Below, piece by piece: positions 1-64,000 of a DNA stretch of 64,000 nucleotides. The first letter of the stretch is position 1. Each line of letters opens with the position of its first letter. This DNA comes from Candidatus Deferrimicrobiaceae bacterium (GTDB lineage Bacteria; Desulfobacterota; Deferrimicrobia; Deferrimicrobiales; Deferrimicrobiaceae). The notes under the pieces were generated by a model. That model was not told where the DNA came from, made no database searches, and saw only the letters and a program-made list of their open reading frames with translations. The DNA lies in assembly GCA_963792415.1 (NCBI GenBank), contig CAWBVY010000007.1, positions 96,001-160,000 on the forward strand. Direction: 5' to 3'. Both the position numbers and the translations under genes were made by a program.

Positions 1-1
1 G

Positions 2-211
2 AAGCTGGTCGACTACGGGGTGTCGCCCGCGGAGGCGATGGCGAAGGTCAAGGATATGAGCGCGCAGGACCTGCACCGGCTGGCGTCGCTGACCGACCGG
101 GCGGCGGCGGGGACCAGCGACGCCCTCGGGTTCCTGATCGGCCTGGCGATCCTCATCATCCTCATCATCGTGATCATGAAGCTCATGAACAAGGAAGTGA
201 TCATCCGCTGA
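2..211 (+). CDS. PA2779-family-like membrane protein, C-terminal part (5' truncated by window edge)
   Basis: Frame open from base 2 (KLVDYGVSPAEAMAKV...DLHRLAS...AAAG then a hydrophobic LIGLAILIILIIVI tail), typical of the PA2779-family C-terminus. Confidence 0.6.
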   Translation, partial: KLVDYGVSPAEAMAKVKDMSAQDLHRLASLTDRAAAGTSDALGFLIGLAILIILIIVIMKLMNKEVIIR

Positions 212-362
212 CGACGGCGCAGGCCGGTTTCGGACGGCAATTTTATTTTATGCTTGACATGACGGGGACCTCGCGCCGGATAATGTCAGGCTTGGAAGGA
301 ACCGGCACGCGGATCCATCGTTTTTCATGGATATCGCCCGGGAGAAAAAAAGGGGGAGGAGC

Positions 363-854
363 ATGTATACCAACATCCTGTTGCCGACGGACGGGCTGGG
401 GAAGTGCCAGTTCGGTACCTGTCACGGAATCCTGCTCGCCAAAGACCTCGGCGCCAAAGTGACGGCGGTTTGCGTCACGGAGAAACTTTCCGGTCAGGAA
501 ATCCTGAAGATCTACAATCCCGACATGCTGTTCGGGGCTACCGATGCGAAGAACGCGAAAGAGTCGATGAAGCGCGCCGAGGACCTGCACAAGGATTTTG
601 CGGAAAAGGCGCTCGACGTTGCGGAGAAGATGTGCGCGAACAACGGCGTGAAGTGCGACAAGGTGTATCTCACCGGGGAAAACCCCACGGACGGAATCCT
701 GAAGGTTGCGAAGGAAAAGAACTGCGACCTCATCTTCATATCGACCCACGGCAACCCGGGGTTGATGGGCACGCTGTTCGGGACCGTCGCGACGAAGATC
801 CTCTCGAGGTCGAAGACTCCCGTCCTCGTGCATCATTGCGGGGGACCCGGCTGA
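363..854 (+). CDS. Universal stress protein (UspA family)
   Basis: MYTNILLPTDG start; DLIFISTHG...GTLFGTVATKILSRSKTPVLV USP motif; GGAGGAG RBS. Confidence 0.9.
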   Translation: MYTNILLPTDGLGKCQFGTCHGILLAKDLGAKVTAVCVTEKLSGQEILKIYNPDMLFGATDAKNAKESMKRAEDLHKDFAEKALDVAEKMCANNGVKCDKVYLTGENPTDGILKVAKEKNCDLIFISTHGNPGLMGTLFGTVATKILSRSKTPVLVHHCGGPG

Positions 855-1032
855 GCGTTCGGTAGGCGTTTTCCGCGGGACCCGGACGCCGCGGGGAGGG
901 CGATTCGCGGGATATCGTGACCCGTGGCGGGGAGACGTATCCCCGTCACGGGTCATGTCCCTTCCGGAGCCTTTCCCCCGGGCTCCGGGCCGTCGTGTCC
1001 CTTCCCCGGAAAACGTTTTCAAAGGAGGCCGC

Positions 1033-2823
1033 ATGACCACCGGTGAACCCAGGGACATGCTCGCCATCCTCGCCGGTCCCGGACCGGAGGTGTTCACCAC
1101 CCGCCCCGTCATCATGGGCACCCACGGCATGGTCACTTCCGGACATTACCTCGCCAGCAGGATCGGTCTTCACATCCTCGAGGAGGGAGGGAACGCGGTC
1201 GATGCCGGGGTGGCGATGGGATTCGCCCTGGCCGTGCTGGAGCCGTACATCTACGGCATCGGCGGCGAAGTGCCCATCCTCGTCTACCTCTCGGACGAGA
1301 AACGGGTCGTGAGCCTCTCCGGCCAGGGGCCGGCTCCCCAGAGGGCGACCATCGAGTGGTTCGGAAAGAACGGGATCGACGCCATTCCCGGCGACGGGCT
1401 GCTGGCCGCCGTCGTCCCCGACGCCGTCTCGACCTGGATCTCCGCGCTGTCGCGCTTCGGAAGCATGACCCTCTCCCAGGTCCTTTCCCCCTCCGTGGAG
1501 CTCGCGGGGCGGGGCTTCCCCATGTACGAGAGGCTCCGGTCCGCACTCGAGAGGAGTTCTCCGCAATTCCTGGAGATGTGGCCCTCCTCGGCGCACGCCT
1601 ATCTTCCCGGCGGCCGGATTCCGGCCGTGGGCGAAATCTATGTGCAGCGCGACCTTGCGGGATTCTTTACCATGCTCATCGACGCGGAATACCGGGAAAG
1701 GGGAAGGGGGCGCAGGGGTGCGCTGGCAGCGGCCCACGACGCGTTCTACAAGGGGGAAATAGGGGAACGGATCGTGAAATTCGTTCAGGAGCGCCGCCTC
1801 CCCGATTCGACGGGGAAGAGAAACGGCGGGCTGATCACGAAGGAAGACCTGCAGCGCTACGCGGCCCGGGTCGAGGAACCCGTGACGGCGAACTACCGGG
1901 GGTACGACGTCTTCAAGTGCGGCCCCTGGTCCCAGGGGCCGGTCTTTCTCCAGCAGATCAACCTGCTGGAAGGGTACGACCTGGCGGCGATGAAGCACAA
2001 CTCCCCGGAGTACATCCACCTCCTGATCGAGGTCGCCAAACTCGCGTTCGCGGACCGGGAAACCTGGTACGGCGACCCGGACTTCGCCGAAGTGCCCCTC
2101 GACGTTCTTCTGTCCAAGGAATACGCCGCGGCGCGCCGGAAGCTCATCGACCCGGGCACCGCTTCCATGGAGCTGCGCCCCGGCAATGCGCGCGCGTACA
2201 GGCCCCTGGAGAGGCACGGCGGCTCGGACATCCACAAGGGCGACACCACGCATCTGGACGCCATGGACCGGTGGGGGAACATGCTGTCCGCGACCCCCTC
2301 CGGCGGCTGGTTCCGCAGTTCGCCGGTCATCGAGGGGTTGGGCTTCCCCCTCGGAACCCGCCTGCAGATGTTCTCCCTGGATCCCGGCCACCCCAATGGC
2401 CTCCGGCCGGGGAAGCGTCCCCGCACGACCCTGACCCCCTCCCTGGCGCTGAAGGACGGCAGGCCGTACATGGCGTTCGGCACTCCGGGCGCGGACCAGC
2501 AGGACCAGTGGTCGCTCCAGTTCTTCCTGAACTGCGTGGACTTCGGCATGAACCTGCAGGTCGCGGTCGACGCCCCCACCTTCCACACGGGCCATTTCCC
2601 GTCTTCCTTCCACCCGCACGGCGCGGAGCCCGGGGCGCTTTACCTGGAGGGCCGCATCCCGGGGGAGACGATCGCATCCCTCCGGGAAAAGGGGCACGGG
2701 GTGCGGGTGGGGGGGGATTGGAGCCACGGCCGGGTTCTCGGCATCCGATTCGATGCCGGCAGCGGCACGATCTCCGGCGCGGCGACGGCACGGATGGAGA
2801 CCGGGTACGCCATGGGTTGGTAA
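1033..2823 (+). CDS. Gamma-glutamyltransferase-family Ntn hydrolase
   Basis: GGNAVDAGVA, EPY..GIGGE, autoprocessing GDTTH (Thr nucleophile), PGKRPRTTLTP, FGTPGADQQDQ; AAGGAGG RBS before ATG 1033. Confidence 0.9.
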   Translation: MTTGEPRDMLAILAGPGPEVFTTRPVIMGTHGMVTSGHYLASRIGLHILEEGGNAVDAGVAMGFALAVLEPYIYGIGGEVPILVYLSDEKRVVSLSGQGPAPQRATIEWFGKNGIDAIPGDGLLAAVVPDAVSTWISALSRFGSMTLSQVLSPSVELAGRGFPMYERLRSALERSSPQFLEMWPSSAHAYLPGGRIPAVGEIYVQRDLAGFFTMLIDAEYRERGRGRRGALAAAHDAFYKGEIGERIVKFVQERRLPDSTGKRNGGLITKEDLQRYAARVEEPVTANYRGYDVFKCGPWSQGPVFLQQINLLEGYDLAAMKHNSPEYIHLLIEVAKLAFADRETWYGDPDFAEVPLDVLLSKEYAAARRKLIDPGTASMELRPGNARAYRPLERHGGSDIHKGDTTHLDAMDRWGNMLSATPSGGWFRSSPVIEGLGFPLGTRLQMFSLDPGHPNGLRPGKRPRTTLTPSLALKDGRPYMAFGTPGADQQDQWSLQFFLNCVDFGMNLQVAVDAPTFHTGHFPSSFHPHGAEPGALYLEGRIPGETIASLREKGHGVRVGGDWSHGRVLGIRFDAGSGTISGAATARMETGYAMGW

Positions 2824-2854
2824 TTCCAGCGGTTTTTCCTGTCCATTTTTCTCC

Positions 2855-2899
2855 TTGACAGCAGCCCCCCCTCTGGCTATCCTGCATTGGTCTGACAAT
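2855..2899 (+). promoter_or_regulatory. sigma70 promoter with downstream FadR/GntR-type operator
   Basis: TTGACA (2855-2860), 17 bp, TATCCT (2878-2883), then TGGTCTGACAA (2888-2898) matching the FadR-subfamily TkGTCnGACmA palindrome. Confidence 0.65.
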
Positions 2900-2960
2900 C
2901 AGTCTGTATACAGTATTCGGTCGGGCCACCATACCTGTGCGTTAAACACAACGGAGAGGC

Positions 2961-5129
2961 ATGAAGACACCGGTCGTACGGTCAGAGGATCTCTCGCTTC
3001 GCGTCGCGAAGGCCTTCATCGAGGATGAGGGGAAGGGCCTCGCCCGCGTGGATGCCGATCAGCTGAAGGCCCTGGGGGCGGTGCCCGGCGACTGCCTGCT
3101 GATCACCGGCCGCCGGTCCACGGTGGCCCGCGCCGGCCATCTCACCCAGCATTACGAAGGCAAGGGCCTGGTGCAGATCGACAGCGTCACCCGGGACAAC
3201 GCGCAGATCTCCGTGGACGAGACCTGCACCGTCCAGAAGGTCCCCTCCAAGCTGGCCGACAGCATCATTCTCTCCCCCGTCGACGTGCGAAGCCAGCCCC
3301 CGAAGGAACAGGAAATCCCCCACATCCTCCAGCTGCTGTCCGGGCTCCACGTGGTGATCGGCGACCGCGTGCAGATCGTCCTGTTCGGAACCCGTCCGCA
3401 ATTCTTCATGGTGGAGGGGGCAAGCCCGCGGGGGGCCCTCCGGATCACCGCCCACACGGCCATCACCTTCCGGAGCGCCGATTTTGCAAGCGAAAAGGCC
3501 TTCAGGACCTCCTACGAGGACATCGGCGGCCTGGATAAAGAGTTGGGCCACATCCGGGAGATGATCGAGCTTCCCCTGAAATTCCCCGATCTGTTCACCG
3601 AGCTCGGCATCGATCCGCCCAAGGGGGTTCTCCTCTCCGGGCCGCCGGGAACGGGAAAGACCCTCATCGCGCGTGCCATATCGAACGAGGTGCGGGCCCA
3701 TTTCATCCACGTCAACGGACCCGAGCTCATCCACAAGTTCTACGGGGAGAGCGAGGCCAAGCTTCGTCAGGTCTTCGACGAGGCCCGGAAGAACTCCCCC
3801 AGCATCATCTTCTTCGACGAGATGGACGCCCTCGCCCCGAAACGGGCCAACGTCGTCGGAGACGTGGAAAAGCGCGTCGTGGCGCAGCTCCTGGCGCTGA
3901 TGGACGGCCTCGTCTCCCGCGGGGAGGTCGTGATCATCGGCGCCACGAACATGCCGGAACTCGTCGACCCGGCCCTGCGCCGCCCGGGGCGTTTCGACCG
4001 CGAAATCACGATCGGCGTGCCGAAGCGGGCCGACCGCCTCCAGATCCTCAAGATCCATTCCCGCAAGATGCCGCTCGCGGAGGATGTCGACCTGAAGCAT
4101 CTGGCCGAGATCACCCACGGATACGTCGGCGCGGACATTGCCGCTCTGTGCACCGAGGCGGGCATGGCGACGCTTCGGCGCATCCTCCCCTCGGTCAAGT
4201 TCCAGGTGGATGCCAAGCCCGTCCTGGAGGAAGGGTCGAAGATCCAGGTCACCGCCGGGGATTTCGTGTCCGCCTTCAAGGCGGTCGAGCCCACCTCGAC
4301 GCGGGAGTTCATGAGCGAGCGGCCGAACATCTCCTTCAAGGACGTCGGGGGGCTGCGCGGGATCAAGGAGAACCTCCTTTCCCTGATGCGGCTTCCCCTC
4401 CAAGGTTTTCCCCTCTTCGTCAATTCCCGCCTGAGCCCCCCAAGGGGCGTCCTCTTCTCGGGTCCCTCCGGAACGGGGAAAACCTTGATGGCCAAGGCGC
4501 TCGCGGGGGAGATGGGGATGACCCTCTTCATCGTCGACCCTCCAACCCTCCTTTCGAAGTGGGTCGGGGAGTCGGAAAAGGGGCTGAGGGAGGTCTTCAA
4601 GCGGGCGAAGCAGGCCTCTCCCTGCATCCTGTTCTTCGACGAGATCGAAGCCATGGCGCCGGCGCGGACCGCGGAAGATTCCGGCCAGGTCTCCCAGCGG
4701 ATCGTCAGCCAGCTGTTCCGGGAGCTCGACGGGCTGCCGAGTTCGCTGGGGATCGCGGTCGTCGCCGCGACGAACCGGATCGACCTGATGGAGCCGGCGC
4801 TGCTCCGGGCGGGACGCTTCGATTCCATCATCGAATTCCCCCTCCCCGGAAAGGAGGAGAGGGGCGAGATCCTGGAGTTGTACATGCAATCGCTGCCGTT
4901 CCGGACCGAGGTCGACATCGAGCTCCTCGCCGGCATGAGCGAGGGATGGACCGGGGCCGAACTCGAGGCCCTCTGCAAGAAGGCGGTCGTCGTGGTTCTG
5001 GAAGAGAGCCTCGCAAGGGGGGAGAAACTCGATTACATGCTCCTCAAGATCACGACGAAGCATTTCGACCAGGCGATCGAAAGGAACGGGACCTCTTCGG
5101 CGATCCGACCCCGCGCAATGAAGCATTGA
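2961..5129 (+). CDS. CDC48/VAT/p97-type AAA+ ATPase (N-domain plus two AAA modules)
   Basis: N-terminal double-psi-barrel-like region; YEDIGGL, GPPGTGKT, FFDEMD, ALRRPGRFDRE; second module GPSGTGKT, FFDEIE, LRAGRFD. Confidence 0.9.
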   Translation: MKTPVVRSEDLSLRVAKAFIEDEGKGLARVDADQLKALGAVPGDCLLITGRRSTVARAGHLTQHYEGKGLVQIDSVTRDNAQISVDETCTVQKVPSKLADSIILSPVDVRSQPPKEQEIPHILQLLSGLHVVIGDRVQIVLFGTRPQFFMVEGASPRGALRITAHTAITFRSADFASEKAFRTSYEDIGGLDKELGHIREMIELPLKFPDLFTELGIDPPKGVLLSGPPGTGKTLIARAISNEVRAHFIHVNGPELIHKFYGESEAKLRQVFDEARKNSPSIIFFDEMDALAPKRANVVGDVEKRVVAQLLALMDGLVSRGEVVIIGATNMPELVDPALRRPGRFDREITIGVPKRADRLQILKIHSRKMPLAEDVDLKHLAEITHGYVGADIAALCTEAGMATLRRILPSVKFQVDAKPVLEEGSKIQVTAGDFVSAFKAVEPTSTREFMSERPNISFKDVGGLRGIKENLLSLMRLPLQGFPLFVNSRLSPPRGVLFSGPSGTGKTLMAKALAGEMGMTLFIVDPPTLLSKWVGESEKGLREVFKRAKQASPCILFFDEIEAMAPARTAEDSGQVSQRIVSQLFRELDGLPSSLGIAVVAATNRIDLMEPALLRAGRFDSIIEFPLPGKEERGEILELYMQSLPFRTEVDIELLAGMSEGWTGAELEALCKKAVVVVLEESLARGEKLDYMLLKITTKHFDQAIERNGTSSAIRPRAMKH

Positions 5130-5156
5130 TCGCGTTTCTCGATTGAAGGAGCGGAA

Positions 5157-5915
5157 GTGAAGCATAAGTCGCAGATGTTCAAGCCGATCAAGAAGGCGAA
5201 GGTATACGAGGAGATTGTGACCAAGATCAAGGACATGGTCGAAAAAGGCCGGTTCAAGTCGGGAGACCAGCTTCCGGTGGAGCGGGAGCTGGCCGAGGTC
5301 TTCCGGGTGAGCCGATCCTCCGTCCGGGAAGCTCTCCGCTCCCTGGAGACCCAGGGATTCATCGAGAGCCGCCAGGGAGACGGGACGTACATCGCGAGCC
5401 AGCCCGTCGAGTCCCTGGTCCGCCCCCTTGCCTCCGTCATCCTCACGGAGAAGGACGATCAGATGGAGCTATTCGAAATGCGCCGGATGATCGAGCCGGA
5501 TCTCGCCTATCTCGCGGCGGAACGGGCCACCGAGGAAGAGATCGCCATGATGGAGAAGGTCCTCGCCCTTCAGGAAGAACAGATCGCCCGGGGAGAATTC
5601 GGGACGGACGTGGACAGGAATTTCCATTACATCATGGTGAGGGCGGCGAAAAACAAGGCCATCCTGCGCATCACCGACAACATCATCGACCTGCTCGCGG
5701 AGAGCCGCGAGCAGTACCTCCAGGTGGATGGAAGACCCCAGAAATCCATTTTACGCCACAGGGAAGTGCTCGATGCGATCCGTGCCAGGGATCCTGAGCG
5801 GGCCGAGAAATGCATGCTCGAGCACTTGGTGGATATCGAGACCAGTCTTTTCGGGACATCCGGGAGACGGAGGTCGAAGAGGGAATCGTCACCAGACTCT
5901 AACGAAAGGAGGTGA
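5157..5915 (+). CDS. FadR/GntR-family transcriptional regulator
   Basis: wHTH GDQLPVERELAEVFRVSRSSVREAL...QGDGTY plus FCD effector domain. Confidence 0.9.
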   Translation: MKHKSQMFKPIKKAKVYEEIVTKIKDMVEKGRFKSGDQLPVERELAEVFRVSRSSVREALRSLETQGFIESRQGDGTYIASQPVESLVRPLASVILTEKDDQMELFEMRRMIEPDLAYLAAERATEEEIAMMEKVLALQEEQIARGEFGTDVDRNFHYIMVRAAKNKAILRITDNIIDLLAESREQYLQVDGRPQKSILRHREVLDAIRARDPERAEKCMLEHLVDIETSLFGTSGRRRSKRESSPDSNERR

Positions 5916-5978
5916 ACCGGAGTTCGCCGGGCAGTTCGTATCGATTCGTATCGTAGACAAAAGAAGGAGGAAAGCACA

Positions 5979-6593
5979 ATGGCAGATGTATTTGAAGTAA
6001 CGATCTGGGCCCGCGGTGTGACCCAGGACATGGAAGGAAGGCACCTGTCGCTCGTGATCGCAAACGCGGCATCGAAAGGCGGCAAGCACACCCAGGCCTG
6101 GGACAACTACGCGGACCTTCCGGACCGCGTCCAGGTTCCGCTGCGCAAGTACGCCCGCATCAGCGACGAAGAGATCGAAATGCGCTACGTGTACGAGAAC
6201 AACAACCCGGAGCTCGTCTTCGTCATGGACGACACGATCATCAAGGGGATCGACATCCTTCGCGGGATGAAGAAGGGCGGAACGCTGGTCGTCAACAGCA
6301 AGCGGTCGGCCGATGAACTCCTCGCGCTGATCCCCAACAAGGACCTGTTGAAGGCCTTCGTCACCGTGGACGCCACCGGGATCATCGGCGGCAGCGGTCT
6401 CGACAGCGTCGACTTCATGGGTTCGGAAGGCGGCACGGAAGCCGTCTCCGTGGCCGTCGGCATGGCCGCACCGTTGATCGGCGCGGCGACCAAGGTCTGC
6501 GACAAGTTCACCCTGGCAAACGCCGTCGAATGCGCCGGGAACAAGGGCGCCGTGAAAGAAGGGGCCAAGACCGCCGTAGTGAAATCCTTATAA
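5979..6593 (+). CDS. Oxalate oxidoreductase gamma-type subunit (N-terminal part of the Moorella OOR delta subunit)
   Basis: VTIWARGV...QAWDNYADLPDRVQVPLRKYARIS...YVYEN closely resembles OOR delta; 2-oxoacid:ferredoxin oxidoreductase gamma fold. Confidence 0.8.
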   Translation: MADVFEVTIWARGVTQDMEGRHLSLVIANAASKGGKHTQAWDNYADLPDRVQVPLRKYARISDEEIEMRYVYENNNPELVFVMDDTIIKGIDILRGMKKGGTLVVNSKRSADELLALIPNKDLLKAFVTVDATGIIGGSGLDSVDFMGSEGGTEAVSVAVGMAAPLIGAATKVCDKFTLANAVECAGNKGAVKEGAKTAVVKSL

Positions 6594-6616
6594 GGCAAAG
6601 GAAGGAGAAGAAAAAA

Positions 6617-6964
6617 ATGAGTCCAATGTACTGTGAAAAGTTCCGGATCCCCAAGCACCTCGAAATCGCCGACGGCGCGGTGGTCCCGGCCCCCGTGGGC
6701 GAGCAGCCGATGATGAAGACCGGGAACTGGCGGACCGAGCGTCCGGTCATCGACCATGAAAAGTGCACGGCCTGCCTGAACTGCTTCGCCTTCTGCCCGG
6801 ACTCCAGCTGGCACTTCGACGAGAAGTCCGAAAAGATGGTCTGGAACCCGATCTACTGCAAGGGTTGCAGGATGTGTGTCGAGGTTTGCCCGGTGGATGC
6901 GCTCCGGCTCGAGAACGAACTGAATTTCAAAGGCGGCGTCGCCCGTCTTGACAAGCCTTACTAG
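6617..6964 (+). CDS. Oxalate oxidoreductase 2x[4Fe-4S] ferredoxin subunit
   Basis: KTGNWRTERPVID, CTACLNCFAFCPD, CKGCRMCVEVCP; own RBS (GAAGGAG). Confidence 0.85.
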   Translation: MSPMYCEKFRIPKHLEIADGAVVPAPVGEQPMMKTGNWRTERPVIDHEKCTACLNCFAFCPDSSWHFDEKSEKMVWNPIYCKGCRMCVEVCPVDALRLENELNFKGGVARLDKPY

Positions 6965-6984
6965 ATTCCAAGGAGGAGAAACAC

Positions 6985-8178
6985 ATGCCGAGAGAAACTG
7001 TAATGGCGGGTTGTTCCGCCGCTGCGAATGGCGCCAAGTTGGCAAGAGTAGAGGTCATCAGTTCGTACCCGATCCGCCCGTACACGGGCATCATGATGGA
7101 GCTTTCCAGGATGGTGGCCGACGGGGAGCTCGAAGCGGAATTCGTTCACGGTGAAGGCGAACACGCACAGGTCTCCATCGCCCAGGGCGCGTCCGCGTCC
7201 GGTGCGAGGGCGTACACGGGATCCTCGGGCGTCGGCGTCGCCTACGCGATGGAGGTCTACTCCCCCATCTCGGGCGGCCGCTATCCGGTCCAGATGGCCA
7301 TCGCCGATCGCGCGTACGATCCCCCCGGGGACTTCGGTTCCGAGCACACGGACGTCATGAGCTGCAACGACCAGGGATGGATCCTGGGCTGGGCCGAGAC
7401 GCCGCAGGAAATCCTCGACAACACCATCATGTATTACAAGATCGGCGAAGACCCGAAAGTCATGCTGCCGCAGTGGTCGGCGCAGGACGGCTACTTCGTC
7501 TCCCACATCCCCGGCAAGGTCAGCATTCCGGACCAGAAGGCGGTCGATGAATTCCTTCCGCCGTACAATTGCCCGCACGCACTGAATCCGAAGAACCCGA
7601 CGAACCACGGTCCCCAGATCTACCCGGACCAGGGCCCGGCGATCGACCTGCAGAGGGCGCAGGCGTTCCTGAACGTGCCGAAGGTCATCGAGAAGGTCGT
7701 TGCCGACTACAACAAGCAGTTCGGCCGCAACTATTCCCCGTTCCTCGAAGAGTACAAGACCGAGGGCGCCGACTACGTGTTCTTCCTCCAGGGCGGGCAT
7801 TGCCGTACCGCCCGGTTCGCGGTCGACCACCTCCGGAAGAAGGGAGCCAAGGTCGGAATGGTGAAGCTCCGCTTCGTCCGTCCCTGGCCGACCGAGAAGA
7901 TCGTCGAATCCCTTTCCAAGTTCAAGGCCGTCGGTGTCGTCGAGTCCAGCACCTCGTACGGCGGCTGCATGAAGGGCGGGAAGCTCATGGAAGAGGTCCG
8001 CGCCTCCCTGTACGATTCGCCGACCCGGCCCGCCGTCACGTCGTTCATGGCCGGCCTTGGCGGCGAAGTCATCACCCTCGAGGAGTTCTACAACATGGCG
8101 AAGATCCTCGACGGGGCCGCGAAGAAGGGGAAGGTCGATCAGTACGTCTACTGGGTCGGGTTCGACAACGGAATCTAG
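6985..8178 (+). CDS. oorA: Oxalate oxidoreductase alpha subunit
   Basis: SYPIRPYTGIM (Arg where PFOR has YPITP Thr), EFVHGEGEHAQ, MAIADRAYDPPGDFG. Confidence 0.85.
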   Translation: MPRETVMAGCSAAANGAKLARVEVISSYPIRPYTGIMMELSRMVADGELEAEFVHGEGEHAQVSIAQGASASGARAYTGSSGVGVAYAMEVYSPISGGRYPVQMAIADRAYDPPGDFGSEHTDVMSCNDQGWILGWAETPQEILDNTIMYYKIGEDPKVMLPQWSAQDGYFVSHIPGKVSIPDQKAVDEFLPPYNCPHALNPKNPTNHGPQIYPDQGPAIDLQRAQAFLNVPKVIEKVVADYNKQFGRNYSPFLEEYKTEGADYVFFLQGGHCRTARFAVDHLRKKGAKVGMVKLRFVRPWPTEKIVESLSKFKAVGVVESSTSYGGCMKGGKLMEEVRASLYDSPTRPAVTSFMAGLGGEVITLEEFYNMAKILDGAAKKGKVDQYVYWVGFDNGI

Positions 8179-8210
8179 TAAAAAACTGCTGAGAAGCATA
8201 CAAGGAGTGA

Positions 8211-9194
<984 letters not shown>

Positions 9195-9220
9195 GCGGCA
9201 GAGCAGCACGTCGGTGCGGT

Positions 9221-9260
9221 CGGGGAGGGGCACGGGAGTGCCTGTGCTCCTCCCCGGTTT
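9221..9260 (+). terminator. Intrinsic terminator-like hairpin after oorB
   Basis: CGGGGAGGGGCACGGG / CCTGTGCTCCTCCCCG followed by GTTT. Confidence 0.6.
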
Positions 9261-9452
9261 AAAAAAATATTGAGTGCCACGCATCAATAAAACGGTTATT
9301 CTCAAGAAGTAGGTCAAATCGGCGTCGGACGCGACTGCGTGAAAAAATGGCCAGGGGATAATCGAAAAGGAAGGAGGTGTCCGCGCAGGCGGAGTCGCTC
9401 TTATGCGACCCTAGATGCTGATTTGAAAAATATTGCACGGGAGGATTCATCC

Positions 9453-10445
9453 ATGGGGAAAAGGTATTCAGGTCTGAAGATCGGTCTGGTCGTCGCATGC
9501 TCTTTGGCGTTGGCGTTCACTTCCATCGGTACGGCAAACGCCTGGGTGCCTGACAGGCCGGTAGAGTTCATCGTTCCGGCGGGCGCCGGCGGCGGCGCGG
9601 ATGTCATGGCAAGGTTCATCTCCCCCCTCGTTTCCAAGTACAAACTGTCGCCGAAGCCTTGGGTCGTCATCAACAAGTCCGCAGGCGCCGGGGCGGAAGG
9701 CTTCATGTACGTGAAGGGCCAGAAGGGCAACGCGAACCTCATCATCATCACCCTCGACAACCTGTTCACGACCCCCCTGGCTACCGGGGTTCCCTTCAAC
9801 TGGAAGGACCTGACCCCGGCTTCCCGCCTGGCGCTCGACTACTTCTGCCTCTGGGTCAACAAGGCTGAGGGCTACAAGACCGCCACGGAGTATCTTGACG
9901 CCGTCAAGAAAGCGCCGGGCAAATTCGTCATGGGCGGCACCGGAGCGAAGCAGGAAGACCAGATCATCACCGTCCTGCTCGAGCAGGCCTTCGGACTGAA
10001 ATTCAATTACGTGCCGTTCAAGGGCGGCGGAACGGTGGCCGTCGAGCTCGTCGGCAAGCACATCAACTCGTCCGTCAACAACCCGGCCGAGGCGAGGAGC
10101 CACTGGAAGAACGGGACCCTGGTGCCGCTGGCGACGATCGATTCCGCGCGGATCGCCCTGCCGGACTGGGATCAGATCCCCACGATGAAAGAGGCCACCG
10201 GCAAGGACCTCAGCTACCTGATGCTGCGCGGCATCTTCCTGGCGCCCGGGGTGAAGCCGGAAGTCGTGGCTTACTACGTCGATACGTTGAAGAAGGTGAC
10301 GGAAACCCCGGAATGGAAGAAGTACATCGCCGACAACGGGCTGAAGGATGCCTACCTGACGGGGCCGGAATTCGTGAAATGGCTCGAGGATAAGGAATCC
10401 ACGACCAAGGACCTCATGGCGAAAGGCAACCTGTTGAAGAAGTAG
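9453..10445 (+). CDS. tctC: Tripartite tricarboxylate transporter substrate-binding protein (TctC/Bug)
   Basis: Signal peptide; PDRPVEFIVPAGAGGGADVMAR, VINKSAGAG, YVPFKGGG. Confidence 0.9.
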   Translation: MGKRYSGLKIGLVVACSLALAFTSIGTANAWVPDRPVEFIVPAGAGGGADVMARFISPLVSKYKLSPKPWVVINKSAGAGAEGFMYVKGQKGNANLIIITLDNLFTTPLATGVPFNWKDLTPASRLALDYFCLWVNKAEGYKTATEYLDAVKKAPGKFVMGGTGAKQEDQIITVLLEQAFGLKFNYVPFKGGGTVAVELVGKHINSSVNNPAEARSHWKNGTLVPLATIDSARIALPDWDQIPTMKEATGKDLSYLMLRGIFLAPGVKPEVVAYYVDTLKKVTETPEWKKYIADNGLKDAYLTGPEFVKWLEDKESTTKDLMAKGNLLKK

Positions 10446-10469
10446 CAAAGGATACGCAGTTCGCACCGG

Positions 10470-10504
10470 GAGGAAGCGGGGTTCACTCCCCGCTTCCTCT
10501 CTTT
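10470..10504 (+). terminator. Stem-loop between tctC and tctB (partial terminator or mRNA stabiliser)
   Basis: Perfect 12-bp stem GAGGAAGCGGGG / CCCCGCTTCCTC then TCTTT. Confidence 0.65.
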
Positions 10505-10542
10505 GTGCGGCATTTTCATATCGATTAGATTGGGGAGGAAAG

Positions 10543-11031
10543 ATGCGAAAGGCCAATCTTGGGGTGGCCATTTTCCTGTTTTTGATCGGCGCGATCGTCA
10601 TGTACGACGCGGTGCGCCTCGGATGGCACTATGACCCGGCGTCCGGTCCGGGAGCCGGCTTCCTGCCGTTTTATCTGTCCCTGGGCGTGCTCCTCTGCAC
10701 CAGCGTTTTCATCGTCAAGCAGGTCATGCAACTGTCGAAGATCGGGGTCGTGGGAGACACGCCGTTGATCCAGGAGGGGGGGCTGAAGCCGATCCTCTGG
10801 GTGCTGATTCCATCGACGGCCATGGTAGTCCTCATTCCCCTCATCGGGCTCCACTTCGCGGCCTGCATTTATCTCCTGTTCTACATGCGGGTGGTCGGAA
10901 AGATCGGATGGCTCGAGTGCATCCTGGTGAGCGTCCTGTTCCCTATCGGGTTGTACATCGTTTTCGACCGGCTGTTCCTGATTCCATTGCCGGACGGGAT
11001 GCTCGGAAATTATATCAAGCTTCCATTTTGA
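10543..11031 (+). CDS. tctB: Tripartite tricarboxylate transporter small membrane subunit TctB
   Basis: GPGAGFLPF motif, several TM helices, C-terminal IPLPDG. Confidence 0.85.
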   Translation: MRKANLGVAIFLFLIGAIVMYDAVRLGWHYDPASGPGAGFLPFYLSLGVLLCTSVFIVKQVMQLSKIGVVGDTPLIQEGGLKPILWVLIPSTAMVVLIPLIGLHFAACIYLLFYMRVVGKIGWLECILVSVLFPIGLYIVFDRLFLIPLPDGMLGNYIKLPF

Positions 11032-11050
11032 TATCGGAGGGAGATCAACC

Positions 11051-12562
11051 GTGGCGGAGAATTTTCACCAGCTGATGATGGGCATCAGCGTCTCGATGCA
11101 GCCGTACAATTTCATGATCGCCATGATCGGGCTGGTGCTCGGGGTCATCGTGGGCGTCCTTCCGGGATTGGGGGGAGCCAACGGGGTCGCCATCCTCATC
11201 CCCCTCACGGTGGCTATGCAACCCATCTCGGGCATCATCCTGCTGGCGAGCATCTACTGGGGAGCGCTCTACGGCGGGAGCATCACGTCCATCCTGTTCA
11301 ACATCCCCGGGGAACCGTGGTCCGTTGCGACCACGTTCGACGGCTACCCGATGGCAAAGAAGGGGAATGCCGGAAAAGCGCTCGTTCTGTCGTTCTTTTC
11401 CCACTTCGTCGGCGCGGTGCTCGGCGTCATCATGTTGAGCTTCTTCGCGCCTCTCATCGCGGCCTTTGCGTTGCGGTTCGGTCCCGCCGAGATCTTTTCC
11501 GTGATGGTGCTCACATTCAGCGCGTTCGTGGGCTTAAGCGGGAAGGATCCTTATAAAACGCTCGTCTCCATCTTTCTCGGGTTCATCCTGGCCGCGGTCG
11601 GGATGGACATCGTCACTGGACAGTTGCGAATGACGTTCGGTTCGATCGACCTGATGGGCGGGTTCAACTTCATCGTCGCGGTCATCGGCCTGTTCGGGTT
11701 GGGGGAGATCTTCCTCACGGTCGAGGAAGGCCTCAAGCTCGAGTCGACGGAGGGCGGCAGGGTCACGTTCAAGGATATGGCGTGGGGAGTAAAGGAACTG
11801 ATTATTGAATGGAGGGCGCTTCTGCTGGGCTGCCTCATCGGGTGCTGGATGGGTCTCAAGCCCGGCGGCGCGACCCCCGCCTCCTTCATGGCGTACGGGT
11901 TCGCCAAGCAGAGCAGCAAGAAAGGCGACGAATTCGGGAAAGGGGCTTCCGCGGGGATCATCGCCCCCGAAGCGGCCGCCCACGGCGCGGGAACGTCCGC
12001 CGCGCTTCCCATGATCACCCTGGGAATCCCCGGATCGCCTACCATGGCCGTCATCATGGGCGGTCTCATGATCTTCGGGCTGCTGCCCGGACCGATGCTC
12101 TTTGTGGAACACCCCAGTTTCGTATGGGGCTTCATCGGCAGTTGCTGGATCGGAAACTTCATCGGCCTTCTGGTCGTGCTGGCGTTCGCGCCGGTGTTCG
12201 CAGCGGTCCTCAAGATCCGGTTCGCCATCATCATGCCGATCATCGTTTACGTCTGCTCCATCGGCGCCTACGCCGTGAACAACCGGATGATCGACATCTA
12301 CTACATGATCGGGTTCGGCGTCATCGGATATCTCTTCAAGAAACTCGACTATCCTCTCGCGCCGTTGGTCCTGGCGCTGGTGCTGGGAGACATGGCGGAG
12401 TCCGCGTTGCGGCAGGCGCTCCTCATTTCCGGGGGCAGCCCTCTCGTCCTGGTCCAACCCCCCATCGCGCTGCCGATCATGGTCGCGGCGGGGCTCATCT
12501 TCTTCTGGCCGTCGATCTCTGGTATAATAAAGAAAAGGCGCGTAAAGGTCGGACCCGGCTGA
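11051..12562 (+). CDS. tctA: Tripartite tricarboxylate transporter permease TctA
   Basis: GVLPGLG, YWGALYGGSITSILFNIPGE, DGYPMA, LPMITLGIPGS. Confidence 0.92.
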   Translation: MAENFHQLMMGISVSMQPYNFMIAMIGLVLGVIVGVLPGLGGANGVAILIPLTVAMQPISGIILLASIYWGALYGGSITSILFNIPGEPWSVATTFDGYPMAKKGNAGKALVLSFFSHFVGAVLGVIMLSFFAPLIAAFALRFGPAEIFSVMVLTFSAFVGLSGKDPYKTLVSIFLGFILAAVGMDIVTGQLRMTFGSIDLMGGFNFIVAVIGLFGLGEIFLTVEEGLKLESTEGGRVTFKDMAWGVKELIIEWRALLLGCLIGCWMGLKPGGATPASFMAYGFAKQSSKKGDEFGKGASAGIIAPEAAAHGAGTSAALPMITLGIPGSPTMAVIMGGLMIFGLLPGPMLFVEHPSFVWGFIGSCWIGNFIGLLVVLAFAPVFAAVLKIRFAIIMPIIVYVCSIGAYAVNNRMIDIYYMIGFGVIGYLFKKLDYPLAPLVLALVLGDMAESALRQALLISGGSPLVLVQPPIALPIMVAAGLIFFWPSISGIIKKRRVKVGPG

Positions 12563-12653
12563 GCCAAGCGGGCCGAAGCCATTTTTATCGGAACTTGTTG
12601 GATATAAAGGCGAAATGCATCTGTGACCGTACGTCCGGTACTTGGAACTGAGA

Positions 12654-12709
12654 AGAAGCGGCCTGGGGGAAGGGCACCGTACCCCATCCTTGGCCGCTTC
12701 TCTTTTTTT
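12654..12709 (+). terminator. Terminator-like hairpin after tctA
   Basis: AGAAGCGGCC...GGCCGCTTCT followed by a T-tract. Confidence 0.55.
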
Positions 12710-12723
12710 CCGGGGATCCGGCG

Positions 12724-13665
12724 ATGACGTCGCCGGGAAAGATCCTCATCACCGGCGGCGCAGGGTCGTGCGGGAGGCATCTGACCGCATCGCTCCTGGG
12801 GCGGGGGTACGAGGTGCGGGTGATCGACAAGGACGTGGAGCCCCTCCGCTCCGTCGCGAACAAGGGGCTTGCGCTCTTCCGGGCCGGGGTGGAAGACAGG
12901 GACGCCCTGAAGTCGGCGGTGGATGGGGTGGACGCCGTCCTCCACCTCGCCTGGTCTTTTTCCGAAGATCCCCTGGTCGTCCTGGAGCAGGACCTGAGAG
13001 GCCACATCTACCTGCTCGAGGAGATGGCCTCCCGGAAAGTACGGCACCTGATCTACGCGAGCACGGCGGTGGTGTACGGGAAACCTCGGTATTCCCCCAT
13101 CGACGAACAGCATCCCCTTCTCGTGGAAGAGGCGAGAAAACCCCTCTACGGGATCGCGAAGGCCGCCGCCGAGAAACTGTGCCTGATGTACGGAAAGACC
13201 AAGGGACCGCCGGCCACCGTCGTCCGTTTCTGGTGGGCGTACGGGGACGATATCGGCGGCAAACATCTGCGAGAGATGCTCAAGACCGCCTCGGCGGGAA
13301 CCCCCCTGGAGGTCCCCGGCGATTCCGGCGGATCATTCCTCCACATGGCGGACCTGGCGCAGGGGATGGAACGATGTCTTTTCAACCCCAAGGCGTACGG
13401 GCGGACCTGGAATTTCTCCACCGTCTACGTCACCTGGGAAGAGGTGGCGGAAATGGTCCGCGACGTGACCGGCTCGCGCTCCGGGATCCGGAGCATCCCC
13501 AGGGAGGAATGGACGGGCGCTGCGTTTCTTTCCGACCGTTGGGAATTGTCCGATTCCGCGGCCAGGGAATTCCTCGGTTTCCGTCCCATGGACGCCGCTG
13601 CGGCGAAGGCATCCCTGAAAGTCGCGATCACCAACTGCTGGGAGGCGATGCGCAGGAATACGTAA
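12724..13665 (+). CDS. NAD-dependent epimerase/dehydratase (extended SDR)
   Basis: ILITGGAGSCG Rossmann motif, ASTAVVYG, YGIAK (YxxxK). Confidence 0.85.
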   Translation: MTSPGKILITGGAGSCGRHLTASLLGRGYEVRVIDKDVEPLRSVANKGLALFRAGVEDRDALKSAVDGVDAVLHLAWSFSEDPLVVLEQDLRGHIYLLEEMASRKVRHLIYASTAVVYGKPRYSPIDEQHPLLVEEARKPLYGIAKAAAEKLCLMYGKTKGPPATVVRFWWAYGDDIGGKHLREMLKTASAGTPLEVPGDSGGSFLHMADLAQGMERCLFNPKAYGRTWNFSTVYVTWEEVAEMVRDVTGSRSGIRSIPREEWTGAAFLSDRWELSDSAAREFLGFRPMDAAAAKASLKVAITNCWEAMRRNT

Positions 13666-13719
13666 TCCCTCCGTAACGATAAGATCCCAATCCCCTGGTA
13701 AGAGAAACGATGGAGGTAT

Positions 13720-14559
13720 GTGATGTTTGATTTGAGCTGGCTGGGTTCGATTTCCCTGGATTCGTTCATACCTGCGGTGCTCGGCGCCGTCCGGCACGAC
13801 TTCGGTTGGTTGGGGTGGATCTCCTTCGACTACCAGTTCTTATCCGCATTGGGGGCCATCATCCTGATCGACCTGGTCCTGGCGGGCGACAACGCCGTCG
13901 TCATCGCCCTGGCCGTCCGGAACCTTCCCGGGAAACAGAAGATGTGGGGCATCATCCTGGGGTCCGGCGCCGCCGTCCTGCTGCGGGTCATCTGCACCAT
14001 GTTCGTGGCGCAGATGCTGATGATCCCTCTGCTGAAATTCGTCGGAGGGGCGTTGATCCTCTGGATCGCGGTGAAACTCCTGACGCAGGAGCACGAGGAC
14101 GAAAAGGTCGACCAGGCGAAGAACCTGATCCAGGCGATCAAGTTGATCGTCATCGCGGACATCGTCATGAGCCTCGACAACATGCTGGCGGTCGGGGGCG
14201 CGTCCAAGGGGAACATGTTCCTGCTTCTCTTCGGGCTGGGGTTGAGCATCCCTCTCGTCGTCGGGACCAGTTCCCTCCTTTCCATGCTGATGGGCAAGTA
14301 CCCGATCATCGTCGTCATCGGCGCCGCCGTCCTGGGGAAGGTCGCGGGCGAGATGATGACGACCGATGCACTGGTCCAGAAGTGGTTCGCCCTCCCGCAC
14401 TATGTGACCATAATCGCCGAGATCACGTTCGCCATCGGGGTCGTCGTGGTCGGGAAACTGATCATGAAGCGCAGGAAGGCGCAGAGGGAATCGGTCGAGG
14501 CGGCGGGTTTGCCGGTGTCGGAGAGCGAACCGGAAAAAGCGCCCGTGAAAGACAAATAA
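13720..14559 (+). CDS. TerC/YjbE-family membrane protein
   Basis: IDLVLAGDNAVVIALA, ADIVMSLDNMLAV motifs. Confidence 0.9.
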   Translation: MMFDLSWLGSISLDSFIPAVLGAVRHDFGWLGWISFDYQFLSALGAIILIDLVLAGDNAVVIALAVRNLPGKQKMWGIILGSGAAVLLRVICTMFVAQMLMIPLLKFVGGALILWIAVKLLTQEHEDEKVDQAKNLIQAIKLIVIADIVMSLDNMLAVGGASKGNMFLLLFGLGLSIPLVVGTSSLLSMLMGKYPIIVVIGAAVLGKVAGEMMTTDALVQKWFALPHYVTIIAEITFAIGVVVVGKLIMKRRKAQRESVEAAGLPVSESEPEKAPVKDK

Positions 14560-14684
14560 CCCCCCCTGCGGGGGCGATTTCGCCGGTTACGATTCCCATG
14601 AAGTGCGGCCGTCCGTTGTATTCCGGACGGCCGTTTCATTATAATGACGGGTACGTCTGAAACCATGCCTCGTGGAGGGTGCTG

Positions 14685-17345
14685 ATGGCCAGAAGCGCGA
14701 AAAAGTATGTGTATTTTTTCGGGAAGGGCAAAGCCGACGGAACCGGGAAGATGAAGGACCTGCTGGGCGGAAAAGGGGCGGGACTGGCCAACATGACGAA
14801 CCTGAAGATCCCGGTGCCCGCCGGGTTCACCATCACCACGGAAGCGTGCAACGCGTACTTCGAGAGCCGGAAGAAGTACCCCGCCGGCATGTGGGAACAG
14901 GTGCTCGCCAACCTGAAGAAGGTGGAGACGGCGATGGGGATGAAGTTCGGGGACGCGAAAAACCCCCTCCTCGTGTCCGTCCGTTCCGGCTCGAAATTCT
15001 CCATGCCCGGGATGATGGACACGATTCTCAACCTCGGGCTCAACGACACGACCCTCAAGGCCCTCGCCGACAAGGCCGGGGACCGGTTCGCGTTCGACAC
15101 CTACCGCCGGCTGATCACCATGTTCGGAAGCACTGCCATGGGGATCGATCGCCAGCTGTTCGAAAAGGCGCTGGAGCGGATGAAGGAAGCCAGGGGGGTC
15201 CACCTCGACACGGAGCTTGCGACGGAAGATCTCCGGGAACTGGTCGGGATCTTCAAAGGCATCTACGCGAAGGAGACGGGAAAGGGTTTTCCGGCGGACC
15301 CGCTCCAGCAGCTGAAGCTGGCAATCGATGCCGTCTTCAGTTCCTGGTTCTCCGACCGGGCGGTCACGTACCGGAGGCTCAATAACATCCCGAACGATCT
15401 CGGGACGGCGTGCAACGTCCAGGCGATGGTCTTCGGGAACATGGGCGAGAACTCGGGAACCGGTGTCGGCTTCACCCGGGACCCCTCCACCGGCGAGAAG
15501 AAGTTCTTTGCCGAATATCTCACGAACGCGCAGGGCGAGGACGTCGTGGCCGGCATCCGGACCCCCCTGCACATAGACGAGCTGAAGAAGCAGCAGCCCG
15601 CCGTGTACGGAGAGCTCGAAAAGATCTACCGGAAACTGGAAACCCACTACAAGGACATGCTGGACATCGAATTCACCGTCCAGGACGGCAAGCTCTACAT
15701 GCTGCAGACCCGGGTCGGGAAACGGACCGCCGCCGCGTCCCTGAAGATCGCCATCGACATGGTCCGGGAGAAGCTGATCGACAAGAAGACGGCGGTCATG
15801 CGGATCGACCCCGTGCAGCTCGAATGGCTCATGCATCCCTCCTTCGACCCGAAGGCGTCCGTTCAGGTCATCGGGAAGGGGCTGCCGGCCTCGCCCGGCG
15901 CCGCGGTCGGCAAAGTCGTTTTCTCGGCGGAGGACGCGGAAGCGTGGGCCGCCAGGGGGGAAAACGTGGTCCTGGTCCGGACCGAGACCTCCCCGGAGGA
16001 TATCGGCGGGATGCACGCGGCCCAGGGGATCCTCACGGCCCGGGGCGGGATGACGTCCCATGCGGCCGTGGTGGCGAGGGGGATGGGCAAATGCTGCGTC
16101 GCGGGGTGCGGCGCGCTCCACATCGATGAGGGAACGAAGACGATGACCCTCGGGTCGCGCGACCTGAAGGAGGGCGATTTCATCACCCTGAACGGCACCA
16201 CGGGGGAAGTCATCCTCGGGCAGGTTCCCCTCGTCCCCGCCGATCTCAGCGGCGATTTCCACTTGATCCTGAAGTGGGCCGACGAGATCCGGGAGCTGGG
16301 AGTCCGCGCCAACGCCGACACGCCGGCCGACGCCCGCATGGCGCTCAAGTTCGGGGCCGAGGGGATCGGGCTCGTCCGCACGGAGCACATGTTCTTCGAG
16401 GGCATACGGGTGCAGGCGGTGCGCGAGATGATCCTGGCCGACGACACGGAAGGGCGCAAAAAGGCCCTCGCGAAGATCCTCCCCATGCAGCGGGAGGATT
16501 TCATCGGAATCTTCAAGGTGATGAACGGGCTGCCGGTGACGATCCGGCTTCTCGACCCTCCGCTGCACGAGTTCCTTCCGAAGACCCGTGAGGAACTCGA
16601 GGATATCGCCCGCGACCTGGGCGTGCCGTTCCAGAAACTGCAGGCGCGGAACAAGGCGTTGCACGAGTTCAACCCCATGCTGGGCCACCGGGGGTGCCGG
16701 CTGGGGATCACCTATCCGGAAATCTTCGAGATGCAGGTCCAGGCGATCATGGAAGCCGCCTGCGAGGTGGTCAAGCATAAGGTGAAGGCCATTCCCGAGA
16801 TCATGATCCCGCTCATCGCCGACGTGAACGAGCTGCGCGTGATGCGCGAGATGACCGTGCGGATCGCCGAGAAGGTGCTGAAAGCGCACAAGGTACGCGT
16901 GCACTACGAAGTGGGGACCATGATCGAGATCGCGCGGGCGGCGCTGCTGGCCCACGAGATCGCGCCGGAGGCCGATTTCTACTCCTTCGGCACCAACGAC
17001 CTGACCCAGACGACGTACGGCCTGTCGCGGGACGACGCGGGAAGGTTCCTGCCGTACTACGTCGAGAAGGGGATCTTCGAGCACGACCCGTTCATCACCA
17101 TCGACCGCAAGGGCGTCGGCATGCTGATGAAGATGGCGATCGCGAACAGCCGGAAAATCAAGAAGGGGATGAAGATGGGGATCTGCGGGGAGCAGGTGGA
17201 TCCGTTGTCGGTCGAGTTCTGCTACGAGATCGGGCTCACCTACGTGAGCGGCTCGCCGTTCCGGCTGCCGGTCGCCCGACTTGCCGCCGCGCAGGCGACG
17301 CTCAAGAGAAAGATGAAAAAAGGGCTGTCCAAGGCATCGCTGTAA
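14685..17345 (+). CDS. ppdK: Pyruvate, phosphate dikinase
   Basis: LLGGKGAGL, LLVSVRSG, GGMTSHAAVVARG (phospho-His), RTEHMFF, SFGTNDLTQ, GICGE. Confidence 0.95.
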   Translation: MARSAKKYVYFFGKGKADGTGKMKDLLGGKGAGLANMTNLKIPVPAGFTITTEACNAYFESRKKYPAGMWEQVLANLKKVETAMGMKFGDAKNPLLVSVRSGSKFSMPGMMDTILNLGLNDTTLKALADKAGDRFAFDTYRRLITMFGSTAMGIDRQLFEKALERMKEARGVHLDTELATEDLRELVGIFKGIYAKETGKGFPADPLQQLKLAIDAVFSSWFSDRAVTYRRLNNIPNDLGTACNVQAMVFGNMGENSGTGVGFTRDPSTGEKKFFAEYLTNAQGEDVVAGIRTPLHIDELKKQQPAVYGELEKIYRKLETHYKDMLDIEFTVQDGKLYMLQTRVGKRTAAASLKIAIDMVREKLIDKKTAVMRIDPVQLEWLMHPSFDPKASVQVIGKGLPASPGAAVGKVVFSAEDAEAWAARGENVVLVRTETSPEDIGGMHAAQGILTARGGMTSHAAVVARGMGKCCVAGCGALHIDEGTKTMTLGSRDLKEGDFITLNGTTGEVILGQVPLVPADLSGDFHLILKWADEIRELGVRANADTPADARMALKFGAEGIGLVRTEHMFFEGIRVQAVREMILADDTEGRKKALAKILPMQREDFIGIFKVMNGLPVTIRLLDPPLHEFLPKTREELEDIARDLGVPFQKLQARNKALHEFNPMLGHRGCRLGITYPEIFEMQVQAIMEAACEVVKHKVKAIPEIMIPLIADVNELRVMREMTVRIAEKVLKAHKVRVHYEVGTMIEIARAALLAHEIAPEADFYSFGTNDLTQTTYGLSRDDAGRFLPYYVEKGIFEHDPFITIDRKGVGMLMKMAIANSRKIKKGMKMGICGEQVDPLSVEFCYEIGLTYVSGSPFRLPVARLAAAQATLKRKMKKGLSKASL

Positions 17346-17358
17346 CCGCGTCGCAACC

Positions 17359-17395
17359 GAGGGGCCCCCTCCCGCCCCGAGAGGGGGCCCCTCTT
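17359..17395 (+). terminator. Hairpin after ppdK
   Basis: Perfect 13-bp stem GAGGGGCCCCCTC / GAGGGGGCCCCTC. Confidence 0.55.
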
Positions 17396-17494
17396 CCGAT
17401 TCCTTCTGGCGCCCCACTCCCGTAAGAAATGCGCTCCCTGGGGTACCCCCGCAGTAGGAAGAACGGGGGGGCATGCCTCTGGTAAGATAACAAG

Positions 17495-18010
17495 ATGCAT
17501 CGGAATCCATTCGAGCGGGAATACCTGCCGCACTCCTCGGGATGTTTCCTCTGCGGGGAAGAGAACCGCTCCGGCGTCCAGGCGCGGTTCTTCGTGGAGG
17601 GGAACGAGGTCCTGGGAAGGGTGGTCCTCCCCCTCCACCTCAACGGGTACAAGAACGTCGCCCACGGCGGGGTCGTCTCCGCGCTCCTCGACGAGACGAT
17701 GGGGTGGGCCGCCACCGTGTTCGGGAAGACGCACCCCATGTACGTCACGGGCGAGCTCACGGTGAAGTTCCTTTCCCCCGTGCCGGTCGGCGCCGAGATC
17801 GAGGTCCGCAGCCGGCTCGTCGAGGATGCGGGAAGGCTCGCCTACTGCGAGGGGGAAATCCGTTGCGGCGGGAAGGTGTGCGCCCGCGCCCGGGGGAAGT
17901 TCGTCCCGATGAGCCCGGAAGGGACGGCGGAAGTGATCCCGTACCTGCGGTTCGAGGGATGCCGACGCTTCCGGGAGATCTTCGACGCGTACCGGGGGGC
18001 GAAGGGATGA
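17495..18010 (+). CDS. PaaI-family thioesterase
   Basis: CFLCGEEN; AHGGVVSALLDETM hot-dog motif. Confidence 0.85.
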   Translation: MHRNPFEREYLPHSSGCFLCGEENRSGVQARFFVEGNEVLGRVVLPLHLNGYKNVAHGGVVSALLDETMGWAATVFGKTHPMYVTGELTVKFLSPVPVGAEIEVRSRLVEDAGRLAYCEGEIRCGGKVCARARGKFVPMSPEGTAEVIPYLRFEGCRRFREIFDAYRGAKG

Positions 18011-18011
18011 G

Positions 18012-18980
18012 TCAGCGGACGCGGACCGTGTAGGCGACGGTTCCGGGCCGTGGGCCCGGGGGGATGTCGATCGCCGCCGGTGGACTTTCGGGCGGCACGG
18101 TCCCGATCCGCCGCAGTTCATCGAGGAACCCGGCCGCCGCGGCTTCCGGCAGGATCACCCGGACCGAGCCCGCCGCGCCTTTCCCCGTCGATGCGCTTTC
18201 GCGCTCGATCCGTTCGACGATACCGCCCAATCGCGACGCCGTCTCGGCGATCCGCTCCTCCGCCCCTTCACGATTCTCCGGGTTCACCTCCACCACGAGG
18301 TCCCGTCCATACGACAGTGCGGGAAGGGGACGGGGCGGGGCGACCGGCACGATCCGTTCGGAGTCCGTGCTCGCGAGAGATACCGGCACCGACGGGAGGC
18401 TTTCCGCGGTCCAGGTTCGCGGCATCGGCAAGGAAGGGACCGCTTCCTTTGCCGTCTTCGGTTTCCCGTCCGCAAGACGGATCCCCGGGGTCGAGCTTTT
18501 GGCGGCTTCCTTCTTCGCCAACGGCGGACGGGAAGGGGACACCTTGCCGTCTTCGGAGGAGATGCCGGAAGAGACGCCGGAGGAGATGCCGGGCGGGGGG
18601 CGGACGGCGGGCGTGGAGGCTTGCTGGTACCAGTAGACGGAGGCGATCAGCAGGACGGCCGCGGCCGCCTCGAAGGGGACCCGGAACCGGGAAAGAAACG
18701 ACCGGGTCGCGCCCGCCCCCCCGGAGGTCGAACCCGGACGGGCATTCCGATCCTCCGCCTCGAGCGCCGCGAGGACCCTCGAGAGCAGTTCCGGGGGCGC
18801 CGGATCGGGGGGAAGGCCCCGGAGGAACTCCCGCACCGCGAGGAGGGAAGCGTCCGCGCCGGCGCATTCGCCGCATCCCCGAAGATGGGCGGCCAGCGCC
18901 GCTTCCCCGGCCGTGTCCAGCGTGCGGTCCTGGTGCTCGGACAACAGATTCCTGGCTTGCGTGCACTCCATCGTGTCCAT
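18012..18980 (-). CDS. Anti-sigma factor (zf-HC2 zinc finger, one TM helix)
   Basis: C...HLRGCGEC ZAS motif, TM segment AAAAVLLIASVYW; directly downstream of the ECF sigma gene. Confidence 0.8.
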   Translation of the reverse strand: MDTMECTQARNLLSEHQDRTLDTAGEAALAAHLRGCGECAGADASLLAVREFLRGLPPDPAPPELLSRVLAALEAEDRNARPGSTSGGAGATRSFLSRFRVPFEAAAAVLLIASVYWYQQASTPAVRPPPGISSGVSSGISSEDGKVSPSRPPLAKKEAAKSSTPGIRLADGKPKTAKEAVPSLPMPRTWTAESLPSVPVSLASTDSERIVPVAPPRPLPALSYGRDLVVEVNPENREGAEERIAETASRLGGIVERIERESASTGKGAAGSVRVILPEAAAAGFLDELRRIGTVPPESPPAAIDIPPGPRPGTVAYTVRVR

Positions 18981-18983
18981 CCT

Positions 18984-19586
18984 TCAAGCCACCGGAGAGA
19001 GCAGCCGGCGCATCGCCATCCGCGCGCGGTGCAGCCGGGACTTCACGGTACCCACCGGCACCTCCGCGAGGGAGGCGATTTCCTCGTACGAGAACCCCTC
19101 CACATCGGAGAGGAGCACCATCCATCTCGATCCCGGATCGAGACGGGAGAGGGCTTCCGTCAGGATCTCCCTCATTTCGCAGGTCTCCGCGAGCCGGTCC
19201 GGGCGGTCGGCCTCTCCGCCCGCCGGCTGGAAAATGATTCCTTCATCCGCCTCCCCCGACGGCTCCGGCCAGGGAGCCTCGCGCTCCGAAAGGGACTTGC
19301 GGCGCCGGATCCGGTTCAGGCAGCGATTCGCTGCGATCCGCAACAGCCACGTCGACAGAGCGGCTTCCCCGCGGAACTCCGAGAGGTTTCGCCAGGCGGA
19401 CAGAAACACTTCCTGTGCCGCATCGAGCGCATCCTCCCGGTCGGAAAGCATCCGGGCGCAGAAGGAGTAGACCCGATCCTGGTGTGCGCGAACGATCGCC
19501 TCGAAGGATCCCGGCGTCCCCTTCCGGAACCCCTCAACGAGCAGGTCGACGGGTCGTCCTTTTCCAACCGGCCTTTCCAAATCCAT
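18984..19586 (-). CDS. ECF sigma-70 factor (RpoE-like)
   Basis: DALDAAQEVFL, LSTWLLRIAAN, EGFSYEEIA...GTVKSRLHRAR. Confidence 0.9.
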   Translation of the reverse strand: MDLERPVGKGRPVDLLVEGFRKGTPGSFEAIVRAHQDRVYSFCARMLSDREDALDAAQEVFLSAWRNLSEFRGEAALSTWLLRIAANRCLNRIRRRKSLSEREAPWPEPSGEADEGIIFQPAGGEADRPDRLAETCEMREILTEALSRLDPGSRWMVLLSDVEGFSYEEIASLAEVPVGTVKSRLHRARMAMRRLLSPVA

Positions 19587-19734
19587 CTCCCCCTGTTTGA
19601 CACGGGTACCCGCGATCCGGTTCCATTCCCATTCTACTCTTCCGCCGGACCGATTGCAGTTTCCTGCCGGTTTAAGGTATTTTAGAGGCGGATCCAACAT
19701 CCCCGATCCCACGCATCGGCAAGGGAGGTTCCCC

Positions 19735-20133
19735 TTGGAGACACAGGTGCTGCTCCTGATCATCCTCACCGTCGCCGCGGTGGCGCTCGTGGTGGTCCTT
19801 TCGATCGTGCTCCTGTCGATCCGAAGGAACATGAACCGGATCACGCAGCGGCTCGACGAGTCGCTCCGGCAGTTCGAGATGACCGCCGAGGAGTGTCGTA
19901 AGACGAACGCGTCCGTCCAGGAGATCCTCTACGACGTCGAGCGGGGCGTTTCCAACGTGACGCAATTCACCGATGGCGTCCGCGCGCTCCGGGGGACGGT
20001 GGACGTGGTGACAAAGGTGTTCGATCACGCCGTGTCTCCCGCTCTCGTGAACGTCTCATCGGTTCTGGTGGGCTTCAAGGCGGCGACGTCCCACATTCTC
20101 GAGAGGTTCGTTCGAAAGGAGGAAAGGAAATGA
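19735..20133 (+). CDS. DUF948/YoxC-like membrane-anchored coiled-coil protein
   Basis: TTG start after GGGAGG; N-terminal TM helix plus helical domain; paired with a YtxH gene. Confidence 0.6.
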   Translation: METQVLLLIILTVAAVALVVVLSIVLLSIRRNMNRITQRLDESLRQFEMTAEECRKTNASVQEILYDVERGVSNVTQFTDGVRALRGTVDVVTKVFDHAVSPALVNVSSVLVGFKAATSHILERFVRKEERK

Positions 20134-20432
20134 GCGACGAAAGATGCTGTTGCGGTTCCGGCGGGGTCCTGCTGGCGTTCCTCGCCGGCGGATTGGTCGG
20201 CGCGGGGCTTGCCCTGCTGTACGCCCCCGTTTCCGGGCGCGAGACCCGGGACCGGATCGGCGGACTGGCGGAGGATCTCAAGAAGAAGACCGATTCGTGG
20301 ACCGGCGACATGAAGCAGAAGGTGGAAGGGTTTATCGACGAGGAGCGGTCCGTGATCAAGGCCGCGTACGATGCCGGTCGCGAGGCGATGTCGCGGGAGA
20401 AGACCCGCCTCGAGAACCCGAACCCGGAGTAA
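20130..20432 (+). CDS. YtxH domain protein
   Basis: FLAGGLVGAGLALLYAPVSGRETR motif. Confidence 0.85.
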   Translation: MSDERCCCGSGGVLLAFLAGGLVGAGLALLYAPVSGRETRDRIGGLAEDLKKKTDSWTGDMKQKVEGFIDEERSVIKAAYDAGREAMSREKTRLENPNPE

Positions 20433-20457
20433 GCGGGGGGCTCCCCCCGGAAGAATC

Positions 20458-20495
20458 CAGGGCGGCAACCCCGGTGTGTCGGGGTTGCCGCCCTG
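20458..20495. terminator. Hairpin between convergent ytxH and rubrerythrin genes
   Basis: 16-bp stem CAGGGCGGCAACCCCG / CGGGGTTGCCGCCCTG. Confidence 0.6.
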
Positions 20496-20505
20496 ATTCG
20501 TTGGA

Positions 20506-21078
20506 TCAGTAGTTCGCCTCGACGGGGATGAACCACCCCTTCGGATGTGCGCAGGTGGCGCATCGCTCCGGCGCCTCGGTCCCCTCGTGGACCCGGCCGC
20601 ATTTCGCGCACTTCCACCGGATCGGCTTCTCCCGCTTGTAGAGCGTGCCGTTCTTCATGTGGTCGAGGAGGCGCAGGTACCTCTTCTCGTGCTCCACCTC
20701 GACTTCGGCGACCCGGCGGAACATCGCGGCGGGGGCGGCAAACCCTTCCTCCTCGGCGATCTTCCCGAACGTCGGGTAGATGTTCGTCCACTCCTCGTGC
20801 TCTCCCGCGGCGGCGGCCTCGAGATTCACGAGGGTTCCCCCGATCTTGCTCGGGTACCCCGCCTTGATCTCCACGTCCAGTCCCTCGAGAAGCTCGAAAT
20901 ACCGCTTGGCGTGCATCTTCTCGTGTTCCGCCGTCTCAAGGAAACTGGCGGCGATCCCCTCGTGCCCCTCCTTCGAGGCGATCCCCGCGTAGAAGGTGTA
21001 CCGGTTCCGCGCCTGCGACTCGCCGGCGAACGCGGCCATCAGGTTGTGCTCCGTGCGCGATCCCTTCAGCGTTTTCAT
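20506..21078 (-). CDS. rbr: Rubrerythrin
   Basis: [28 protein letters not shown] di-iron ligands; C-terminal CAKC...CATC rubredoxin site. Confidence 0.92.
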
Positions 21079-21178
21079 GCATCCTCCGATCCGGTTGCAA
21101 TGTTAAAGCGAACGATTGTCGACAACCAATTATAAGGAGGTGCCGGGCGGCGGCGCAACGGAAAAGATCGACGGCCGT

Positions 21179-22036
21179 TTATTCTCTCGGGCGGGCGCCC
21201 CGGTACAGTGCGGTGACGACGAAACAGGCCGCGGCGGCCAGGACGACGGTCGCGCCGGTCGCGGTGTCGAGATACCAGGAGGCGACGATCCCGGCGAACC
21301 CCGACAGCGCGGCGACCCCCACGGAGACCCAGAGGGCCGCGGCGGCCCCCCGGGCGACGTTGCGGGCGGCGGCGGCGGGGATGACGAGCAGGGCGGTGAC
21401 CAGGAGGATTCCCACGGCGTGGATCGCCGCGGTTACGACGAGGGCGACGACCAGCGCGAAGGAGATCTCCACGGCCGGCGCACGGGCTCCCTTCGTCCGG
21501 GCGAATCCCTCGTGGATCCCCAGCAGCAGGATGCGGTTGTAGAGGAGGGAGAGGAAGACGCATACGAGCAGGAAGAGACCGGCCATCCACAGAAGTTCGG
21601 CGTCGGTGACGGCGAGCGGGTCGCCGTACAGGAACGCCTGCAGGTTCCGCGTCAACCCCTTCTCCCTGCTGATGATCGCGATCCCGAGGGCGACGACGGT
21701 CGAGAAGAAGACCCCGATGACCGTATCCGAGGAGAGTTCGGTGCGTCCCCTGACCAGGGTAATGGCGACGGCGACGACGGCGCCGAAGGCGACCATCGTC
21801 CAGGAGGGGGAGATGCCGAGGAGGACCCCGAGGGCCACGCCGGTGAAGGCGGAATGACCGATCGCGTCGGAGAAGAAGGCCATCCGGTGCTGGACCAGGG
21901 GGACGCCGAGCGCGGCCGCGGCGGGGGCCGTGAGGAGCAGCGCGAGGAGCGCGCGCTTCATGAACGCCGGTTCCGCGAAGGCGAACGGGAGCAGCCGGTC
22001 CATCAGGGCGAACACGCCGGAGAGGACCGTTTCCAC
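21179..22036 (-). CDS. znuB: Zn/Mn ABC transporter permease
   Basis: MAFFSDAIGHSAFTGVALG, VGILLVTALLVIPAAAA. Confidence 0.85.
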   Translation of the reverse strand: METVLSGVFALMDRLLPFAFAEPAFMKRALLALLLTAPAAAALGVPLVQHRMAFFSDAIGHSAFTGVALGVLLGISPSWTMVAFGAVVAVAITLVRGRTELSSDTVIGVFFSTVVALGIAIISREKGLTRNLQAFLYGDPLAVTDAELLWMAGLFLLVCVFLSLLYNRILLLGIHEGFARTKGARAPAVEISFALVVALVVTAAIHAVGILLVTALLVIPAAAARNVARGAAAALWVSVGVAALSGFAGIVASWYLDTATGATVVLAAAACFVVTALYRGARPRE

Positions 22037-22042
22037 CGGACC

Positions 22043-22831
22043 TTATCTCCCCTCGTTGTCGTGCAGGTGCCCGTGTCCGTCCGCGTGGGAGTGGCGGAAC
22101 AGGTGGGCGTCGGCCCCGTACATCGCGGCCAGGCTCGAAGGGGTGAGCACCTCCGTGGTCGCGCCGCTGCATACGAGGCGACGATTCAGGCAGATCACCC
22201 GGTCGGCGTGGCGCGTCACGACCGACAGGTCGTGGCTCACCAGCAGCAGACTGAAGCGGGAGTCGCGGTGGACCTTGGAGAGGAAGTCGCAGAACTGCTC
22301 TTCCCCGGCGACGTCGACGCCCGAGACCGGCTCGTCGAGCAGCAGGATGTCGGGGGCGTCCCGCAGCGCGAGGGCGAACAGGACCCGCTGGAGCTCGCCG
22401 CCGGAGAGCCGACCCATGGGGCGTTGGAGGAGGTGAGCGACGCCGGCCCGCTCGAGGCTTTCCCGGGCGATCTCCCGGGTGCGGCGGGAGGCGCCGAGGA
22501 AGACGGGGCGGCGCTGGGCGGAGAGCGCGAAGAAGTCGAGCACCGTGATCGGCACGTCCGGATCCAGGGGGAGGCGCTGCGGGACGTACCCGATGCGGGG
22601 GGCGCCTTCGCCGTGCTCCACCGCGCGGCAGAAACGGATTTTTCCCGTGTATGGCACCTGGCCCAGGATCGCGAGGAGCAGGGTGGTCTTTCCCGCGCCG
22701 TTGGGGCCGATCAGGGCGGTGACCTCCCCGCACCGGAGGTCGGCGTCGATCCCCGAAAGGATCTCCACCCCTCCCTTCCGGACGGTCAGGTTGCGGATCT
22801 CGAGCGTGTGGGAATGTTCGCTTGCGGTCAT
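22043..22831 (-). CDS. znuC: Zn/Mn ABC transporter ATPase
   Basis: GPNGAGKT, GYVPQ, LSGGELQR, LLDEP; His-rich C-terminus. Confidence 0.85.
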   Translation of the reverse strand: MTASEHSHTLEIRNLTVRKGGVEILSGIDADLRCGEVTALIGPNGAGKTTLLLAILGQVPYTGKIRFCRAVEHGEGAPRIGYVPQRLPLDPDVPITVLDFFALSAQRRPVFLGASRRTREIARESLERAGVAHLLQRPMGRLSGGELQRVLFALALRDAPDILLLDEPVSGVDVAGEEQFCDFLSKVHRDSRFSLLLVSHDLSVVTRHADRVICLNRRLVCSGATTEVLTPSSLAAMYGADAHLFRHSHADGHGHLHDNEGR

Positions 22832-23712
22832 CGGGCCGACAGCGCCTCCTTGAGCGTGGAAAGGTTCCGCCGCATCGCGTCTTCGTACGCCGTGGTGGCC
22901 GGGGAACCGGTTGCGACGGGTTCCAGCATCCGCACGGGGACCCCCGCCTCCCTCGCCAGCGCCTCGGCGAGCTTGGGGGAGTATTGAGGCTCGGAGAAGA
23001 CCGCCGGGACCTTCCTCTCCCGGATCGTCCGCGCCAGATTCCTGATCTCCCCCGCCGACGGCTCCTGCCCCGGGGCCGTCTCGATCTCCCCGACCACGGT
23101 CAGGTCAAGGTCCCTCGCGAGATAGTCGAAAACGTTATGGAAGGTGACGATGTTCCTCCGCTGGAACGTCTTCGCCGCCGCCTCGAACTCCGCCGCCAGC
23201 GCCGACAGGCGGGAAACGTACGCATCGGCGTTGCGCCGGAAGGTGCCCGCGGCGGCGGGTCGCGCCGCGGAGAGCGCCTTCTCGATCTCCCGCACCTGGA
23301 GGATCGCGTTCCGGGGGGAGACCCAGGTGTGCGGGTTGACGTCCCCGGAACCGTCGTGTCCCCCGCGGATGGGGCGGACCCCGCGCGCGGTTTCCACGAT
23401 CCGGATCCCCGGGTTCGCCCGCCGGACCGGTTCCCCGAGGAACTCCTCCATCCCGAACCCGTTCGCCACGAAGAGATCGGCGGAGGCGATCTTCTTCATG
23501 TCGCCGGGGGTGAGGGCGTAGTCGTGCGGACACCCCATCGATGCGGGGAGCATCGATTCGACGGTGACGCCCGGCGTGTCACCGACCACGTTCCGGGTGA
23601 AGATCTCCATCGGCAGGAAGGAGGTCAGGACGCGCAACGGGTCGCCGGCCCCGGCGGAAGGGGCGGACGCGAGCAGGAAGACGATGGAAAAACCGACGGC
23701 GAGCCGCTGCAC
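22828..23712 (-). CDS. znuA: Zn/Mn ABC transporter substrate-binding protein
   Basis: Signal peptide; CPHDY, NPHTWVSP, TFHNVFDY; GTG start after GAAAGGA. Confidence 0.85.
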   Translation of the reverse strand: MQRLAVGFSIVFLLASAPSAGAGDPLRVLTSFLPMEIFTRNVVGDTPGVTVESMLPASMGCPHDYALTPGDMKKIASADLFVANGFGMEEFLGEPVRRANPGIRIVETARGVRPIRGGHDGSGDVNPHTWVSPRNAILQVREIEKALSAARPAAAGTFRRNADAYVSRLSALAAEFEAAAKTFQRRNIVTFHNVFDYLARDLDLTVVGEIETAPGQEPSAGEIRNLARTIRERKVPAVFSEPQYSPKLAEALAREAGVPVRMLEPVATGSPATTAYEDAMRRNLSTLKEALSAR

Positions 23713-23744
23713 CAGGATCGGATTCCTTTCTCGATGCGTCCTTA

Positions 23745-23763
23745 TGGAATATATTGTATTCCC
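23745..23763. promoter_or_regulatory. AT-rich palindrome upstream of znuA (candidate Zur/Fur-family box)
   Basis: GGAATA-N5-TATTCC inverted repeat. Confidence 0.4.
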
Positions 23764-23859
23764 ACGGCATTCGCAATTTTCGGGTAAAAACGTTTTCCGG
23801 GGTCCCCGCATCTAAGGGGAACAGGGCGGAAGGTAAAAGCCCGTCAGGAGGAAGAAGCG

Positions 23860-24417
23860 ATGCTCGGTTCGAGTCGGATGTTTTGGCTTGCGATCGGGGT
23901 TCTGGTGACGATCGCCGTTCCCGGGGGAGCGGCGATTGGTGGGACGGCGGGACCGGTTCTGCTGGCGGAGATGGATGGGGGAGGAAACGGCGACACGAAT
24001 ATCGACCTGGCCGTCCGGCAGGTGACGGTCACGCCGGTGCGCGCCCATGTCGGCGACATCATCCACGTCGAAGTGCTGATCGAGAACAAGTTCGAGGGTT
24101 CACGGACCACGCCCGCCGAACTGCTGGTCAACGGGAAGGTGGTGGCGTCGCATCTCTTCACCTGGGGGAGGTCCGCCGGAGATCGGCTGCACCAGGTGTC
24201 GTTCGACTGGGACACCCGGAAGGTCCCCCCCGGCGAGTACCGGATCGGGGGCCAGGCCTTCGTCTGGGAGGATTCGTCCCCCTTCGATAACCGGTTGGAT
24301 GTGAAGCAACCGGTGCAGATCGCGCCGGCCGGCGGCGCATTCCCCGGGGGGGAAGCGGCGGGCGGCAGCGCGACGGAGACGGATCCACGGTTCGGGAAAC
24401 CGGGCGCCGGCGGATAA
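23860..24417 (+). CDS. Secreted CARDB/Ig-like domain protein
   Basis: Signal peptide; IDLAV..VTVTP...VGD.I.VEV.IEN...FDWDT...G.Y.I...DN pattern. Confidence 0.55.
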   Translation: MLGSSRMFWLAIGVLVTIAVPGGAAIGGTAGPVLLAEMDGGGNGDTNIDLAVRQVTVTPVRAHVGDIIHVEVLIENKFEGSRTTPAELLVNGKVVASHLFTWGRSAGDRLHQVSFDWDTRKVPPGEYRIGGQAFVWEDSSPFDNRLDVKQPVQIAPAGGAFPGGEAAGGSATETDPRFGKPGAGG

Positions 24418-24542
24418 CGTCGTTTCCTTTTCGGCACCCCTCTTGCGTTTGATCCGGCTGCAGAAGGCTACCCGATGCTTTCGGATAGCCTTCTGCATTT
24501 CGGGCGAGGTTTTTTTCTTCACGAAGGAACCTTCCTGCTACA

Positions 24543-25295
24543 ATGGCGCGGGGAGGGTTCTTGGCGTTCTACACGGATATCAGCCTGGTCTACGACGATC
24601 TGTTCCCGGTGTCTTCGGAGCAGCGCGCCCTTTTCGACTCCCTGATGGATGACGGCGGGGCGCGCTCCGTCGTCGACTGCGGGTGCGGGACGGGATCGCA
24701 GCTCCAGCCGTTCGCCGTCGCGGGTCTTTCCTGCTTCGGGTTCGACCCCGATCCGTCGCTGGTCGCCATCGCCCGGCGAAAACTCGCCGCGTACCCGAAA
24801 ACCCGGGTCGAGACGGGATCGTTCGCGGACCTGCCGGGGAATATCCCGTTTCCCCCGGATCTCCTGATGTGTCTCGGCAACTCGCTGGTCCACGTTCCGC
24901 AGGACGAGACGTTGCGATTCTTCGCGGACGCCGCCGCGGCGCTTTCCCGTTCCGGCACGCTGCTGCTCCAGATCCTGAACTACGAGCGGCTCCTGCGCGA
25001 GGGAGTGACCGAACTGCCGATGATTTGCGCGTCCGAAGGGACGGTGGAGTTCCGGCGGAAGTACGAGTGGGAGGGCGACCGCAGGGTCCTCTTCCGGACC
25101 TCCCTCCGGTTCGCCGGCGCGGACGGGCCGCGGATCGTACGAAACGAGATCCCCCTGTACCCGGTCTACCCCGAAGAGCTCTGGGAGATGCTGGCGAACG
25201 CCGGGTTCGGGGACATCCGTTTCTACGGGGATTTCGCGCGGTCCGAATTTTCCCCCGGGTCCGAGGCGCTGGTATGCCTGGCGAGGAAAGCGTGA
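24543..25295 (+). CDS. Class I SAM-dependent methyltransferase (glycine/sarcosine N-methyltransferase-like)
   Basis: VVDCGCGTG motif I; CLGNSLVH. Confidence 0.8.
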   Translation: MARGGFLAFYTDISLVYDDLFPVSSEQRALFDSLMDDGGARSVVDCGCGTGSQLQPFAVAGLSCFGFDPDPSLVAIARRKLAAYPKTRVETGSFADLPGNIPFPPDLLMCLGNSLVHVPQDETLRFFADAAAALSRSGTLLLQILNYERLLREGVTELPMICASEGTVEFRRKYEWEGDRRVLFRTSLRFAGADGPRIVRNEIPLYPVYPEELWEMLANAGFGDIRFYGDFARSEFSPGSEALVCLARKA

Positions 25296-26731
25296 CCCGG
25301 CGCGAGGGCCGGAAGGCACTCCGCCGGATCGCGGCGGCCGGTATCGTCCTGATCGCCGGTTGGGCGCTGGCAACGGCGGTCGTGGCCGCGAACCGCCACG
25401 AGCTTCCCCCCCCGACCCGCTCCGCGCCCGATTCCGGCGGGAACGCGTTCGACCACGGGTTCACCCCGGCGGATCTCCACACGCTCCTGCAGGCCGGGCG
25501 GCCGGACGGCCTCCTTCCGAACGGGAACCGCGTGGCGCTCTCCCTGAGCGAGGAACTCCAGGCGCAGATCTTCGACCTGTTCCGGCGGTTCGACCCCCTG
25601 TTCGGCGTGTTCGCCGCGATGGAGCCGGACACCGGGCGCGTGGTCGCACTCGTCGGGTACCGCCGGGGGGGCGAGTCCGACCCGTGGCTGCCGTTGAAGG
25701 CGATCTACCCCGCCGCCTCCCTGATCAAGGTGATCACCGCTTCCGCCGCCATCGAGCGGGGGAACGTTTCCCCCCAGGACGAGATCAGCTACCGCGGCGG
25801 GATCTACGGAATCTCCCGCCGCGGGATCCACGCACGGGACGGCAGGGGGTTCCCGAAGATGACCCTCGAGGAGGCGATCGCCCGCTCCGCCAACGCCGTG
25901 TTCGGGAAGGTCGCGGTCAATGACGTCGGCGGGGCGGTGCTCGAGGAGTACCTGGCCAAGTTCGGATTCGGCGCGAGGATCCCCTTCGACCTCCCTGTGG
26001 AGACGAGCCATGGGCAGGTGCCGAGGGAGGAATTCGAGCTCGCCCGCACCGGCGCGGGGTTCGGCGAGGTGTACATCTCCCCGCTCCACATGGCGATGAT
26101 CATGTCCGCGATCGCTTCGGGCGGCGCCATGCCTCGTCCCGTCCTGATCGACCGGATCGAGGACAGCGACGGGATGCCGTTGTACGAGTCCTCCCCGATG
26201 AAATGGCGGGACACGGTTCTCCCCGAGACGGCGAACGCCGTCGTCCGGATGATGGTGAAAACCGTCGAGATGGGGACGTCGCGCCGGACGTTCGGGACCC
26301 CCGAGGCGACCCCGCTCCTGCATGACATGGACGTCGCTGCGAAGACCGGGTCGCTCTCCGGGTGGACGCCGAGCGTCCACTTCGAATGGTTTGCCGGGGT
26401 CGCGCCCGTCGGGTCGCCGCGGCTGGCGCTGGCGGCCCTGGTGGTCAACGACGGCCGCTGGAAGATCAAGGGAAGCTACGTCGGGAAGGAGGCGTTCAAC
26501 TCCTACTTCGGGTACCCCTCGTCGATGCCACCCGTTTACTCGAAGGCGCGAGGGACCCGGAAGTGGACCCGGCCGGCCCGCACGAGGAAGAAGGGGGCGC
26601 CGACGGTCAAGGCGAAGTCGAAGAAGGGCGGGAAAGCGGCGAGGACCCGGAAGCGCGCCCCCGCGAAGACCACGCTGAAGGGCAGGGGGAAGCCCACGGC
26701 CGTCAGCTCTTCCTCAGGGTCCGGCGGGTAG
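25292..26731 (+). CDS. Penicillin-binding protein, transpeptidase domain only, with Lys/Arg-rich tail
   Basis: ASLIK (SxxK), SAN (SxN), KTG; N-terminal TM helix. Confidence 0.85.
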   Translation: MTRREGRKALRRIAAAGIVLIAGWALATAVVAANRHELPPPTRSAPDSGGNAFDHGFTPADLHTLLQAGRPDGLLPNGNRVALSLSEELQAQIFDLFRRFDPLFGVFAAMEPDTGRVVALVGYRRGGESDPWLPLKAIYPAASLIKVITASAAIERGNVSPQDEISYRGGIYGISRRGIHARDGRGFPKMTLEEAIARSANAVFGKVAVNDVGGAVLEEYLAKFGFGARIPFDLPVETSHGQVPREEFELARTGAGFGEVYISPLHMAMIMSAIASGGAMPRPVLIDRIEDSDGMPLYESSPMKWRDTVLPETANAVVRMMVKTVEMGTSRRTFGTPEATPLLHDMDVAAKTGSLSGWTPSVHFEWFAGVAPVGSPRLALAALVVNDGRWKIKGSYVGKEAFNSYFGYPSSMPPVYSKARGTRKWTRPARTRKKGAPTVKAKSKKGGKAARTRKRAPAKTTLKGRGKPTAVSSSSGSGG

Positions 26732-26744
26732 CGCCCCGGGATCG

Positions 26745-27731
26745 ATGGAATTCCACCGCGTCATCGCCGCGCGGCAAAGCCTGCGCGCGTTCTCCCAACG
26801 TCCCGTCGAGACGGAAAAGATCGAGCGGATGCTCGACGCGGCGCGCTGGTCCCCCTCGTGCGCCAACCGACAGCCGTGGCGGTTCGTCGTGGTGGGGGTG
26901 GACGCACCGTCCCGCTCGGCGGTCGAGGAGGCCCTCGACCCGGGCAACGCCTGGGCGAGACGCGCCCCGGTACTGATCGCGGCGGGAGCGCGGCGGGAGG
27001 ACGCCGCCGCCGTCGAGTCCAGGGACTACTTTCTTCTCGACACCGGAATGGCGCTCATGTCCCTTCTCTATCGCGCGGTCGACCAGGGGTTGCTGGTCCA
27101 CCCGATGGCGGGGTGGAAGGAGGGACCGCTGCGGGCCGCCCTCGGGCTTCCTGAGGATTTTACCCCGGCGGCCGTCGTCGCCGTCGGCTACGCCGGGAAG
27201 AGCGGGGACCTCGACGAGGCGGCGCGGACGAAGGACGGGAAGCCCCGGACGCGCAAGTCCCTCGGGGAGATCGCCTTCCGTTCGCGGTGGGGGGAGCCGA
27301 TCGGGGCGACGCTGCCTTCCCTGCCCGCGAAGGTGTACGAGACCGAGCTGCAGCTTCGCTTCGGCGACACCGACGCGATGGGTCACGTGAACAACGCGAA
27401 GGTCCTCACCTACCTCGAGCTGGGCCGGATGCGGTTCTTCGCGGAGGTGATGAGGGCGGAGCGGGTGGAGGATATCCGGTTCATCCTCGCCGAGGTCACC
27501 TGCCGCTATCGGATCCCCATCCTGCTTCACGATCGCGTCTTCGTGCGGATGCACATCACCGACGTCCACCGGTCCTCCTTCCGGTTCCGCTGCGCCCTGT
27601 ACGATCCCCGGGACGGCCGCGTTTTCGTCGAGGCGGAGACCGTCCAGGTGACGTACGACTACACGACGGGGCGGCCCGTCCCCATCGACGCCGACTTCCT
27701 CGCCAGGGTCCGGGATTATATCGGGGGCTGA
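26745..27731 (+). CDS. Nitroreductase-family / 4HBT-YbgC thioesterase fusion protein
   Basis: N-half RQSLRAF...SPSCANRQPWRF...RTRK; C-half RFGDTDAMGHVNNAKVLTYLELGR. Confidence 0.85.
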   Translation: MEFHRVIAARQSLRAFSQRPVETEKIERMLDAARWSPSCANRQPWRFVVVGVDAPSRSAVEEALDPGNAWARRAPVLIAAGARREDAAAVESRDYFLLDTGMALMSLLYRAVDQGLLVHPMAGWKEGPLRAALGLPEDFTPAAVVAVGYAGKSGDLDEAARTKDGKPRTRKSLGEIAFRSRWGEPIGATLPSLPAKVYETELQLRFGDTDAMGHVNNAKVLTYLELGRMRFFAEVMRAERVEDIRFILAEVTCRYRIPILLHDRVFVRMHITDVHRSSFRFRCALYDPRDGRVFVEAETVQVTYDYTTGRPVPIDADFLARVRDYIGG

Positions 27732-27736
27732 GCGGC

Positions 27737-28300
27737 TCAGCCCCCCGTGTGTCCGCGCGAGTTGCTCGGGAGGCGGCCGAGCAGGTCAAGCGTCACGGCG
27801 AGGTTGACATGCGACTCCACGTGGCCGGGGAGCAGGGGCGTGGCCCGTCGGAAGGCGTCCGCCGCATCGGCGTACCGGCGGCACTGCGCGAACGCCATCC
27901 CGAGATTGAACCTCGGAAGGGAGAAATCCTCGCGCAGCCGGGCGGCGACGGAAAGCGCCTCGATCCCTTCGTCGTGCCGGCCCAGGCGGAACAGGGCCAC
28001 CCCGAGACTGTTGTGCGCCCTCGCGTATCCCGGCCGGGCCTTCGTCGCTCCCCGGAGCGCCTCGGCCGCCGCCTCGTTGCTCCCCTGCCGAAGGAGGAGG
28101 ACCCCGAGAGAGAAGAGGGACGCCGCGTGTTCCGGATCGTGGGAGGCCGCCTCCCGGAACGTCCCGGCCGCCTGTTGTTCCCGCCCGAGGGCAAGAAAAG
28201 CGATCCCGAGATTGAAGTGGGTCCGCGCGTGTCCCGGCTCCCGCCGGACGACTTCGCGGAACGTGCGCGCCGCCTCCTCGATGGGAAGGTTCTCCGGCAT
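27737..28300 (-). CDS. Tetratricopeptide repeat protein
   Basis: About five TPR repeats (HFNLGIA, FSLGVL, HNSLGVAL, FNLGMA, HVNLAV). Confidence 0.8.
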   Translation of the reverse strand: MPENLPIEEAARTFREVVRREPGHARTHFNLGIAFLALGREQQAAGTFREAASHDPEHAASLFSLGVLLLRQGSNEAAAEALRGATKARPGYARAHNSLGVALFRLGRHDEGIEALSVAARLREDFSLPRFNLGMAFAQCRRYADAADAFRRATPLLPGHVESHVNLAVTLDLLGRLPSNSRGHTGG

Positions 28301-28361
28301 TCCGTGATTCGTAGTTTACCCCGTGGAGGTGCCTCCCGCCAGAAGGTGCGATAATCGGAAG

Positions 28362-29258
28362 ATGCGATCTCCGAGCCGCTTCCGCTTGGTTCTTGCCGGT
28401 CTCGCCGTTTTTACGCTCGCCCTCGCGGCATGGGTCGGCGTGTCGATCCTCACCCTTCCGTCCGTCGCACCCCTTGCGAAGCCGGGCGTTTCGATGACGA
28501 TCACCGTGAAAGACTGGCATCGGAAGGATCACCCTTTCGTGGTCGGGCCGAGGAATCCGCGGTGGACGCCGTACGGGGCGATCCCCGCCGCACTGAAGAA
28601 GGCGGTCGTCGCCTCGGAGGACGCCAACTTCTACAGGCACGAGGGGGTGGACTACGAGGCGATCCGGGAGGCGATCAAGGCCGACTGGCGGAAGGGGAAG
28701 TTCGTCCACGGCGGGAGCACGATCACGCAGCAGCTGGCGAAAAACCTCTTCCTGACCCGGGAGAAGACGTTGATCCGGAAGGTCAAGGAGCTGGTGCTTG
28801 CGCGGCGACTCGACGACGCCTTGTCGAAATCGCGAATCCTCGAGCTGTACCTCAACGTGGTGGAACTCGGGCCGATGGTGTACGGGATCGGCCACGCGGC
28901 GCACTACTACTACGGGAAGCCTCCCTCCGCGATGACCGTGCGGGAGTGCGCGTTCCTCGCCGCGATGCTCCCCGGCCCGAAAATCTACAACCCGTACCGG
29001 AAGATGGACCGGGTGGTGCGGCGGTCCGACCGGATCCTGCGCCGGATGGTCTCCGCGCGGATGATCTCGCGGGAGGAGTACGACGCGGCGATGGCGGAGG
29101 TCCCGAACCTCGAGGGGCTCGCGCGGAAGGTGGAGAAGACGCTCGATACCCCGCCCCCCGAGGAGAATCCCCCCGGGGAGACTTCCGGCGGCGGACCCGC
29201 GATCCTCGAGGAATCGCCGGCTCCCCCGCCGGGGGAGTCCCCGAAAAACATATATTGA
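28362..29258 (+). CDS. Monofunctional peptidoglycan transglycosylase (MtgA-like)
   Basis: SEDANFYRHEGVD, GGSTITQQLAKNLFL, RKVKE, KSRILELYLN GT51 motifs; N-terminal TM helix. Confidence 0.88.
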   Translation: MRSPSRFRLVLAGLAVFTLALAAWVGVSILTLPSVAPLAKPGVSMTITVKDWHRKDHPFVVGPRNPRWTPYGAIPAALKKAVVASEDANFYRHEGVDYEAIREAIKADWRKGKFVHGGSTITQQLAKNLFLTREKTLIRKVKELVLARRLDDALSKSRILELYLNVVELGPMVYGIGHAAHYYYGKPPSAMTVRECAFLAAMLPGPKIYNPYRKMDRVVRRSDRILRRMVSARMISREEYDAAMAEVPNLEGLARKVEKTLDTPPPEENPPGETSGGGPAILEESPAPPPGESPKNIY

Positions 29259-29304
29259 CATCGGTCGATTGATTTATATAATTGTTTCATAGTAGTGAAA
29301 TAAT
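29255..29304 (+). promoter_or_regulatory. sigma70 promoter with overlapping ArsR-type operator
   Basis: TTGACA (29255-29260), 16 bp, TATAAT (29277-29282); inverted repeat ATTGTTTCA-N6-TGAAATAAT (29281-29304). Confidence 0.7.
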
Positions 29305-29337
29305 GAAATAAAGCGCTGGCGACCGAAAGAGGGAAAA

Positions 29338-29685
29338 ATGGAAAAGACGAACGTTTTCGAACTGCATGCGGATCTCTGCAAGACGCTGTCGAACCCGAAG
29401 CGCCTCATGATCCTCGCTCTCCTCGCGAGGAAGGAGATGAGCGTCGGCGAAATCGCGGAGGTCATCTCGGTCCCCCTTTCCAACGTGAGCCAGCACCTGT
29501 CGCTGTTGAAGGCGCAGGGCCTGGTGCACGGGCGAAAGGAGGGGCAGGTCGTCCACTACAACATCACCGATCGCAGGATCATCCAGGCCTGCACGCTCAT
29601 CCGGTCCGTACTGCTGGACAGGATGAAGGAGCGTGGGCAGGTCGCGCAGGAAATCGACCCCCGGTACGTCGTGGCCTCCGCATAG
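29338..29685 (+). CDS. ArsR/SmtB-family repressor
   Basis: KTLSNPKRLMIL, VGEIAE...SNVSQHLSLLK...GRKEGQVVHY. Confidence 0.9.
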   Translation: MEKTNVFELHADLCKTLSNPKRLMILALLARKEMSVGEIAEVISVPLSNVSQHLSLLKAQGLVHGRKEGQVVHYNITDRRIIQACTLIRSVLLDRMKERGQVAQEIDPRYVVASA

Positions 29686-29731
29686 GCGGCCACCGGATCC
29701 CATCCCGAGCGAAGAAGAAGGAGGGAACATC

Positions 29732-29983
29732 ATGGCTCTGGACCTATCGACCCTGAAAGTGGACAAGACGATCGACGCGCGGGCCACCGCCTGCCCCGGA
29801 CCGCTTCTCGATGCCAAGCGGGCCATCGCGGCGATTCCGGTGGGCGGCGTTCTCGAAGTGATGTCCTCCGACGAGGGGACCAAGGAGGACATCCCCCTCT
29901 GGGCGAAGAAGGTGGGGCACGACTTCCTCGGCGACGTCGAGGAGGCCGGCTACTGGCGGCTGTTCGTGAAGCGGGGCAAGTAG
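29732..29983 (+). CDS. TusA/SirA-family sulfur carrier
   Basis: IDARATACPGP (CPxP), DIPLWAKKVGH. Confidence 0.88.
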   Translation: MALDLSTLKVDKTIDARATACPGPLLDAKRAIAAIPVGGVLEVMSSDEGTKEDIPLWAKKVGHDFLGDVEEAGYWRLFVKRGK

Positions 29984-30391
29984 GTGGCCGTGGCCGCGCC
30001 CCTCGGGGGGACCCGTCCGAAGATACTGGTCTTCTCGACGAACAACATCTCCGACCCGGGGATCGACCTGGCGGGGAGTCAGCACATGAACTACTCCCCC
30101 TCCGTCAAGGTAATCAGCGTACCGTGCTCCGCAGGCATCAACCCGAGCTGGGTTCTCCACGCGCTGGAGGCCGGGTTCGACGGGGTCTTCATCGCCGCGG
30201 ACGGGGGCGACTGCGCCTACCTCCCCGACTGCACGACCCGGACCGCCCGGATCGCCGAAAGGGCGCAGGGGATGGTGAAGGAGCGCGGGAAGGACCCGCG
30301 GCGGGTGAAGATGGCCGCGATCTGCTCCGTCTGCTCCGAACCGTTCGTGTCGCACATGCGGCAGTTCACCGAGGCATTGAGCAAACTGTAA
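29984..30391 (+). CDS. MvhD-like iron-sulfur subunit with a non-canonical Cys pattern
   Basis: DLAG...Y...VKVISVPCS...ALEAGFDGVFIAA..GDCAY MvhD pattern; C-terminal ICSVC. Confidence 0.75.
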   Translation: MAVAAPLGGTRPKILVFSTNNISDPGIDLAGSQHMNYSPSVKVISVPCSAGINPSWVLHALEAGFDGVFIAADGGDCAYLPDCTTRTARIAERAQGMVKERGKDPRRVKMAAICSVCSEPFVSHMRQFTEALSKL

Positions 30392-30403
30392 AGCGGAGAT
30401 CTC

Positions 30404-33118
30404 ATGGAGTACGACGTTCTCGTCGTCGGCGGCGGCATCGCCGGGATGGAATCCGGCCTGACCCTGGGCGACATGGGGTACAAGGTTCTTCTCGTGGAGA
30501 AGGAGGTCTCCATCGGGGGGAAGATGATCCTGCTCAGCAAGGTCTTCCCGACCCTGGACTGCTCCAGCTGCATCTCCACCCCGAAGATGGCCGCCACCGC
30601 GCATCACCCCAACCTGACCGTCCTGACCTACAGCGAGGTGGAGGGGATCGTCGGGAAGGAAGACGGCACGTTCGCCGTCCGGCTCCTCAAAAAGCCGACC
30701 TTCGTGGATCCCTCGGCCTGCACCGGCTGCGGGGATTGCGAGCTGGCGTGCACGGTGGCGATCCCCGACAAGTTCAACGCCGGCCTGGTGGCGACGCGGG
30801 CCGCCCACATCGCGTTCCCCCAGGCGGTCCCGAAGAAGGCGGTCATCGAGCGGGCCGGCTCCTCCCCCTGCAACGCCACGTGCCCGGCGGGCGTGAAGGC
30901 GCACGGGTACGTGTCCCTCGTCCGCAGCGGCAAGTACGAGGAGGCGTTCCGACTGCACATGGAGGACGCCCCCCTTCCCGGGGCCTTGAGCCGCGCGTGC
31001 TACGCACCGTGCGAGGGGCAGTGCACCCGGGACGAGGTCGAGGGGAAGGTGCCCATCCGCGGGATCAAGCGGTTCATGGTCGATACCTACTATGAGCGGC
31101 ACCCGGAGCCCGAGTACGGGCCGCCGGAAGCCCGGAACGGGAAAACGGTCGCCGTCGTCGGATCCGGGCCGGCGGGGCTGTCCGCCGCGTATTTCCTCGC
31201 GCGTAGGGGGTACGGCGTCACGGTGTTCGAGGGCGGGCCCGAGGCCGGCGGGATGCTGCGCCACGGCATCCCCCCGTTCCGGCTCCCCAAGGAGCTTGTG
31301 GACCGGGACATCCGGAACGTCACCGCCCTGGGAGTGGAGATCCGGACCGGCACACCCGTCGGGTCCATCGCCTCGCTGAAGAGCCAGGGGTTCGACGCGT
31401 CGTTCCTCGCCCTGGGCACGATGGAAGGGCAGGGGACGGACGTGCCGGGGCGCGAGCTCCCGGGCGTCCTGGAGTCGATGGAGCTGCTGGCGACCGGAAA
31501 CGCCGGCGGGAAGCTGGAATTTTCCGGGAAGCGGGTCGCCGTCATCGGCGGCGGGAACGTGGCGATCGACTCGGCCCGGATGGCTCTGCGGATGGGCGCC
31601 GCGACGGTCGCCATCTACTATCGCAGGAGCCGCGCGGAGATGCCGGCCCACGACTTCGAGGTCCGGTCCGCCCTCGACGAGGGGGTCGAACTCCACGAAC
31701 TCCGGGCCCCGAGCCGGTTCCTCGGGGAGAACGGGAAGCTCGTCGCGGTGGAGTGGCTTTCCATGAAGCTGGGAGAACCCGACGCCAGCGGCCGGCGGCG
31801 ACCGGTCCCCGTCAAGGGGTCCGGCGCCACACGCCCCGCGGACATCGCGGTGCTGGCCGTCGGGCTGAGACCGAGCACCCGCCCGTTCGCGAGCGAACTC
31901 GGATTGAACCGGGACGGGACGATCCAGGCGGATCCCGAGACGCTCGCGACCTCCCTTCCGGACGTCTTCGCCGGCGGGGACGACGTGACCGGCCCCTCCA
32001 TGATCATCGAGGCGATCGCCCAGGGAAAGCGCGCCGCCTTTTATATCGACCGGTACCTGCAGGGGCTTCCCTTGTCCGGGATCCCCTTCGACGCCCGCCT
32101 CACATCGGTGGACGGCAAAGACGTACTCGACCGGGCGGACGTCCCTCCTTCTTCCCGGGCGCCTGCCGTGCCCCGGGAGCTTCCGGCCGCCGGCCGTTCC
32201 CGGTCGATGGAAGAAGTGGAAAAGACGATGACCGAGGAGGAGGCCCGATACAGCGCCGGCCGCTGCCTGGACTGCGGGGTCTGCTCGGAGTGCCACCAGT
32301 GCGTGGCGGCCTGCCCCGCCGGCGCCATCCGCTTCGACATGCGCGAGGAAAGGAAAACGCTCGAGGTCGGCTCCATCCTTGTCGCCACGGGCTTCCAGCT
32401 CTTCGACCCGAAGAGGAAGCCCGAGTACGGTTTCGGGGAGTACCCGAACGTGATCACGGCGATGCAGATGGACCGGATCCTGTCCCCCACCCGGCCGTAC
32501 AACGCCGTCGTGCGCCCCTCCGACGGGATGGCACCGTCGAACATCGCCTTCGTCCTGTGCACCGGCTCCCGCGACTGCACCGTCGACAACCGGCTCTGCT
32601 CCCGGGTCTGCTGCATGTACTCGATCAAGCAGGCCCAGCTCCTCATGGGGGCGTTGCCGCTTGCCGACGTCACCATCTATTACATCGACATCCGGGCCTT
32701 CGGGAAAGGGTACGAGGAGTTCTACGAACAGGCGAAGGGGATGGGGGTGCGCTTCGTGAAGGGGAAGGTGGCGAAGATCGACGAGACCGGGGAGGGGAAC
32801 CTTGTAATGCGGTACGAGGACATCGAAGGCGACGGAGGGATGCAAACGGCGCAGCACGACCTCGTCGTCCTGTCGGTGGGCCTCTCCGCCAACCCCGAGG
32901 CGTTCGGGCTGTTCCCCCCGGGTCTGCTTTCGGCGGACCCGTTCCGGTACGTCCGCGAGGTCGACGAGGACCTCGAGCCGGGGAAGACCAGCATCGACGG
33001 GGTGTTTGTCGCGGGGACGGCCTCCGCGATCCGCGACATCCCCGACACGATTCTTCACTCCGGTGCGGCGGCCACCCAGGTCGCGTCCTTCCTCCAGAGA
33101 AAGCGGGCGGCGCCATGA
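30404..33118 (+). CDS. HdrA-like flavoprotein with an inserted GltD-type NAD(P)H oxidoreductase module (HdrL-like)
   Basis: GGGIAG, KVFPTLDC, ferredoxin CTGCGDCELAC; GltD insert (CPAG...SRACYAPCEGQC, GSGPAG, GGGNVAID, YRRS); CLDCGVCSECHQC; CTGSRD...CSRVCC. Confidence 0.85.
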   Translation: MEYDVLVVGGGIAGMESGLTLGDMGYKVLLVEKEVSIGGKMILLSKVFPTLDCSSCISTPKMAATAHHPNLTVLTYSEVEGIVGKEDGTFAVRLLKKPTFVDPSACTGCGDCELACTVAIPDKFNAGLVATRAAHIAFPQAVPKKAVIERAGSSPCNATCPAGVKAHGYVSLVRSGKYEEAFRLHMEDAPLPGALSRACYAPCEGQCTRDEVEGKVPIRGIKRFMVDTYYERHPEPEYGPPEARNGKTVAVVGSGPAGLSAAYFLARRGYGVTVFEGGPEAGGMLRHGIPPFRLPKELVDRDIRNVTALGVEIRTGTPVGSIASLKSQGFDASFLALGTMEGQGTDVPGRELPGVLESMELLATGNAGGKLEFSGKRVAVIGGGNVAIDSARMALRMGAATVAIYYRRSRAEMPAHDFEVRSALDEGVELHELRAPSRFLGENGKLVAVEWLSMKLGEPDASGRRRPVPVKGSGATRPADIAVLAVGLRPSTRPFASELGLNRDGTIQADPETLATSLPDVFAGGDDVTGPSMIIEAIAQGKRAAFYIDRYLQGLPLSGIPFDARLTSVDGKDVLDRADVPPSSRAPAVPRELPAAGRSRSMEEVEKTMTEEEARYSAGRCLDCGVCSECHQCVAACPAGAIRFDMREERKTLEVGSILVATGFQLFDPKRKPEYGFGEYPNVITAMQMDRILSPTRPYNAVVRPSDGMAPSNIAFVLCTGSRDCTVDNRLCSRVCCMYSIKQAQLLMGALPLADVTIYYIDIRAFGKGYEEFYEQAKGMGVRFVKGKVAKIDETGEGNLVMRYEDIEGDGGMQTAQHDLVVLSVGLSANPEAFGLFPPGLLSADPFRYVREVDEDLEPGKTSIDGVFVAGTASAIRDIPDTILHSGAAATQVASFLQRKRAAP

Positions 33119-34848
33119 GCGGAAAACGGATCGGGGCGTTCATCTGCCACTGCGGCGGGAACATCTCCGACTACGTCGACGAGGAGAAGATCCGCGCCGC
33201 GGCGGAGAAGGAGTCCGGGGTCGCCGTGGCCAGGACGTTCCTCTTCTCCTGCTCGGAAGCTTCCCAGCAGGAGATGGTCCGGATCCTCCAGGAGGAGAAG
33301 CTCGACGGCATCGTGATCGCATCCTGCTCCCCCAAACTGCATCTCACCACCTTCCGCGCCATGGCGCAGCGGGCCGGGCTGAACCCGTACATGTACACCC
33401 AGGTCAACGTCCGGGAGCAATGTTCCTGGGCGCACCGGCACGAGCGGGAAGAGGCCACCGGGAAGGCGATCCACCTCGTGCGGGCCGGGATCGCGCGGAC
33501 CCGGCTCGGCGTGCCGCTGACCGATCTCCGGATCGAGACGACCCCCGCGGCGCTGGTCGTGGGGGCCGGCGTCGCGGGAATGCGCGCGGCCCTGGCGCTC
33601 TCCGACGTCGGCATGGCCGTGTACCTGGTGGAACGGGCCGCGGAGGTCGGTGGGCGGGTTCCTGCGTGGGGACGGATGTTTCCCAACGACCGGGAAGGGG
33701 CGGAGATGATCGGGACCCTGCTCGAGGCGATCCGCAGCCGGGCGGGGATCACTCTCTTCACGGACGCCGAGGTGGTCGGGAAAAGCGGGAGCGTGGGGGA
33801 CTTCTCGGTCACCGTCCGGGTCCGGGGCGTGGAGGAGATCCCGTTGCACGTAGGGGCCATCGTCGTTGCGACGGGGTTCGACCCGTACGCCCCGAAGGAG
33901 GGGGAGTTCGGTTACGGCCTTCCGGGCGTCGTCACGCTGCCGGAGTTCCGCGAGCTTCTTGCCGGCGCGAAAGGGAAGCTCCGGTACGGGGACCGGGAAG
34001 TAAAAACCGTCGTCTACGTCTACTGCGTCGGCAGCCGCCAGGCGGTCACGGAGGGGACCCCCCACCCGAACCTCTACTGTTCGCGGTATTGCTGTACGGC
34101 GGCGGTCCACACCGCCCTCCTGGCCAACGCGGCCGACGGCGGCGTCAACCAGTACCACCTGTATCGCGACATGCGGACCTACGGGAAAAGCGAGATCCTC
34201 TTCGAGGAGGCGGGCAGCAAGGGGTCGGTGTTCGTCCGGTTCCCCGAGGACGCTCCCCCCGTCGTCGAGCGGCAGGACGGCGAGCTGCTCGTCCGGGTCC
34301 GGGACGGCCTTCTCGGCGGCGAGGAGATCGGGATCCCGGCGGACCTCGTGGTCCTGGTCACGGGGATGGTGCCCCGGGAGAACGCGACTCTCGCGAACGT
34401 GCTGAAGCTCCCGGTGGACGCCGGCGGTTTCTACAACGAAATCCACCCGAAACTGCGCCCCGTGGAAACGCTGATCGACGGCGTCTTCATTTCGGGGACG
34501 GCCCAGGGGCCCAAGACGCTCGCGGAGAGCGTGGCCTCGTCCCTGGCGGCGGTCTCCAAGGGGGCGGCGCTCCTCCTCAAAGGGTACGTCGATCTTCCCC
34601 CCCTCGTCGCGAAGGTCGACACGGAACGGTGCACCTGGTGCGGGGAGTGCGAAAATACGTGCCCCTACGACGGGGCGGTCGGGAAGGTGCGGCTGGGAGA
34701 GAAGGAGGTCGCCTACGTCCACCCCGCGCTTTGCAAGGGGTGCGGCGGGTGCGTCCCCGTGTGCCCCGTGGAGGCGATCGACCTGGAGGGGTGCACCAAC
34801 GCCCAGGTGAAGGCGATGATCGACGCGCTGGTCCGGGAGGCGGGGTGA
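33115..34848 (+). CDS. Second HdrA/QmoB-like flavoprotein
   Basis: CHCGGNI...ASCSP...REQCSW N-terminal cluster, GAGVAG, CVGSR...CSRYCC, HPKLRPVET, C-terminal 2x[4Fe-4S]. Confidence 0.85.
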   Translation: MSGKRIGAFICHCGGNISDYVDEEKIRAAAEKESGVAVARTFLFSCSEASQQEMVRILQEEKLDGIVIASCSPKLHLTTFRAMAQRAGLNPYMYTQVNVREQCSWAHRHEREEATGKAIHLVRAGIARTRLGVPLTDLRIETTPAALVVGAGVAGMRAALALSDVGMAVYLVERAAEVGGRVPAWGRMFPNDREGAEMIGTLLEAIRSRAGITLFTDAEVVGKSGSVGDFSVTVRVRGVEEIPLHVGAIVVATGFDPYAPKEGEFGYGLPGVVTLPEFRELLAGAKGKLRYGDREVKTVVYVYCVGSRQAVTEGTPHPNLYCSRYCCTAAVHTALLANAADGGVNQYHLYRDMRTYGKSEILFEEAGSKGSVFVRFPEDAPPVVERQDGELLVRVRDGLLGGEEIGIPADLVVLVTGMVPRENATLANVLKLPVDAGGFYNEIHPKLRPVETLIDGVFISGTAQGPKTLAESVASSLAAVSKGAALLLKGYVDLPPLVAKVDTERCTWCGECENTCPYDGAVGKVRLGEKEVAYVHPALCKGCGGCVPVCPVEAIDLEGCTNAQVKAMIDALVREAG

Positions 34849-35090
34849 TGGCGGGCGAACCGAGACGGGATCCTTCCGAGGTGATGCGGGACGAGATGCT
34901 CGTGAGGGGGAAGATCGCGTCTCTCCTCCGCGAGGGTCCCAGGACCATCCCGGAGATCGCGGACGCCCTGCGTTGCCCGGCCCGGGAGGTGACGCTCTGG
35001 GTGATGGCCCTTCGGCGATACGGCGCCCTCGAGGAGATCCCGAAGCCGAAGGCGGACGATTACTACCGGTACAGGCTGGCGAAGGAGTAG
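34848..35090 (+). CDS. Small winged-helix-like protein in the Hdr operon
   Basis: TGATG coupling to upstream gene; LREGPRTIPEIADAL...VTLWVMALRRYG...YRY HTH-like pattern. Confidence 0.6.
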   Translation: MAGEPRRDPSEVMRDEMLVRGKIASLLREGPRTIPEIADALRCPAREVTLWVMALRRYGALEEIPKPKADDYYRYRLAKE

Positions 35091-35100
35091 AGGGGGCGAG

Positions 35101-36234
35101 ATGGGCGTTCGGGTAACACCGGGGTTGTACAGGGAAGTCGCGAAGTTCGGCGGCGGAGACGTCACGGCGTGCATGAACTGCGGCAGCTGCACGGCCGTCT
35201 GTTCCCAGGTCCAGGAGGCGGGGGGGTTCCCCCGCCGGATCATCCATCTCCTGCAGGTCGGGCACAGGGGGAAGCTCGCCGGATCGCTCGAACCGTGGCT
35301 CTGCTACTATTGCGGGGAATGCTCCGACACCTGCCCCCGGGGTGCGAACCCCGCCGAGACCATGATGGCCGCCCGTCGGTACCTCACGGGGATGTACGAC
35401 TGGACGGGGCTGGGGAGGAAGTTCTACACCTCCCCGGCGTGGGAGATCGGGGCGGTCGCCCTGGTCGGCCTCTTCGTCGTCGCCCTCTTCGCCCTCTTCC
35501 ACGGTCCCGTGGTAACGGACCACGTGGCGCTCAACACCTTCGCTCCCGTGGAATGGATCGAGATCGGCGACTGGATCCTGGGCGGCATCCTGGTCACCCT
35601 CCTTCTCTCCAACGGGTGGCGGATGTCCCGCTGGGTGATGGGCGCGGGGAAGGGGGGCGACGTCCCCTTTTCGCTGTACCTGCGCAAGCTGCCCGCGTTT
35701 TTCGAGCACTTCGCGACGCAGAAGAAGTGGCGGGAGTGCGAAGGACCGAACACCCGGTGGCTCAAGCATTTCCTCCTGGTCACCGGGTACGTCACGATGA
35801 TGGTCCTCGTCATCGTCTTTCTCCGGTGGTTCCAGACCGACGAGATCGTCCCCTTCTATCGCCCGACCCGCCTGCTGGGGTACTACGCCACCGCCGCCCT
35901 TCTGTACGTGACCGGGGACTTCCTCCTGGGGCGCCTGCGCAAACGGGACAACATCCATAAATTCTCCGAGCCCACCGACTGGGTGTTCCTGGTCCTGCTG
36001 TTCCTGGTGGCGCTCACCGGGATCCTGGTCCACGTGTTCCGTCTCTCGGGCCTTCCGCTCGCGACGTATTCCACGTACGTGGTGCACATGGCCATCGTGG
36101 TGCCGATGCTGGTCGTCGAGGTGCCCTTCGGCAAGTGGGGACACATGTTCTACCGGCCTTTCGCCGCTTACCTTGCCGCCGTAATGCAGGGGGCGGCGGA
36201 TGCCGCCGCAAGGGAAACGGAACGCGCCGCCTGA
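35101..36234 (+). CDS. QmoC-like membrane protein (2x[4Fe-4S] plus b-heme transmembrane domain)
   Basis: CMNCGSCTAVC, CYYCGECSDTCP; about six TM helices with His candidates (LKHF, LVHV, VHMA, KWGHMFYRP). Confidence 0.8.
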   Translation: MGVRVTPGLYREVAKFGGGDVTACMNCGSCTAVCSQVQEAGGFPRRIIHLLQVGHRGKLAGSLEPWLCYYCGECSDTCPRGANPAETMMAARRYLTGMYDWTGLGRKFYTSPAWEIGAVALVGLFVVALFALFHGPVVTDHVALNTFAPVEWIEIGDWILGGILVTLLLSNGWRMSRWVMGAGKGGDVPFSLYLRKLPAFFEHFATQKKWRECEGPNTRWLKHFLLVTGYVTMMVLVIVFLRWFQTDEIVPFYRPTRLLGYYATAALLYVTGDFLLGRLRKRDNIHKFSEPTDWVFLVLLFLVALTGILVHVFRLSGLPLATYSTYVVHMAIVVPMLVVEVPFGKWGHMFYRPFAAYLAAVMQGAADAAARETERAA

Positions 36235-36298
36235 GGCCGGCGCGCGTTCCGGGGGAATCGCATGCCGTCGTTCCACACATTCCACAAGGAGGGTTGAA

Positions 36299-36673
36299 AT
36301 GGCAGAGACAAAGGAAGAGAAGATCGTCGTCATCGGCACGCACGGCGGGGAGGATCCGGATCGGGCGACCTTGCCGTTCGTGGTCGCGAACGCCGCGCTG
36401 GCCATGGACGTCAAGACCACCGTCATCCTCCAGGGGAACGCGGTGACGCTGGCGGTGAAGGGGGCCGGCGAGAACGTCCAGGGGATCGGTTTCCCCCCCC
36501 TGAAGGAGCTGATCGCGAACTATTTCGCCCAGGGGGGGCAGATCCTCCTCTGCACGCCCTGCATCAAGGGGCGGAACATCGCCCCGGAGACGCTGGTCGC
36601 CAGCGCGTCCCTGATCGCCGCCGCCCGGGTCGTCCAGGAGTGCCTCGAGGCGAAGGCCGTCCTGAACTACTGA
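36299..36673 (+). CDS. DsrE/DsrF-family sulfur-relay protein
   Basis: THGGEDPDRATLPFVVANAALAM, LLCTPCIKGR. Confidence 0.82.
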   Translation: MAETKEEKIVVIGTHGGEDPDRATLPFVVANAALAMDVKTTVILQGNAVTLAVKGAGENVQGIGFPPLKELIANYFAQGGQILLCTPCIKGRNIAPETLVASASLIAAARVVQECLEAKAVLNY

Positions 36674-36728
36674 CGTCCCCCTGATGGGGTCCGTCCTGGT
36701 CTCACGGGAAAAGGGACGGAAAGCGGTG

Positions 36729-36770
36729 CGGTAACGGGGAGCTCCCTCTGCGGGCCGCTCCCCGTTACCG
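36729..36770 (+). terminator. Hairpin ending the Hdr/Qmo-like operon
   Basis: 14-bp stem CGGTAACGGGGAGC / GCTCCCCGTTACCG. Confidence 0.55.
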
Positions 36771-36861
36771 GGAAAGACGGCGTCCGGTCAGGTGCGGGTA
36801 CCCTTTTGCCCTTGCATTCATATATATTGATATAGGCAGGCAAGGAACGGGGAGGAAGGGA

Positions 36862-38112
36862 ATGCGCGCTGTTCTTCCAGCGGTATTGCGGGCAACCCTT
36901 CTCTCCTTCCTGCTTATTTCTTCGGTTGCGATCCTCTATGCGACGGTGATGAACGAGCGCACGGTGGAATCCCTCGCCGACCTGTCGCTGGAGAGCACCG
37001 CCCTCGCCCTGTCCACCGCGACGGAAAGCGCCCTGCGTGCCGACGGGGACGGGACAGACAGCGAGGTCCGGGGAATCCTCTCGGACCGGGTGGTGGCGTA
37101 CGCGCTGATCGCGGAGAGGGACGGGGTGATCCGGTTCCACACCAACCCCAGGATGGCGGGAACCCGATTGCCGGAGGCCCCCGGGGGATGGGTCAGCGCC
37201 GGCCAGCCTTCCGGCCGGAGAGTGGTCCTTGGGACCGGTTTGCCGGCGTACGAGTACGACTACATCCTCCACCCCCTCGACGGCGGCCCGGAACTGCTCC
37301 GGATCGTGCTCCACACGACGCCCGCGGACCGGATCCTCGCCGGCATGCGGAGGATGCGCTGGACGGTGGCGGCCGTGCTGCTCCTCCTCTGGGCGGTCGG
37401 CGTCGCCCTCGAGCGGATGGTGTCACGGCAGTTCCGCCTGCAAGCGGAGACCGAGCGGCGGGACACCCTCGCCCTGATCGGACAGATGACCGCGACCCTC
37501 GCGCATGAAATCCGCAACGCCCTCGGCAGCGTCAAGGGGTACACCCAATGGGTGAGCGAGAAGGTCGATCCCTCCGATCCGAGGAAGGCGGGGCTGGAAA
37601 GTGCGCTGCGGGCGGCGGGCCGGATCGAGTCCCTCGTCAACGAGCTCCTCCTGTTTTCGCGCCAGGAAACGTACGTGACTGCCCCCGTCCCCCTCCTCGA
37701 CATCGTCCGGGACACGGTGACCGCGGAGTCTGCAGGATGGGCCGGGAACGTGGAAATTTCCGCCGAGCCCGGGGCATGCGCGGTGGCCGACCCCGAAAAA
37801 CTGGGGAGGGTGCTGCGGAACGGGGTCCGGAACGCGATCGAGGCGATGGGGCCGGAAGGGACCTTGCGGGTGGAGGGCGTGATGGACGGCAGGTGGGCGG
37901 AAATCCGGGTGGTGGACTCCGGACCGGGCATTCCCGGAGAGGAACTTCCGAAGCTGTTCACGCCGTTCCACACGACGAAGGCGGACGGCACCGGGCTCGG
38001 GCTGGCCTACTCGAAGAAGGCGATCGAGGGGATGGGCGGTCGCATCGGGATCCGCAATCGGGCTGAGGGGAACGGAGCGGTCCTGTGGGTCCGTCTCCCC
38101 GGGAAGGGGTGA
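36862..38112 (+). CDS. Membrane sensor histidine kinase (ZraS/NtrB-like)
   Basis: Two TM helices around a periplasmic domain; H-box LAHEIRNAL, RNAIEA, DSGPGI, FTPFHTTK, GTGLGL. Confidence 0.9.
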   Translation: MRAVLPAVLRATLLSFLLISSVAILYATVMNERTVESLADLSLESTALALSTATESALRADGDGTDSEVRGILSDRVVAYALIAERDGVIRFHTNPRMAGTRLPEAPGGWVSAGQPSGRRVVLGTGLPAYEYDYILHPLDGGPELLRIVLHTTPADRILAGMRRMRWTVAAVLLLLWAVGVALERMVSRQFRLQAETERRDTLALIGQMTATLAHEIRNALGSVKGYTQWVSEKVDPSDPRKAGLESALRAAGRIESLVNELLLFSRQETYVTAPVPLLDIVRDTVTAESAGWAGNVEISAEPGACAVADPEKLGRVLRNGVRNAIEAMGPEGTLRVEGVMDGRWAEIRVVDSGPGIPGEELPKLFTPFHTTKADGTGLGLAYSKKAIEGMGGRIGIRNRAEGNGAVLWVRLPGKG

Positions 38113-38118
38113 CCGGAG

Positions 38119-39471
38119 ATGCCGAAGAGCATCCTGGTGGTGGACGACGACGAGATGATGCGTTCCTTCTTCGCCGCCGTCCTGAAGGAGGAGGGGTACA
38201 CGGTAGAGGAGGCGGGCCGCGCGAAGGAGGGGCTCCAGGCGTTGAACCGGTCGGATTTCGACCTCGTCCTCACCGATCTCCGCATGCCCGACCTCTCCGG
38301 ACTGGAGTTGATGCGGGAGGGGAGAAAGGTGCGGCCCGGGGCCCGCTGGGTCGTCGTCACCGCCTACGGCTCCATCGGGAACGCCGTTGAGGCGATGCGG
38401 GCGGGGGCGTCGGACTACCTCACGAAGCCCCTCCGGGACCCCGAGGAGCTTCGCCACGTGGTCCGGCGGGTCCTGCGCGAGGCCGAGGCGGAATCCCGGA
38501 TCTCCCTGCTCTCCGAGGAGCTCGGGAAACAGTTTCCCCCGTTGGACACGATCTTTCTCGGGGGAGCCATGGAGGAGGTGCACCGCCTCGTTCGCGAGGT
38601 GGCTCCGACGAACGCGACCGTCCTCGTTTCGGGACCGAGCGGGACCGGGAAGGAGCTGGTCGCCCGCGTGATCCACAACCTGAGTTCACGGAAGGAGAGG
38701 CCCTTCGTGCCGGTGCAGTGCGCCGCGCTCCCAGAGACGCTCCTGGAGAGCGAACTGTTCGGCCACGAGCGGGGGGCGTTCACCGGCGCGGTGGCGACCC
38801 GGAAGGGGCGGTTCGAGCTGGCCGACGGAGGGTCGATCTTCCTGGACGAGATCGGGGAGGTCTCCCCCGGCATCCAGGTGAAGCTTCTCCGGGTGCTGCA
38901 GGAGCGGTCGTTCGAGCGGGTAGGCGGGACGAAGACGATCCCGGTGGACGTTCGGGTCGTGGCGGCGACGAACCGGGATCTGAAGGAGGAAGTCGCGGCG
39001 GGCCGGTTCCGCGAGGACCTCTTCTACCGGCTGAACGTATTCCCGGTCGCGCTCCCTGATCTGGCCGCGCGGAAGGACGCCATCCTTCCGCTCGCGGAGC
39101 ATTTCGCGGCGAAGTTCGCCGCCGCATCCGGAAAGAAGGTCCCGGAGATCTCCGGCGCCGCGAAGGCCGCGCTTGCCGCATACCGGTGGCCGGGGAACAT
39201 CCGGGAATTGCAGAACGTGATCGAGCGCGCCGTGATCCTCGCCCGCGGGGAAATCGACGCCCCGCTCCTGAACCTCGAGGGCGTTGCGCTCCGGGAGGGC
39301 GATATCCAGGGAGGCGGCATCTCCCCCGGGGAGGGTGCGCTCCAGGCTTCCGAGCGGGAGACGATCCGGAAGGTCCTCGCGGAGGTCGGGGGGAACCGGA
39401 AACGGGCGGCGCAGGTGCTGGGAATCTCCCTGAGGACCTTGCAGTACCGGATCAAGGAGTACGATCTGTAA
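38119..39471 (+). CDS. sigma54-dependent response regulator (NtrC/ZraR family)
   Basis: Receiver domain (VVDDD, TDLRMP), [29 protein letters not shown], Fis-type HTH. Confidence 0.93.
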   Translation: MPKSILVVDDDEMMRSFFAAVLKEEGYTVEEAGRAKEGLQALNRSDFDLVLTDLRMPDLSGLELMREGRKVRPGARWVVVTAYGSIGNAVEAMRAGASDYLTKPLRDPEELRHVVRRVLREAEAESRISLLSEELGKQFPPLDTIFLGGAMEEVHRLVREVAPTNATVLVSGPSGTGKELVARVIHNLSSRKERPFVPVQCAALPETLLESELFGHERGAFTGAVATRKGRFELADGGSIFLDEIGEVSPGIQVKLLRVLQERSFERVGGTKTIPVDVRVVAATNRDLKEEVAAGRFREDLFYRLNVFPVALPDLAARKDAILPLAEHFAAKFAAASGKKVPEISGAAKAALAAYRWPGNIRELQNVIERAVILARGEIDAPLLNLEGVALREGDIQGGGISPGEGALQASERETIRKVLAEVGGNRKRAAQVLGISLRTLQYRIKEYDL

Positions 39472-39474
39472 TGG

Positions 39475-39510
39475 GTGCACGGCTTGCACGCCGCAGTGCA
39501 GATTTTGCGC
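39475..39510. promoter_or_regulatory. Tandem enhancer (UAS) palindromes for the sigma54 activator
   Basis: GTGCA-CGGCT-TGCAC (39475-39489) and GTGCA-GATTT-TGCGC (39496-39510), 21 bp apart. Confidence 0.6.
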
Positions 39511-39585
39511 TCCGGAAGGAGGTGCCGGGAGGGGCGCGATCCGGATTTCCCATTGAAATCGCGCCATCACGCCGGATCCCCGGGC

Positions 39586-39601
39586 CGGCACGCCCATTGC
39601 T
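39586..39601 (+). promoter_or_regulatory. sigma54 -24/-12 promoter
   Basis: CGGCACGCCCATTGCT; GG (39587) and GC (39599) 12 bp apart. Confidence 0.75.
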
Positions 39602-39649
39602 CTTACCTTCGTCGGGAGAGGAACCAACAACCTGAAGGAGGTAAGGGAG

Positions 39650-40150
39650 ATGAAGACGAAGCTCGGTGCGACGGTTCTGGCGGCTGCTTTCCTTGCCGCG
39701 CTCGTCATACCAGGGACGGTCCTGGCGGGTGGCGGCGGGGGTGGCGGCAAGGGCGGCGGCGGTGCGGCCAACATGGGAGGGCAGTCCATCCGGACACAGA
39801 CCCAGACCTTGATGCGGAACCAGAGTCAGAACCAGAACCAGATGAAGTATCAGGGCCAGACCGGCGGTATGAAACAGAATCGCCTGGGGGACGCGCAAGG
39901 GGACCTGGACCGGACGCGCGCGCAGGATCGGGACCGGGATCAGGATCGTGACCGGGACCGGATCCACAAGGTGTCCGGCACGGGGCCCGCGGCGGCTACC
40001 GCGGAATCTGCGGCGGTGAGCGCCACCAGTGACAGGTCGGGGAAAGGAAACATGGGCGGTAATCTTTACGGTCCTGGCGACGGAACGGGGAATGCAGGTA
40101 TCGGCCCCGCGGACGGAACGGGATATGGGCCTGGGGAAAAAATCAAGTAG
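39650..40150 (+). CDS. Secreted low-complexity protein (Gly-rich, Q-x-Q and (D/Q)RDRD repeats, GDGTG motifs)
   Basis: AAGGAGG RBS; signal peptide; QTQTQ/NQSQNQNQ, QDRDRDQDRDRDR, YGPGDGTG...GPADGTGYGPG. Confidence 0.75.
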   Translation: MKTKLGATVLAAAFLAALVIPGTVLAGGGGGGGKGGGGAANMGGQSIRTQTQTLMRNQSQNQNQMKYQGQTGGMKQNRLGDAQGDLDRTRAQDRDRDQDRDRDRIHKVSGTGPAAATAESAAVSATSDRSGKGNMGGNLYGPGDGTGNAGIGPADGTGYGPGEKIK

Positions 40151-40154
40151 GGCG

Positions 40155-40709
40155 GTGAAAACCGGGCGCGGCAGGGCGGCGTTGTCCGCCCTGCTCCCCG
40201 GTTTTCTCTGCGTCCTGTTCCTCCTCCCCGCGGGCGGTGCCGCGCTGGCGGCCGGGGACGGGACGGCTCTGGAAGGGAGCGGGATCCTCTACCCCGGGGG
40301 ATTCGACCCGAACACGGTCGGGGAAGTGCGTGGAACGGCTCGTGGCGTCGACAAGCCGGAGCGGGGGCCGATCCGCTTCCGGCTGGATTCGGGGAAGGAG
40401 ACGTACACGGTCTTCGCCTCCCCGTCGTGGTATTGGGAGGACCTCCGGACGGAGATCCCCGAGGGCGCGGAGGTGAGCGTCCGCGGTTCCAAGACGCTCG
40501 GCCGCGACATGAGGATGTACATCATCGCCCAGGAGATCCGCGTCCTGCCCGCGGGACGGTCGTGGACGTTCCGGGAGCCGGACGGGTTCCCTCTCTGGAA
40601 AGGCGGCCGGGGAGGGGCGGGGATCGGAGTGGGCGGAGGGTCCGGATCACCGATGTTCCGGGGCGGCCCCGGCAGGGGGTCCGGCGGTGGAGGCGGGAAG
40701 GGCAGGTGA
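40155..40709 (+). CDS. Periplasmic OB-fold protein (resembles the MamS/MamX-like OB domain)
   Basis: Signal peptide; FDPNTV..V.G...TVFASPSWYW...G..V.VRGSK...IIAQEI...FREPDGFPLW. Confidence 0.55.
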   Translation: MKTGRGRAALSALLPGFLCVLFLLPAGGAALAAGDGTALEGSGILYPGGFDPNTVGEVRGTARGVDKPERGPIRFRLDSGKETYTVFASPSWYWEDLRTEIPEGAEVSVRGSKTLGRDMRMYIIAQEIRVLPAGRSWTFREPDGFPLWKGGRGGAGIGVGGGSGSPMFRGGPGRGSGGGGGKGR

Positions 40710-40737
40710 CGCCCGCGGGCGGGGAAAAGGGGGGGCC

Positions 40738-41613
40738 ATGGTGCAATGCACGATCCGGTTGCTGTTGCCCGTCATCTTTGCGGTCTTTCTGCTGTGGGGT
40801 GTGACGCCTGCGGGAGCCGGATGGGAGGCGGGGGCGAAGGGGGGGTACGACTCCAACCTGAGCCGGTCCATCGACGACGAGGAAGGGAGCGCGTACCTGT
40901 CGGTGCAGGGCGGATACGTGAAGGGCCACTCCGGGGAATCCCGGACGGACTGGACGATGGGGTTCTTCCTCGAAGGGGCCTTCTACCCCTCCATAGAGGA
41001 CATCGACTACGCTTCGGCGACGTTTTCCCCGGGCCTGGCGTACATCTTCCGCCCGGGATGGACGGGGGCGGTCACGCCGTTCCTGCAGGGGAAGGTGGTC
41101 CAGGATTCGGACCAGTCCGCCCTCGCGTTCGGGGTGAGGGTGGATTTCCTGCAGAAACCCGGGGGAAGGGCCTACCTCGGCGAATATTACGCCTACACGG
41201 ACAGCCGCGCCAGCAACGACGTCTACTCGTACAGGGAGAACGCCGTGGGGGCGTACCTCGGGATGCGCTGGTCCCCGGGATTCTTCACCGAGGTGGGGTA
41301 CGAATTCTCCCGGGGAGACTCGTTCCTGTCCGTCAAGGTCCCCGCGCCCCCGACGGGGGGCGGAGGAGCGGGGGGTCGTGGAGCGGGGTACGGAGGAGGG
41401 ATGCCGCAATATTCGAAGGCGTTCGATTCCATCGTGTTCAAGGAACAGGTTGACTCCCATTCCGTGCCGGTCACGGTCGGCTTCGACTGGACGCCACGGT
41501 GGTTTTCGAGCGTGAACTACACGTACAGGTCGTGGTCCGCAGAATCGGTGAAGGCGACCGACCATTCCGGGTATGCGGGAATCGGGTACCGATTCGGACT
41601 TCCTGATCGATGA
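40738..41613 (+). CDS. Outer-membrane beta-barrel protein
   Basis: Signal peptide; GYDSNL start motif; alternating aromatic beta-strands; near-terminal YAGIGYRF beta-signal. Confidence 0.7.
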   Translation: MVQCTIRLLLPVIFAVFLLWGVTPAGAGWEAGAKGGYDSNLSRSIDDEEGSAYLSVQGGYVKGHSGESRTDWTMGFFLEGAFYPSIEDIDYASATFSPGLAYIFRPGWTGAVTPFLQGKVVQDSDQSALAFGVRVDFLQKPGGRAYLGEYYAYTDSRASNDVYSYRENAVGAYLGMRWSPGFFTEVGYEFSRGDSFLSVKVPAPPTGGGGAGGRGAGYGGGMPQYSKAFDSIVFKEQVDSHSVPVTVGFDWTPRWFSSVNYTYRSWSAESVKATDHSGYAGIGYRFGLPDR

Positions 41614-41731
41614 GGAGGAACCCAGGAACTCCGCAAGCAGGCGGGAAGGAGGTGAGAGGGACGGCCACGGGGGCCGGTCCCACACGGGGTTGGTGAGAGG
41701 ACTCGACCATCATGGAGAATGGAGGGAACGC

Positions 41732-43081
41732 ATGAGGAAGTTCGCTTTTGGAATGGGCCTTCTGGTATTTTCAGCAACGCTGTCGGCCCAAGCCTACGCT
41801 GCGGGATCTTCCCACGCCGATTACGTCAAGAAGTACGAGGGCACTGCCACCTGCACCGCCGCATCCTGTCATGAAGGGGCTGCGAAAGAGGTGGCGGAGA
41901 GCCTGCACTACCAGCAGCGCGCGGTCCCGCAGTTTCTGGAGGGCTGGGAGGCAGGCAAATTTGCGGGAATGATGGAATCGTATTGAGCGCCGCCCAACAC
42001 GGTGGTGGGGCATAACTGGATCGGGATCCTCCAACCCAGGGATGCCTCGAAGCCGGCGCAGCCAGGTGGCTGCGTACAATGTCACGCGGGACTCGGCGCC
42101 AAGCCCAACCCGGTCGGGAAGCTGACGGAGGCGGATTACAACAACATCGATTGCCTTCTTTGCCACGTTCCAGGGTACAAGCGGACGGTGGTCAAGGAGG
42201 GGGACAGGTTCCGGATCGCGCCGGACCCGTCCATCGATGTCCTGAAAGCGGCGCAATCGGTCCAAAAACCCACGAATGAGACATGCCTCCGGTGCCACGC
42301 GGCGGCCGGCGGCGGGCCCAACCACAAGCACGGCGTCATCCCGACGAAAGACAGCGACGTCCACGTTGCGAATGGGATGCAGTGCCTCGATTGCCATATT
42401 GCCAGGAATCACAAGATCGCCGGGGGTTCCGACCTCAAGGCCCAGGAACTCCTCGACGTCAAGGTCGCCTGCGAGAACTGCCACTCCACCCCTCACAAGG
42501 GGGGGAAGGCGAAGATCCTGGACCGGCATGCGGTCCGGATCGCCTGCCAGACGTGCCACATCCCGGCGATCGCCCGGGACCCCAAGATGCCCACGGCGGT
42601 TGAGCGCGACTGGACGAAACCCGTGCTCAACGAGAAGACCGGGCTCTACGGGCCGACCAGCAAGATGGCCGGGAACCTCCGTCCCGAGTACGCATGGTGG
42701 AACCGTTTCATGAAGGTTCCGCCGGAGCCGGCGGGTTCCATCGCCGATCCGAAATCGAAGATCTATCCCTGGAAGCGGACGGAGTACACGGTCATCGCGG
42801 ATGCGGCGACCGGCAAGCCGATCTACATCAAGTCGGGTGTTTACGCCATCACCGGCGACCCCGGGGCTGCGGCGAAGAAGGGGGCGGAGGACGGGAAGCA
42901 GGAGTACAGCGGCAACTGGAAAGGTGTCAAGGAAACGATGGTGTTTTCCATGAACCATCAGGTCGCACCGAAGGGCGAGGCCCTGAAGTGCAAGTCCTGC
43001 CATTCCTCGAAGGGCGTGCTCGATTTCAAGAAGTTGGGGTACGACGAGGAAAAGACCGGGAAACTGAGCGGCGGTTACTAA
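41732..43081 (+). CDS. Periplasmic octaheme cytochrome c, tetrathionate reductase (Otr)-like; probable selenoprotein (in-frame UGA at codon 85)
   Basis: ORFs 41573-41986 and 42002-43081 share one frame; signal peptide; CTAASCH plus 7 CxxCH; Otr-like motifs IDCLLCH, GGG..HKHG, DVH, ACQTCHIP..AR, SKIYP.K, NHQVAPK..AL.C..CH; SECIS-like hairpin after the TGA. Confidence 0.8.
41992..42011 (+). promoter_or_regulatory. Candidate bacterial SECIS element
   Basis: GCCC-AA-CAC-[GGUG]-GUG-GGGC hairpin just 3' of the UGA; 4-nt apical loop starting GGU, 17 nt from the U of UGA. Confidence 0.6.
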
Positions 43082-43261
43082 CGTACGGGTCGGTTGCGGG
43101 CGGGGCGGCCTCCGGGCTTCCCCGCCCTTGATATTCCGACCTCTCCCCCGCCTGGTTGAGGGTACGCTAATGGTAAGATTCAACGAAACAAACCTGGAAA
43201 TGGGACCGTTGAAGATCGGAGTTCCGCTCACCGGGGGAAAAACATTGCAGGTTGAATCGTC

Positions 43262-44656
43262 ATGCCCGTGAACAGGAAAAGAGAAAGAAAGCCCGAAACG
43301 CGGGCTCCTACGGATGCCATTCTGGAAAGCATCTCCGACGGCGTCTTCACGGTCGACCTGGAATGGCGGATCACCTCGTTCAATCGTGCGGCCGAGAAAA
43401 TCACGGGGATGTCCCGGAAAGAGGCGATCGGCCGGCTCTGCCCCGAGGTGTTCCGCTCCAGCATGTGCGAGGCCGAATGCGCGCTGCGGCGCACCCTGAA
43501 GACCGGCAAGCCCGTGATCGGCCGGTCGGGTTTCATCATCGACGCGGAGGGAGCCCGCATCCCCATCAGCGTATCCACGGCGGTGCTTCGGGACGCCGGA
43601 GGTCGTGTCGTGGGGGGCGCGGAGACCTTCCGCGACCTGAGCGAGGTCGAGGCGTTGCGCCGCGAACTCGAGGGGAAGTTCCGCATCGGCGACCTGATCA
43701 GCCGCAGCCCCGTCGTGCAGAAGGTGATCGAAGTCCTTCCCGCCATCGCCGCCAGTCCCAGCACGGTGCTCCTTCTCGGCGAAACGGGGACCGGCAAGGA
43801 ACTGGTGGCGCGGACGATTCACTCCTTGAGCGCGCAACGCAAGGGCCCATTCGTCGCGGTCAACTGCGGCGCCCTCCCGGATACGCTTCTGGAATCGGAG
43901 CTGTTCGGCTACAAGGCGGGGGCGTTCACCGGGGCGACCCGGGACAAGCCCGGGCGTTTCGCGGTAGCCAGGGGGGGGACCCTCTTCCTCGACGAGATCG
44001 GCGAGGTGAGCCCAGCCTTGCAGGTCCGCCTGTTGCGGGTGCTCCAGGAGCGGACCTACGAGCCGCTGGGCGCGACCCGCTCCGAGACGACGGACGCCCG
44101 GATCATCGTCGCCACCAACAAGGATCTGGCGGAACAGACCCGCAAAGGGGCATTCCGGGAGGACCTCTATTACCGCGTGAACGTGGTGCGCATCGAACTG
44201 CCCCCGCTGCGCCGAAGGAAGGAGGACATCCCTTTCCTCGTGGACCAGTTCGTCGCCCGGTTCAACCGGTTGCAGGAGAAAAACGTGCCGGGAATCGCCG
44301 CGGAAGCGTTGTCGCTCCTGATGGCCCATGATTGGCCGGGAAATATCCGCGAACTGGAAAACGCCATCGAGCGCGCCTTCATTCTCTGCAACGAGGGGGA
44401 CATCGGCATCGGGCATCTGCCCGAGGAATTGACGGCACACGGCGCATCGGCGGGAGTGGGTTCCGATGTGCGGTCCTCCCACGACATTCTCGACGCCCGG
44501 GCGATTCGCGCCGCCCTCGAACGCAACGCCTTCAACCGCCTGGCGTCGGCGAAGGAGCTCGGCATCCACAAGACCACGCTTTTCCGCAGAATGAGAAAAC
44601 TGGGAATCTCCCTTCCCGAGCGGGACGGCCGCACCCGTCGGACGCGGATACAGTAG
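43262..44656 (+). CDS. PAS-domain sigma54-dependent transcriptional activator
   Basis: PAS ([13 protein letters not shown]...[10 protein letters not shown]), [29 protein letters not shown]. Confidence 0.92.
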
Positions 44657-44788
44657 CGTTCTCGCAGTTATATTCCGTTCCTTCAGTAGCGTATCTGCAA
44701 CCTTGCGCCAGCCCGGCACGCTCCGGCCCCGCTATAGATCACGTTTCATCACAGTACCTTAGGCCGTTCTGATCCCATGGGTCCGTGT

Positions 44789-44804
44789 TGGCACGGCGAA
44801 TGCT
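44789..44804 (+). promoter_or_regulatory. sigma54 -24/-12 promoter (candidate UAS repeats at 44653-44668 and 44686-44701)
   Basis: TGGCACGGCGAATGCT; GG (44790) and GC (44802); two upstream GTAGCGT..GCA repeats 33 bp apart. Confidence 0.7.
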
Positions 44805-44839
44805 CTCTAGCCATGCGGAAAGGAGGCGAAAGACGTCGA

Positions 44840-45451
44840 ATGATGAAAACGGCGTTTGCAACCTGGGACGATCGGATCGCGCCGGTGTTCGACATCGCAC
44901 GGCGGATTCACGTCGTCGAGGCCGAGTCGGGGCGGATCGTCTCTGAAGCAGGGGAAGTCCTGGCGGAGGACCTGCCGGCCCAAAAGGCGCATCGTCTGGT
45001 GGAACTTGGCGTCGGTACGCTGGTTTGCGGCGCGATCTCCAGGCCGTTCCATGAGATGGTCGCCGCTTATGGCATCCGGGTGATCCCGTTCGTCGCCGGC
45101 GACCTGAGCGAGGTCATACAGGCCTGGCTCGGTGGCGACCTGGAGCGCGACACCTTTGCCATGCCCGGTTGCTCCGGTCGCGGCCGGGGCCGCCGTCGTG
45201 GAATGCTCACTACCGGAAAGGAGGACATGACAATGCCAAGAGGAGATGGAACCGGACCCAAGGGGTTGGGCGGAGGAAAGGGGCAAGGTCACGTTGGGCA
45301 GGGCCGAGGTCGCATGGGAGGTCCCCTCGCGGGAGGCCCTGTCGGCACCTGCCTGTGTCCGGAATGCGGGCATCGCGAACCGCATGAACGCGGAGCGCCC
45401 TGCACACAGAAGAAGTGCCCGAAGTGTGGAACCACCATGACAAGGCAATAA
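44840..45451 (+). CDS. NifB/NifX-family protein fused to a Gly-rich DUF5320-like / Zn-ribbon module
   Basis: RIAPVFD...LVCGAIS...VIPFVAG...FAMPGC; C-terminal MPRGDGTGP...CLCPECG...CTQKKCPKCG. Confidence 0.8.
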   Translation: MMKTAFATWDDRIAPVFDIARRIHVVEAESGRIVSEAGEVLAEDLPAQKAHRLVELGVGTLVCGAISRPFHEMVAAYGIRVIPFVAGDLSEVIQAWLGGDLERDTFAMPGCSGRGRGRRRGMLTTGKEDMTMPRGDGTGPKGLGGGKGQGHVGQGRGRMGGPLAGGPVGTCLCPECGHREPHERGAPCTQKKCPKCGTTMTRQ

Positions 45452-45632
45452 CAAGCAATCCTTACGAAAGGAGGATACGACAATACCGGACGGAATGGGG
45501 ATCATCATGCCGCGGACGCACTCCTGTACCTCGCAAGAGGAACAAGGAAGGTTGCAAAGACGGGGGGAGATGAAAGATGATGGATTGAAACAGTGCGCGC
45601 CCACGGTTTTCTTCGAACCGAAGGGGATGGAT

Positions 45633-46100
45633 ATGGAAAACCCTTTTCGATGTCCGGTCTGCAACACCCTTCTGGAAGAGGACCGGGACGCGGGGTTCAA
45701 GATCCCGCCGAAGTGCCCCTACCTGAATACCTTGTATCCGGAGATGTGCTCCCTTCACGATAAGCTCTATTTCGGAAAATGGAGAAAGATGGAAGCCAAC
45801 CCGAACGAAATTAAAAGGGCGTACACGAAGCTCGGGCAACTGTTGTCCCGGGTGAAAGCGGTCGTTCGGGAGGAAAATATCGTGCAGGGCGGGCAGGATG
45901 TCCGGAAAGCGTCCGATGCCTTGTCGATGGCAAACCCGGAGGAGGAGCCCTACGCATCCGTGATGCATATGGATCAGGCGCTCTCCTACATTCACCACGC
46001 GATCAACGATCTGTTGCAGGGAAAACAGGCGAAGCTCCATTCGCCTGCCGATTACGAAATGCACTACGATGTCGTTCTCCCGTTCAAGGAAGACCTGTAG
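45633..46100 (+). CDS. Hypothetical protein with N-terminal CxxC
   Basis: Open frame with protein-like composition, FRCPVC; AAGGGG RBS; start uncertain (45570/45627/45633). Confidence 0.55.
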   Translation: MENPFRCPVCNTLLEEDRDAGFKIPPKCPYLNTLYPEMCSLHDKLYFGKWRKMEANPNEIKRAYTKLGQLLSRVKAVVREENIVQGGQDVRKASDALSMANPEEEPYASVMHMDQALSYIHHAINDLLQGKQAKLHSPADYEMHYDVVLPFKEDL

Positions 46101-46177
46101 GATTCTCCGGGAGTACGGCGCCAAGCGCGTCCACGATATCCGGCGAGAGGCCGATGACGCAGGGGAGGTCTACCCTT

Positions 46178-46444
46178 ATGTCCGGGATCACGGCGCAAGT
46201 GAGCCTTTACCCGCTGGGCGAAAACGATCTGTCTCCGGCGATCGACGCCGCGATCGGGGAGCTCGACCGGCACGGGCTCGAACGGCAGACCGGGGCGATG
46301 AGCACCGTGGTGTGCGGCGACGACGAGAAGGTGTTCTCCGCGCTTCTCGACGCCTTCCGCGGAGCCGCCGCGCGCGGTCAGGCGGTCATGGTGGTCACGG
46401 TGTCCAACGCGTGTCCCTGGCCCGGCAAGGGTGGATCCCGGTAG
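46178..46444 (+). CDS. YkoF / thiamine-binding-family protein
   Basis: AQVSLYPL...TGAMSTVV.GD...VF..L pattern. Confidence 0.75.
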   Translation: MSGITAQVSLYPLGENDLSPAIDAAIGELDRHGLERQTGAMSTVVCGDDEKVFSALLDAFRGAAARGQAVMVVTVSNACPWPGKGGSR

Positions 46445-46513
46445 GGACAAGAGGGTGATGGCGAAGATCGGGCCATTCGAAGAAAACGCCGGGAAGCCGG
46501 GCGGACAAGCAGG

Positions 46514-47383
46514 ATGACCCGATACGCCACCGGCGTCTTCTATCACCCGTCCTTTTCCCGGCGCAGCTACCTGACGGTCGGGACGCGGCTGGCCGATTTT
46601 CCCATGGCGCTGGACGGGGTTCTGCGGGAGGACCGGGTCAAGCTCTACGAGCCGGGGCCCGTTTCGCGGGAATTGGTCCTGAAGGTCCACACCCCGGGGC
46701 TGATCGAAGGGGTGAAGGGGGATCCGCTCTGCTCGACCGCCTGGCATTCGGCGGGCGGCGTGGTGATGGCGGGGGAGAAGATCGCCGAAGGGGAGACCGG
46801 CAACGCCTTCGCCTTCATCGGCGCCGGCGGGCACCACTCCGGCCGGGACTTCTTCGGGGGGTACTGCTGCTTCAACGACGTCGCGCTCTGCGTCGTCAAC
46901 CTGCGGGAGAAGCACGGCTTCCGTCGGTTCGCGATCCTCGACACCGACGCGCACCACGGCGACGGCACGCGGGAGCTCTTCCTCGGCGACCCCGACATCC
47001 TCCACGTCTGTGTCTGCGGAATGGAGTACGAATCACCCGACAAGACGAAGGTGGACGTGGCGTTTCCCGACTCCCGGGAGTGCGCGGGCGGGCGAACGAT
47101 GAACGACGCCTACTTCGACCGGGTGTCGCAACGGTTCCCGGACCGTGTCCGCCGGTTCCGTCCCGACCTCCTCTTCTGGTACTTCGGATTCGACACCCAT
47201 CAGGGCGACTACGGCGACATCGGCCTCACCGGGCCGTGCTACTGGAACATCGCCTGCCTGATGCGGGATCTCGCGGGGGAGGTCTGCGGGGGGAAGCTCG
47301 CGGTGGTGCTGGGGGGCGGCTCCCATACGAAGCTGGCGACGTACCTGATCCCGCCGGTCATCGAGCGGCTGGCGGGGTCGTAG
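46514..47383 (+). CDS. Histone deacetylase-family amidohydrolase
   Basis: GGHHSG, GYCCFNDVA, ILDTDAHHGDGT, FGFDTHQGD. Confidence 0.85.
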   Translation: MTRYATGVFYHPSFSRRSYLTVGTRLADFPMALDGVLREDRVKLYEPGPVSRELVLKVHTPGLIEGVKGDPLCSTAWHSAGGVVMAGEKIAEGETGNAFAFIGAGGHHSGRDFFGGYCCFNDVALCVVNLREKHGFRRFAILDTDAHHGDGTRELFLGDPDILHVCVCGMEYESPDKTKVDVAFPDSRECAGGRTMNDAYFDRVSQRFPDRVRRFRPDLLFWYFGFDTHQGDYGDIGLTGPCYWNIACLMRDLAGEVCGGKLAVVLGGGSHTKLATYLIPPVIERLAGS

Positions 47384-47447
47384 CGGTAGCACAGATATCT
47401 CCATACTTCCGGATAATTGCATATAAATACCCCCAGAAATAAAACAA

Positions 47448-47461
47448 TTGACCTTCGTCAA
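47448..47461. promoter_or_regulatory. HcpR (Crp/Fnr family) binding site
   Basis: Perfect TTGAC-N4-GTCAA palindrome about 80 bp upstream of hcp. Confidence 0.7.
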
Positions 47462-47542
47462 GGCGCGCGTTTTATTCCGGGAGTATCCTCTCTTTCAGCT
47501 GGCCGACGATCGCCATCACCAACTACTTGAGGAGGACACACC

Positions 47543-49204
47543 ATGTCGATGTTCTGTTACCAATGCGAGCAGGCTTCCAAAGGCACCGGATGCACCGCCG
47601 TCGGGGTCTGCGGGAAGCAACCCGACGTCGCGGCACTGCAGGACCTGCTGATCTACACGCTGAAAGGGATCGCCTACTGGGCGGACCTCGCCAGAGGACT
47701 TGGAGCCAGGGACGAGGAGATCGACCGCTTCATGATCGACGCCCTGTTCACCACGGTCACCAACGTCGATTTCGACCCCGACACCGTTGCCGTTTTCGTC
47801 GCTGAAGCCGTGCGCCAGCGCGAGCGGGCCAGGGAGCTGTTCAACAAGGCCAACGGGCGCGCCTTCACCGGCTTCCCGCCGGCCGCCGCGAGGAACTGGG
47901 AGCTGCCGGCCGACCGGGCCGCCCAGGTGGAACTGGGAGAGCAGCACGGCGTGAAGGATTTCAAGGTGAATCCGGACGTCCACTCGGTGCGCGAGATCAT
48001 CACCTACGGGATCAAGGGGTATGCCGCCTACGCCGACCATGCCCGCACGCTGGGAAAGGAATCGGAAGAGATCTACGCCTTCACGCACAGGGCGCTGGCG
48101 GCCCTGCTGGACGACCGCCTCGACCTGGACGAGTGCGTCGAACTGGCGATGGAAACCGGCAGGATCAACTACGTCGCGATGGAACTCCTCAACCAGGCCC
48201 ACGTCGAGCGGTACGGCCATCCGGTCCCGACCCCCGTCCAGCTCGGCACGAAGGCCGGGAAGGCGATCCTCGTCTCCGGCCACGACCTGCGCTTCCTGGA
48301 GGAGATCCTCAAGCAGACCGAAGGCACCGGCATCAACGTCTACACCCACGGGGAGATGCTCCCCGCCCACGGCTACCCCGGGCTGAAGAAGTACGCGCAC
48401 CTGGCCGGAAATTTCGGAGGCGCCTGGCAGGACCAGCACAAGGAATTCCCCGTTTTCCCGGGCGCCATCATCTTCAACACCAACTGCATCCAGAAGCCGG
48501 CCGAAAGCTATAAAGACCGGCTGTTTACCTGGGGACTGGTCCGCTGGCCCGGCGTCAAGCACGTCGAAGGGTGGGACTTCTCGGCGGTCATCGGGAAGGC
48601 GCAGGAATGCGAGGGCTTCCCCGAAAACCCCGGCCGGGAGATCCTGACCGGCTTCGGCCACAACGCCGTTCTCGGCGTGGCAGACAAGGTGATCGCTGCG
48701 GTCAAGTCGGGCGCCATCCGGCACTTCTTCCTGATCGGGGGGTGCGACGGCGCCAAGCCGGGCCGCAACTACTACACCGAACTTGCCGAGAAGGCCCCGA
48801 AGGACACGGTGATCCTGACGCTGGCGTGCGGCAAATACCGCTTCAACAAGCTCGAGTTCGGCGACATCGGCGGCATCCCGCGCCTGCTCGACGTCGGGCA
48901 GTGCAACGACTCGTACTCGGCGGTCCGGATAGCCCTCGCGCTGGCCGACGCTTTCCACTGCGGCGTCAACGATCTGCCGCTCTCGATCATCCTTTCCTGG
49001 TATGAGCAGAAAGCGGTCGCCGTCCTGCTCACGCTGCTCCACCTGGGGATCAGGAACATCCGGATCGGGCCGAGCCTGCCGGCGTTCGTCACGCCCAACG
49101 TGCTGAATTACCTTGTGGAGAATTTCAACCTGGCCCCCGTCGGCACCGCCGACGGCGACCTCAATTCGATTCTCGGAGACGCCCTGGGGACCGCCGCCTG
49201 CTGA
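47543..49204 (+). CDS. hcp: Hybrid cluster protein (hydroxylamine/NO reductase)
   Basis: MFCYQCEQ...GCT..GVCGK, SGHDL, YTHGEMLPAH, GGCDG, LACGKYRF, DVGQCND, SWYEQKA. Confidence 0.95.
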   Translation: MSMFCYQCEQASKGTGCTAVGVCGKQPDVAALQDLLIYTLKGIAYWADLARGLGARDEEIDRFMIDALFTTVTNVDFDPDTVAVFVAEAVRQRERARELFNKANGRAFTGFPPAAARNWELPADRAAQVELGEQHGVKDFKVNPDVHSVREIITYGIKGYAAYADHARTLGKESEEIYAFTHRALAALLDDRLDLDECVELAMETGRINYVAMELLNQAHVERYGHPVPTPVQLGTKAGKAILVSGHDLRFLEEILKQTEGTGINVYTHGEMLPAHGYPGLKKYAHLAGNFGGAWQDQHKEFPVFPGAIIFNTNCIQKPAESYKDRLFTWGLVRWPGVKHVEGWDFSAVIGKAQECEGFPENPGREILTGFGHNAVLGVADKVIAAVKSGAIRHFFLIGGCDGAKPGRNYYTELAEKAPKDTVILTLACGKYRFNKLEFGDIGGIPRLLDVGQCNDSYSAVRIALALADAFHCGVNDLPLSIILSWYEQKAVAVLLTLLHLGIRNIRIGPSLPAFVTPNVLNYLVENFNLAPVGTADGDLNSILGDALGTAAC

Positions 49205-49212
49205 TCGGATCC

Positions 49213-49252
49213 GGAGACGGCGCCGGGGAGGATCCACCCCGGCGTCGTCTCC
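49213..49252. terminator. Hairpin between convergent hcp and dehydratase genes
   Basis: GGAGACGGCGCCGGGG / CCCCGGCGTCGTCTCC. Confidence 0.55.
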
Positions 49253-49274
49253 CTCCGCGGGGCAGCGACAAGGT

Positions 49275-50591
49275 TCACGTGAACAGTTCCATGAAGGCGT
49301 GAAGGCGGTTGTACGCCTGCGCCTCCGACCAGGAGCGGGGATCGGCGTGGTCCGCCTCCAGCAGCAACCCTTTCACCCCCCCTTCCGAGGCCAGTCGTCC
49401 CATCAGGTCGATCTGCCCGATGGAGTACGGCTTGCACGAGCGGTCGCTGTGGAAGATGGCGCCGGAAGCAAAGTACTCGCGGCAGAGCCGCTTCATGATC
49501 GAAAGCTTGTACGGCAGATCCCGGTTGAGGAGCACATGGACGTAGGCCCGCGCCGCGGAACCCTCCGGATCCGCCGGGTCGATCATCGCTCCGGCCTCGG
49601 CCCATGCGTTCGTGTAGGTGGCGCAGACGATGTTGAAGCCGTTCCTCGCGAGCACGGTGGAGAGGTCGCGCAGATTGAACCAGATGGGCAGATTGTCCCA
49701 AAGGAGCCGCACGCGCTCGTCGGCGACGCCGCCCACCCCCCGGGCGACCCGGTCGTTCAGCTCGTCGCGCAGCATCCGGTAGTAGGCGTTGCACTCCCGC
49801 GTCCCGCGCATCGCCACGATGGGGGCGAGGTGGAAAAAGGAGTCGAACCCGGTCCAGGGGGACGGGCGGGCGCACCCGGCGCGCAGGCATTCGTCCCAAA
49901 GGCGTGTCCCCTCGCGGGCCAGGCGCATCGTCTCGCCCAGCGCGGCCCGGTCGGCCTTTCGGCCAGCCACCCGCTCGGCGGTCTCCGTGAGTTCCCGCAG
50001 CTGGCCGGCGACGTAGGCCAGGAGGTGGGGCTGCGCTTCGCCGTACACGAAGGGGGCGTCGATGACCACCAGCGGCACGCGGAAATGGGCCGCCAGCGCC
50101 CGGTACCAGTAGAGGACGGTCTGGCAGATGTTGGTGCAGCAGCACAGGAGATCGGGCCTGGGCAGGCGCCCGACGGGGGTCTTGCCGGTGGCGACGCTCC
50201 CGAGGTCCGCCCGGGCGTACCCGCACAGGTCGCGGGAGTACCCCTCGCGCTCCACCGCTTCGGAGAGCCCGGGGACCATCCGCTTCACCGAGCAGATCGC
50301 GCCGTGGTTCTCCGGGTAGACCGTGTGGAACCCGAGCGGACGCAGCATCTCCACCGGGAAGCCGCTGGTGACCCAGGCGACCGGCACCGCCCCGTCGGCG
50401 AAGCGGCCGGCGAGGTAGTGCAGGGTCGTCAGCTCCCTGAGCTTGCGCGTCGCCTCGAGCGGCGGTCCGAACGGCGACTCCGCGCGTCCGCCCGCGCGCC
50501 GGCGAAGGAGGCTCCGCCACCGTCCCATCGCCATGAGGGTCGGTCCGATCGCGCGCGATACGATCTCGTACCGGACCCGGCGGGCGATCAC
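49275..50591 (-). CDS. 2-hydroxyacyl-CoA dehydratase / benzoyl-CoA reductase-family subunit (alpha-like)
   Basis: VYPENHGAIC, YSRDLCGYAR, CTNICQTV, RLLWDNLP, HSDRSCKP, EADHADPR; GTG overlaps the upstream TGA. Confidence 0.82.
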   Translation of the reverse strand: MIARRVRYEIVSRAIGPTLMAMGRWRSLLRRRAGGRAESPFGPPLEATRKLRELTTLHYLAGRFADGAVPVAWVTSGFPVEMLRPLGFHTVYPENHGAICSVKRMVPGLSEAVEREGYSRDLCGYARADLGSVATGKTPVGRLPRPDLLCCCTNICQTVLYWYRALAAHFRVPLVVIDAPFVYGEAQPHLLAYVAGQLRELTETAERVAGRKADRAALGETMRLAREGTRLWDECLRAGCARPSPWTGFDSFFHLAPIVAMRGTRECNAYYRMLRDELNDRVARGVGGVADERVRLLWDNLPIWFNLRDLSTVLARNGFNIVCATYTNAWAEAGAMIDPADPEGSAARAYVHVLLNRDLPYKLSIMKRLCREYFASGAIFHSDRSCKPYSIGQIDLMGRLASEGGVKGLLLEADHADPRSWSEAQAYNRLHAFMELFT

Positions 50592-51685
50592 GGGGCCGTC
50601 CTTCGGGCGTTCACCATCTCGACGAAGGCTTCCAGGCGGGTGGCGACCTGGCCGGAAAGTGATGCCTCGAGCTCGCCCTCCAGGTAGAGCAGCGGCGCCC
50701 CGATCCGGGCGAAGCGGCGGCGGATCGCCGGGGCATCGAAGAGTTCCGGCTCGCAGAATTTCTGCACGTGCATGACGAGCCCGGCGGACCCCGATCGCCG
50801 GTAGAGGGTCTCCAGGTGCTCCATCCGTGCGTCCTGATCCCCTCCCCGGGTCGGGCACGGCGGCATCGCGAACGCCTTCGCCGCCAGCGTGTCGAGCGGA
50901 TCGCCGCCGTCCTCCGGGGTGGAGAGCGGGACGCGCCGTCCGACCGCCGCGTAATCGTCCGCGGCGACGAACGCCCCGGCCGACGCCAGGGCGTCGAGGA
51001 GGGTCATCGGTTCGGGAACGTAGCCGGTGACCATCAGCGGGACGCCGCGCTGCGCAAGCTCCTCGCCGAACCCGCGTGCGGCGACCGCAAGCTCCGCCAG
51101 GTGGTCCCCGGGCTCCAGGAACTCCCCGCGGCGCAGGAGCCGGTACAGCGCGGGATCGGCCATGTCCAGGAAGGCGCGGCGGGAGAGGAACTCCCCGCGA
51201 AGCCGGTCGATCCGTGCGTGCAGTCCGATCGCCTCCGCCAACCGGGGGAGCGCCAGCGGCCGGCCGGTCAGCCGCGCGAGCTCTTCGGCCAGGTGCGCAA
51301 GCTCGGCGCGAACGAACGCCCGGGCGGCGGGGCCGTCCACGCCCTTGGGGTGAAGGAACCGCAGTGCCGGCTTCCCCCAGCCGCCGAAGTCGGGCGCCAG
51401 GGTCGCCAGGCCCTGGATCGAGTCGCACGTGTGCGGGAAGAGGACGGCGTCGGCGGCGTCGGCCCCGCCCGAGGCGAGGAACGCCAGCGCGTTGCGGACG
51501 ACCGCGCAGGCGTACGGCTGGATGCGGCCGGCGTCCGGACCGCGCGGCGGGCCCGGCGGCCCCCACAGTTCCACCGTGTGGACGTCCATCGCGGTGAAAA
51601 GCTCCCGGGGATAGTGGACCGGCAGGACCGCCACGGTCTTGCGGCCGAGCTTCTTCATGGCGGAAATCGTCGCGTTGCGCATCAT
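50588..51685 (-). CDS. 2-hydroxyacyl-CoA dehydratase-family subunit (beta-like)
   Basis: PRELFTAM, IQPYACAVV, FPHTCDSIQ, QKFCEPELFD, TRLEAFVEM. Confidence 0.82.
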   Translation of the reverse strand: MMRNATISAMKKLGRKTVAVLPVHYPRELFTAMDVHTVELWGPPGPPRGPDAGRIQPYACAVVRNALAFLASGGADAADAVLFPHTCDSIQGLATLAPDFGGWGKPALRFLHPKGVDGPAARAFVRAELAHLAEELARLTGRPLALPRLAEAIGLHARIDRLRGEFLSRRAFLDMADPALYRLLRRGEFLEPGDHLAELAVAARGFGEELAQRGVPLMVTGYVPEPMTLLDALASAGAFVAADDYAAVGRRVPLSTPEDGGDPLDTLAAKAFAMPPCPTRGGDQDARMEHLETLYRRSGSAGLVMHVQKFCEPELFDAPAIRRRFARIGAPLLYLEGELEASLSGQVATRLEAFVEMVNARRTAP

Positions 51686-51811
51686 CCGTACTCTGGCATG
51701 TCCCCCCGCGGGGGGCAATGAAGACTGTGCCGGACATGGGTGCCACCCGGGATCGATATGGTAGGCTTTATGAAATAACCGTTTGGGAGTAACCCCTCGG
51801 GAGGATCGATC

Positions 51812-52960
51812 ATGAAGAGCTTCGCACGTCATGCCGTTGTCCTGTTCGCCCTCATACTTCTTTGCGCGGCGGGGACCGCCCACTCGGCGGGCGTCGACAT
51901 GAAGGAGGGGGACTGGGAGATCTCCTCCGAGACGTCGATGACGATGGAGGGGATGTCGATGCCGCCCATGGCCAACAAGTCGACGTACTGCCTCACCCGG
52001 GAAGACATGGTTCCGAAGTCGGAAAAGGACAAGGATTGCAAGATGGTGAAACAGAAAATCGTAGGGAACACCGTCTCCTGGCGCATGGAGTGCAAGAAAG
52101 GGGAGGGGGAAGGGGAAATCACCTACCGCGGGACGACCTACAATGGATTCCTCAAGATGAAGATGGTGGAAGGCGGCGAGACGATGACGATGAACATGAA
52201 GATGTCCGGGAGGTATCTCGGCCCCTGCCCCAAGGGACAGACATCGGGCGCGACCGGGGCGACGGCGGCGCAGATCGGTGCAGGCCAGCAGGCGGTGGCC
52301 CGCGCGCAGCAGCAGCAGGCGGAGATACAGGCGGAACAGGCGGCCAACGCGAAAAAAGGCGAGGCGTTCATGAAACGCGCCGTCGTTCCGGCGGAGGAAC
52401 CGGGAGCGTGCGCCCAGAAGGGGTGCGCGAGATCGCCGGAGTGCGAGAAGAGGATCGGCGAACTCAACCTGAAGCCGGGCGATTACGAGATCACCATCGG
52501 GCAGGTGTCCCGCGTCGGGACCACCTACACGCCGGTCAAGGAGGAACGGAAAACCGTATACGTGGACGAGGAGAACCCGGTGCCGGCCGCCCTGTCGTGC
52601 GGGAAGGCGGCAAGCGTGAAATGGGGCAAGGAGAAGATCACCTGGACCGAAACGCCCGGGGACGGGGCGTCGAAGGGGGGGATCCTCCGCATCCTCTCGG
52701 AGGCTGTCCCTTCCGCCCATGCCGTGACCGGGGTGACGAAGGGGGGGGTCTCCTACCGCGGGAACTCCTTCGAAGGCGCCGTGACGAACACAATGGACCT
52801 CGGGGGGTCTCAGCAATCCTTGAATGTCACGAGTATCAGCGGCCGCAGGGTGGGGGACGGGAACCCTCCGAGGGGGTTGGGCCACTACCCCTCCCGCCCG
52901 AAGGGAGTGATGGATAACCCCGTTCGCAAGCTCAAGGGACTCTTCGACAGCATTCGGTGA
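51812..52960 (+). CDS. Secreted DUF3617-domain protein (two copies)
   Basis: Signal peptide; MKEGDWEI...CLT...DC...GNTVSW..EC...GRYLGPC; second related domain LKPGDYEITI...GRRVG. Confidence 0.65.
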   Translation: MKSFARHAVVLFALILLCAAGTAHSAGVDMKEGDWEISSETSMTMEGMSMPPMANKSTYCLTREDMVPKSEKDKDCKMVKQKIVGNTVSWRMECKKGEGEGEITYRGTTYNGFLKMKMVEGGETMTMNMKMSGRYLGPCPKGQTSGATGATAAQIGAGQQAVARAQQQQAEIQAEQAANAKKGEAFMKRAVVPAEEPGACAQKGCARSPECEKRIGELNLKPGDYEITIGQVSRVGTTYTPVKEERKTVYVDEENPVPAALSCGKAASVKWGKEKITWTETPGDGASKGGILRILSEAVPSAHAVTGVTKGGVSYRGNSFEGAVTNTMDLGGSQQSLNVTSISGRRVGDGNPPRGLGHYPSRPKGVMDNPVRKLKGLFDSIR

Positions 52961-52976
52961 TCCGGGGGGATTCCCG

Positions 52977-53804
52977 ATGTGGACGCGTCCGCTCCTGGCC
53001 TTCTGCCTCGGAATCCTTGCGACGGTTGCGGGGGCCGGGGCGGCGGGTCCACGGGATCTCTTCGGGAACGTCGCGGCGGCGTACCTCGTGAAAGTCGACG
53101 GCCGGGAGGTGTGGTCCCGGAACCCTGACAGGCCCCTTCCCCCCGGCAGCCTCACGAAGATGATGACGGCCCTTCTCGTCCTCGAGCGGGCCGACCTCGG
53201 GCAGGTGGCCGCCGTTTCACGGGAGGCGAGCCGGGAAACGGGGACGCGGCTGGGCCTTGCGCCCGGCGACCGGATGTCCGTGATCGAACTCCTCGGCGCG
53301 ACACTCCTCGGCTCCGCGAACGACGCCTGCCACGTCCTCGCGGACCACGTCGCCGGGAGCGAGACGAAGTTCGTCGACCTGATGAACGCGCGGGCCCGTG
53401 AGATGGGTCTTTCCAACACCCGCTTCGCGAACGCCTGCGGGCACGACGACCCCGGACTGTACTCCACGGCACGGGATCTCGCGCGCCTCGCGGAAACGGC
53501 GATGGGAAACCCCGTGTTCGCGAAGATGTCCGGCCTCGTCGCAGGGGAGATCTCCACGTCCGACGGCGGCAGAACGTTCCACCTCGAGAACAAGAACCTC
53601 CTGATCGGCAGCTATCGGGGGGCGAAAGGGGTGAAGACCGGCTTCACGGGCCGGGCGGGGAAGTGCCTCGCGGCGTTCGCGGAGCGGGACGGGAAGCGGG
53701 TCCTCCTCGTCCTGCTGAACGCGCCCGACCGGTGGTGGAAGGCGGGGCAGATCCTCGACGCCGCGTTCGCCTCCGGACTCGGAGCCTCCGCGGGCCCGCC
53801 GTGA
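52977..53804 (+). CDS. D-alanyl-D-alanine carboxypeptidase (peptidase S11)
   Basis: GSLTK (SxxK), SAND, KTGFT. Confidence 0.9.
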   Translation: MWTRPLLAFCLGILATVAGAGAAGPRDLFGNVAAAYLVKVDGREVWSRNPDRPLPPGSLTKMMTALLVLERADLGQVAAVSREASRETGTRLGLAPGDRMSVIELLGATLLGSANDACHVLADHVAGSETKFVDLMNARAREMGLSNTRFANACGHDDPGLYSTARDLARLAETAMGNPVFAKMSGLVAGEISTSDGGRTFHLENKNLLIGSYRGAKGVKTGFTGRAGKCLAAFAERDGKRVLLVLLNAPDRWWKAGQILDAAFASGLGASAGPP

Positions 53805-55144
53805 AGCGCTTTTCCCCGGTCCTGCTCCTTGCGGGGACCGTCGCCGTCGTCTACCTCAACTCCTTCCTGGGCGCCTTCCAGTACGACGACTACAGCGTCA
53901 TCGTCGACAACGCCGGCGTGCACTCGTGGGGCGCTTTCCTCGCCGGCCTCCCCCGCGGAATCCGACCGCTCCTGAAATTCACGTATACCCTGAACTGGAC
54001 CTCGGGGCTCGGCCTGTTCGGCTTCCACCTGGCGAACGTGACGCTCCACGCTGCGAACGCCGTCATGCTCTTCCTCCTCGCGTCGAGGATCGGTGGCCCG
54101 TCCGTCTCCAGGTTCGCCGCCCTGCTCCCCGCGCTCCTGTTCGCCGTCCACCCCGTCCAGACGGAGGCGGTGACCTATATCTGCGGCAGGTCCGTCTCCC
54201 TGATGACGTTCTTCTACCTCGGAAGCCTCCTCGCCTACCTTCGGGGGCGGGAGCGGGGGAGCCGGTTTTTCCGTTACCTGGCGTCGCCGATCCTGTTCCT
54301 GCTCGCAACCGCCGCCAAGGAGGTGGCGCTCACCCTGCCGTTCGCGCTGGTCCTTTGCGAAGCCGTCCGGCGGGAGAGGAGCGGATGGCTGGAGGCGCTC
54401 CGCTCCCAGGCGGTCCACTGGGGGCTTCTCGCCTCCCTCGCCGTTCTGTTTATCGCTCACTCCGGATACGAACGCCTGCTGGAAGTGTGCTTCGACATAC
54501 GAAGCCCGGCGACCAACCTGTTGACCCAGCTCAACGGAATCTCCTACCTCTTGTCGCATCTCTTCCTGCCGCACTCCCTCAATTTCGACCCCGACCTGCC
54601 GGTCTTCTCCGGGTGGTCCACGGTTCTTCTCCCGGAGGCCCTCCTCCTCGGGGCGCTCCTGGCCGCGGGGATCCTCGGGCTGAGAAAACGGTCCCTTGCG
54701 GGGTTCGGTATCCTCTGGTTCTTCCTCCACCTCGTCCCGACGAACTCCTTCATCCCCCGTTTTGACGTGGCGAACGACCGGCAGCTCTACCTCGCCTCCT
54801 GGGGGCTCTTCCTGTCCGTGGCGACGGGGGCGGATCTCCTGCGCGCGAAGTGGGGTGCGCGGCGGGTCACGGCGGTCGCCACCGTCCTGGTCCTCGCGCT
54901 CGGAGTGCTCACCGTGTCCCGGAACACGGTGTACCGAAGCGAGGTCGCCCTATGGGAGGACACGGCGCGGAAATCCCCCGGGAAGGCGAGGGCGTGGAAC
55001 AACCTCGGCTACGCCTGCGAAGTGGCCGGGCGATTCAAGGAGGCAGAGGCGGCGTATCTGCGGGCGCTCCGCGTCGATCCCGGGTACGCCCTCGCCAGGA
55101 GGAACCTCAGAGGATTGAAGGCGGGATCGGATTCCGTTCCCTGA
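53801..55144 (+). CDS. TMTC-like polytopic membrane protein with C-terminal TPR (GT-C-type glycosyltransferase candidate)
   Basis: FQYDDYSVIVDN, RPL, FHLANVTLH, FAVHPVQTEAV.YI.GR, AKE, NDRQLYL, TPR (AWNNLG). Confidence 0.75.
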   Translation: MKRFSPVLLLAGTVAVVYLNSFLGAFQYDDYSVIVDNAGVHSWGAFLAGLPRGIRPLLKFTYTLNWTSGLGLFGFHLANVTLHAANAVMLFLLASRIGGPSVSRFAALLPALLFAVHPVQTEAVTYICGRSVSLMTFFYLGSLLAYLRGRERGSRFFRYLASPILFLLATAAKEVALTLPFALVLCEAVRRERSGWLEALRSQAVHWGLLASLAVLFIAHSGYERLLEVCFDIRSPATNLLTQLNGISYLLSHLFLPHSLNFDPDLPVFSGWSTVLLPEALLLGALLAAGILGLRKRSLAGFGILWFFLHLVPTNSFIPRFDVANDRQLYLASWGLFLSVATGADLLRAKWGARRVTAVATVLVLALGVLTVSRNTVYRSEVALWEDTARKSPGKARAWNNLGYACEVAGRFKEAEAAYLRALRVDPGYALARRNLRGLKAGSDSVP

Positions 55145-55193
55145 CAAGATCGTTCCGTCCCAGGTGGAACGCGCTTCCGCGGATCCTGACTCG

Positions 55194-56237
55194 TCAGGCC
55201 CGGTGATTGTCGATCAACGGGAAGGTCTTCCCGAAGATGTAGGACCGGGCCTGGACGAGGAAGTCGTGGGGGAAGCCGAGGTCGATCTTGCTGGCCGCGT
55301 CGAGCCTCGCGAGCTGCTCCGGCGCAAGGGCGACATCGAGGCACCCAAGGTTGTCCCGCAATTGCGCGACGGTCCTCGCCCCGACGATCGGGACGGTCAC
55401 CCCGAACGGCTGCTGGCGGACCCATGCGAGCGCCACCTGGGACGCGGTACGGCCGGTCTCCTTCGCCACCTGCGCTGCAGACTCGGCGATCCGCACGCTC
55501 CGTTCCGTGACGGCCGCTTCGGCCCACGCCTCGTCCTTCGCGTACCGCGCGCCGGCGGGCCGGTCTTTCGGGGTTTTGTACTTCCCCGACAGAACGCCTC
55601 CCCCGAGGACCCCCCAGGGCGTCACGGCGATGTCCATCGCCTTCGCCATCGGCAGCAGGTCGCGTTCCGGACTCCGGTCCGCCAGGCTGTACTGGATCTG
55701 CAGTGCGGCGAAGGGACTCCAGTCCTTCAGATCGGCGAGCGTGTTCGCCCGCGACACGACCCATGCGGGGGCGTCGGAGATCCCGACGTAGAGGACCTTC
55801 CCGGCCCGCACCACGTCGTCCAGGGCCCGCATCGTCTCCTCGAGGGGGGTCATCCCGTCCCAGGCGTGGACCCAGTAGAGGTCGATGCAGTCGGTGCCGA
55901 GGCGTTTCAGGCTGGCGTCGAGCGACTGCACCAGGTTCTTCCGGTGGTTCCCGCCGCCGTTCGGGTCGTCCGGGGCCATGTTCAGCGTGTATTTCGTGGC
56001 GAGGACGAACCGCTCCCTCCGGCCTTTCAGGAACTCGCCCACGAACGTTTCGCTCGTGCCGCCCGTGTACAGGTTCGCGGTGTCGACGAAGTTCCCTCCG
56101 GCGTCCGCGAACGCATCGAAAATGGCGCGGCTCTCCTCCTTCGACGCCCCCCAGCCCCACTCCTCGCCGAACGTCATCGTTCCCAGGCACAGTTCGGAGA
56201 CCCGAAGGCCCGTCCTCCCCAGAAGCTTGTACCGCAT
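55194..56237 (-). CDS. Aldo/keto reductase
   Basis: LGRTGLRVSELCLGTMTFG, FVDTANLY, LATKY, IDLYWVH. Confidence 0.92.
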   Translation of the reverse strand: MRYKLLGRTGLRVSELCLGTMTFGEEWGWGASKEESRAIFDAFADAGGNFVDTANLYTGGTSETFVGEFLKGRRERFVLATKYTLNMAPDDPNGGGNHRKNLVQSLDASLKRLGTDCIDLYWVHAWDGMTPLEETMRALDDVVRAGKVLYVGISDAPAWVVSRANTLADLKDWSPFAALQIQYSLADRSPERDLLPMAKAMDIAVTPWGVLGGGVLSGKYKTPKDRPAGARYAKDEAWAEAAVTERSVRIAESAAQVAKETGRTASQVALAWVRQQPFGVTVPIVGARTVAQLRDNLGCLDVALAPEQLARLDAASKIDLGFPHDFLVQARSYIFGKTFPLIDNHRA

Positions 56238-56438
56238 CGTGCGCCTCCTTGCGACTTCCGCGTAGATCAGATTATGTAGTATAGATGAGCGCTGCATGCG
56301 ATCCGTCGCATCCCCCGACGGAGTTCTTCATTACGGGGCTCCTTTTCATGATTTCCGCGTCCAATGAGTGGGACATCGGACGATGGATTCCGCGAAGAAG
56401 ACGCCGCTGGTACCTATCCGAATGGACGGAGGCAACCG

Positions 56439-57602
56439 ATGACCGCCTGGATCCACCGGATCGACACCCTGCTCCCCGACTTTTCCTTTGCCCAGGAAGA
56501 GGCGATGGTGAAGATGCAGGAGTGGGCCCGAGACGACCGGGAGAGGCGCATGGTGCGGGCCGTCTACCTGCACTCGGGGATCGAACGGCGCCACTCCGTG
56601 CTTCGCAACTACGACGGGGAGGGGGAAGGCGCCTTCTTCCGGCGCGACGCAGGTGGTGCACTTCGAGGGCCAGGGACCGCCGCCCGCAACGACATCTTTT
56701 CGGCCGAGTCCCGTTCGATGTCGGTGGCGTTGGCCCGGAAGGTGATCGGGAACTGTCCCCGTGTCACCCCCGCCGACGTGACGCACGTCGTGACCGTGTC
56801 GTGCACCGGGTTCTACAACCCCGGCCCCGACTACTACATCGTGCGCGAGCTGGGCATGTCCGACGCCACGCAGAGGTACCACCTCGGCTTCATGGGGTGT
56901 TACGCCGCCTTCCCCGCCTTGCGGATGGCCTCCCAGTTCTGCGCGGCGGATCCGTCCGCCGTGGTCCTCGTCATGTGCCTCGAGCTGTGCAGCCTGCACC
57001 TCCAGTTGAACGGATCGGAGGACAGCCTGCTGGCGAACTCGCTCTTCGCCGACGGGGCGGGGGCCGCGATCGTTTCCGCCCGGGAGCCGGATCCGGGAGC
57101 GCCCGCCTACCGGCTGGACGGATTCCGCTCCGCCCTGGTCCCCGCCGGCGAGCAGGACATGACGTGGCGGATCGGCGACCAGGGGTTCGACATCGCCCTG
57201 TCGAGCTACGTGCCGAAACTCATCGGCTCGAACATCCGCGAATTGGTCGGGCCCGCGCTCGCCGCCGGGGGGCTGTCGCTGCCCGACGTCGATACGTGGG
57301 CGGTCCACCCCGGGGGGAAGTCGATCATCGACCAGGTGCAGAGGACTCTCGGGCTTTCCGCCGACCAGGTGACCGCATCCCGCGAGGTGCTGCGCCGGTG
57401 CGGGAACATGAGCAGCGCCACCATCCTCTTCGTCCTCGAGGAGATCCTCAATCGTTCCACCGGGGGAGGGAGGGAGCGGGTCTGCGCCGTTGCGTTCGGG
57501 CCGGGGTTGACCGTCGAGACGGCGACCATGGAAGCGGTCGGCGCACGGGAGGTCGCCTGCTTCCCCGGCGCCCTCTCTTTGCCGCCCTTCCCGACGCGAT
57601 GA
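56439..57602 (+). CDS. Type III polyketide synthase (chalcone synthase-like)
   Basis: Cys-His-Asn triad FMGCYAA, VHPGG, GNMSS; VSCTG; LFADGA; FGPGLT. Confidence 0.92.
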   Translation: MTAWIHRIDTLLPDFSFAQEEAMVKMQEWARDDRERRMVRAVYLHSGIERRHSVLRNYDGEGEGAFFRRDAGGALRGPGTAARNDIFSAESRSMSVALARKVIGNCPRVTPADVTHVVTVSCTGFYNPGPDYYIVRELGMSDATQRYHLGFMGCYAAFPALRMASQFCAADPSAVVLVMCLELCSLHLQLNGSEDSLLANSLFADGAGAAIVSAREPDPGAPAYRLDGFRSALVPAGEQDMTWRIGDQGFDIALSSYVPKLIGSNIRELVGPALAAGGLSLPDVDTWAVHPGGKSIIDQVQRTLGLSADQVTASREVLRRCGNMSSATILFVLEEILNRSTGGGRERVCAVAFGPGLTVETATMEAVGAREVACFPGALSLPPFPTR

Positions 57603-58357
57603 GCGGACGGTTCCGCCTCAAGGCACGGGAGTGGCTCGACGTCCCCGAGCGGAAGCGGGCCTACAACGAACTCCACTTCGCCGAGGCCGCGTCGCGGTAC
57701 GATTTCGCGACACGCATGATGTCGCTCGGGCGGGACGCGGCGTGGAAGGGGGCGTTTGTCGCAGCCCTGCCGGACTTCGCGTCCCCCGTTTGCGTGGACC
57801 TCGCGTGCGGCACCGGCGACGTGGCCTTCCTTCTCGCGGGACGCTACCCCGGCGGGGTTGTCACAGGGCTGGATCTCTCGCCACCCATGCTGGCGATCGC
57901 GCGGGAGCGCAACCGGTTCACAAACGTCCGGTTCGAGCGGGGCGACCTGTGCGACCTCCCGTTTCCCGACGGTTCCGCCGACGTCGTGACCGGAAGCTAC
58001 GCCCTTCGCAACGCGCCCGACCTTCGGAAAGCCATCGCGGAGGTCCACCGGGTGCTTTCTCCCGGCGGTGTTGCGGCGTTCCTTGACTTTTCCAATCCGG
58101 AAAGTCCCTCCCTGCGGTATCTGCAGTACCTTCTGTTGCGGAGCTGGTGCGGTCTTTGGGGATTCCTCCTTCACGGGACGCCGGAGATCCACGGGTATGT
58201 CGCGGAGAGTCTTCGCCTTTTCCCGGCCCGGAATCGATTGCGGGAAATCTTCCGGGAGCAAGGTTTCGGGATGTGGGCCGACCGGCGCTTTTTCCTCGGG
58301 ATCACGCGGTTGCTGATCCTGCGGAAATGGGAGCCTACCGCGCCGGCGGGGGTATAA
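57599..58357 (+). CDS. UbiE/MenG-family SAM methyltransferase
   Basis: YD...MSLGRD..WK, VDLACGTGD, YALRN, EVHRVLSPGG, LDFS, YVAES; ATGA overlap with the PKS gene. Confidence 0.85.
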   Translation: MSGRFRLKAREWLDVPERKRAYNELHFAEAASRYDFATRMMSLGRDAAWKGAFVAALPDFASPVCVDLACGTGDVAFLLAGRYPGGVVTGLDLSPPMLAIARERNRFTNVRFERGDLCDLPFPDGSADVVTGSYALRNAPDLRKAIAEVHRVLSPGGVAAFLDFSNPESPSLRYLQYLLLRSWCGLWGFLLHGTPEIHGYVAESLRLFPARNRLREIFREQGFGMWADRRFFLGITRLLILRKWEPTAPAGV

Positions 58358-58423
58358 TATGTACGTGGGAGTGGGGTTCGGTCGGCAACGGAACGCCTCT
58401 GCGGGTGCGAAGGAGGTGGGAGT

Positions 58424-58612
58424 ATGGAGATCACCTTGACCGGCGCCGAGACGGTCGTCCTGCGGGAGACCTTGGAGAAGGCGCTCCCCGAGATGCTGTT
58501 GGAGATCGCCCACACGGACAACCGGAAGATGCGCGAAGGCCTGAAGGAGCGCGAGGGGAATCTGAGAAGGATCCTCGCGAAGCTTCCTGCCGGGGAACGC
58601 GTGGCGGTATGA
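58424..58612 (+). CDS. Small hypothetical protein
   Basis: AAGGAGG RBS; helical 62-aa ORF (MEITLTGAE...EIAHTD). Confidence 0.6.
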   Translation: MEITLTGAETVVLRETLEKALPEMLLEIAHTDNRKMREGLKEREGNLRRILAKLPAGERVAV

Positions 58613-58813
58613 GCGCCCCCCCGTCGTAACGGGGAGGGATTGACCGGGAAAGACCGGACCGGTCCGGGCGGTCCTGCAGGACCTCCGGAGCGGAAGGCAG
58701 GATATGTTCATTTTCAGGCCCTTCGCCGGAATCGATGTGAAGTTTCACCCCCCTTCCTGCCAAGACACATTGATGAGCCGCAAAGGTATAATGCGCTGCA
58801 GGCGGGAGGAGCG

Positions 58814-59548
58814 ATGACATCGAGGCGCGCCGATGGGCGCAAGGCTCTGGACATCCGGAAGATCGACGTTTCCCTCGGGGTGCAGAAGCATGCCGAGGGG
58901 TCCGTCCTGTTCGCGATGGGCGACACGCGCGTCGTTTGCGCCGCGACGATCGAGGAGCGGGTCCCGCCGTTTCTTCGCGGCGCGGGGAGAGGATGGGTTA
59001 CCGCGGAGTACTCGATGCTTCCCCGCGCGACGAACACCCGTGTCGCGCGGGAGGGACGGACGGGGAAAGTCGGGGGTCGCACGCACGAGATCCAGCGGCT
59101 GGTGGGGCGGTCCCTCCGGGCGGTGGTCGACTTCGAGGCACTTGGCGAGCGCACGGTAACGATCGACTGCGACGTGCTGCAGGCGGACGGCGGGACGCGG
59201 ACTGCCTCCATCAACGGTGCGTGGGTCGCCCTGTGGCACGCGTGCCGGAGCCTGATCGCGAAGGGCGCGATTTCCCGCAACCCCGTGCTCGACCACGTGG
59301 TGGGAGTCAGCGTGGGGATCGTCGGGGGGCGGGTCCTGGCGGACCTCGACTACGCCGAGGACTCGGCGGCGGATGTCGACATGAACGTGGTGATGACCGG
59401 CGACGGCCGGCTGATCGAGGTCCAGGGGACGGCGGAACGGGAGCCGTTCACCCGGGAGCAACTTGACGCGATGCTCTCTGCCGCCGCCGCCGCGGGGAGG
59501 AAGATCCTGAAGGAGCAGCGGCGCTTCGCGGAAAGAGGGACGAGATGA
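58814..59548 (+). CDS. rph: Ribonuclease PH
   Basis: [57 protein letters not shown]. Confidence 0.96.
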
Positions 59549-60153
59549 GGCTCCTGATCGCATCGAAGAACCGTGGGAAGGTCCTCGAGATCCGGGCGCT
59601 CCTCGGGCTCGCGCTGCAGAAGGTCGTCGAGGTCATCACGCTGGCGGAACTGCCGGATGTCGACCAGCCGCGGGAAAGCGGGCGGACGTTCGCCGAAAAC
59701 GCGCGGATCAAGGCGATTCACTACGCAAAAACGCACAAGATCCTGTGCATCGCCGACGACTCGGGGCTCGCGGTGGACGCGCTGGGGGGGCTCCCCGGGG
59801 TGCGCTCCGCGCGGTTCGCCGGGGAAGGGGCCTCCGACGCGGCGAATAACGCGCATCTGCTCCACGAACTCGCGCCGTTCGCTCGCCCGTGGAAGGCGGG
59901 GTTCGTCTGCGTGGCGGCGGCGGCGCTTCCGCATCGGGTGGTCGCGGAGGCGATGGGAAAAATTGAGGGGGAGATTCTTCCCCAGGGGCGCGGCCGCGAC
60001 GGCTTCGGGTACGACCCGCTCTTCTTCGTCCCCTCCCTCGGGAAGACGATGGCGGAGCTTTCGACGACGGAGAAGAACCAGGTCAGCCACCGGGGCCACG
60101 CACTTCGTGCGCTGATTGCCGAGATGAAAATCGCCGGGCTGCTGCTTTCGTAG
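59545..60153 (+). CDS. rdgB: Non-canonical purine NTP pyrophosphatase (RdgB/HAM1)
   Basis: [41 protein letters not shown]. Confidence 0.93.
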
Positions 60154-60189
60154 CGGCCGGGTTATACTTCAATCCACTGTTTTTTCCGT

Positions 60190-60266
60190 CGGGACGTGGC
60201 GCAGCCTGGTAGCGCATCTGCTTTGGGAGCAGAGGGTCGCTGGTTCGAATCCAGTCGTCCCGACCA
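60190..60266 (+). tRNA. tRNA-Pro (anticodon TGG)
   Basis: 77-nt cloverleaf CGGGACG...CGTCCCG-ACCA; anticodon arm TCTGC-TTTGGGA-GCAGA; T-loop GTTCGAATC. Confidence 0.97.
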
Positions 60267-60640
60267 TCTTTTTCGACTACTTGCGGGTTTTAGTGCCCGT
60301 ACATTTTCCGGTTTTGCGACCAATTTGTGACCGACTTCGCCGTTCCCCGTCCAATTCGGAAGGGTATTGACCGCGTTCCTTAAGAACCCCGGGCTTAAGG
60401 GAGCGTATCGTTCGGTCATCTCGATGGAGCGACGGCCGAGAACCTCCCTCTCCTTACGGGGTCGGGAGACGTACCTCCGGCCCTTCCCGTTTCCTCAGTC
60501 GTGAGCGATTGTCAAAGAGCGTGGATCATCCTGTCAACGTAGTTTGAGCCGAAAACGGAGCGGTGCCGCTCCCTGCCTATATTATTGACTTGTAGGTCGA
60601 TGCGGCCTACGTTCAAACATCTCTAGTTGAAGGGCAACCG

Positions 60641-61483
60641 ATGTACGCTGCTATCCCGATCGTCGTTGTCATCGTTGTTGTATTGGCATATCTGTATGGC
60701 CGAAAGACATCCCCCAAAACAACGCAGGCACGAACTGAAACCTCAAACATGATCGTCTCGTATAGTGAAAGTCCGTCATCCTCCGACGAACCGCCGGAAG
60801 AATCGCGCAACCAGGATGCGTGGGAGGGTTGGTTCTCAGACGCGACCAACCCCTTAACCGTTGAAATTACTCTCCGCTTGAAATACACGGATGGAAATCA
60901 GAAACAGACCGAACGAGTTGTCGATGTGGAGCAATATGATGAAAATCTTTATGGCGGAATAATTCTCGGTCATTGCTGGCTTCTTCAAGGAACAAGGACA
61001 TTCAGGGTAGACAGGATAAACAGTTGCGTCGTTCAGAGTACCGGGGAAGTCGTGGCAGACGTGCGGGCGTTTCTCCGGGAGATTTACGATAAAAGTGTCC
61101 ATTCGACAATTGACAGGTTGCGCGATGAAGAGCGCGACCTTCTGACAGTTTTTCTGTTCATCGGAAAAGCCGATGACAGGTTGATAAAAAAAGAGGTCGA
61201 TATCGTCGCTGAGATGTGCCGCGAACTAACAGGGGATCAAAGAGTCACCTGGGAAATCGCCTTGAAGATGCTGAATCGATTCGAAATACCAAGCCTCGCT
61301 GCGTACAGAATGGCGGTAGGCACGTTGGTATCGCTTCCCGAGGAAAGACGATTGGCGATCATTCGGAGAGCGGAGTCCATCGTTGGAACGCAGAAAACCA
61401 TTAGTCGTGCCGAGCAGGATGCCATTGCATACCTGAAGAAGACATTAACAACGGGACAAGAGGAAGTCCCCGCCTCCTCATAA
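60641..61483 (+). CDS. Membrane-anchored WYL-like plus TerB-like domain protein
   Basis: N-terminal TM helix; LKYTDGNQKQTERVV...GHCWL...RTFRVDRI (WYL-like); LFIGKADDRL.KKE.DIV...IVGTQKTIS.AEQ.AI (TerB-like). Confidence 0.65.
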   Translation: MYAAIPIVVVIVVVLAYLYGRKTSPKTTQARTETSNMIVSYSESPSSSDEPPEESRNQDAWEGWFSDATNPLTVEITLRLKYTDGNQKQTERVVDVEQYDENLYGGIILGHCWLLQGTRTFRVDRINSCVVQSTGEVVADVRAFLREIYDKSVHSTIDRLRDEERDLLTVFLFIGKADDRLIKKEVDIVAEMCRELTGDQRVTWEIALKMLNRFEIPSLAAYRMAVGTLVSLPEERRLAIIRRAESIVGTQKTISRAEQDAIAYLKKTLTTGQEEVPASS

Positions 61484-62578
61484 GTCCCGATCTCCCTCTT
61501 CCCCATGCACGGGTATGGGGAGGAATCCCGCCGCCTTCAAACCCGCTTCATGCGCCCGGCGTATCTTCAAGCAGTCCATCGGACGGCCCGCTTTCCAGGG
61601 AACGTTGTCCCGGATCGCAGACTTGGATCTACCAGTCTTTCCGGTCCGAGGGCCGTAACACCTTGACACCCATCCCTCAGCCCTCCTTTCCCGTATCAAC
61701 CCCTTCCTTCCAATCCCCGCACCAATCGTTTCTTTCGACTCTTGCGAAAAGGAACTCTACATAAGGGAGCGACGTCTTTGTCGCCGGGCAGGTCTCGCAA
61801 CGCGTCGGGAGGGTTCGCCTGATGCTGGAAGTCCGGGGGAAGGGATCGTGTGAATATCCCCTGAAGATTCCGACCGGAAATGTCGAAGGACTCCTGGAGA
61901 CGCAGAAACTGACCGGAACGGGGAGGACGCGGTGGACAGGAAAGAGTACGAAGCACTTCTCGTCGCAATCGAACATGCGATCGAAGTCTCGGTATCGGGG
62001 GCGGCGGAGGATTCCCGGGGATGCCGCCGGGGTATTCATTTTCAAAAGCCCGGCCGGCTCGGAAAAACGGACCGGGAACGTGATCGCCTTTACAACGACA
62101 CCGATGTCGACGGCAGCGACTCCTGCATCGACGCATCCGCCAGGGTGGGTATCGGGATGGCTGGAGGGGACTGAAGCCGGAAGATAACTGAGCCTGCCCT
62201 TCGCAGTTCGTCCCCTGGGCAGTCCCGGCGGAAGAGCCCCGCCCGTGAGCGAGGGGTTTTCCGCTTCCTGAAGTCCGTAGATGTACCTCCCGAGCAGTTC
62301 GCGCCGCCTCATGTCCCCTCACCCCCCATCCCGGATTTGCTTCCCTTCGCAGAGAGTGGATCAAACGAAAAGGGAGCACCGCCTCGGCACCCGCTGTTCG
62401 CACCGGGCTCGCATCATTTACGGCCGCATTCCGAATAGATCGCTCCAAAGGAATTCCGGGGAGCAGAACGCAATTTCTCGGCAAATATTTCCCCAAAGAG
62501 AGGATTGCATCTCACCGGTAGCATTTCCTGAAAGATGAAATGCTTGTTTTATTCAGCAATTAAGACCCGACGATTCAC

Positions 62579-62594
62579 TGGCGTGAATATTGCT
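62579..62594 (+). promoter_or_regulatory. Candidate sigma54 promoter
   Basis: TGGCGTGAATATTGCT; GG (62580) and GC (62592). Confidence 0.5.
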
Positions 62595-62653
62595 CTTAAG
62601 TCACTCGAGATTTTTTCGAAGGAAAGCGTTGATCCTGAACGGGAAGGAGGAGA

Positions 62654-62878
62654 GTGGACAAAGCCCGCGGCAGTGAAAGGAGGAGGGCCATGAAAAAGCT
62701 TTGGAGTCCTTTAGGGAAATTGATGGATTTCTTTGATATCATGGTTCTTGTGTTACTATTTACGGCTCTTGCTTTTTCTGTTGGATATCAAGTTGGTTTT
62801 ACTGCTGGATTAGACACAAAAGTTACCTTGGTTGGGGAGAAGTACACAATGTTATTAAAGGGTAATAGTAAGAGATGA
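62654..62878 (+). CDS. Small AT-rich membrane protein (hypothetical)
   Basis: Strong RBSs before GTG 62654 and ATG 62690; one TM helix. Confidence 0.4.
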   Translation: MDKARGSERRRAMKKLWSPLGKLMDFFDIMVLVLLFTALAFSVGYQVGFTAGLDTKVTLVGEKYTMLLKGNSKR

Positions 62879-62914
62879 TGTGTAATTATTACATTAATTA
62901 ATGAGGTTTTAGGT

Positions 62915-63154
62915 ATGAAGACCTATACGGTGTACCGTTTCGATTACGCCCGGCAGGAGAGGGAGCCGGTAGGGAAGCTGCTGGAACGCCGGATCAAGGA
63001 CCGCGGGAATAACACCGAGGCTCTCTTACGGCTGGCTCGAAAATTATACTCGACTTCGTCGTTGGATTCGCACATCGTCATCACCCCGGATCCTTTCATT
63101 TCACCGGTCTTCCCGTCTTCGGTTCCCCGTGGCGCGGGCGAAACGGCGGACTAG
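62915..63154 (+). CDS. Small hypothetical protein
   Basis: GAGG RBS; MKTYTVYRFDY...PVGKLLERR..DRGNN. Confidence 0.55.
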   Translation: MKTYTVYRFDYARQEREPVGKLLERRIKDRGNNTEALLRLARKLYSTSSLDSHIVITPDPFISPVFPSSVPRGAGETAD

Positions 63155-63693
63155 CCCCGCGGGATCGATCCATCCTCCATGCCGGATGTGAATAGGTAAA
63201 GAACCGATGCGATGAACCCCGCGATCGCCTCGGGGTCGTTCAGGTCGAGAACGGGGACGTCCAGATCGAGCGGTTCGTCGCTGGCCACCGCCACCAGGTC
63301 GGGATCGGTCCGTTCGCCGCGGCAGATGAGCGCGCGGCGGAATTCCCTCCGGTGGACCTCGATCTTCGGGAGGGAGCTCCCCCGGAACCCTTCGACGAGG
63401 ACAAGATCCATATCGCTGAAATAGCGCTCGAGCAGTTCCCCGATCGGGGGCGAGACCGCGTGCTGCTTCACCATCGCCAGCTTCGAAGCCGAGGTGATCA
63501 TCATCGTGTCGGCGCCGGCCGCGGTGAGCCGGTGGCTGTCCTTCCCCGGGTGATCGATGTCGAACCGGTGCGCGTCGTGCTTGACCACCCCCACCCGCAA
63601 TCCTTTCCGCTTCATCGCGGGGATGAGCCGCTCCAGCAGGGTCGTCTTCCCTGCCCCGGAGTTCCCGACGATGGCGATGGCGCGTGGTTTCAT
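63151..63693 (-). CDS. mobB: Molybdopterin-guanine dinucleotide biosynthesis protein B
   Basis: GNSGAGKTTL, VKHDAHRFDIDHPGKDS, DLVLVEGF, PKIEV. Confidence 0.92.
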   Translation of the reverse strand: MKPRAIAIVGNSGAGKTTLLERLIPAMKRKGLRVGVVKHDAHRFDIDHPGKDSHRLTAAGADTMMITSASKLAMVKQHAVSPPIGELLERYFSDMDLVLVEGFRGSSLPKIEVHRREFRRALICRGERTDPDLVAVASDEPLDLDVPVLDLNDPEAIAGFIASVLYLFTSGMEDGSIPRG

Positions 63694-63871
63694 CAAGGAG
63701 AAATCCCCCGTTGGAATAAGGTATCACACCCGTTCTTCCCGAAGGGGAAGGGGCAATTCCTGAAATCCGGCTCCTTCGCCGTCAGTATAAATGAATTGAC
63801 ATTTATCGATTTACTGGTACGCTTATGACCATGAGCAACTCTCCCGGTTGGGGTGAAACAAGGAGCGAAGG

Positions 63872-64000
63872 ATGAAGACGCTGCAGATTCTCGGGACGGG
63901 ATGCCCGAATTGCACGAAACTGATGGAGAACACGGAGGCGGCGGCGACACGACTCGGAATCCCGCACCGGATCGAAAAGGTCACCGAGATCGGGAAGATC
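63872..64000 (+). CDS. Small thioredoxin-like redox-active disulfide protein (MTH895-like), 3' truncated
   Basis: MKTLQILGTGCPNC...IEKVTEI; AAGGAG RBS. Confidence 0.8.
   Translation, partial: MKTLQILGTGCPNCTKLMENTEAAATRLGIPHRIEKVTEIGKI

Follow-up and report, generated by a model that had tools for sequence, protein, structure and literature searches.

A Qmo/heterodisulfide-reductase-type operon that includes two sulfur carrier genes in an uncultured sediment bacterium

With what would a Qmo-like membrane complex exchange electrons when its operon encodes two sulfur carriers and no APS reductase? The question is raised by eight tightly packed genes on the + strand of the window (the whole 64,000-nucleotide stretch analysed here), which comes from an uncultured sediment bacterium. 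In order, they encode ArsR, TusA, MvhD, an HdrL-type HdrA, a second HdrA (HdrA no. 2, or HdrA2), a winged-helix protein, a QmoC-like protein and DsrE, with intergenic distances of 46, 0, 12, -4, -1, 10 and 64 nt. The first-pass annotation had described a compact ArsR-TusA-MvhD-HdrA-HdrA-QmoC-DsrE operon with a promoter, which the gene calls and the promoter sequence confirm; all seven named genes are present, but its list missed the 80-aa winged-helix ORF at 34848-35090. Its statement that the operon has no HdrB (CCG domain), aprAB or hydrogenase is borne out, as none occurs among the operon genes.

The promoter is of the sigma-70 type (TTGACA-16-TATAAT, 29255..29282, +) and agrees with the consensus at 12 of 12 positions. 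It is the sole promoter-like site within 29100-37000, where shuffles gave a mean of 0.5, and the TTGACA hexamer is aligned in 7 of the 8 upstream regions of related loci, being absent from L017. Directly 3' of the -10 hexamer lies an imperfect inverted repeat, TTGTTTCA-N6-TGAAATAA, with a tandem TGAAATAA (29282..29311, +), which is a candidate ArsR operator; at this position, related loci have other AT-rich dyads. An ArsR repressor bound at this dyad would control expression. The regulator (115 aa, 29338..29685, +) belongs to the ArsR/SmtB family, with scores of 49.9 bits for HTH_5 and 84.7 bits for NF033788 (cut-off 55 bits). Alignment shows Cys14 to be kept in 9/9 orthologues and Cys85 in 7/9. 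HlyU chains carry a Cys in 'ILCML', which we take to be the sensing position of the BigR/HlyU group, and the operon's ArsR reads 'ILALL' there; because its Cys pair falls off the HlyU position in the alignments, sulfur sensing is unproven. At the other end, the hairpin annotated near 36729 does exist as a 13-bp GC-rich stem 3' of dsrE (36730..36770, +), but it has no T-run and is not among the sites listed by a terminator scan.

Both sulfur carriers retain their cysteines. TusA (83 aa, 29732..29983, +; PF01206, 76 bits) has a Cys21-Pro-Gly-Pro motif that is invariant in 16/16 aligned sequences, and the DsrE-family protein (124 aa, 36299..36673, +; PF02635, 58 bits) has a CTPC motif and an aligned Cys85. 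Each gives a single tblastn match, the operon copy, in the genome (100% complete, searched outside the 72-kb region C6:792001-864000). As the sole copy, this TusA may also, or only, perform housekeeping sulfur transfer. The GTG start of MvhD (MvhD/FlpD-like FeS protein, 135 aa, 29984..30391, +; PF02662, 104 bits) directly follows the TusA stop, and Cys77, Cys114 and Cys117 are invariant in 16/16 sequences.

The two annotated HdrA-type flavoproteins are both present, but the first is not a simple HdrA. HdrA no. 1 (904 aa, 30404..33118, +) has a QmoA/HdrA-like FAD domain into which a ferredoxin domain is inserted; the latter is in turn split by an NfnB/GltD-like NAD(P)H-FAD-2x[4Fe-4S] module of ~460 aa (about residues 162-621; PRK12771 matches residues 141-643 with 499 bits), so that HdrA no. 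1 is an HdrL-type fusion. HdrA no. 2 (577 aa, 33115..34848, +) is QmoB/HdrA-like, with N-terminal FeS, FAD and C-terminal 2x[4Fe-4S] ferredoxin domains; it covers positions 1-231 of the HdrA2 model and 322-653 of the HdrA model, and matches PDB 5odc_A and 7bkb_A. It has no inserted ferredoxin domain, no fused MvhD and no Cys in the FPTLDCxxC motif, and its conserved Cys all lie within FeS motifs. HdrL, for its part, lacks the N- and C-terminal domains and retains the inserted ferredoxin domain and the FPTLDCxxC motif, which is found in 15/15 type A orthologues versus 0/13 Apr-linked QmoA. Reciprocal blastp pairs the HdrL core with QmoA and HdrA no. 2 with QmoB. The predicted domains are thus complementary, as expected of a heterodimer. 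The HdrA passages of Chadwick 2022 (PMC9012536) give such a pattern as the mark of HdrA heterodimers, with an electron route from MvhD through the C-terminal ferredoxin to FAD.

The winged-helix ORF (80 aa, 34848..35090, +), which overlaps the HdrA no. 2 stop by 1 nt, lies between HdrA no. 2 and the QmoC-like gene, and tblastn finds it in 15 of 17 full type A loci. Its AlphaFold model (pLDDT 85) is a generic winged helix with small MarR-like proteins as Atlas neighbours and weak Pfam matches only; it is a candidate subunit, adaptor or second regulator. The QmoC-like anchor that follows (377 aa, 35101..36234, +) shares with canonical QmoC an HdrC-like 2x[4Fe-4S] domain and a haem-b-type membrane domain. 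It matches the NCBI qmoC model NF038018 over its full length but at 180 bits, below the cut-off of 300 bits, whereas canonical QmoC reaches 386-488 bits in genomes with both kinds. The two clades alike retain eight Cys and His223/329/348, and there are 5-6 hydrophobic segments. The coupling to NAD(P)H and to quinone that the first-pass annotation proposed is supported by the NfnB/GltD-like module for the former and by the FeS cysteines, histidines and transmembrane segments for the latter.

Canonical ('type I') QmoABC of sulfate reducers and Chlorobi has in common with the operon two HdrA-like flavoproteins and a membrane subunit in the order A-B-C. The operon differs in having no aprBA or sat, a separate MvhD gene, an NfnB-like insert and an HdrA-type FPTxDCxxC cysteine in its QmoA-like protein, and the additional TusA, DsrE, ArsR and winged-helix genes. 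The two QmoC proteins are only 25-32% identical, and trees place the QmoC-like protein in a separate clade. That clade also includes a subclade from AprBA-linked QmoABC loci (L086, L114-L118), whose QmoC is 42-47% identical to the operon's and likewise scores under the NCBI cut-off (L086, 194.6 bits). Among those scanned, sat, aprB and aprA (906 bits) lie immediately upstream in L117, and in L116 sat lies downstream. Unlike the operon, these loci have an MvhD domain fused to QmoB; TusA and DsrE are missing from them, and FPTxDCxxC has lost its first Cys in 3/3. They probably correspond to the 'type II' Qmo in the Qmo passages of Neukirchen et al. 2023 (PMC10504309).

Fusions of the HdrL kind have been described before. 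HdrL of Desulfobacterium autotrophicum (Strittmatter 2009, PMC2702500) and the HdrA-NfnB fusions HdrA9-11 of ANME-1 (Chadwick 2022, PMC9012536) are, in the passages devoted to them, the same type of HdrA, with an NfnB/GltD-like insertion of roughly 500 aa in the ferredoxin domain, beside mvhD, and NAD(P)H as the proposed carrier. Their partners in those passages are dsrABC, fdh or hdrBC, unlike the operon, whose HdrL also has no selenocysteine. These passages mention neither QmoC nor TusA, and 'qmoc' and 'tusa' have zero occurrences in the PMC9012536 text. Methanogen HdrABC-MvhAGD (PDB 5odc and others) shares the HdrA domain set, MvhD and presumed electron paths, but its HdrA is a homodimer where the operon has two complementary paralogues; the QmoC-like subunit stands in for HdrBC and the fused NfnB module for free ferredoxin, and MvhAG is absent. 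In a type B cluster of Desulfobacterales, the QmoC-like protein (50-57% identical) is fused to HdrD (two CCG domains) and followed by a 1151-aa HdrL that carries the same insert, then by MvhD and an FrhB-like gene, an arrangement of the 'HdrF' type as the naming passage of PMC2702500 has it. In the tree, every row whose HdrL bears the insert falls into a single clade of 15 (SH-aLRT 96). Type B has the thiol/disulfide catalytic CCG domain and no TusA or DsrE; the operon is the reverse.

The claimed conservation of the carriers as neighbours was upheld. TusA and a DsrE-family gene are both present in 20/20 loci of the window's gene order with enough flank (for TusA, 17/17 loci with >=5.4 kb upstream plus 3/3 further loci), which are labelled Deferrimicrobiaceae, Gemmatimonadales, Planctomycetota, Verrucomicrobia and Krumholzibacteriota. 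In 8 of 17 loci the NAD(P)H module is missing while TusA and the DsrE-family gene are retained, so the core substrates do not include NAD(P)H. L040 adds a rhodanese, two DsrE2-like genes (62 and 118 bits; model cut-off 210), a type III SQR (640 bits; cut-off 525) and DsrC/TusE (92 bits); the extra genes of L121 are one DsrE2-like and one CoA-disulfide-reductase-like (623 aa). In sister branches of the QmoC-like clade, the core is paired with AprBA, a fused HdrD/CCG domain or a hydrogenase (VhuG).

In the genome outside C6:792001-864000, no aprA exceeds the cut-off (best, 20.9 bits), no dsrA, DsrC or [NiFe] hydrogenase was found, and AprA, AprB and Sat give no tblastn match; those 72 kb could conceal a partner gene. 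A CoADR+rhodanese homologue lies elsewhere in the genome (C8:81710-83428). Five other genomes carrying the operon have no dsrA or aprA over cut-off (0/5), and the operon was not found in 3/3 searched genomes of the same genus or family, so it is dispensable. The first-pass reading is partly supported. Neither of its two checks, on the carriers as neighbours and on a true Qmo whose aprAB lies elsewhere in the genome, went against it: for the second, the searches above gave no aprA, and the QmoC-like protein falls outside the canonical clade, although its own clade also includes the AprBA-linked subclade.

The explanation that we favour, at roughly an even chance, is a modular Qmo/HdrA hub that connects sulfane sulfur on the carriers with menaquinone and NAD(P)(H). 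The product would be a membrane-attached electron-transfer complex in which HdrL and HdrA2 form an asymmetric QmoA/QmoB-like heterodimer, MvhD docks onto the C-terminal ferredoxin domain of HdrA2, and the QmoC-like subunit, in place of methanogen HdrBC, wires the complex to menaquinone; these contacts are predicted from the domains. The NfnB-like module, lying within the ferredoxin domain, would hard-wire to NAD(P)(H) the branch that in methanogens delivers electrons to free ferredoxin. Because the MvhD port has no hydrogenase or APS reductase, and TusA and a DsrE-family carrier are the sole conserved companions of the complex, the port's partner is read as sulfane sulfur carried as persulfide on TusA/DsrE, made from sulfide or reduced to it. 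We infer that TusA and DsrE are substrates, perhaps in a respiratory or detoxifying role. Counting against this explanation is that a recognised persulfide/disulfide catalytic site was found in no operon subunit, the CCG domain being missing and the conserved Cys of HdrA no. 2 all lying in FeS motifs. The single TusA copy, the position of the ArsR Cys pair, a winged-helix ORF for which the scheme does not account, the three related genomes in which the operon was not found, the loci that lack the NAD(P)H module and the 72 kb outside the searches also weigh against it. As to direction, we lean slightly to an oxidation of sulfide/persulfide with menaquinone and NAD(P)+ as acceptors, because of the SQR in the L040 gene string and the midpoint potentials, which are about -270 mV for S0/HS-, -74 mV for MK and -320 mV for NAD(P).

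The foremost alternative, itself doubtful, is that the complex works alone as an NAD(P)H:menaquinone oxidoreductase, perhaps with bifurcation to ferredoxin and a FixABCX-like function. TusA and DsrE would then not be redox substrates but co-regulated passengers that handle sulfur for FeS/cofactor supply or buffer sulfane-sulfur stress. The NAD(P)H site of HdrL, the C-terminal ferredoxin domain of HdrA2, the quinone link, the lack of a thiol/disulfide catalytic domain and the single TusA copy would all suit it. However, it does not account for the loci that dispense with the NAD(P)H module and keep both carriers, nor for the SQR, rhodanese, DsrC and CoADR-like genes that join the cluster in other phyla, and it leaves the separate MvhD without a partner.

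Also unlikely is a reductive system, a sub-case of the favoured hub with its direction fixed. Here the persulfide or polysulfide on the carriers would be converted to sulfide with electrons from NAD(P)H, either by itself or together with menaquinol, in order to respire sulfur or to clear reactive sulfane sulfur anaerobically. The NfnB/GltD-like module, whose relatives presumably include the Pyrococcus sulfide dehydrogenase SudA, points this way, as do the CoADR-like genes of L121 and of this genome and a repressor-controlled operon like those of sulfane-stress regulons. By the potentials above, though, menaquinol cannot drive persulfide reduction, the SQR of L040 would create a futile cycle, and the insert-free variants have no NAD(P)H site.

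Very improbable is an sHdr-type system in which sulfane sulfur on the carriers is oxidised as far as sulfite. The sHdr-LbpA passages of Tanabe et al. 2024 (PMC11094781) likewise describe an Hdr-family complex whose genes accompany those for TusA, DsrE-type carriers and rhodanese; TusA, DsrE and the rhodanese of L040 make up the same accessory set, and the operon's DsrE is DsrE3-sized with a conserved Cys, as in that set. As described there, however, sHdr-LbpA is soluble, has HdrB1/B2 with CCG domains, HdrC1/C2 and a short HdrA, requires LbpA and has no QmoC, MvhD or NfnB module; the operon has no HdrB/CCG subunit and no lipoate-binding protein gene among its eight, and a four-electron oxidation would have no candidate catalytic site. 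Hardly credible at all is an ordinary QmoABC serving an APS reductase encoded elsewhere, for which the AprBA-linked subclade and an IMG label ('quinone-modifying oxidoreductase subunit QmoC', given to a protein that clusters at 90% identity with the QmoC-like protein of L017) speak, but against which stand the aprA, AprA/AprB and Sat searches of the complete genome outside the 72-kb region, the low qmoC score, the MvhD unfused to QmoB and the HdrA-type Cys, lost in 13/13 Apr-linked QmoA.

The operon had been called a 'third architecture'. We found no description of the arrangement in the literature searched. The term understates the case: the core is a modular hub, seen with at least four different partner modules. 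In this gene arrangement, a Qmo/heterodisulfide-reductase-type membrane complex is joined to two sulfur carriers in place of the usual sulfate-reduction enzyme, and the arrangement recurs across several phyla.

The cluster is neither a canonical Qmo nor an sHdr system; it is a distinct and recurrent variant of the Qmo/HdrA family that is tied to sulfur carriers. In the window (29255–36770, + strand) it consists of eight genes that, by their Pfam and NCBIfam profile matches, encode in order ArsR, TusA, MvhD, a 904-aa HdrA (HdrL, 30404–33118), a 577-aa HdrA (HdrA2, 33115–34848), an 80-aa winged-helix ORF, a QmoC-like protein, and DsrE. The gene list in the first-pass annotation was a real observation, with the exception that the 80-aa winged-helix ORF was missed. 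The intergenic gaps are 46, 0, 12, −4, −1, 10, and 64 nt. A promoter of the form TTGACA-16-TATAAT (29255–29282, + strand) agrees with the consensus at 12/12 positions and is the sole such site in 29100–37000; just after it lies an imperfect dyad, TTGTTTCA-N6-TGAAATAA (29282–29311), which was read from the sequence and from an inverted-repeat search. A 13-bp hairpin with no T-run closes the operon. The flanks are unrelated (a transglycosylase upstream, a histidine kinase and a sigma-54 regulator downstream), and these genes are not kept beside the operon in close relatives. A multihaem cytochrome c gene is found 5.3 kb downstream of dsrE (42002–43081), and in the related locus L008 the same gene (L008:2513–3376, 92% identity) directly follows dsrE, which argues that the kinase, the regulator, and two unknown genes between dsrE and the cytochrome are variable. 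No Pfam family matches, at E ≤ 1e-5, either of two adjacent ORFs of 226 and 308 aa (40029–41613) that lie between the sigma-54 regulator and the cytochrome.

In the 904-aa HdrA, a ∼460-aa NfnB/GltD-like module interrupts the inserted ferredoxin domain, as evidenced by a match of residues 141–643 to PRK12771 (499 bits) with HdrA matches on either side. Residues 153–633 align to NfnA, NfnB, NfnI-alpha, and GltD chains in the PDB, and the ferredoxin Cys motifs are divided between residues 106–116 and 627–637. Judged by its sequence, this protein is an HdrL: a predicted HdrA FAD domain bearing an NfnB/GltD-like insert, with mvhD adjacent (12 nt upstream). The same architecture has been described in Desulfobacterium autotrophicum (PMC2702500) and in the HdrA-NfnB fusions of ANME-1 (PMC9012536). 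HdrL is without the N- and C-terminal domains of HdrA; HdrA2 has both and is without the inserted ferredoxin domain. An FPTLDCxxC motif is found in HdrL and in 15/15 orthologues, and its counterpart in HdrA2 is the Cys-free FPNDREG. In the HdrABC-MvhAGD structure, as discussed by Chadwick et al. (PMC9012536), Cys197 of the thioredoxin-reductase domain is a ligand to the partner HdrA's N-terminal cluster; the same authors expect heterodimers from tandem HdrA genes with exactly such complementarity.

Reciprocal blastp pairs the two flavoproteins with those of Qmo. QmoA proteins score 178–242 bits versus the HdrL core and ≤79 versus HdrA2, and QmoB proteins score 81–203 bits versus HdrA2; a predicted QmoA-like and QmoB-like pair of HdrA paralogues thus adjoins qmoC, as in QmoABC. 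Whereas QmoB of QmoABC has a C-terminal MvhD-like domain, the QmoB-like HdrA2 of the window has none: it stops after its ferredoxin domain, and MvhD is a gene of its own (29984–30391). On the basis of the blastp pairing, the operon can be read as MvhD, a QmoA-like protein with an insert, a QmoB-like protein without the MvhD tail, and a QmoC-like protein.

The QmoC-like protein matches the NCBIfam equivalog NF038018 over its whole length (model positions 6–357) with 180 bits versus a cut-off of 300. In genomes holding both kinds, canonical QmoC scores 386–488 bits and the QmoC-like copies 176–201 bits. The protein has 5–6 hydrophobic segments, and its eight putative FeS Cys residues and predicted haem ligands (His223, His329, and His348) are shared by 95 QmoC-like and 17 canonical sequences. 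In trees rooted at midpoint only (44 rows under LG+C20, 12 of them canonical; 67 rows under LG+G4, 17 canonical), the QmoC-like clade stands apart from the Apr-linked canonical clade with an SH-aLRT of 100 on both sides, which places the protein outside canonical Qmo. Duplicate copies of loci, fragments <330 aa, and near-identical Deferrimicrobium rows were left out of these trees, and the CCG-fused rows entered as 12, then 7, of 42. All 15 rows with an insert-bearing QmoA-like neighbor form one clade in the 44-row tree (SH-aLRT 96), and the TusA-linked rows occur there in five places of the QmoC-like clade, deepest branches included. Among the matches listed, the closest public relatives (87–95% identity in the QmoC-like protein) are contigs of MAGs named as Candidatus Deferrimicrobium or Deferrimicrobiaceae. 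The labels "Rikenellaceae" and "Actinomycetota" on two contigs with the operon at 87–90% identity (L008 and L010, respectively) probably reflect MAG binning or labelling errors and not real hosts. In a 95%-identical relative (L005:3299–7742), the HdrL and HdrA2 matches are broken over several frames, and these apparent frameshifts may be assembly errors.

The search for related loci gave at least 590 relatives, from which 79 loci were taken and 79 assessable QmoC copies classed (the fragment L018 was excluded). Seventeen copies show the window's order with TusA, 11 show the same order with upstream DNA too short to show TusA, 42 are fused to an HdrD-like domain, and 9 are "other", mostly contig-end cuts. 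Among the window-order loci with at least 5.4 kb upstream (n = 17 among the 79 loci), TusA is present in 17/17, the winged-helix ORF in 15, and ArsR in 11; nine have the insert-bearing HdrL and eight an insert-less QmoA-like protein. The DsrE gene is found by tblastn in 14 of the 17 and by Pfam in the remaining three (L017, L040, and L061). Within the phylum to which the window belongs, three more loci (L110, L111, and L121) carry TusA and DsrE as well, so that both carriers, which the first-pass annotation had seen in a single operon, are conserved neighbors in 20/20 loci with enough flank. The gene arrangement is conserved far beyond chance.

By record titles among the matches listed, the relatives belong to Deferrimicrobiaceae, Gemmatimonadales, Phycisphaerae, Planctomycetota/Thermoguttaceae, Verrucomicrobia, and Krumholzibacteriota. 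One locus, L040, carries a longer string of sulfur genes, in the order rhodanese, ArsR, DsrE2-like, TusA, MvhD, HdrL, HdrA2, wHTH, QmoC-like, type III SQR (640 bits, cut-off 525), DsrC/TusE, and DsrE2-like, and L121 has an additional DsrE2-like gene and a 623-aa CoA-disulfide-reductase-like gene. The distribution of the cluster is patchy. The operon was not found in three genomes searched, one from the same genus and two from the same family, and in the phylum of genome G157 only 4/151 sampled genomes matched at E ≤ 1e-40, G157 included, two of them clearly of the window's clade (100% and 58% identity).

Both carriers retain their cysteines. TusA (PF01206, 76 bits) has the Cys-Pro-x-Pro motif, with C21, P22, G23, and P24 invariant in 16/16 sequences. 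In DsrE (PF02635, 58 bits), Cys85 is aligned with Cys in 14/14 DsrE-family sequences, the window's included, and it lies near Cys84 of HdDsrE3C (PMC11094781) as judged by residue numbers, not by alignment. The linkage of TusA with a DsrE-type sulfur transferase is shared with the sHdr system. However, sHdr has HdrB1/HdrB2 with CCG domains, whereas PF02754 is unmatched in all eight operon proteins, as expected from the first-pass reading that no HdrB is encoded, and the LbpA and maturation genes of sHdr are likewise not among the eight. A complex prediction for MvhD, HdrA2, and TusA (TusA as scored partner, alignments as input) scored 0.00 against a mark of 0.32 and counts neither for nor against binding.

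The genome itself comprises 2.84 Mb in 11 contigs at ∼68% G+C, with a completeness of 100% and a contamination of 0.32%. The searches that follow cover the genome outside C6:792001–864000 (72 kb of one contig). Within that scope, the only TusA, DsrE, and HdrA-type genes found by tblastn are those of the operon; AprA, AprB, Sat, DsrC, and DsrE2 were not found by tblastn; the best aprA profile match was 20.9 bits versus a cut-off of 641.75; and no dsrA, [NiFe] hydrogenase large subunit, or type III SQR was found. The absence of aprA over cut-off, AprB, and dsrA in this scope is in keeping with the first-pass proposal of a complex wired to sulfur carriers rather than APS reductase. The TusA-linked order was also examined in five further genomes, whose completeness is unreported; dsrA or aprA is over cut-off in 0/5 of them. 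The tblastn searches of the window's genome also gave a CoADR+rhodanese homologue (C8:81710–83428) and a CCG protein (C1:148562–149713). As separate observations, the window encodes a 2-oxoacid:ferredoxin oxidoreductase-like set (POR, POR_N/PFOR_II, TPP_enzyme_C) behind a GntR/FCD regulator and followed by a TctCBA tripartite tricarboxylate transporter (5979–12562), a rubrerythrin (20506–21078), a hybrid-cluster protein (Prismane, 564 bits; 47543–49204), and a tRNA-Pro(TGG) (60190–60266) that is its sole Rfam or ARAGORN match. A 623-aa ORF at 21116–22987, whose codon positions are unusual in composition (G+C of 0.87 at the first and only 0.72 at the third), may be a low-complexity protein or a non-gene.

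The regulator is a bona fide ArsR/SmtB member. It scores 55.8 bits versus a cut-off of 155 with the BigR model NF040642. Cys14 is found in 9/9 orthologues and Cys85 in 7/9, with the pair kept in 7/9. In the HlyU PDB alignments, the Cys within "ILCML", which we take to be the place of the sensing Cys, lies opposite "ILALL" in the window's ArsR. A role as a BigR/SqrR-type persulfide sensor was thus rejected at the motif level, and because Cys14 and Cys85 are not at the HlyU Cys position, sulfane-sulfur sensing by this ArsR would be only a guess. The model of the 80-aa ORF is a plain winged helix, for which the fold search gave only generic ArsR/SmtB and MarR winged helices at E ∼1e-3, with DsrD at rank 35; the protein could act as a subunit, adaptor, or second regulator.

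The same core is found with other partner modules. Six loci (L086 and L114–L118) form a clade within the QmoC-like clade (SH-aLRT 100) and have the order QmoA-QmoB(MvhD)-QmoC. In L117, sat, aprB, and aprA (906 bits) lie directly upstream of these genes, and in L116 sat lies downstream. This arrangement is probably the "type II" Qmo of Neukirchen et al. (PMC10504309), which is described there as occurring with or without Dsr/Apr and with unclear function. A second ferredoxin domain and two CCG domains are joined to the QmoC-like protein in Desulfobacterales and their kin, as in L051:7980–15247 (also L023–L082, ∼41 loci), where the fused QmoC-like/HdrD-like open frame spans 769–793 aa. The fused gene is followed by a 1151-aa HdrL with an N-terminal domain, an NfnB insert, and a C-terminal ferredoxin, and then by MvhD and an FrhB/FdhB-like FeS protein. 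In L033 the fused gene is present in two tandem copies. The window's own genome encodes at C1:146447–149758 (L003) a 693-aa open frame, its second membrane-bound Hdr-like protein, with a membrane part weakly matching QmoC positions 222–325 and an HdrD-like CCG part that has 31% identity to the L051 fusion. In L119:2084–8095 and L120:6998–14271, the QmoC-like gene is accompanied by a 1410–1504-aa open frame in which an HdrL-like part is joined with an HdrA2-like one, and MvhD comes next. L120 has a VhuG-like hydrogenase small subunit after MvhD. The arrangement resembles a form of this core linked to a hydrogenase. Considering these AprBA-, CCG-, VhuG-, and TusA/DsrE-linked forms, the core behaves as a hub with varying cytoplasmic partners.

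Operon DNA is present in sediment, estuary, and aquatic metagenomes, with 14 runs from 8 studies holding at least half of the sampled words. Metatranscriptome contigs from 4 runs in 4 studies cover 25–29 of 30 bins at 92–99% identity and low depth, and single contigs span arsR-tusA-mvhD and the hdrL/hdrA2 junction. Because coverage extends equally to the flanks and carried-over DNA may contribute, these RNA contigs are not proof of transcription.

The function of the complex is one that we infer, and no recognisable thiol/disulfide catalytic site is found among the operon proteins. The electron paths of the methanogen enzyme (Chadwick et al., PMC9012536) serve as a template for mapping. By analogy, electrons would pass between MvhD, the C-terminal ferredoxin domain of HdrA2, and its FAD. 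The cluster of the thioredoxin-reductase domain, whose methanogen counterpart serves HdrBC, would connect to the QmoC-like subunit through its HdrC-like domain and from there to menaquinone. In place of free ferredoxin, their destination in methanogens, the N-terminal cluster and inserted ferredoxin domain would connect to the FAD/NAD(P)H site of the NfnB-like module. The MvhD port would be fed or drained by TusA/DsrE, the only conserved candidates. By the midpoint potentials, oxidation of sulfide to persulfide could drive electrons to menaquinone and to NAD(P)+ alike, with ferredoxin in place of NAD(P)+ in the insert-less forms, and the reverse reaction would be uphill. The oxidative direction agrees with the SQR gene found in the L040 string.

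A bolder proposal, which we consider improbable, is that the complex is a sulfide-driven, flavin-based electron-bifurcating enzyme, and that the AprBA-linked Qmo and the CCG-fused forms are later specialisations of a sulfur-carrier-linked ancestor. Sulfide would be oxidised to persulfide on TusA/DsrE at the MvhD port, and the HdrA flavin would split the electrons, one passing downhill via the QmoC-like subunit to menaquinone and the other uphill via the fused NfnB module to NAD(P)+, or to ferredoxin in the eight insert-less variants. If this were true, anaerobes would gain low-potential reductant straight from sulfide, without reverse electron transport. For Qmo-type complexes, neither the way in which the quinone pool is coupled to cytoplasmic sulfur chemistry nor the occurrence of bifurcation has been settled. 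The sulfur-carrier-linked cluster provides a natural variant that has a pair of small cysteine carriers for a partner and not a large enzyme, that occurs in hosts without Dsr or Apr, and whose NAD(P)H module is optional, so that the coupling question becomes approachable with simple parts: TusA-persulfide, a menaquinone analogue, and NAD(P)H or ferredoxin.

The searchable literature, a scope that leaves aside a key review and some supplementary figures, holds no description of a TusA-MvhD-HdrA-HdrA-QmoC-DsrE cluster, and in one supplement of Neukirchen 2023 (PMC10504309) "TusA" has 0 occurrences. In IMG, for the cluster of L017:9172–9531, the DsrE-family carrier is named "predicted peroxiredoxin", TusA "tRNA 2-thiouridine synthesizing protein A", and the anchor "QmoC". 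Such names would mask the sulfur-carrier link and suggest sulfate reduction, and because IMG calls a close relative "QmoC", pipelines may credit such genomes with genes for sulfate reduction. The sulfur role, if true, would be an unrecognised sulfur-cycle link for iron-reducing Deferrimicrobium-like bacteria of estuarine and other sediments.
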